Shown: positions 1 to 27,528 of the stretch, in pieces
Layout of the letters: every line of letters starts with the position of its first letter
Numbering within the stretch: the first letter of the stretch is position 1
Source: Armatimonadota bacterium
Lineage (GTDB): Bacteria > Armatimonadota > Zipacnadia > Zipacnadales > UBA5352
Direction of reading: 5' to 3'
Length of the DNA: 27,528 bases
Assembly: GCA_034722055.1 (NCBI GenBank)
Contig: JAYENL010000220.1
Coordinates: forward strand, 1-27,528
Program-made: the position numbers and the translations under genes
The notes under the pieces: model-generated
What the model was told of the DNA's origin: nothing
The model's input: only the letters and a program-made list of their open reading frames with translations
Database searches by the model: none

Positions 1-1
1 G

Positions 2-652
2 TCGGTGGCCGGCGGCGGTCGGCCGCACGTCAACGTCGGGCCGCAGGTCTCGGCGGGCGGGCTCGGGCGGTCGCGGCGAGTCCAGGGGACCTACCTCTTC
101 GTGCTCACCGGTGGCCCCGACCACGAGGATATCGTGGGTCAGATGCGCGACCGCTTCGGGTTCGATGGCAACCCGGCGTGCAGGGCGGAGATCAGCGGCG
201 GCGTGGTCGAGGAGGGCGCGCTGCCGGTGCCTCTGACCGCGCGGGCGGAGGACTGCGGCGTCGTTGCGCGCCTGTCAGCCGCCGAGCTGCCGAATCCGCT
301 GCCGGTGCAGGTGCGGGGCATGCGGGAGCGATGGGACGCCGCCATCGTGGACCTCCACGAGGGGCGCATGATCCGGCACTGCGGCATCTGGGAGGGCGCG
401 GCCTGGCTGGTGCTCGACGTGGGCCGGGAGCGGCGCGTGTTCATCGGCCACCCCATCGCGGCCTCGGACGCCGACGCGATCGTGACGGTCGCCTCGCTCG
501 ACGACACCGGCGCCGAGGTCATCGTCCACAACCCCATGCCGGAGCCGCGGTCCGTGACGCTGCGCACTGCCCCGGAGATAGCCGAGGTGCTGCAGTGGCA
601 GGGCGACGTGGACCTGGCGGCCGGCGAGACACGCACGCTGCATGTGCAGTGA
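2..652 (+). CDS. Partial (5'-truncated) hypothetical protein; beta-rich C-terminal region of a larger protein
   Basis: The frame is open from the window edge to TGA at 650-652, with GC3-rich codons and a protein-like composition. It ends in an Ig-like segment (VFIGHP...EVIVHNPMPEPRSVTLR). No function recognised. Confidence 0.75.
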   Translation, partial: SVAGGGRPHVNVGPQVSAGGLGRSRRVQGTYLFVLTGGPDHEDIVGQMRDRFGFDGNPACRAEISGGVVEEGALPVPLTARAEDCGVVARLSAAELPNPLPVQVRGMRERWDAAIVDLHEGRMIRHCGIWEGAAWLVLDVGRERRVFIGHPIAASDADAIVTVASLDDTGAEVIVHNPMPEPRSVTLRTAPEIAEVLQWQGDVDLAAGETRTLHVQ

Positions 653-690
653 GTGTGCGCTCGGCGCAAGCGCGGATCGGGGCTGAGCCG

Positions 691-3600
691 TCACTCCGCG
701 AAGAGCAGGCCGCCGAAGCGCTCGGGGTTGGCGTAGGGCCCCTGCACGAAGGACCAGGCGGTCGCCTCGCCCGAGCCCTGGTCGTTCCGGCAGGCGTTGA
801 AGCCCCAGACGTCGCCCGGCCGTGGCGCGGCCCCGATGACGTCGAACGGGATGCAGACCTCCACGATCCAGCGGTCATCCTCAACCGCGGTGCCCACCTC
901 CCAGCCGCCCGAGGCCGACGACTTGGCGACCCCCGCGCTGTTGAGGGCCAGGCGGAAGTAGCCGGTGCCGGCCATGCGGGGATCGACGTAGATCTCCACG
1001 CTGTCGTCGCGAGGCACGTCGGGGCTGAGGCCGCTCGCATCGGCCTCGGCCTCGGCACGCAGGTGCGCGGCATCCTCCTCGGCGCAGTCGAAGGCCACGT
1101 AGAGGTTGGCGTCATCGTAGGCCACCAGGCACGTGGTGGGCTCGCTGGCCGGCTCGCCGGTCTGATGGTGCACGAAGTCCGTCAGCGAAGTGGCGAACTG
1201 CCAGCAACTGTCGTCGAGCCCGCCGTCGAGCTCGGGCGGGCTGGAGGCCGGCTGGCAGACGGCCTGGGGGAGCATGGCCAGCGTCCGCGTATCGGTGACC
1301 GAGGCCGGCTCGCCGCCGGGAAGTGTGAGAGTGATGGTGGTGTCCACCTCCACGCGCTGAGCGCTGGCGGGAACGTCGGCCTCCGGGGCTGACAGGTCGA
1401 TGGTCCCTTCGCCGTCGCCCGGCAGGCGGGCCTCAGCGGTGAGCTGAGGCAGGCCCTCGGCCGACACCTCCAGCAGCACCGGCACGGGCTGCGCCAGGTT
1501 GTTGCGGAGCGTGCACTGCAGTCCAAGGCCTCCTTGCGCGACGGGCATCTGTCGCAGCGCGGACACCTCCACCGGCGGCCGCGTCCGCAGCCTGGCTGAG
1601 CGCTGCAGATGCACCGGCCCCAACTCGGCTCGCATGGTGGCCTTCCCTACCACCTCGACCCGCTGTCCGGGCGCGACATCCTGAGGCAGGCGAAGGACGT
1701 ACTCGGCTGCTTTTGCCCGCGGTGAGCCGGTCCGCTCATCCGCCGCCAGCGGCAGCTTTTCGCCCCCGATGGAGGCAAGGACCTCGAAGTACACGTCTGC
1801 TGTTCGGCGAGCCCCTGGTCCCGACAGCCTGACGCGTATGGGGGTCGCCGCCCCGGCGACCACCTGCCGCGGCGTCTCCAGCAGCAGCCGAACGTCGCTG
1901 ACCACCTCCGCGGCCAGCGAGGCATACTGGTCGTACCAGTGCATGCGACGCGCGAGGAAGGCGTCCCGGTGCCAGGGACTGCGCACGGCCCAGGCGGTCC
2001 AGCGGATGGGCATGGCGCCGCCCGCCTCGATGTCCTGGTTGCGCGGGTCGGCAAACATGTCAGCCTGCCCGGCGCCGTATCCCATCCCGGTGAAGTCGGC
2101 CACCACCAGCCCGCCCCCGCCGGTCTCCTCGGCATGGAGGTAGTCCCACTCCACCTCGCCCGGCGCGCCCCAGTCGGCGGGTTGGATGGTGGTGCCGTCC
2201 GGGAGGGTGTGCCAGTGGGCGCCGATGTTCCAGAACCAGTAGTGCTTCGGCAGCAGCGTGCCGGTGTGATTGCGCAGCGCGGAGTCAATCTCCACGGCCG
2301 GCAGGCCGCGGCGGATGGTGCCCTCCACCAGGACATCGAGCCCCTCGATGGCCTGACCGGCCTCGTCCTGAAGCGTGACCACGAACTGCACGGTCCGCAG
2401 GTCGGGCTCCTCAGCGACCATGGTCACGTCCTCCAGGCGCTGCGCGTGCAGCCAGCCGTGGTCGCCCTCCAGGCCGCTGGAGCTGACCCACAGCGTCATG
2501 GAGCTTCCCGCGAGGCGCAGCTCCGCCCCGCCCTCGCCACCGAACGAGAACGTGGCGCCTCCGGCCCGGAGGATCGCGCTGCGGTCGGTCACCTCCGCGC
2601 CGAATGACCGGTCGGGTTCGGTGCGCATCAGCTCCGGCAGCTCGGCAGCGGTCAGCCCGCCCTGCATGAGCCGCGTCTCGATCTGGCTCTCGGCCTTCAG
2701 CTCCTCCAGGGGCGCGAGGACACGCGACAGGGCGGCAACGCGCCGGCGCCTCTCGGCCTCCGACGGAGCGCCGTGCGCGCGGGCCGAGCTCAGGCAGGCT
2801 TGCGCCCTGCGCAGTGCTCCGGCGAAGACCTCGCGGACGGCTCGCAGCTCGCCGCCGGCGCCGCGCTCGTGCTGCAGCTCCTCGACCCGCAACTCGCAGC
2901 TCTGCGCCATCCCGGCCGCCTCGGCCAGGCAGTTGGTGAGGTAGGCGTCGCGGGTGACGAAGACCCGCCCGGAGTCCGCCGGCAGCGTCACTCGCAGGCG
3001 GCCGTCGCGGGCCATGAGCTGCTCCCCGGAGTAGAGGTCGGTGGCGTGCGGATCATCGATCGGCCAGGGGAGCTCGATGCGCACCTCCTCCGGGGCGGAG
3101 TTGCCGGCCACCAGAGCGCGCTGGTAGCGGCGGTAGAGCACCGGGCCGTGCTCTCGAAGCGGCTCCAGAGGCCGGCCCGTGTCGGTGCGGTAGAGCTGGC
3201 GGAGGATGTCCTGGCGCTCGCCGGCCGTTCCCGTCCACTGCTGGAAGCCGCACAGCTTGGCGCAGGCGTAGGCCAGGAAGGCGTGGGGCTTCTCGAGGTC
3301 GCGGGTGGGGAGGTAGGTCAGGGGGGCGATGGAGCCGCCGGCCTCGGTGAACTCCCGCCAGTCCTCATACGCCCGCCGGACCTCAGCCCAGTCATCGACC
3401 CTGCGGAGCTGTGACAGATCGCCCTCGTCGCCCGTGAAGCCGTGGCGGAAGATGAAGCTCTCCCACATCAGCGAGTCGCCGAAGCCGATGTAGTCGTGGG
3501 AGGGATGGCCGGAGTTGAGCATGACGGCGAACTGCGCGCCGTGGGCCTTCACGGCGCGGTACACGCGCATCAGCGCCCGGCGGTACATCTCCGTGTTGCT

Positions 3601-4143
3601 CGCGTCCGGGTCGAGGTGCTCGTGGATGCCAAGCTCCGGGCCGAAGCACTTGGGGTAGGGGTGCACGTTATCGACGAAGACGCCGTCGGCGCCGAGGGCG
3701 AGGACGTTCTCGACCCCCCGGACGTAGGCTTCAGCGATGCCCGGCTGATTGCAGCAGGACTGGTGAAAGCCCGCCGGGTAGTCGGGCCGGTTGAAGGGTC
3801 GGCGGCGCTCCCCGTCCTCCCGGATGAGCACCCAGTCGGGATGATCGACCAGGTCGATCTCGCCCCAGAAGGGCGCGTCGGCCAGCGATGGATTCTCGCT
3901 GCTGTCCACGACCTTGTACAGCGACACGTAGGGCATGATGCGCACGCCCCAGCGATGAGCCTCGCGCGCCGTCTCCTCAGTCGCCGGCACGTGGCTGACG
4001 TAGGTCACGCCGGCGGAGGCAAGCTCCTGAAAGGTCATCCCGGAGGTCTTGCAGCTATAGGCCTGGTCGGTGAACGACCACTCCGCGCAGGCCAGCGCGG
4101 GAGCGAGCAGCCACACGATGACGAGCGTCTGACGGAAGCTCAT
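691..4143 (-). CDS. Secreted multidomain putative glycoside hydrolase (~1150 aa): N-terminal GH114/GHL15-like TIM barrel, helical linker, beta-sandwich domains, C-terminal CBM9-like (DOMON-like) domain
   Basis: Start moved to ATG 4143, which follows a GGGGAGGGG RBS and begins a signal peptide (MSFRQTLVIVWLLAPALACA). Barrel motifs: RIMPYVS, HPDW, GADGVFVDN, VMLNSG, LMWESF, YRRYQRALVAGN. CBM9-like motifs: PPELDGGLDDSCW, YDDANLYVAFDC, DDSVEIYVDP, WGFNACR, PERFGGLLF. Confidence 0.85.
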   Translation of the reverse strand: MSFRQTLVIVWLLAPALACAEWSFTDQAYSCKTSGMTFQELASAGVTYVSHVPATEETAREAHRWGVRIMPYVSLYKVVDSSENPSLADAPFWGEIDLVDHPDWVLIREDGERRRPFNRPDYPAGFHQSCCNQPGIAEAYVRGVENVLALGADGVFVDNVHPYPKCFGPELGIHEHLDPDASNTEMYRRALMRVYRAVKAHGAQFAVMLNSGHPSHDYIGFGDSLMWESFIFRHGFTGDEGDLSQLRRVDDWAEVRRAYEDWREFTEAGGSIAPLTYLPTRDLEKPHAFLAYACAKLCGFQQWTGTAGERQDILRQLYRTDTGRPLEPLREHGPVLYRRYQRALVAGNSAPEEVRIELPWPIDDPHATDLYSGEQLMARDGRLRVTLPADSGRVFVTRDAYLTNCLAEAAGMAQSCELRVEELQHERGAGGELRAVREVFAGALRRAQACLSSARAHGAPSEAERRRRVAALSRVLAPLEELKAESQIETRLMQGGLTAAELPELMRTEPDRSFGAEVTDRSAILRAGGATFSFGGEGGAELRLAGSSMTLWVSSSGLEGDHGWLHAQRLEDVTMVAEEPDLRTVQFVVTLQDEAGQAIEGLDVLVEGTIRRGLPAVEIDSALRNHTGTLLPKHYWFWNIGAHWHTLPDGTTIQPADWGAPGEVEWDYLHAEETGGGGLVVADFTGMGYGAGQADMFADPRNQDIEAGGAMPIRWTAWAVRSPWHRDAFLARRMHWYDQYASLAAEVVSDVRLLLETPRQVVAGAATPIRVRLSGPGARRTADVYFEVLASIGGEKLPLAADERTGSPRAKAAEYVLRLPQDVAPGQRVEVVGKATMRAELGPVHLQRSARLRTRPPVEVSALRQMPVAQGGLGLQCTLRNNLAQPVPVLLEVSAEGLPQLTAEARLPGDGEGTIDLSAPEADVPASAQRVEVDTTITLTLPGGEPASVTDTRTLAMLPQAVCQPASSPPELDGGLDDSCWQFATSLTDFVHHQTGEPASEPTTCLVAYDDANLYVAFDCAEEDAAHLRAEAEADASGLSPDVPRDDSVEIYVDPRMAGTGYFRLALNSAGVAKSSASGGWEVGTAVEDDRWIVEVCIPFDVIGAAPRPGDVWGFNACRNDQGSGEATAWSFVQGPYANPERFGGLLFAE

Positions 4144-4340
4144 GACATCCCCTCCCCGACGCGGATCGCACATCGCGCTCCCCTTCGCCGAGCAGTGGTC
4201 GCTCTCCTCGGGGCAAGGCCCCGAGAGCCGGTGTCAGCACATCGCAGCGGGACCCGAAAGGTGGCGTGGCGAGCTTCCGGGAAAGGAAGCGGCGGACAAC
4301 AGGCGCATAAGCCTCGTGCGACGGAGCGGGAGGGATACAC

Positions 4341-7253
4341 GTGCGGTGCAGTTGGGCGCTGCTGGTCGCGGTGGTGCTGATGCTCCCCGCGCCCGCGTGG
4401 TCCCAGGCCGGCCACCACCTCATCGACATCGGCGGCGGCCTGGATCAGGAGATCATCGGCCGCGGCGTGCACCAGGCCGAGGAGCACGGCCCCGACGCGC
4501 CCTACGAGGAGTTCTTCCGCACCTGCAGCTTCCGCTGGTTCGCAAACGAGTGGACGCTGACACTGCCGGTCTTCGCCGGCAGCGACAACCTGGTGACCTT
4601 CCGGGCCCGGCTGCACCGGGACATCACGCTCAGCGTCGGTCCGGGCTTCGAGGCGACGCTTGAGGGTGCGGGCGGCGAGGGCCGCGAGTACCCGGTAGTG
4701 GTGCCCGCCGAGGCCATCGGTGCCTACGAGCACCTCCAGGTCCGCGGTCAGGCGAGGCCGCCGCATGTGCCCGATGACGGCGACCCGCGGCAGCGGGCCT
4801 GGGCGGTGGACTGGATCCGCGTCGAGCCCATCGAGCAGCGCCCGGAGGGCGTTCCCATCGCGCAGGCGAGCGGTCCAGTGGAGCGCCCGGAGGAGCACTT
4901 CATCAACATCGGCGTTGAGGGCGACGAGGCCGCCATCATCTCCGGCGCCTACGGCCGCGAGGGCTACAATGAGCGGTCGCGGAGCCCCTTCTACCGCTGG
5001 TGCAGCTTCAGATGGTTTGCCAACGAGTGGGCGGTCACGCTTCCCGTCTTCCCCGGCCGCCACAACGAGATCACCATGCGGGCGCTGCCGGGCCGCATGA
5101 TGCAGATCTCCTCGCCCGGTGTGCTGGAGCCGGTGTATCTGATCCGGGGCGCGCCGGAGCACGAGCATCACATCATCATCTCCGCGGATGACGTTGGCGA
5201 CCGCGAGGAGATCGAGCTTCGGGGCGAGGCCGTGACCCCGGTGCAGCCCGGACCGGAGGCCCGCGACCAGCGGGAGCTGGTGGTCACGATCGACTGGTTC
5301 AGAACCCGGCCCATCGATGAGGTGTATGAGCCCATGACCCTGTTGCCTCCGCCGCCCGAGGAGCCGGAGCCCGATCTGCCGCTGCCCCATCGTCTGCGAG
5401 GCACCGAGTCCCGGCCGCTGTTCACCGACATCGAGGCCTATGTGCGCCAGGCTCGCAGCATGCGCTGCAACGTCATGACCATCGGGCCCATGAACGGGCG
5501 GCACTACACGGCCTTCGAGACCGAGGACGGGGTCCCGCACCCGAACATGCGCCCTGACTTCATCCCGGAGCAGATCGAGGCGCTGCATGAGTGGGGCATC
5601 GCGGCCATCGGGTGGCTGCCCTTCAACGTGCAGGACCTGCGGGAGCCCGAGCAGTGCATGGCGGCGCAGAAGTATCCGCAGTGGACGATGCAGTTCCTCC
5701 CCTGGGAGGAACGCAGCGGCGAGGGGAGGGTCGGCATGTGCGTGGTCTCCTCGCCGTGGCGCGAGGTCCATGCCGGGATCCTCCAGGAGGCCGCCGCCCT
5801 GGGGCTCGACGGGGTGTTCTTCGACGGCTTCTACCTGGGCGGGATCCCGCATCCCATCGCCCCCGGCTGCGTCTGCCGCTGGTGCCGCGAGCGCTTCGAG
5901 GAGGAGACCGGCCTGCAGACCCCGGGGGGCGTGGACTGGACCGACCCGGCCTTCAAGCGCTGGGTGCGGTGGCGCAACGAGAAGCTGATCGAGACCGCGA
6001 TCTACTTTCGCGACCGCATGCGCGAGGTCAACCCCGACCTGCACGTGACCTGCAACTACAACATCTGGCCCTTCGGCACCAAGGACTGGGACACCGCCAT
6101 CCCGCTGTGGTCCACGGACCAGTTCGGCGTCTCGCAGCACGCCTACACCGGGCGGCTGGACCTGGAGTGGATCATGGTCGGGTTCAAGGCCCGGCTCAGC
6201 CACGACATCAACCCCGCGCACTCGGACATCTGGCGGAGCTCGCGCTACACCTGGGACAGCGAGAACACGCCCGAGGACCACGCCCGCCAGGAGCTGAACA
6301 TGCGCACCTTCATGCTCGGCGCGCTGACCTACGGCACGACGCCGTGGCACGGCGGGCACATCAAGCCGCCGGCTGCGGGCGTGCGCGTCCACGAGGTCGT
6401 CCGGGAGCGCGAGCGGTTCTTCAGCCAGGACGAGATGCAGCACATCGGGGTGCTGCTGTCGCAGAACACGCACGACTTCTGGGGGCACATCCCCGACACC
6501 ACGAACCTGGAGGACTACCGGGACACCATCCTCGGCACGTGGCTGCTGCTCACCGAGAGCCACCTGCCCTTCCGCTTCATCTTCGACAACGACCTGGAGG
6601 ACGGCGACCTGTCAGAGTACGCGGCGCTGCTGCTGGCCAACGCTGCCTGTCTCTCCGATGAGGCCGCGCGGCGCCTCGCGGAGTACGCGGACGGTGGCGG
6701 CCTGGTGGTGGCGACCGGCGCGACCGGCGACTTCGACGAGTGGGGCGAGGCCAGGGAGCGGAACGCGCTGGCGGGGGTCGAGGGCCTGGTGAGGCTGAAG
6801 GGGGTCCCGGCGCTCAGGTGGCTGCGGGAGCGCGATGCGGAGGCCGAACGGACCCTGCGCGAGGCGCTGGCCGCCCGACCGGCCCCGGTGCAGGTGCAGG
6901 CCCCGCGGTCGCTGTGCGTCAATGCCACCTGGAGCCCGGACCGCGACGAGCTGTGGCTGCACTTGCTCAACGTCTCCGCGTTCTACCCCGGCGGAGACAC
7001 GGGCTTCCGCGGCATGGGTCAGGAGCCGGTATACGCGGGCGAGGTCGCCGGCGACGCGGAGATCGTGGCGGGCGGCCGCATCAGCCGGGACCTGCGCCCG
7101 CTGCGGGAGGTCGTCGTGGCGACCCCGGGTCTCGAGGTCTCAGGTGCGCGGCTGGGGGTGGCGGGGATGCCCATCGAGCCGGACGCGGACGGCAGACTCC
7201 TGGTCCCGGAGATCGACGTGCATGACGTGCTGGTGCTGGAGCTGGCCGAGTAG
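4341..7253 (+). CDS. Secreted GHL6-like (hypothetical glycosyl hydrolase 6) protein with a duplicated N-terminal beta-domain and a GH42-type trimerisation (class I GATase-like) domain, 970 aa
   Basis: GTG start after a GGAGGG RBS, followed by a signal peptide (..PAPAWS). Barrel motifs: PHPNMRPDF..LHEWGIAAIGW, LDGVFFDG, CVCRWC. The motif LSEYAALLLANAACLSDEAARRLAEYADGGGLVVATG is typical of the trimerisation domain. Confidence 0.85.
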   Translation: MRCSWALLVAVVLMLPAPAWSQAGHHLIDIGGGLDQEIIGRGVHQAEEHGPDAPYEEFFRTCSFRWFANEWTLTLPVFAGSDNLVTFRARLHRDITLSVGPGFEATLEGAGGEGREYPVVVPAEAIGAYEHLQVRGQARPPHVPDDGDPRQRAWAVDWIRVEPIEQRPEGVPIAQASGPVERPEEHFINIGVEGDEAAIISGAYGREGYNERSRSPFYRWCSFRWFANEWAVTLPVFPGRHNEITMRALPGRMMQISSPGVLEPVYLIRGAPEHEHHIIISADDVGDREEIELRGEAVTPVQPGPEARDQRELVVTIDWFRTRPIDEVYEPMTLLPPPPEEPEPDLPLPHRLRGTESRPLFTDIEAYVRQARSMRCNVMTIGPMNGRHYTAFETEDGVPHPNMRPDFIPEQIEALHEWGIAAIGWLPFNVQDLREPEQCMAAQKYPQWTMQFLPWEERSGEGRVGMCVVSSPWREVHAGILQEAAALGLDGVFFDGFYLGGIPHPIAPGCVCRWCRERFEEETGLQTPGGVDWTDPAFKRWVRWRNEKLIETAIYFRDRMREVNPDLHVTCNYNIWPFGTKDWDTAIPLWSTDQFGVSQHAYTGRLDLEWIMVGFKARLSHDINPAHSDIWRSSRYTWDSENTPEDHARQELNMRTFMLGALTYGTTPWHGGHIKPPAAGVRVHEVVRERERFFSQDEMQHIGVLLSQNTHDFWGHIPDTTNLEDYRDTILGTWLLLTESHLPFRFIFDNDLEDGDLSEYAALLLANAACLSDEAARRLAEYADGGGLVVATGATGDFDEWGEARERNALAGVEGLVRLKGVPALRWLRERDAEAERTLREALAARPAPVQVQAPRSLCVNATWSPDRDELWLHLLNVSAFYPGGDTGFRGMGQEPVYAGEVAGDAEIVAGGRISRDLRPLREVVVATPGLEVSGARLGVAGMPIEPDADGRLLVPEIDVHDVLVLELAE
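4413..5321 (+). repeat. Internal tandem duplication of a ~140-aa domain within CDS 4341-7253
   Basis: Copy 1 (~4413-4838): HLIDIG..CSFRWFANEWTLTLPVF..VDWIRVEPIE. Copy 2 (~4896-5321): HFINIG..CSFRWFANEWAVTLPVF..IDWFRTRPID. The core is also similar at DNA level (4524-4553 vs 5001-5030). Confidence 0.9.
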
Positions 7254-7313
7254 GTGTCGGACCCCCGGAGGCCTGCCGGTGGAGCTTTTCGTCGCGCATC
7301 AGAGGTGATCGTG

Positions 7314-10300
7314 ATGCGAGCCGCTGCCTGCAGTCTTGCGCTGACCCTCGCGCTCCTGCCCTGCCTGGCCGCCGACAATCCCATCACGAACGGGGGCTTC
7401 GAGACGCTTGACGAGGAGGGCCGGCCCGTTGACTGGCAGCTCCTCGGCGACGTGTCGGTCACTGATGAGGCGCACTCGGGCGACCATGCAGCGCTGCTGC
7501 AGCGAGACAGCGCGGAGGGGCTCTGCGGGCTGAACCGCGTCTGGGAGCCGGGCAGCGGGGAGCAGGGGACGATGCTCTCCGAGCTGACGGGGGGTGTGCG
7601 CTTCTGGTACAAGGCCGAGGCAGCGTCCGACCCCGATGGCCTCGTATTCTACGTCATTCCCATGAGCGATGAGCCGCTGGAGATGGGCGGCATGCGCGCG
7701 GGGTTCACGATACCGCCGCAGCACGTGGGCGACGGGCAGTGGCACGAGGGCGCGCTGGCCTACGACTACAGCGACGATGAGGGCGTGCGATGGGTGCATA
7801 TCTCGCCACGGCTGCGCGGCGAGCACGCGCGCCTGCTGCTGGACGACATCCGCTGGGTGGAGCACGTGGGGCCGGTGCCGGCGATTGAGGCGCTTGAGAT
7901 CCGGGAGGTCGAGGGCCGGGAGGGCGACCGGTGCACCGTGGAGGCCAGGCTGAAGAACGCCGGCGACCGACCTGTGGAGGCGGGCACGGCGGTTATCGAG
8001 CTTCCGGCCGGGCTCTCCGTGGCAGGTGAGGTTCGCCGCGCCGTGGAGTCACTCGCGCCGGAGGAGACCGCGAGCCTGGAGTGGACCGTGGCGGGGCGGC
8101 GGGACGAGCAGGGCCGGATACTCGTCAGCTTCGCCGCCGGCGATCACACGGCCACCAGAGCGCTGGACTACTCGCCAGGAGTCGAGATCCTGGGCCTCAT
8201 GGTCCGGCGGTCGGTGCTTTACGTCGGGCAGGCGACCAACGTTACGCTCACGGTCCGCAATGACGGCCACGCGGTGGTGCGAAACCTGGCCGCCGATCTG
8301 CAGTCCGGGGCCGCGCTGGCCATGGGAGAGGGCGCCCGGCGGCAGACCCTTGCGCTGCTGCGCCCCCAGGCCGAGGCGATGATGACGTGGCGAGTGCGCG
8401 CGGAGGCCCAGACGCCGCAGGCCCGGCTGCAGGCGGCGGTGCGAGCGGAGAACGCCGAGGGCGGCCGGGCGGCGAGTGCGCTGGTGGTGGGGCCGCAGAT
8501 GCCGGCTGTTGCCACGGTGCCCGATGGCCCGACGGTGACCGTTGGCGCAGATCTCGCCGTCATCGGGAATGACAGGCTGCGCGCGGTCTTCCCGCGTGCG
8601 GAGTTCGGCCTCGGGATCGGCGCCATCCAGCGGAGCGCGCCCGACGGCTGGCAGACGGTGACCATGCTGCCTCGCGTGACACGCCTGGTGGTGGACGGCG
8701 CGGAGGATGCGCCCATCCTGGTCTACGCAGACGATGCCCGCGAGCTGCCGGACGATGAGCTTCCCGAGGGCGCCAGATGCGGGCTGGAGCTCTCCGCGCA
8801 GGTGGCCGACGCCAGGGGCGCTAACTGGCGCGTGGCCGAGACCGTTGCCCTGCGGGAGGGCCCGGACTGCTTCTGGCTGCAGGTCACAGCCTCGCCCGAT
8901 CGCTCGGCGGAGGTGCTGGCGCTGGACGGGCCCATCCTGCTGGTCGGTGAGGGCGCGCCGGAGGGCACCAGGCGCCTGGACGCCATCTTCCCCGGACTCG
9001 AGTGGCTGGTGGCGGGCGAGCGCTCCTCCAGCAGCCTGGACATCGCGCCCGAGCACCCGCATCGCATTCGCTACGTCCCGCACCCGCACATGGTCACCAT
9101 TCCAATGATGTGCGCCCGGCTTGACGTGCCGAACGGGCGCGACGCGACGGTGTCGTACTCCTGGGACCACCTCAGACCCTACGCGGGAGAGATGAACCGG
9201 CCGAGCGCCATGTTCGCGTCTCCGGATCGCTTCGCGGGACGCCAGTGCACCACCATGGGTATCTTCGCGCCCTCCATGCCGGAGCACATCGACATGAACC
9301 AGCGCGTGGCGCACACGCCGCTGGCGCTGGAGGCCGGAGACGAGATCGAGCTGGCCGCGGAGGTGACGGTGCTGGACTCGGAGGAGGGCGAGACCGCGCT
9401 GGAGGCGGTCCGGGACTGGTTCGGGCGCCACGGCGCCGCCGAGCCCAATCCGCTGCCGCATGGCGAGGACCTGGTGGACGAGGTCGAGTTCAACATGGCC
9501 GCCTACCTGCGGTCGCTGTGGAATGAGGAGCAGCAGAAGTGGCACCCCAGCTTCTTCGGGCCGGCGAGCTGGCGTGAGCCGCGCTGGATGCCCACGTTCC
9601 TCTACGATATGCGCATGGGGATGGCGCTGGCGCAGGACTCGGCAACCGTGGAGCGAGTCCGGCGGCGATACGAGCGCGTGGTCGAGCTCAGCGGGCTGAG
9701 GCCGGTGGCGGAGGACATGGGCTTTCACTTTGCCGGCCCCGCCTCGCGGGTGCTGGGCGAGAGCGACGCCGTGGCGGGGCTGATCCAGCGCCAGGGCGAT
9801 GACGGATCGTGGCGCTTCCACGCCTACGTCGCCACCTCGGGGGTCTTCAAGGGCCGCGACTACGGCGAGCTGGGCCCGGACAATGCCGCGGAGGTGGGCA
9901 CCTGCGCGCGGAAGGCCTGGCAGGTGCTGCGCTTCGCGCGCATGACCGGCGACCCGCGCGCCCGCGAGGCGGGCCTGAGGGCGCTGGCGTTCATGGAGCG
10001 CTTCCAGGTGCCGCGGGCGGCGCAGGTGTGGGAGGTCCCGGTGCACACGCCTGACATCCTGGCCTCGGCGGACGCCTGCGAGGCCTACCTGGAGGGCTAC
10101 CTGGTCACCGGCGACGAGCACTACCTCGACCGGGCGGTCTACTGGGCGTGGACGGGCCTGCCCTTCCTGTACGTCTGGGATGTGGAGGGCTTCGAGTTCC
10201 TGAAGTATGCCTCCATCCCCGTCTTCGGGGCCACGTGGTTCCAGGGAAGCTGGTTCGGGCGCCCGGTGCAGTGGAACGGGCTCCGCTATGCCTACGCCGT

Positions 10301-11279
10301 CCAGAAGCTGGCGGAGTACGACGAATCGCTCGATTGGGCCGCCATCGCCCGCGGCGTGACCGTCAGCGGCATGTGTCAGCAGTACACCGACCCAGAGCAC
10401 CAGGCCCTGTGGCCCGACAGCATCAGCGCCATCGACAGGAGCGACTCCGGCGCGAACTTCTCGCCACGGCACATCCTGCAGAACACCTACAGGCTGATGG
10501 GACTGCGGCCCACGCCCGTGACCGCTGCGGCCGACACCGACGAGGGCCGGATCCTGGTCACGGCCGCGGCGGAGCTCGGGCCGGCGGAGATGCGCGCAGG
10601 CAGCCTGCACTGCGAGGTGACCTATCCGCCGCCCACGGTCGGCTACGTGATTGCGTGCAACATCTCGCGGCCGGAGGCGGTTCTGGTCGATGGGCGGCCC
10701 GCGGCGGAGGTGGACAGCCCCTCGGAGGCCGAGCCGCCATGCTGGCGGTACCTGCAGGATGCGGCGCTGGTGGAGCTGCGGCTGGCGGAGTCGGGGACCC
10801 ATCAGCTCGAGATGCACGGCGCCTCCTACCGCCCCTGCAGCCTGAGCCCGGAGGCGGCGGAGGCGCTGGGGTTCGAGTTCGAGGCGGATGCTGAGGGCTG
10901 GCGGCCCACGCATGACCTCAGCGCCCTGGAGGTGGCCGGCGGCGTGCTGCAGACCACCACGACCGGCAGCGATCCCTACATGGTGCGCTCCAACTGCAGC
11001 ATCAGGGCCGATGAGGTCAGCCGGGTGCGCGTCCGCATGGCCCTGCAGCCGGGGCTGGGCGGGGGCGCGCAGCTCTTCTGGACCACCGCCGACGATCCCA
11101 CCATGGATGAGCCGAAGTCGCGGAGGTTCACGGCCGTGGCCGACGGGCAGTTCCACGAGCTGGTGGTGGAGGTCGGCGACCACGAGCGATGGCGGGGGAC
11201 CATCACCAGCGTGCGCCTCGATCCCACCGGCGGCGAGCCGCTGGGGTGGGTGAAGATCGACTACATCCGCGGCGAGTAG
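7314..11279 (+). CDS. Secreted multidomain protein (~1321 aa): CBM4/9-like N-terminal domain, two CARDB/NEW3-type Ig domains, beta-sandwich, (alpha/alpha)6 six-hairpin-glycosidase-like barrel, C-terminal galactose-binding-like domain
   Basis: Start moved to ATG 7314 (GAGGTG RBS at 7302-7307), giving a signal peptide MRAAACSLALTLALLPCLA followed by NPITNGGFE. Ig-like motifs: LKNAGD..LPAGL..LAPEET and VRNDG. Helical-barrel motifs: QGDDGSW, ARMTGDPRA, YLVTGDEHYLDRA. C-terminal motif: DPYM..AQLFWTT..VRLDP. Confidence 0.8.
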   Translation: MRAAACSLALTLALLPCLAADNPITNGGFETLDEEGRPVDWQLLGDVSVTDEAHSGDHAALLQRDSAEGLCGLNRVWEPGSGEQGTMLSELTGGVRFWYKAEAASDPDGLVFYVIPMSDEPLEMGGMRAGFTIPPQHVGDGQWHEGALAYDYSDDEGVRWVHISPRLRGEHARLLLDDIRWVEHVGPVPAIEALEIREVEGREGDRCTVEARLKNAGDRPVEAGTAVIELPAGLSVAGEVRRAVESLAPEETASLEWTVAGRRDEQGRILVSFAAGDHTATRALDYSPGVEILGLMVRRSVLYVGQATNVTLTVRNDGHAVVRNLAADLQSGAALAMGEGARRQTLALLRPQAEAMMTWRVRAEAQTPQARLQAAVRAENAEGGRAASALVVGPQMPAVATVPDGPTVTVGADLAVIGNDRLRAVFPRAEFGLGIGAIQRSAPDGWQTVTMLPRVTRLVVDGAEDAPILVYADDARELPDDELPEGARCGLELSAQVADARGANWRVAETVALREGPDCFWLQVTASPDRSAEVLALDGPILLVGEGAPEGTRRLDAIFPGLEWLVAGERSSSSLDIAPEHPHRIRYVPHPHMVTIPMMCARLDVPNGRDATVSYSWDHLRPYAGEMNRPSAMFASPDRFAGRQCTTMGIFAPSMPEHIDMNQRVAHTPLALEAGDEIELAAEVTVLDSEEGETALEAVRDWFGRHGAAEPNPLPHGEDLVDEVEFNMAAYLRSLWNEEQQKWHPSFFGPASWREPRWMPTFLYDMRMGMALAQDSATVERVRRRYERVVELSGLRPVAEDMGFHFAGPASRVLGESDAVAGLIQRQGDDGSWRFHAYVATSGVFKGRDYGELGPDNAAEVGTCARKAWQVLRFARMTGDPRAREAGLRALAFMERFQVPRAAQVWEVPVHTPDILASADACEAYLEGYLVTGDEHYLDRAVYWAWTGLPFLYVWDVEGFEFLKYASIPVFGATWFQGSWFGRPVQWNGLRYAYAVQKLAEYDESLDWAAIARGVTVSGMCQQYTDPEHQALWPDSISAIDRSDSGANFSPRHILQNTYRLMGLRPTPVTAAADTDEGRILVTAAAELGPAEMRAGSLHCEVTYPPPTVGYVIACNISRPEAVLVDGRPAAEVDSPSEAEPPCWRYLQDAALVELRLAESGTHQLEMHGASYRPCSLSPEAAEALGFEFEADAEGWRPTHDLSALEVAGGVLQTTTTGSDPYMVRSNCSIRADEVSRVRVRMALQPGLGGGAQLFWTTADDPTMDEPKSRRFTAVADGQFHELVVEVGDHERWRGTITSVRLDPTGGEPLGWVKIDYIRGE

Positions 11280-11282
11280 GGG

Positions 11283-13226
11283 TCAGAACGAGAAGATGAC
11301 GTGGCCGCGCACGCCGGCGATGATGTCCACCACCGCCCACAGGCCGGCGCTGAGGAACTCGCCGAAGATCAGCCCCAGGAAGCCCGGCAGCAGCCGCCGG
11401 TAGACGCGATGGCCGCCGAAACGCACCACTGCGCTCTTGATCAGCCAGCCGATGAGGATGGGGAACCAGAAGTTGATCATCGGCCAGGAGGCGCCCATCA
11501 GGTAGCCGATGGGGTGCAGCGGCCACCACAGGTAGGTGCGGTGCAGCGATACCAGCACCCACATCGACGCGGCGCCGACGGCGATCCTCGCGAAGGCCCA
11601 TGGCTGCGGCGGCTCCCCGCTGACGATCAGGTGGTTCGTCCAGGTGCAGTAGAGGTTCCGGGTGTAGTAGCTGGTGAACCACGTGTTCAGCGCTGTGCCG
11701 CCGTGGACGTACATCAGCCGCAGGTAGACCACGTACGAGACTACGATGGCGAGCCCCACGGCCGCCGCCAGCGCCCTGAAGAGCCCCCGGCGGTCGATCC
11801 CGCCATCCTCGGCGATGCGCATGCTCTGCATCAGCGACGGCATCAGCGGGCTGCGGTTATCGAGCATCAGCAGGTGGTCCAGCAGGGCCGTGATGGCGAT
11901 GGTAGGGCGGCTCAGGCCGCCGGTGCCCACTGCGGCCAGCATGATGTTCAGCGGCCGGTAGGGGTGCTGCACGTAGAGCATCCCGCCCTCGCAGACCAGC
12001 CGCACCGCGATGACGTGCATTGCGAAGTAGAGCAGGAAGAGCACGAGCATCGCCGCGGCGCTGGCCCCGGCGGAGACTCCCCAGGCCACGATCAGCGCCA
12101 GTCCGCCGAACGCTCCCCACACGGCGGTGGCGTAGGCCAGCGGCTCTCGGCGATCCTCCCTCGTGGAGCGCGACCCTCCCGCCAGCGTGCGCCGGGCCTC
12201 GGCCCACACCTGCCCCAAACGCTCCCTCGCCGCCAGCATCCCCAGGACGAGGTAGCACAGGATTCCCCCTGCCATCTGGTGGGCCACGAAGCCGCGGACG
12301 GGATAGGCCTGCACCGAGGGCATGGGCGCGCCCAGGGCCTCGCCGATGACCTGCTGGCCCAGAAAAAGGGAGTAGAACAGCCAAAGGCTGAAGGACAGCT
12401 CGGCGGGGAGGATGAAGGCCAGGCCGATGATGCTGAACAGGATCCGCAGCCGCAGCGGCCTGATCGCCGTCCAGGGCCGCTCGGTGATAGCCGGGTCCAG
12501 CGAGATCTGATGGACGTTGATCGTCGGGATGGCAGGGATGTAGAAGTGCAGGCCGTTGATGGTGTGAATCGCAAAGGGCACGGCGAAGAACGCCCACATG
12601 ATGCGGCTGGTGAAGAGCGTGGGGATCAGCGACGCACCGGACTCGTACTCCGCCATCTTCACGGGAAGCTGGATGAGCGGGAAGACCAGCTTCTCATCAT
12701 CGACCCAGCGGCGGCGGAGGATGGCGGTGAGGCAGAAGAAAACCGCGTAGACTCCCGCCGCCAGCACAGTCCACGCCAGCAGCGGCACGCCCCAGGCGCC
12801 CCACGGGATGGCGGCGCCGGGCCGCAGGCCCTCGTACAGCGCCTCCACCGGCTCACCCGACGGCGGGTGCAGCCACTCGGGAAGCAGGGGCCACAAAGTC
12901 TCGGCCCACTCGTTCTCCTCGGTTGCGAAGTAGAATGGTCCGGCCATGTAGGGGATCAGGAGGCCGGTGAGGCCGAAGCTGGGGATGCCGGCGGCCACCA
13001 GCATCATGCTGTAGACCACCAGCAGCTCGGCGGTGGTGAGGCCGACGCCCATCGCCCGCGGGATGACGTTGAGCGCGCCTGCGAGCACCACCAGGACGAA
13101 GAAGGCGCTGATGGGGAAGCTGGTGAGCCCCAGCCACGTGCCCTGCACCACCAGGTCGGCGTAGGGAGTGGCGACGGCGATGAGTAGAACGCAGATGATC
13201 CCGACGCTGAGCGCGCGATGCGTCAT
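11283..13226 (-). CDS. DUF6785/DUF6784 family polytopic membrane protein (OPT-like putative transporter), ~647 aa
   Basis: Start moved to ATG 13226 (GAGG about 7 nt upstream); the upstream ORF extension looks non-coding. Many hydrophobic TM segments. Family-type motifs: ELLVVYSMMLVA, IPWGAW..P, LRRRWVDDEKLVFPLIQLP, LSFSLW, RLVCEGG, WWPLHPIGY, GWLIKSAVVRFGG..YRR..P.FLGLIFGE. Confidence 0.85.
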   Translation of the reverse strand: MTHRALSVGIICVLLIAVATPYADLVVQGTWLGLTSFPISAFFVLVVLAGALNVIPRAMGVGLTTAELLVVYSMMLVAAGIPSFGLTGLLIPYMAGPFYFATEENEWAETLWPLLPEWLHPPSGEPVEALYEGLRPGAAIPWGAWGVPLLAWTVLAAGVYAVFFCLTAILRRRWVDDEKLVFPLIQLPVKMAEYESGASLIPTLFTSRIMWAFFAVPFAIHTINGLHFYIPAIPTINVHQISLDPAITERPWTAIRPLRLRILFSIIGLAFILPAELSFSLWLFYSLFLGQQVIGEALGAPMPSVQAYPVRGFVAHQMAGGILCYLVLGMLAARERLGQVWAEARRTLAGGSRSTREDRREPLAYATAVWGAFGGLALIVAWGVSAGASAAAMLVLFLLYFAMHVIAVRLVCEGGMLYVQHPYRPLNIMLAAVGTGGLSRPTIAITALLDHLLMLDNRSPLMPSLMQSMRIAEDGGIDRRGLFRALAAAVGLAIVVSYVVYLRLMYVHGGTALNTWFTSYYTRNLYCTWTNHLIVSGEPPQPWAFARIAVGAASMWVLVSLHRTYLWWPLHPIGYLMGASWPMINFWFPILIGWLIKSAVVRFGGHRVYRRLLPGFLGLIFGEFLSAGLWAVVDIIAGVRGHVIFSF

Positions 13227-13334
13227 GGCTCGCCTCGGCGTGGCGCCAGTGGGCTCTATGTGTACCGACGACGCCGTTTCCCCAGACCGACCCCTCGGCA
13301 CCTCCGTGGCCCAGGCTTTGAGCCGGCCGGCTGG

Positions 13335-13723
13335 TTGCAGGGACGTTCGCGGGCAGAACGCCTGAGACCGCATCTCTCGAGCGAGCCCTGCAAGCTGGCT
13401 CGCGTTGCCAGCCTTCGCGCACTCCTGCCCGTGGTGCGGAGGCCCTCCTCCGCACGCCGTTTGCCGTTCTCGGTGAGATCGCTTGCGATCTCCGGAAGCC
13501 CGACCTGCGCGAAAGATGGAGACAACGGCGGGCCGGGACGGAGACCGGCCCCTGCAAACGGAACGACAGACCACGTCGTTCCGTGGCACGGACACTCCTG
13601 TCCGCGCGCCCTTGCGGCGCGCGCCTGAGAACGGTCACACGACGACACCCGGGCGGGCAAGGAGGCCCGCGCCTCCTGGCGGCTGGGCCACAGCCGCCAT
13701 TTGCCGTCAGGTCAACGCCCGGG
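13335..13723. ncRNA. Candidate structured non-coding element (cis-regulatory RNA, ncRNA or palindromic-repeat cluster) in the divergent intergenic region; class not identified
   Basis: Nine 6-10 bp perfect hairpins, most nested inside three long-range closing stems (coordinates in findings). No match recognised to tmRNA, RNase P, SRP or common riboswitch consensus motifs. Confidence 0.5.
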
Positions 13724-13836
13724 AGACCGCTTGCCTGCTCAGGAAGGCCACAGACGGTGCGGCGTGGAAGGGCCCGGCGGTGTGCAGGCGCCACCCTGTC
13801 GTGAGATCATCAGCCTGGTCGGGCTGGGAGCCCGGC

Positions 13837-13895
13837 CTACGCTGGGAATGCTACGCGCGCGAATGCTATGCATGGAAGTGCTACGCGCGGAAGTC
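13837..13895 (+). repeat. Four imperfect ~15-bp tandem direct repeats just before the RBS of the 13912 gene
   Basis: CTACGCTGGGAATG / CTACGCGCGCGAATG / CTATGCATGGAAGTG / CTACGCGCGGAAGTC, followed by the RBS AGGAGG at 13899-13904. Confidence 0.8.
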
Positions 13896-13911
13896 CTCAG
13901 GAGGTCTTGCG

Positions 13912-16900
13912 ATGCGCTCCTCCAGGGTACTGCTGAGTCTCATCGCGGTCGTCGCAGCCTTCATCACCGTGGCCGGCGGGCCGGCCGCGGCGTACGAGAT
14001 GAGTGAGCCGTTCTACACGCTCACCGAGGAGTACGTCTCGCCGCACATCCCGTGGGCGAAGCCCTATGCAGGCGGGAAGATCAGGGCGCTCTTCGTGGTG
14101 CCGCGGGGGACGGCGCGCGAGGTGATTGAGGTCGCCGAGCGGCTGAGCATGGACTACGAGGTGGTCCTGACTCTCTCGGATACGGAGCTTGGCTGGACCT
14201 CCGCCTCCAGTCACTACGCGCTGGCCGAGGGCATCTCCCAAGAGGACATGATCACTCAGCTTCAGGAGAAGCTCTCCCGGGACTACGACGTCATCGTCAC
14301 CGGGCACCTGGACTGGGACATGTTCCCGCTGGAGCTGCTCTACCAGATGATGGAGAAGGTCCACGACGGCACCGGCCTGGTGCACTCCTACAGCGCCTTC
14401 GGCCGCAGCGACATCATGGACCGGGTCTTCGCCAAGCCGAGAATCGAGGCGCCGTTCGTGAGCGCGGGCGTGCCGTGGCAGGCGCTGCCCGTCTGGCGCG
14501 ACCTCGGCATCGAGACGGTGCTGGAGACGCGGCAGTTCCACGAGGGCCGCATGGCGCTGCTCAACCACGGTTCGACGCTGCCGCGCTTCATGTTCCTCAC
14601 GCCGAAGCCCGACGACACCGACTGGTCCTACCGCGAGCTGCATTATGAGTACTACCAGTCCCTGGCGATCAAGGCCATGCTCTGGGCGGCGAGGCGGGAG
14701 CCGCAGACGCTGATCGCGTCCATCGGCGTGGGCGGTCGGACCGTGGCGCGGTCAGACCTGCCGCAGACGCGGCTGACTGCACTGCTGTCGGGACCAACCG
14801 ACGGGCTGACGGCGCACCTCACGCTCCAGGACGAGGACAAGCGGCAGTACGCCGCCCAGCAGCAGCCTGTCACAGGCTCGGAGGTCAGCTTCGCGCTGCC
14901 GACCGTCCCTGCGGGCAGCTACTTCGCGGACCTGTCGCTGCGCAGCGACGACGGGGTCGTGAACTGGGGCTCGGTTGCCTTCACGGTCACGTCGGTGCCG
15001 TCGATACAGTCGGTGACGCTGGAGAATGCCCACGCTCAGCCGGGCGATACGGTCACGGCGCAGATCGCGCTGGGAGGTGCGCGGGTGCCGGCGGGCAGCG
15101 GCCTCACCGTCGAGGTGACTGACAACCTCGGCCGCGTCATCGCGCGCAAGTACCGGTCGCTTGGCGCGGGCATGGCCGAGGTGCAGGTGCCCTTCCGGGT
15201 GAGCAACCCCATTGCGCTGAGCGCGGACGTGCAGGTGAGCCTGCAGGTCGATGGTGAGACCATCGATCGTGACACCACATGGCTCTACACGCCGCTGCAG
15301 CGCACCCGTGGGACCTTCGCTCACGCGGTGTGGAGCGCGGTGCCCAACGGCAATGAGTTCGTGCGGCGGCTCATGTACCGGCAGCTCCACGAGTGCGGCG
15401 TGGACATGATGACCAACTCGCCCAGGGACGCGGAGCTTCAGTCGTGGGCGGCGCGCAGCAACTTCGACACGATCCCCTACTCCACGCGCTATCACTACTC
15501 GGGGGATGACCTGGTGCGCAAGCCCTGCCTGACCGATCCGGACTACCTCTCCGAGGAGCTGGGCAGGCTGGAGGAGCTGGGTGCCAGCCTGGGGCCCTAC
15601 AAGCCGCGCGCCTACACGCTCGGCGACGAGTGCTTTCTGGCGCGTGGGGGCACCGACGTGTGCTTCTCGGAGACCTGCGTGGCGGACCTGCGCCAGTGGC
15701 TGCGCGATGAGTACGACTCGGTGGATGCGCTCAACGACTCCTGGGGCACGGATTACGGCAGCTTCGAGGAGGCCGAGCCCATCACGCTGGCGGACGCCCG
15801 GGAGGCCGATCAGCCGGCGCGGTGGGTGGATCACCGCCGGCACATGGAGTTCGTCTACGCCCGGATGATGGCCCGGGCGCGGGAGGCCATCCGCAGGGGC
15901 GATCCCGGCGCCGAGGTGGGCTTCGACGGCCCCTTCGCGACCACCAGCTTCTCGGGCAACGACTGGTGGCGGCTGATGAGCGTGTTCGACATCTGCAACC
16001 TCTACGAGCGCCCGGAGGAGTGGGAGGCGGTTCGCTCCTTCGCGGATGAGGACGACCTGCTCGGCGTGTGGTACGGCGGCTACTTCCAGTATCGCACCGA
16101 GGACTCCGAGCGGCTGTGGCCGTGGCGCGCGCTGCTTAACGGCTTCAACAGCATGTGGTGGTACGCCGTCTACCACGGCCTGACCACCTGCCCCATGGAC
16201 GCAGTGACCCCCAGCATGACCATCTACGACCCATTCCGCTGGGCAAGCGAGGAGATCGCCGAACTCAAGCGCGGTCCCGCCAAGGCGCTGATGGAGGCCC
16301 AGCGGCTGCACGACGGCATCGCGGTGCACTACTCGCAGTCCTCGGTGCACGCCGCCACGTGGGACCCCACCTGGGGCGCGCTGGACAGCATCTGGCGGCA
16401 GACCTACCGGCTCCTGGAGGACATGGGGCTGCAGTACGACTGCTACGCCTACGCCCAGCTTGAGGAGCAGGGGCTTAGCCCGGAGGAGTATCCGGTCTTC
16501 CTGATGCCCTGCTCGCGCGCGATTTCCGAGACCGAGGCGCAGGCGATCCGCGAGTACGTCAACGCGGGCGGGACGGTCATCGCGGACGTGGAGCCGGCGG
16601 TGTGCGATCACCACGGCAGGCCGGTCACCCCGGGGCTGCTGGACGACCTTTTCGGCATCGAGCGCATCGATGGAGGCGGGCAGGTCACCGGCGCGACCGG
16701 CCTCATTGACGGCATGTTCGCCGACGAGGTGGAGCTGCCGGGCCTGGACGTTGACGGCAACGTGCGCGCCGACGGTGCCGAGGCGCTGGGGCACGCCGGC
16801 GAGGTGCCGCTGCTGCTGGTGAAGGAGACCGGCCAGGGTCGGACGGTGCTGCTCAACTACGGCTTCCCGGCCGCGGATCGTGCCCGGCTGGAGCCTGAGG

Positions 16901-17529
16901 CCTTGGACCACTGGCGGGTTCTGCGGGGCCTTCTCGCTATGGCGGGAGTGCAGCCGAGGGTCTCCGTGACCCTGAACGGAGAGCCGCTGCGGGCACTGGA
17001 GACGGTGCGCTACGCCGACGGGCCGGTGCACTACCTGGGCTTCATCAAGTATCGCACCGACGCCGAGGAGCAGAGCGCCGTCGGAGAGATCGCGACCGGG
17101 GAGGCCATGCACACCTGGGACGTGCGCACCGGAGAGTACCTCGGCGAGGTGGCCCGCTGGGAGAGCGAGTTCGTGCCCTCGCGCGGCAAGCTGTTCGCGC
17201 GGCTGCCCTATCGGGTCGAGGGGCTGACGCTGAATGTGCAGCGCGGGGCGGTGGCGGGCAACGAGCGGGAGACGCTGTGGGTCATCGCGTGTCCGATGCG
17301 ACTGCTCGCCGACACGGACGCGCCCGGCCGGCACTGGGTGCACGTGACGGTCATCGGACCGGACGGGCAGGAGCGCAGGCACTACGCCCGCAACGTGCCG
17401 CTGACGGACGGGGCGGGTGTGACCTACCTGCCGATGGCGCTCAATGACCCGCCTGGGACCTGGACGGTGCAGGCCCGGGACGTCATCAGCGGCCAGACCG
17501 CCCGCGCGACGTTTGAGTTGCCGCAGTGA
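13912..17529 (+). CDS. Large secreted GH42-like (beta-galactosidase-like) multidomain protein, ~1205 aa; paralogue of 19787-23422
   Basis: ATG 13912 follows AGGAGG and begins a signal peptide. N-terminal SPHIPWAKPY and GATase-like (YDVIV..DGTGLV) region, then Ig-like domains. GH42-type motif CFSETC..LRQWLRDEYDSVDALNDSWGT. Trimerisation-domain motif IREYVNAGGTVIAD. C-terminal Ig motif ALNDPPGTWTVQARDV. Confidence 0.85.
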   Translation: MRSSRVLLSLIAVVAAFITVAGGPAAAYEMSEPFYTLTEEYVSPHIPWAKPYAGGKIRALFVVPRGTAREVIEVAERLSMDYEVVLTLSDTELGWTSASSHYALAEGISQEDMITQLQEKLSRDYDVIVTGHLDWDMFPLELLYQMMEKVHDGTGLVHSYSAFGRSDIMDRVFAKPRIEAPFVSAGVPWQALPVWRDLGIETVLETRQFHEGRMALLNHGSTLPRFMFLTPKPDDTDWSYRELHYEYYQSLAIKAMLWAARREPQTLIASIGVGGRTVARSDLPQTRLTALLSGPTDGLTAHLTLQDEDKRQYAAQQQPVTGSEVSFALPTVPAGSYFADLSLRSDDGVVNWGSVAFTVTSVPSIQSVTLENAHAQPGDTVTAQIALGGARVPAGSGLTVEVTDNLGRVIARKYRSLGAGMAEVQVPFRVSNPIALSADVQVSLQVDGETIDRDTTWLYTPLQRTRGTFAHAVWSAVPNGNEFVRRLMYRQLHECGVDMMTNSPRDAELQSWAARSNFDTIPYSTRYHYSGDDLVRKPCLTDPDYLSEELGRLEELGASLGPYKPRAYTLGDECFLARGGTDVCFSETCVADLRQWLRDEYDSVDALNDSWGTDYGSFEEAEPITLADAREADQPARWVDHRRHMEFVYARMMARAREAIRRGDPGAEVGFDGPFATTSFSGNDWWRLMSVFDICNLYERPEEWEAVRSFADEDDLLGVWYGGYFQYRTEDSERLWPWRALLNGFNSMWWYAVYHGLTTCPMDAVTPSMTIYDPFRWASEEIAELKRGPAKALMEAQRLHDGIAVHYSQSSVHAATWDPTWGALDSIWRQTYRLLEDMGLQYDCYAYAQLEEQGLSPEEYPVFLMPCSRAISETEAQAIREYVNAGGTVIADVEPAVCDHHGRPVTPGLLDDLFGIERIDGGGQVTGATGLIDGMFADEVELPGLDVDGNVRADGAEALGHAGEVPLLLVKETGQGRTVLLNYGFPAADRARLEPEALDHWRVLRGLLAMAGVQPRVSVTLNGEPLRALETVRYADGPVHYLGFIKYRTDAEEQSAVGEIATGEAMHTWDVRTGEYLGEVARWESEFVPSRGKLFARLPYRVEGLTLNVQRGAVAGNERETLWVIACPMRLLADTDAPGRHWVHVTVIGPDGQERRHYARNVPLTDGAGVTYLPMALNDPPGTWTVQARDVISGQTARATFELPQ

Positions 17530-17559
17530 CATGAAGCGGCCTGTAAGGGAGAGTGCGCC

Positions 17560-18558
17560 ATGAGCCGCTGGCTGAGAATTGTGCTGTGCCTGACGGCCGC
17601 AATCGCCGCGGCGTGCACCTGGGCCCAGGAGCTCGGCGAGACCCGGGTGTACGAGTGCAAGCGCGCGGCCGAGCGGCCTGTGATCGACGGAAAGCTGACC
17701 GACGCCTGCTGGCAGGAGGCGGCCAAGACCGACCAGTTCGTGCGCGTGATGAAGGGCCCTCCGGAAATCCAGCAGACCGTGTTCCAGGCGGCCTACGATG
17801 ACGCGAATCTCTACCTCGCAGTCACCTGCATGGAGCCGCAGCCCGCCAACATCAAAGCCGCCGTCACCGCTCGCGACATGACGGCCGTCATGGGCGATGA
17901 CGCCATCGAGATCTTCATCCAGCCCGATCCGCCGGAGGGCGACTACTACCAGCTCTCGGCCAACTCCCTGGGCACCCTGTACGATGGGAAAGCCTTCGAG
18001 TCGGGCTGGAACGCCACGTGGCGGGCGGCCGGCTCGGTGGGCGAGGACGCCTGGTACCTGGAGTGCGCCATGGCCTTTCAGTCCCTGGGCGGCTATGGTG
18101 CGCCCGGAGCGGTGTGGGGCTTCAACGTCTGCCGGGACCGCCAGGCCGGGGGGCAGACGGAGTGGAGCGCGTGGTCGGACACCATGGGCGGCTTCCACAG
18201 CCCCGAGCGCTTCGGCCAACTGGTCTTCGCCGGGGCCGCCACAGGCGTGAACCGTAGTCTCATCATCGAGTCCTCCAACTACGCCCGGAGGAGCATCGAG
18301 CTGGAGGAGACCATCGGCGAGGCGCTGGCCGAGATCGAGGGCGGGCTGGAGCTGCTCCCCGAGGCCGAGCGGGAGCAGGTGGCGCCGACGGTCGAGGGCG
18401 CCCGGGAGGCCCTGGATGCCCTGCACCAGTTCCTGGAGCGGGATCAGCCGCTGGACCTGGAGGGCTGGATGCGTGTAACCGAGCGGCTCGAGGCATCGGC
18501 GGGCGAGGTTGAGCGCGCCATGTGGGTGATCCGCTTCGGCCGCCTGCTGGCCGACTGA
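17560..18558 (+). CDS. Secreted CBM9-like (carbohydrate-binding family 9-like) protein with a C-terminal helical domain, 332 aa
   Basis: RBS AAGGGAG and a signal peptide. Motifs: PVIDGKLTDACW, YDDANLYLAVTC, DDAIEIFI, WGFNVCR, FHSPERFGQLVF. The amphipathic helical tail ends WVIRFGRLLAD. Confidence 0.85.
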   Translation: MSRWLRIVLCLTAAIAAACTWAQELGETRVYECKRAAERPVIDGKLTDACWQEAAKTDQFVRVMKGPPEIQQTVFQAAYDDANLYLAVTCMEPQPANIKAAVTARDMTAVMGDDAIEIFIQPDPPEGDYYQLSANSLGTLYDGKAFESGWNATWRAAGSVGEDAWYLECAMAFQSLGGYGAPGAVWGFNVCRDRQAGGQTEWSAWSDTMGGFHSPERFGQLVFAGAATGVNRSLIIESSNYARRSIELEETIGEALAEIEGGLELLPEAEREQVAPTVEGAREALDALHQFLERDQPLDLEGWMRVTERLEASAGEVERAMWVIRFGRLLAD

Positions 18559-18623
18559 GGGCCGTACCCGCACGCGGGCGGCGACCGTCATCGATCCCTC
18601 CAGGCGTCGGAGGTGGGAGCGCC

Positions 18624-19781
18624 ATGCCAGGCCCCACAGGCGCTGTGCGACCCAGAACGAGATGGGCGTGGCGGGCCCTGACGCTGCTTGCCGCCGTGCT
18701 GGTGGCCTGGCCCGCCTGCGCGGACGAGCCCATCCTCGCCGCCCCCGTGCCCCTCACGCCCGATCCGCCGCAGATCGACGGCGTCCTCGACGACCCCTGC
18801 TGGGAGCGGGCCGTGCCGCTGGCGGAGTTCATGAAGGTGGGCAGCCACGCCCCGGCCTCCCAGCCCACCGTGGTGCGAGTGGTGCGCGACCGGCGGGCTC
18901 TCTACGTGGCCTTCGAGTGCTACGAGCCTCTGATCGACCACCTCGCGAGGGACCACACGGGGCACGACGCCGAGGTGTGGTTCGACGACTCCGTGGAGCT
19001 GTTCATCGATCCCACGCACAGCCACCAGCGCTACTACCAGTTCGCGGTCAACTGCGTTGGCGCGCGGTTCGACCGGCACATGGAGGATATCGACTGGACC
19101 GCCCCGTGGCGGGCCGCGACGCACATCGGCGAGGATCGCTGGAGCGTCGAGGTGGCCGTCCCGTTCGCGACGCTTGGCGTCCGTCCCCCGCAACCGGGTG
19201 ACGTCTTCGCCGCCAACTTCTGCCGCAACCGCAAGGCCTCTTCGCCCGAGAGCGCGATGCACGGGGAGTGGAGCAACTGGGCGCCCACGCAGTCCCAGTA
19301 TCACGAGCCGGAGCGCTTCGGGCACCTCATCTTCACCGACGCTGACGTGGCGGAGGTGCCCGCCTCGGCGCTCCGGGAGCTGGCCGAGAGCCCTCTGTGT
19401 GCCCGCGGCCTTCCCATGAGCCGCCCGGTGCGGCTGATCCTGCCTCGGGGAGTAATGGAGTATCAGCCCTATGTGGCGATGGCGCGGGCGTCGCTGGCCG
19501 AGGCGGAGTCCGCGCCGCGGCGGACGCTGGACGAGGTGGAGAAGCTGCTGGCCAGGCCCTGCCCGCTGGATCCGGAGCTGCGCGATGCGCTGCTGGCCAG
19601 GTTCAATGAGCTGGCGGACCAGGCGATACTGCTTCTCCGGGACGTCATGTCCGAGGGCGTGGATGCCGCGCAGCTTCAGGAGCTGAAGGCCACGCTCGCC
19701 GACCTGCAGTCACAGGCCGAGGAGCTGCTGTGGGAGGTCCGGTTTGAGCTGCTGTTCGCCGAGGTCACATCCGGCAGGTGA
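18624..19781 (+). CDS. Secreted CBM9-like protein with a C-terminal helical domain, ~385 aa
   Basis: Start moved to ATG 18624 (GGAGGTGGGAG upstream), which removes the overlap with the previous gene; signal peptide ends AWPACA. Motifs: PQIDGVLDDPCW, ALYVAFEC, DDSVELFIDP, NFCRNR, YHEPERFGHLIF. The tail ends WEVRFELLFAEVTSGR. Confidence 0.85.
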   Translation: MPGPTGAVRPRTRWAWRALTLLAAVLVAWPACADEPILAAPVPLTPDPPQIDGVLDDPCWERAVPLAEFMKVGSHAPASQPTVVRVVRDRRALYVAFECYEPLIDHLARDHTGHDAEVWFDDSVELFIDPTHSHQRYYQFAVNCVGARFDRHMEDIDWTAPWRAATHIGEDRWSVEVAVPFATLGVRPPQPGDVFAANFCRNRKASSPESAMHGEWSNWAPTQSQYHEPERFGHLIFTDADVAEVPASALRELAESPLCARGLPMSRPVRLILPRGVMEYQPYVAMARASLAEAESAPRRTLDEVEKLLARPCPLDPELRDALLARFNELADQAILLLRDVMSEGVDAAQLQELKATLADLQSQAEELLWEVRFELLFAEVTSGR

Positions 19782-19786
19782 TGGTG

Positions 19787-22700
19787 ATGGAGACGCGATT
19801 GGTGCTGATGGCGGTGGCGCTGATGATGGCGACGGGAGCCCTGGCGCGGCCCACAGAGTACGAGCCGCAGTTCCACGAGATCACTATGGACGTGGTCACC
19901 CCGCACGTGCAGTGGGGGAGACCCTACTACCGCGGCTCGGTCCGGGGGCTGATGATCGCGCCCAGGCCCTGCCACCGGGACACCGTGGAGCTGGCGCAGC
20001 GCCTGGACCTGGAGTTCGACCAGGTGGGGACCTACCTGCGCGATCAGCTCGGCGGCGGGGAGGACCGCGTCACGAGGATCGTGGGCTTCTCCCCCGAGGA
20101 CGTGAAGGCCCGCATGCTGGAGAAGCTCAGCGCGCGGCACGATGTCATCGTGGTGGGCAACCTGCACTGGGAGATCCTCCCCCAGGAGGTGGAGTACGAG
20201 ATCCTGCGGCAGGTGCGCAGCGGCGTGGGGCTGGTGCTCACCTACCACGAGAACGGGCGCAACCAGCACCTGGAGCGGGCGCTGGAGGTGGCCACGGAGG
20301 CCGACGACGGCGGCTTCATCACCCACGCGCTGCCGCTTACCGCACTGCCGGCGTGGGAGGGCTTCGGCTCGCACCAGGAGGCGGCCGACGCGCTCGTCGA
20401 TACGCGCGAGTTCGGCGAGGGCCGGATGGTGCTGCTGAACCTGGCGGGGGGCAGCAGTCAGACCTACCTCACCCCACCCACCGGCAGCGAGCACGCGTGG
20501 AAGTGGCGGCACCCCTGGCCGCTGGAGTACTACCTCATGCTCACCGGCCGGGCGGTGCTGTGGGCCGCCGGGATGGAGCCGGACGCGAGGATCGCGCAGC
20601 TTGGCCTGACGGGAGGCGACGAGGTCCTGGAGCTGCCCGCGGAGGCGGGTGCGGAGCTGGCGGTGCGGGTGACCGCCCAACGGCCGCACGAGGCGCTTGA
20701 GGCGGAGCTGACAGTGCGCGGCGGTGACGGCGAGGCGGTGGGCTCCGAGACGCAGCAGCTTGAGCTGACCGATGGCGAGGCCGAGGCGCGGTTTGCGCTG
20801 CCGGAGGGCCTGGCGGTGGGGCGGCACTTCGCGGAGGTCATCATCCGGGAGCAGGGCGGATGCGTCACCTGGGGCGCTGCCAGCTTTGTGGTGCGGCGCC
20901 CGAGGGAGCTGGCGGAGGTCTCGCGAGCGGTGGACTTCGCCGAGCCCGGCGGCGAGGCGGCGTTCCGGGCGGTGCTGGACGGTCCGGCACCGGCCGGGAG
21001 CGAGATTCGCTGGCGGATCACCGACAGCGCCGATCGCCTGCTGCACGTGGAGAGCACGCCCATCCCGGAGGGCGAGGAGGCCGCGAACCTGCGGCTGAGG
21101 GTGGAACACCCGCTGAGCAACGTGCTCATCGCGGAGGCGGAGCTGCGTGTGAACGGGGAGCGATGGGCGCGGCAGTTCGGCTGGCTGCCGGTGGACCTGA
21201 AGATACCGCCGGACGAGTTCAGCTTCCTGGTATGGGGCAATCCCAGCACGGAGTACGTCTGGCGCTACGTCCGCGACATCCTGCGGGAGCATGGCGTGGA
21301 CACAATGAACCACGGCCGGCCCAGGGAGACCGCGGCGGACGGCATGCGCACGCTGCCGGCGCAGCGGGTCGGCCTCCACCCCAACGAGGCCGAGGAGGTG
21401 GAGCTGGTCCGCAAGCCCTGCCTCAGCGGTCCGGAGCACCGCGCCAGGTGCAGGGAGCGGCTGCAGAAGACGGCGGAGGCGGCCCGGGGCTTTGGGGTGC
21501 CCGGCTACACGCTCGGCGACGACAACCGCCTGGGCAGCACCGACATCTGCTTCTCCGAGCACTGCCTGGCCGATCTCCGCGACTATCTGCGCCAGCAGTA
21601 TGACTCCCTGCAGGCGCTGAACGCGCAGTGGGGCACGCAGTTCGGCGAGTGGGGCGAGGCGACCCCTATCACGCTGCAGGACGCGCGGGAGAGCGATCAG
21701 CCCAGCAGGTGGATCGACCACCGCATGCACATGGAGAGCGTCTACGCCGACTTCCACGCCTTCGCGCGGGACGCCGTCCGCGAGATCGACCCGGAGGCGC
21801 GCGTGGGCTCGGACGCGGCCATCGGCCACGGCAGCTTCGGCGGCTACGATTGGTGGAAGTACTCCCGGGCAGTGGACGTCTGGAACGTCTACGTGCACCT
21901 GGAGCGGGTGGAGTGCCTGCGGGCCTTCAAGCGGCCGGAGACCTACTGCGGGCTGTGGTACGGGGGGTACAATCACATCTGGCGCTTCGAGGAGGGCTGC
22001 CGGTGGGTGCCGTGGTACTCCCTGCTGCACGAGCTGAACAGCGCGTGGTGGTTCAAGATCTACTCCTCGGCCCGAGAGCGCTGCCAGGAGGATGCCATTG
22101 CCGCGGACCTGACGGTCTTCCCCATCTTCGAGGCCACCGCGGACGCTATCGCCGAGATCCGGGCGGGGATCGACCGGCTGCTGCTCAACGCCGAGCGCGA
22201 CAACTGCGGCGTTGCGGTGGTCTACTCGCAGCCCAGCCTGCACGCGGCCACCTTCGAGGGCGAGGGCGGGCGCCACAGCGGAGCCGTTACCGGTTGTCTG
22301 AACCTCCTGGAGGACCTGGGGCTGCAGTACGATCTGGTCTCTTACGCCCAGCTCGACGGCGGGGAGTGGGGGGCTGAGGACTTCTCGGCTGTAATCCTCC
22401 CTGATGTGACGGCGCTGTCGGAGGCCGGCCGGAGACAGATCGAGGCCTTCGTCAGCGCCGGCGGCGCCCTGATCGCCGACCTGCGACCGGGCGTGCGCGA
22501 CGGCCACGGCAGGCCGGTCGATGACCCGCGCTGGGACCGCCTCTTCGGCGTCCGCCGGCGGGGCCTCGACGGACGAGAGGCCGCCGATCGCGTCAGCATC
22601 GACGGCAGCCTCCGGGGCGAGCGCATCGCCGGCGAGCTTGAGGGCGTCAGTGTGGACGGCGGCGTGATTCGAGATGGCGCACGAGCGCTGGGCAGCGCCG

Positions 22701-23422
22701 GGGACGAGGAGATGCCGATCTGCCTGGTCAGCGAGCACGGGGAGGGGTTCGCCTGCCTGCTGAACTTCGGCCTCGGCGCCTACGGCTCGAAGTCCGAGAG
22801 CGGCGCTGCCATGCGCGGGATCGTGGGCGGGCTACTGCGGGCGGCGGAGATTGCGCCGCTCGCCCGCGTGGAGGTCGCGGAGGGCGAGCTGCTGGAGGGA
22901 GAGGTGGTGACCTTCAGGGACGGCCGGGCGCGCTACGTGGCGGTGCTGAGGGATCACACGCCTGACGCACAGTCCCAGCGCATCACCGTATCGCTGCCGG
23001 AGGGCCACGAGGTCTACAACGTGCGGGAGGGCCAGTACCTGGGGCGCGTCACGGCCGTGGAGGCGGAGCTGGGCGAGGGCGAGGTGCTGCTCCTGGCGCT
23101 GCTGCCCTATCAGCCCGCGCCGCCGGAGATCGCCCTGGAGCCGGCTGGCGCCCGGCCCGGCGAGGCGGTGTCAGCATCCATCGCCGTCGAGACACCCAAC
23201 GGGGTGACGGAGCGCCATGTAGCGCACGTCACGGTGCGCGACCCCTCCGGTGCGGAGCTGGCCTGCCACGCCCGAGATGTGGTCCTGAGCGAGGGTCGGG
23301 GCACGGTGACCGTCCCGCTGGCGCTCAACGCTCCAACCGGGGCCTGGACGCTTCGGGCCCGGGACGTGGCCACGGGGCAGGTCGGCGAGGCGGCCTTGGA
23401 AGTCGCGGCGCCCGAGGAGTAG
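19787..23422 (+). CDS. Large secreted GH42-like multidomain protein, ~1211 aa; paralogue of 13912-17529
   Basis: Start is ATG 19787 (alternatives 19778, 19781, 19784), tightly coupled to the upstream stop, followed by a signal peptide. Motifs: TPHVQWGRPY, LVRKPCLS, CFSEHC..LRQQYDSLQALNAQWGT, IEAFVSAGGALIAD, ALNAPTGAWTLRARDV. Colinear with the first paralogue over its full length. Confidence 0.85.
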   Translation: METRLVLMAVALMMATGALARPTEYEPQFHEITMDVVTPHVQWGRPYYRGSVRGLMIAPRPCHRDTVELAQRLDLEFDQVGTYLRDQLGGGEDRVTRIVGFSPEDVKARMLEKLSARHDVIVVGNLHWEILPQEVEYEILRQVRSGVGLVLTYHENGRNQHLERALEVATEADDGGFITHALPLTALPAWEGFGSHQEAADALVDTREFGEGRMVLLNLAGGSSQTYLTPPTGSEHAWKWRHPWPLEYYLMLTGRAVLWAAGMEPDARIAQLGLTGGDEVLELPAEAGAELAVRVTAQRPHEALEAELTVRGGDGEAVGSETQQLELTDGEAEARFALPEGLAVGRHFAEVIIREQGGCVTWGAASFVVRRPRELAEVSRAVDFAEPGGEAAFRAVLDGPAPAGSEIRWRITDSADRLLHVESTPIPEGEEAANLRLRVEHPLSNVLIAEAELRVNGERWARQFGWLPVDLKIPPDEFSFLVWGNPSTEYVWRYVRDILREHGVDTMNHGRPRETAADGMRTLPAQRVGLHPNEAEEVELVRKPCLSGPEHRARCRERLQKTAEAARGFGVPGYTLGDDNRLGSTDICFSEHCLADLRDYLRQQYDSLQALNAQWGTQFGEWGEATPITLQDARESDQPSRWIDHRMHMESVYADFHAFARDAVREIDPEARVGSDAAIGHGSFGGYDWWKYSRAVDVWNVYVHLERVECLRAFKRPETYCGLWYGGYNHIWRFEEGCRWVPWYSLLHELNSAWWFKIYSSARERCQEDAIAADLTVFPIFEATADAIAEIRAGIDRLLLNAERDNCGVAVVYSQPSLHAATFEGEGGRHSGAVTGCLNLLEDLGLQYDLVSYAQLDGGEWGAEDFSAVILPDVTALSEAGRRQIEAFVSAGGALIADLRPGVRDGHGRPVDDPRWDRLFGVRRRGLDGREAADRVSIDGSLRGERIAGELEGVSVDGGVIRDGARALGSAGDEEMPICLVSEHGEGFACLLNFGLGAYGSKSESGAAMRGIVGGLLRAAEIAPLARVEVAEGELLEGEVVTFRDGRARYVAVLRDHTPDAQSQRITVSLPEGHEVYNVREGQYLGRVTAVEAELGEGEVLLLALLPYQPAPPEIALEPAGARPGEAVSASIAVETPNGVTERHVAHVTVRDPSGAELACHARDVVLSEGRGTVTVPLALNAPTGAWTLRARDVATGQVGEAALEVAAPEE

Positions 23423-23426
23423 ACTC

Positions 23427-23537
23427 GGGTGCGAACTCCAGATGTCGGTGGAACGCGCGGGCGGGGGCGCCCGCGCCCCAGTACTTATGTCGTTGCGGGC
23501 GCGCCCGCCCGCAACCGACAATCTCAGGCCGCACCCA
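23427..23537. mobile_element. Putative MITE/REP-like palindromic insertion (~111 bp)
   Basis: Terminal inverted repeats GGGTGCG (23427-23433) and CGCACCC (23530-23536). Flanking direct repeat TAGACTC (23420-23426 and 23538-23544). Two internal GCGGGCG-N4-CGCCCGC hairpins (23455-23476, 23492-23515). Confidence 0.5.
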
Positions 23538-23570
23538 TAGACTCCGCACACGCGAGCAGGAGGGACGCTG

Positions 23571-24713
23571 ATGCTGAGAGCTGTTGCGGTCACGGCCGTC
23601 ATCGCGCTTGCGGCGTGGGCGGTCGCGGCGGAGGACGCCGTGACCGTCTCGGTCAGCGGGCCGACTGAGGGCCATCTCGGCGCCTACAGGAACCACGAGG
23701 GGCATCCCACGAGGCGCTATGAGGCGTCGCTGAACACCGGCGCCACGCGCTATCGCTTCAACCACTGGGTGGATGTGCATCCCGATCACCGGCCGAAGGT
23801 CCTGCCGCTGGAGGGGATGATCGGGATGACCGCACCCACCGGGGCGAACTGGTACGGCAACGGCTTCCTGAACATCCACCTCGAGGGCGAGCAGGTTGGG
23901 ACCGTGCGGGTGCGGGCAGTGCGTGAGATGGAGAGTGGGGCGCGGGGGTCGGTGGACTTCGAGTGGCGGCGGCCGGAGGGGACCTGGCGAGTGCGCTTCC
24001 TGGCGCTGCCCCAGGGTGTTCGCCTGTTCTGCTCGGTGCGCTACTTCCCCGCTGGGCCCCCGGCCGACTGGCGGCTGCGCCTGGTCTGCTACCCCGGTCG
24101 GCAGACCCGCGACGGCCATCGCATGACGACGACCGCCGCGCGGACGCTGGAGCAGACCAGCACGGTGGAGCTGAGGCGGGCCGGGGAGTGGTGGCTGGCC
24201 ATCTACGACAGCGTCTACGACGCCGACCACGGTCACAGCGACGGCGGCACGGCCATGATCTACGCGCCCGAGGACGTCTCGGCGGCGAAGCTGGAGGTCA
24301 CCGACTACCCGGTGACGGTATGGCTGACCCCGTCCGGCCAACAGGTGCGTCTGATCTTCTGGGGCTCGTTCTTCGGCAGCAGCAACGCGGAGATCGTGGA
24401 GGAGATGCAACGGACTGCCGAGCAGCACCTGGAGGCGCTGCGGGGGACGCGGTTCATCCACCGCGCGGTCTTCGCCGATGACTGGCGGGAGCGGCAGGCG
24501 GAGATCGACCGACTGCTTGAGGCGCTGGGCCATCCCGCCGATCCAGGGCAGAGGGCCCGGGAGGTGCAGCGGGAGATCGCGGAGATCGTCTCGAGGCTGA
24601 GGGAGCGGCCCGGGGAGGCCGGCCCGGACGATGAGCCGCGACTGCTGGACCTTCTCCAACGCCAGGAGGCGGTGCTGTGGGACATGCGCTGGGAGGAGCT
24701 ATTGGGTGGGTGA
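23571..24713 (+). CDS. Secreted hypothetical protein (beta-rich domain plus C-terminal helical domain), 380 aa
   Basis: RBS AGGAGGG and signal peptide MLRAVAVTAVIALAAWAVAA. The body is rich in beta-strands, and the helical tail ends WDMRWEELLGG. Confidence 0.85.
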   Translation: MLRAVAVTAVIALAAWAVAAEDAVTVSVSGPTEGHLGAYRNHEGHPTRRYEASLNTGATRYRFNHWVDVHPDHRPKVLPLEGMIGMTAPTGANWYGNGFLNIHLEGEQVGTVRVRAVREMESGARGSVDFEWRRPEGTWRVRFLALPQGVRLFCSVRYFPAGPPADWRLRLVCYPGRQTRDGHRMTTTAARTLEQTSTVELRRAGEWWLAIYDSVYDADHGHSDGGTAMIYAPEDVSAAKLEVTDYPVTVWLTPSGQQVRLIFWGSFFGSSNAEIVEEMQRTAEQHLEALRGTRFIHRAVFADDWRERQAEIDRLLEALGHPADPGQRAREVQREIAEIVSRLRERPGEAGPDDEPRLLDLLQRQEAVLWDMRWEELLGG

Positions 24714-24730
24714 GCCGACCGTGAGCCGGC

Positions 24731-27526
24731 TCAGGAGTCTGCGCTGACGCTCTCGCGCTGCTCAGTCACATCCCGCCCCAGGGCGACGGAGCCGATGGAG
24801 CTGCCATCCTCGTCGTCGATGAGCCTGTGGGAGTTCCACGAGATGACGCGCTCGGTGCCATCCTTGCGGCGGATGATGGTCTCCCAGTTCTCGGCCATGC
24901 GGGCGCCGGCGATGACCGAGGTCATCATGTGGGTGACCTCCCGGCGGTAGCGCTCGTCGGGATACAGCCACTCCCAGACCTCATCGTGGCCCACCACCTC
25001 CTCGCGCGAGTATCCGCTGATCTCCTCGGCGGCGCGGTTCCACAGCACCACGTTCGCCTGCCTGTCGAGTGCCATCAGCCACACGTTGGCCTGTTCGATG
25101 AGGGAGTGGCGGAACTGCCGGAACTTCGCGAGGCTCTCCTCCGCGCTGCGGTGCTCGATGGTCTCGCCGATGCGCTTGGCGATGGTGTCGAGCAGCTCCC
25201 GCTCCTCGGCGGTGAACGGTCCCTCGAGGACCTCCGGGCGCTCCTCGTGGTAGCGGACCTCTATCTCGCCCACCGCCTCGGCGTTGACGGCGATCTCAGC
25301 GCTCTGGGTGGCGACGGGCGGGTAGGGGGATTCGCCGGCCTCGCGCTGGCGGTCCCAGACCCTGATGCGGGCGGTGGTGATGCCGGGGTGACGCCAGGCC
25401 GGAGGGATGGCGGCAACGGCGCCGGAGAGTATCTCGGTCAGCGTCAGGGCCGGATCCTCGCACAGGCGCCACACGGCGCACAGGCAGCGGAACTTCTTCA
25501 CCTGATCGCTGGCCTGAGTCCATCTGCGCTCCAGCGACTCCTGCTGCTGGGCGCGGTCGGTGATGTCGTAGCCGACGGCCAGGATGCTCTCCAGCTCGCG
25601 GTTCTCATCGCGGGCGTTGGCGGTAGACCATGAGATTATGCGCTGCTCGCCGCCGGCGGTCTGCACGACCAACGCCCTGTCTTCGAGGTCACCGCCGGCG
25701 CGCATGGCGCCAAGCACGTCAGGGAGCTGCTCCTGCAGCTCGCCGGGGAAGAGCGTCTCCCACCAGTTGCGATCGATAAGCCGCTCGGGCTCGTAACCGA
25801 GAATCTCCTCGCAGCTCCCGTAGACGGCCTTGGTTGTGCCGTCGGCCATGATCTCTGCGACCACCGCCGGGGCGCGGCTCAGAACAGTCGCGGCCCGCCG
25901 CCGCTCCTGCTCAACCGTCTCCTTCGCCGCCTCCAGCGCAGAGATGTCCATCATCGCCCCGATGATGCCGACGATCTTGCCCTCCGCCTCCCGGTGGGCT
26001 TCCTTACGGAAGGCATACAGGCGCCTGTCGCCATCCGCGCACGCTACCGTCGCCTCGTAGGCGACCTCGCCGCCTCGCATGAGCACGTCGCGGTCACGGT
26101 GCTTGAGTGGCTCCGAGACTCCTCCGGGGATCTGCTCCTCCAGCTCTCTCAGCGTCCTGCCGATAAGCTGCTCGCGAGGGAGGCCGAGGATGCGCTGGGC
26201 GAAGGCCTCGTTGCAGCTCTGGATACGCCCCTCCTCGTCGAAGAAGAACACCGGATACGGGATTCCGTCCAGCACCGCGCGCAGGTACGGGGCGCCCTCC
26301 TCCGCCCGGCGCTCTGCCTCTCCCAGTCGCTCCGCCATGCGATCGAGCTCAGCCCGAAGGTCCCCATCCTCGGCAGCCTCTACCTGCTTGAGCCGCTCCT
26401 CGAGCGCTTCCGCCTCCGCCAGCGACTGCGCGATCTCAGTCTCGTACTCCTCCCGCGCCAGCTTTCGCGCCTCGGCGGCCCTGTGCTCGGCGTCCTCGAG
26501 CTTCTCCTGCAACTCGTCGATGGTGGCCTGCTGCTCGGCGAGCGCCTTCTCCCGGGCCTCCGCAGCGCGGCGCTCGGCATCCTGGAGTTGTGCCGACAGG
26601 TCGTCTATCGTCGCCTGCTTCTCGGCCAGGGCGGCCTCACGGGCCTCCTGCACGCGGCGCTCGGCACTCGCCAGCTCGGACGACATCGCGGCCGCCCGTG
26701 CAGCGAACTCCTCCCGTGCCGCCTCCCGGGCCTGCTCCCGTGCCTCCTCGATCCGCTCCTCGTCCTCCGCAAGCTGCGCCTGCAGCTCCTCGATCCTCTC
26801 CTGCTGCTCGGCCAGGGCGCTCTCCCGTGCCTCCTGAGCGCGGCGGTCAGCATCGGCCAGTTGGCTCTTGAGGCTCTCGATCTCCTCTTGCTGCTCGGCG
26901 AGAGCGGCCTGCCGCGCCTGCTCGGCCCGCTCTTCCACCGCCGCAAGCTGCGCCTGGAGCTCGTCGATCGTCCCCTGCTGCTCGGCCAGGGCGCCCTGAC
27001 GGGCCTGCTCAACCCGCTCCTCCGCCTCTGCGAGCTGTGACTGGAGCTCCTTGATCTCCTGCCGCTGCTCCGCGAGGGCGCTCTCCCGTGCCTCCTGAGC
27101 GCGGCGGTCAGCATCGGCCAGTTGGCTCTTGAGGCTCTCCATCTCCTCTTGCTGCTCGGCGAGAGCGGCCTGCCGCGCCTGCTCGGCCCGCTCCTCCGTC
27201 TCTGCAAGCTGCGCCTGGAGCTCGTCGATCTTCCCCTGCTGCTCGGCCAGGGCGCCCTGACGGGCCTGCTCAACCCGCTCCTCCGCCTCTGCGAGTTGTG
27301 ACTGGAGCTGCTCGATCTCCTCCCGCTGCTCGGCCAGGGCGCTCTCGCGTGCCTCCTGGGCGCGGCGGTCGGCCTCCGCCAGTTGGCTCCGAAGGCTCTC
27401 GATCTCCTCTTGCTGCTCGGCGCGGGCGGCCTGGCGTGCTTGCTCAACCCGCTCTTCCGCCGCCGCAACCTGCGCTTCCAGCTCGTCGATCTCTCCCTGC
27501 TGGTCGGCGACAGCGATCTCACGGGC
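24731..27526 (-). CDS. Partial (5'-truncated) sensor protein: long repetitive coiled coil followed by PAS-PAS-GAF-like-PAS; no output domain in view
   Basis: The frame stays open beyond the ORF-track start (27142) to the window edge (AREIAVADQQGEIDELEAQ...). PAS/PAC motifs: CNEAF..LGLPREQLIGR..DIS; LGYEPERLIDRNW..GYDITDR; WNRAAEEISGYSREEVVG..GRDVTE. GAF-like motif: IPPAWRHP..ARI..GPFTAEERELL. Confidence 0.9.
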   Translation of the reverse strand, partial: AREIAVADQQGEIDELEAQVAAAEERVEQARQAARAEQQEEIESLRSQLAEADRRAQEARESALAEQREEIEQLQSQLAEAEERVEQARQGALAEQQGKIDELQAQLAETEERAEQARQAALAEQQEEMESLKSQLADADRRAQEARESALAEQRQEIKELQSQLAEAEERVEQARQGALAEQQGTIDELQAQLAAVEERAEQARQAALAEQQEEIESLKSQLADADRRAQEARESALAEQQERIEELQAQLAEDEERIEEAREQAREAAREEFAARAAAMSSELASAERRVQEAREAALAEKQATIDDLSAQLQDAERRAAEAREKALAEQQATIDELQEKLEDAEHRAAEARKLAREEYETEIAQSLAEAEALEERLKQVEAAEDGDLRAELDRMAERLGEAERRAEEGAPYLRAVLDGIPYPVFFFDEEGRIQSCNEAFAQRILGLPREQLIGRTLRELEEQIPGGVSEPLKHRDRDVLMRGGEVAYEATVACADGDRRLYAFRKEAHREAEGKIVGIIGAMMDISALEAAKETVEQERRRAATVLSRAPAVVAEIMADGTTKAVYGSCEEILGYEPERLIDRNWWETLFPGELQEQLPDVLGAMRAGGDLEDRALVVQTAGGEQRIISWSTANARDENRELESILAVGYDITDRAQQQESLERRWTQASDQVKKFRCLCAVWRLCEDPALTLTEILSGAVAAIPPAWRHPGITTARIRVWDRQREAGESPYPPVATQSAEIAVNAEAVGEIEVRYHEERPEVLEGPFTAEERELLDTIAKRIGETIEHRSAEESLAKFRQFRHSLIEQANVWLMALDRQANVVLWNRAAEEISGYSREEVVGHDEVWEWLYPDERYRREVTHMMTSVIAGARMAENWETIIRRKDGTERVISWNSHRLIDDEDGSSIGSVALGRDVTEQRESVSADS

Positions 27527-27528
27527 CT
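26450..27528 (-). repeat. 87-bp (29-aa) coding tandem repeat with a 261-bp higher-order period
   Basis: The unit is roughly ALAEQQxEIxELQxQLAEAEERAEQARQx. The landmark TTGGCTC recurs at 26861, 27122 and 27383 (261 bp apart). Units degenerate towards ~26450. Confidence 0.92.

Follow-up and report, generated by a model that had tools for sequence, protein, structure and literature searches.

The small proteins encoded beside two giant proteins in the window (the whole 27,528-nucleotide stretch of DNA that was analyzed) end in a portable C-terminal module, the tail, which is found on unrelated bodies, is genetically coupled to the giants and is at times fused to them. Within this bacterial class the tail is present only in giant-bearing genomes, usually adjacent to a giant gene and sometimes in the same polypeptide, which makes it likely that it clips two kinds of accessory subunit onto the giant. 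Docking is the favoured reading, at somewhat better than even odds: the tail would hold dedicated subunits on the giant, the contact probably lying on the domain designated the N-module.

The five genes lie in the order giant-small-small-giant-small, all on the plus strand, as described in the first-pass annotation, whose positions for the three tail W motifs and both giant N-terminal motifs were exact (Table 1). A crude hydropathy check showed a signal-peptide-like hydrophobic N-terminal stretch in all five proteins, and the giants are probably secreted. The full-length identity of G2 and G1 is 35%. The ATG at which S2 starts is preceded by GGAGGT, and the tail W motifs of the three small proteins sit 11 to 16 codons upstream of the stop. 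S1 is the conserved downstream partner of giants of the G1 subfamily. S2 is the upstream partner of G2, and the order S2-G2-S3 recurs in another genome (G057, locus L058). The window is predicted to split into two units, G1+S1 and S2+G2+S3. This unit structure and the two tail classes, A and B, had been missed in the first-pass annotation.

Table 1. Positions of the giant and tail genes in the window and of their principal parts
Feature	Position	Strand	Description
Giant G1	13912..17529	+	1205 aa
N-module of G1	13996..14691	+	model residues 1-232; alpha/beta domain; candidate docking site
SPHIPWAKPY of G1 N-module	starts 14038	+	
Tyr116 of G1 model	14341..14343	+	on helix 112-123
Asp544-Glu545 (LGDE) of G1	15625..15630	+	end of barrel strand 4
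S1	17560..18558	+	332 aa; signal peptide, CBM9-like body (aa 42-224), class B tail
S1 tail (class B)	18271..18555	+	WVIRFGRLL, W at 18523
S2	18624..19781	+	385 aa; signal peptide, CBM9-like body (aa 51-238), class B tail
S2 tail (class B)	19494..19778	+	WEVRFELLF, W at 19731
Giant G2	19778..23422	+	1213-1214 aa
TPHVQWGRPY of G2	starts 19898	+	
Tyr at 116-equivalent position of G2	20195	+	
Asp-Asp at strand 4 of G2	21518	+	in place of Asp-Glu
S3	23571..24713	+	380 aa; signal peptide, beta-supersandwich body, class A tail
S3 tail	24480..24707	+	WDMRWEELL, W at 24678
S3 tail helices, three predicted	24480-24527, 24537-24605, 24630-24707	+	structure model

The tail is a module of about 90 residues ending in W-x-h-[RK]-h-x-x-L-L, where h is hydrophobic. 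Among 98 family members, the W is present in 79, R or K in 83, the first L in 80 and the final L or F in 91, while the stricter expression written earlier matches just 7. The three window tails had been called near-identical, which is true of the last helix; over the whole module, identity to S3 is 27–31%, and the S2 tail is the most divergent of the three. A three-helix bundle is predicted for the tail in the structure model of S3 (pTM 0.93). The strict motif was found in the last 25 residues of 3 of the 7763 six-frame ORFs of at least 250 aa in the genome, compared with a mean of 0.01 after shuffling; this chance test is post hoc, as the motif had been derived from the same three proteins. 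When the tail profile was run against 1.84 billion representatives, 124 proteins were matched, 117 of them at the C terminus; the remaining 7 were generic coiled coils. In a leave-one-out analysis with the nine own-genome tails then known, 4 of the 9 ranked first. Tail proteins are also present in Lentisphaerae and Planctomycetota. No family matching the tail was found in Pfam, NCBIfam or the PDB, where the sequence matches were designed or generic helical bundles, and a literature search that scarcely covered subscription journals found the module in no title or abstract opening.

Four unrelated bodies are capped by the tail: CBM9-like, beta-supersandwich, CBM4-like and LamG-like. Together with the conservation of the tail in orthologues, this supports its earlier description as a portable module. 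The window itself has two CBM9-like bodies and one unrelated body, as had been reported; S1 and S2 match CBM9_1 at 53.9 and 55.3 bits (Pfam cut-off 23.4), and S3 has no Pfam match, its body being a beta-supersandwich rather than a CBM. In solved structures, supersandwich domains similar to the S3 body are found as components of larger enzymes. Class A tails are carried by supersandwich and CBM4-like bodies and class B tails by CBM9-like bodies. With the giant subfamily held out, all 43 supersandwich tails were assigned to A and 41 of 48 CBM9 tails to B; only 4 of the 7 CBM4-bodied tails classify as A, and in one subfamily the class of 7 of 12 CBM9 tails is ambiguous. The tail-bearing small proteins are likely to be non-catalytic.

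The coupling of the tail genes to the giants was evaluated across genomes. In genome G000, the one to which the window belongs, all ten tail genes adjoin a giant of GH42/GH164 fold, the tenth adjacency resting on two contigs (C150 and C138) that overlap by 126 identical bases. Tails are present in 46 of the 79 genomes of the class, all 46 of which have giants (66 genomes are giant-bearing), and in none of the 13 genomes without giants. The co-occurrence with PH..W..P giants for which a profile search had been proposed was thus borne out. Among 170 tail genes examined, 130 lie within 1.7 kb of a giant, a count that is inflated because the tail profile was trained on giant neighbours. Thirteen are clearly displaced, each with at least 1.7 kb of giant-free DNA on both sides; for 5 of these, the same genome has a giant of the same subfamily without that class of neighbour, and for 8 of the 13 there is no matching giant in the DNA examined. 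Sorted by adjacent tails, 129 giant ORFs include 38 with A and B, 23 with A only, 25 with B only and 41 with none. The window is the sole case of two same-class tails at one giant, S1 and S2 being placed here between two giants. The A+B pair is kept while the gene order changes among giant subfamilies. Furthermore, the best match of a tail protein in another genome predicts the subfamily of the neighbouring giant in 122 of 130 cases, so the tail-giant pairings look dedicated and not exchangeable as the first-pass annotation had supposed, with the qualification that linked (operon) inheritance alone would give the same pattern.

Each giant has one N-module, and 13 matches to it were found in genome G000. 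The domain has no Pfam or NCBIfam family, and Atlas gave a lead to GATase1-like at 0.86 only. Its origin as a duplicate of the GH42M domain was not supported, the hhalign probability being 32% over 25 columns. Position 116 is Y or F in all 65 tail-adjacent giants, and none of the 16 giants that are non-Y at this position has an adjacent tail. At further loci, all 10 newly added giants with an adjacent tail have Y or F. The 29 giants taken from genomes without tails, four of them repeats of earlier loci, comprise 23 without Y/F and 6 with it. There are also 11 Y/F giants with no detected tail neighbour, 6 of them at contig edges. The association of Tyr116 with the tail was found post hoc and comprises just two phylogenetically independent contrasts (p 0.5). 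Inter-protein covariation (59 A and 57 B pairs; effective number about 40) was uninformative, as the top 40 pairs were spread approximately by giant domain size.

Three natural fusions retain the tail. In one (L224 of genome G248), a CBM9 body, a full B tail, about 30 residues and then the N-module are encoded within one ORF. In the other two, P0127 and P0184, which are 79% identical and occur on 1 and 6 contigs, a giant is followed by an S3 body and an A tail. Motif residues deviate in all three fusions (H at position 116 together with L for R/K; Q for W; VT for LL). Since the tail is kept, it does not merely stand in for a linker and may itself serve a structural purpose. Giants without tails often have such a body fused to them directly, either an S3 body (L008, L110, L111, L188, L190, L200 and P0202) or a CBM9 body (L010 and L201). 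S3 and CBM9 bodies are fused to unrelated enzymes as well (C248, C38:97928), and the fusion logic is therefore not specific to giants. Two long tail-bearing frames of G154 were rejected as fusions: L153 is a shadow frame, and L154 runs through a frameshift into a gene that has a separate signal peptide. L089 was excluded, being an artefact caused by unknown bases.

The portability, conservation, co-occurrence and fusions of the tail fit docking, and to this extent the earlier interpretation stands; its exchangeable, cellulosome-like, sugar-binding and export-signal parts are not supported. Once exported by Sec, a giant would take up at most one A and one B subunit, to each of which the long last helix of the tail would offer the giant its stripe of W, R/K, L and L. 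The contact would probably lie on the N-module around helix 112-123, which includes Tyr116, and Leu9. Docking would supply in trans domains of the types that are covalently attached before the N-module in other giants. The complexes predicted for the window are G2+S2+S3 and G1+S1.

The possibility was considered that the A and B tails pair together or self-associate and that the accessory unit meets the giant through its bodies or only loosely. Three-helix amphipathic bundles often oligomerise, and such pairing would agree with the presence of both paralogous classes at 38 giants, with an A and a B tail side by side with no giant nearby in one locus (L163) and with the retention of tails in the fusions. 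However, a single class is adjacent at 48 giants, whole subfamilies usually have one class (G1 with B, E1 with A), the B tail of G248 is fused directly before the N-module, and Tyr116 would be left unexplained. Pairing between tails is considered unlikely. Less probable again is that the tail belongs structurally to an ancestral family of small proteins whose bodies were later swapped, the small proteins serving the same pathway as the giants without a stable complex, for example as free binding proteins, and adjacency reflecting co-regulation. The pTM of the S3 model points to rigid packing of the tail against its own body, tail genes are displaced in some cases, and operon inheritance suffices for the subfamily matching. 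Against this, the C-terminal stripe, unneeded for body packing, is conserved on four unrelated folds, the fusions with giants have two different arrangements, and the other CBM9-like proteins of the genome are all without the tail.

It is improbable that the tail proteins, instead of being substrate-targeting subunits, bind the giant to regulate it or to help it fold, whether as inhibitor, activator or chaperone. The dedication of the pairing by subfamily and the likeness of the S3 body to supersandwich parts of larger enzymes fit such a role, but the bodies are CBM-like or of carbohydrate-enzyme-associated folds, and the same bodies are covalent accessory domains on related giants. Finally, although the tail is C-terminal in nearly all library matches and one inspected tail locus (L126) has prepilin-type genes upstream of it, an export or surface-sorting signal is very improbable, as genome G000 has 54 ORFs with a CBM9-like domain and only 10 tail genes, all next to giants, the giants are without the tail, and the tail is internal in the G248 fusion and has no TM segment or basic end. 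The maximum 19-residue hydropathy among 187 tails was 1.4 (cut-off 1.6), LPxTG, VPEP and a basic end were found in none of the 187, and T9SS-CTD and SLH profiles had no Pfam or NCBIfam match in the five window proteins, the tail being predicted as all-helical. The tail resembles LPXTG, PEP-CTERM, T9SS-CTD and SLH signals in its C-terminal position on signal-peptide proteins and differs from them in its lack of motif, TM helix or family match and in the few proteins per genome; that it is none of these, nor a dockerin, had been recognized from the start.

Cohesin-dockerin systems are the main known case in which bacterial enzymes that degrade polysaccharides assemble non-covalently; PMC13463774 and PMC11557425 deal with systems of this kind. 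In the cellulosome and amylosome, a short portable terminal module likewise joins varied bodies to a larger carbohydrate-active partner. The arrangement proposed here differs in that the putative enzyme, which has a single N-module, would serve as the hub, in that the docked subunits look non-catalytic, and in that gene pairing tracks the giant subfamily and does not look promiscuous. No scaffoldin or calcium-loop motif was matched. Dockerin was absent from the Pfam matches of S1–S3 and from the 25 families listed for 82 tails (74 matched at E 0.1, with at most 4 members each), and G1 and G2 had no Pfam match to cohesin; divergent cohesins can escape sequence search, as one abstract states (PMC13463774). 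A broader and tentative reading is a cohesin-free assembly code for secreted glycoside hydrolases of Armatimonadota, in which an uncharacterised GH42-fold enzyme would be its own hub and bind one A and one B three-helix tail on its N-terminal domain, substrate-targeting modules would be swapped gene by gene, and evolution would move between fused (tail-less) and docked forms. The terminal docking domains of modular polyketide synthases are likewise short helical modules at the C terminus, which take the place of a covalent connection and have dedicated partner classes, but they act in another cellular compartment on other cargo; one weak PDB sequence match of the tail to such a domain (1pzq, E 0.15) was not significant. 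If docking is correct, a helical tag of 90 residues and its receptor domain of 230 residues would constitute a second, unrelated docking pair, with two tag classes and several subfamilies, and two unannotated domains would gain roles. Such a pair would widen the known range of non-covalent enzyme assembly to poorly studied phyla and could provide small orthogonal docking tags for enzyme engineering.

The giants are GH42-like and probably sugar-cleaving proteins. G1 is composed of a signal peptide, the N-module, two Ig-like domains, a TIM barrel, a GH42M-like domain, a beta-sandwich and a further Ig-like domain. Fold searches, which covered only G1 435-1072 and S3 1-324, gave the GH42/GH164 fold for G1, with the barrel, trimerisation domain and beta-sandwich architecture of GH42/clan GH-A, and Pfam Glyco_hydro_42 scored above cut-off over only about 115 residues. 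Glu545 of G1 aligns with the GH42 acid/base Glu (NE glutamate) at strand 4. Across 76 giants, the first residue of the Asp-Glu pair is D in 75; the second is E in 72 and D in 4, Asp occupying the acid/base position in G2 and three other giants. In the nucleophile region of strand 7 (model positions 678-752), no column exceeds 80% D/E, and the GH42 nucleophile falls in a gap of the profile alignment; the alignment leans against a strand-7 Glu nucleophile of the GH42 type in the giants. A conserved Glu/Asp is present on the next strand after the DE pair.

The GH42 beta-galactosidases and the GH164 beta-mannosidase are clan GH-A trimers, and separately encoded subunits are not mentioned in the accessible portion of that source (PMC7105311). 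By comparison, the giants add the N-module and three Ig-like domains, are 12–17% identical, have Asp-Glu or Asp-Asp where those enzymes have Asn-Glu, and are without a conserved acid in the segment assigned to strand 7. DE-motif-type hexosaminidases include GH20 and GH84 in addition to GH123. The GH123 type, as far as the available text describes it (PMC11087588), has consecutive Asp-Glu at the barrel and no obvious separate nucleophile, a pattern that the pair in the giants may parallel; the overall fold of the giants is GH42-like and the window proteins have no match to the Pfam DUF4091 profile. The giants appear to constitute an enzyme family that is uncharacterised and has non-standard catalytic residues, and by analogy the DE pair offers a lead toward N-acetylated sugars as their possible substrate.

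All five genes, each of the three tail motifs and both PH..W..PY motifs lie where the first-pass annotation put them. The giants G1 and G2 are 35% identical across their full length, and the CBM9-bodied small proteins S1 and S2 are 34% identical across 273 aa; the likeness of S3 to S2 is confined to the last 22 residues. In a post hoc chance test, 7763 long ORFs from all six frames of the same genome (G000) included 3 that end in the strict tail motif, against 0.01 in shuffles. The most natural division of the five genes is into G1+S1 and S2+G2+S3; the second of these units was found again at locus L058.

Features of the window and of other loci, with their coordinates
Feature	Location	Strand	Remark
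GHL15/GHL6-like protein	691-4173	-	C-terminal CBM9-like domain; large, secreted-looking; no tail
GHL6-like + GH42M-like protein	4341-7253	+	large, secreted-looking; no tail
Protein with NPCBM-associated + CARDB-like matches	7254-11279	+	large, secreted-looking; no tail
Membrane protein, DUF6785 + DUF6784	11283-13226	-	divergent from G1
Asp-Glu pair of G1	15625-15630		
Asp-Asp pair of G2	21518-21523		Asp-Glu in 72/76 giants at same place
Large protein, open at window end	24731-27528	-	N-terminal charged coiled-coil tandem repeats, then apparently several PAS-type domains (by eye)
Fusion ORF (genome G248)	L224:8583-10874	-	
Giant homologue (G248)	L226:4688-7684	-	starts at about model position 168, most of N-module missing; no tail gene nearby
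Tail-less S3-type supersandwich fused to N-terminus of an unrelated large protein family (G000)	C248:4003-7236; C38:97928-101422		
Two prepilin-type N-terminal-cleavage genes	L126:1146-2708		immediately upstream of a CBM4-tail gene
Split or fragmentary gene	L221:15298-15525		

Nine tail genes were identified in G000 by relaxed motif and profiles, and later a tenth. An iterated tail profile was run on 4572 closed ORFs from ten loci of G000, the window and 80 regions fetched for 80 giant matches (150 were listed, of 366 in total). It converged at 99 matches with a score gap of 35 vs 15 bits; one match arose from unknown bases and was discarded as an artefact. The remaining 98 had 48 CBM9-like, 43 S3-like and 7 CBM4-like bodies, the last label being read from sequence and not from a family match. 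Scanned in full, a library of 1.84 billion representatives yielded 124 tail matches, 117 of them C-terminal, and the bodies of the 65 C-terminal matches of at least 220 aa were 37 S3, 24 CBM9, 3 CBM4-like and 1 LamG-like (by eye). A fourth body type, LamG/concanavalin-like by eye, is joined to a B-like tail in the library match P0078, which lies on a short contig. Three of 20 looked-up library members came from Lentisphaerae and one from Planctomycetota, and the tail was present in 41 of 401 genomes of the phylum sample. Each Pfam family matched at most 4 of the 82 tails, and sequence matches in the PDB were to generic bundles.

In the AlphaFold model of S3 (pLDDT 95.5), three helices of 16, 23 and 26 residues come after a beta-supersandwich. 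From the pattern of conserved columns, we infer for the last helix a face in the bundle core and, at its end, a second hydrophobic stripe made of W, +4, +7 and +8, with R/K at +3. The count of family members may be too low. At L120 (genome G075), L100, L112 and L109, loci of a divergent giant subfamily, the neighbours of the giant end in tail-like helices scoring under the threshold.

Giants were found in 66 and tails in 46 of 79 genomes of the class, all 46 among the 66 and none in the 13 giant-less genomes, although related genomes are not independent and many are incomplete. In G000, ten of ten tail genes, spread over five loci, adjoin a giant. The tenth is found where contig C138 begins; 126 bases there are identical to the end of C150, on which a giant terminates, and joining the contigs over this overlap puts the giant directly before the tail gene. 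Many other contig ends of G000 show like overlaps. For a test in the opposite direction, 150 tail matches were listed (of 204 in total), and 32 of them were on contigs without a listed giant nearby; when these were fetched, a giant was found in 7, and most others lay near contig ends. Over all loci examined, a set enriched by design and with a few overlapping loci, 130 of 170 tail genes were at most 1.7 kb from a giant, 27 had less than 1.7 kb of DNA on one flank or both, and 13 were clearly displaced. The genomes of five displaced genes hold a same-subfamily giant without that neighbour class (one at only 39% identity); for the other eight, no matching giant was present among the DNA examined, which did not cover all giants. 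Occurrence of tails independently of giants, which the first-pass annotation had named as counting against docking, is thus not seen when whole genomes are compared, and is seen in part at single loci.

The tail tree set A (S3- and CBM4-bodied) apart from B (CBM9-bodied), with 2 changes vs approximately 33 in shuffles; having few columns and many open forks, it does not establish monophyly of either. When class was scored with the giant subfamily held out, 43/43 S3 tails and 4/7 CBM4 tails were assigned to A, and 41/48 CBM9 tails to B. Neighbours of both classes were present at 38 of 129 giant ORFs, of A alone at 23, of B alone at 25 and of neither at 41; this window is the only place with a same-class pair. 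The partner pair is kept within subfamilies, while gene order differs between them.

Tail and giant also occur in single chains. The L224 fusion begins with a signal peptide and a CBM9 body; a full B tail, some 30 residues and an N-module follow, the N-module having His in place of Tyr116. The ORF then continues into unknown bases, and it is known from one record. P0127 and P0184 are giant-S3 body-A tail chains of about 1640 aa with 79% identity; P0127 is 85% identical to a Planctomycetes record and has no signal-like stretch inside the chain. In each fusion, one or two conserved residues of the motif are changed; this agrees, anecdotally, with relaxed docking. In giants without tail neighbours, an S3 or CBM9 body is often fused ahead of the N-module and the tail is absent. 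Both bodies are also fused to unrelated enzymes, and are therefore general accessory domains.

The tail module, its two classes, their genetic coupling to giants and the fusions have been demonstrated, and we are inclined to think that the tail docks the small protein on the giant. All parts would then be exported, one A and one B tail would bind a giant with the N-module as the putative binding place, and the bodies would act in targeting. That the tails instead pair with each other is rather unlikely, and that small proteins and giants form no stable complex is less likely again. A role of the tail proteins as regulator or chaperone is improbable, and the export signal offered in the first-pass annotation is very improbable. 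Docking of this kind would work like cohesin-dockerin and PKS docking pairs, yet the system is not a member of either as far as tested. A literature search found no description of it at the level of titles and abstract openings; modular docking of carbohydrate-active proteins is a known principle, and the parts here would be new.

The possible site on the giant was approached by a residue screen of five tail-associated giant subfamilies vs 16 tail-less giants. It singled out Tyr116 (100% vs 1/16), Leu9, Phe33 and Gln115 of the N-module and several barrel positions, e.g. 744 and 753. The lone Tyr116 exception was the C150 giant, later found to adjoin a tail gene. Among 92 giants, position 116 was Y/F in 65/65 tail-adjacent ones, all 16 non-Y giants had no adjacent tail, and 11 Y/F giants had no detected tail. 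At further loci, Y/F was present in 10/10 new tail-adjacent giants and non-Y/F in 23/29 from tail-less genomes. Since the giant tree shows just two changes of the trait, its correlation with tails has no statistical support, and the barrel positions and Tyr116 are equally possible candidate sites. Inter-protein covariation was too shallow to help.

The confident G1 model comprises an alpha/beta N-module (1-232), two Ig-like domains, a TIM barrel, a GH42M-like domain, a beta-sandwich and an Ig-like domain, and residues 436-1070 match GH42 and GH164 structures. The strand-4 Glu aligns with the GH42 acid/base and follows an Asp in 75/76 giants. Clan GH-A catalytic residues are on strands 4 and 7, according to PMC7105311. 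No conserved acid was found at the nucleophile place in the alignment of 76 giants, and the whole family seems to be without the strand-7 nucleophile. Position 644 is a conserved Glu/Asp (Glu in 62/76, Asp in G1 and G2). Consecutive Asp-Glu is a mark of substrate-assisted GH123-type enzymes (PMC11087588); by analogy the pair suggests an N-acetylated substrate for the giants, as a lead only. We would call the giants GH42-like rather than GH42, and they may be an undescribed enzyme family.

A giant subfamily (L006, L213, L214, P0187-P0196) has an insert of about 160 residues inside the N-module, after about position 136, which is CBM4-like by eye; Tyr116 is kept, and a B tail adjoins where seen. 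Giants or tail genes at L154, L209, L141 and L221 are split over two frames or fragmentary, either assembly errors or pseudogenes, and at L221 the end of a tail is present a second time as a short copy. Short genes similar to those at L126 seem to lie before other loci of its subfamily.
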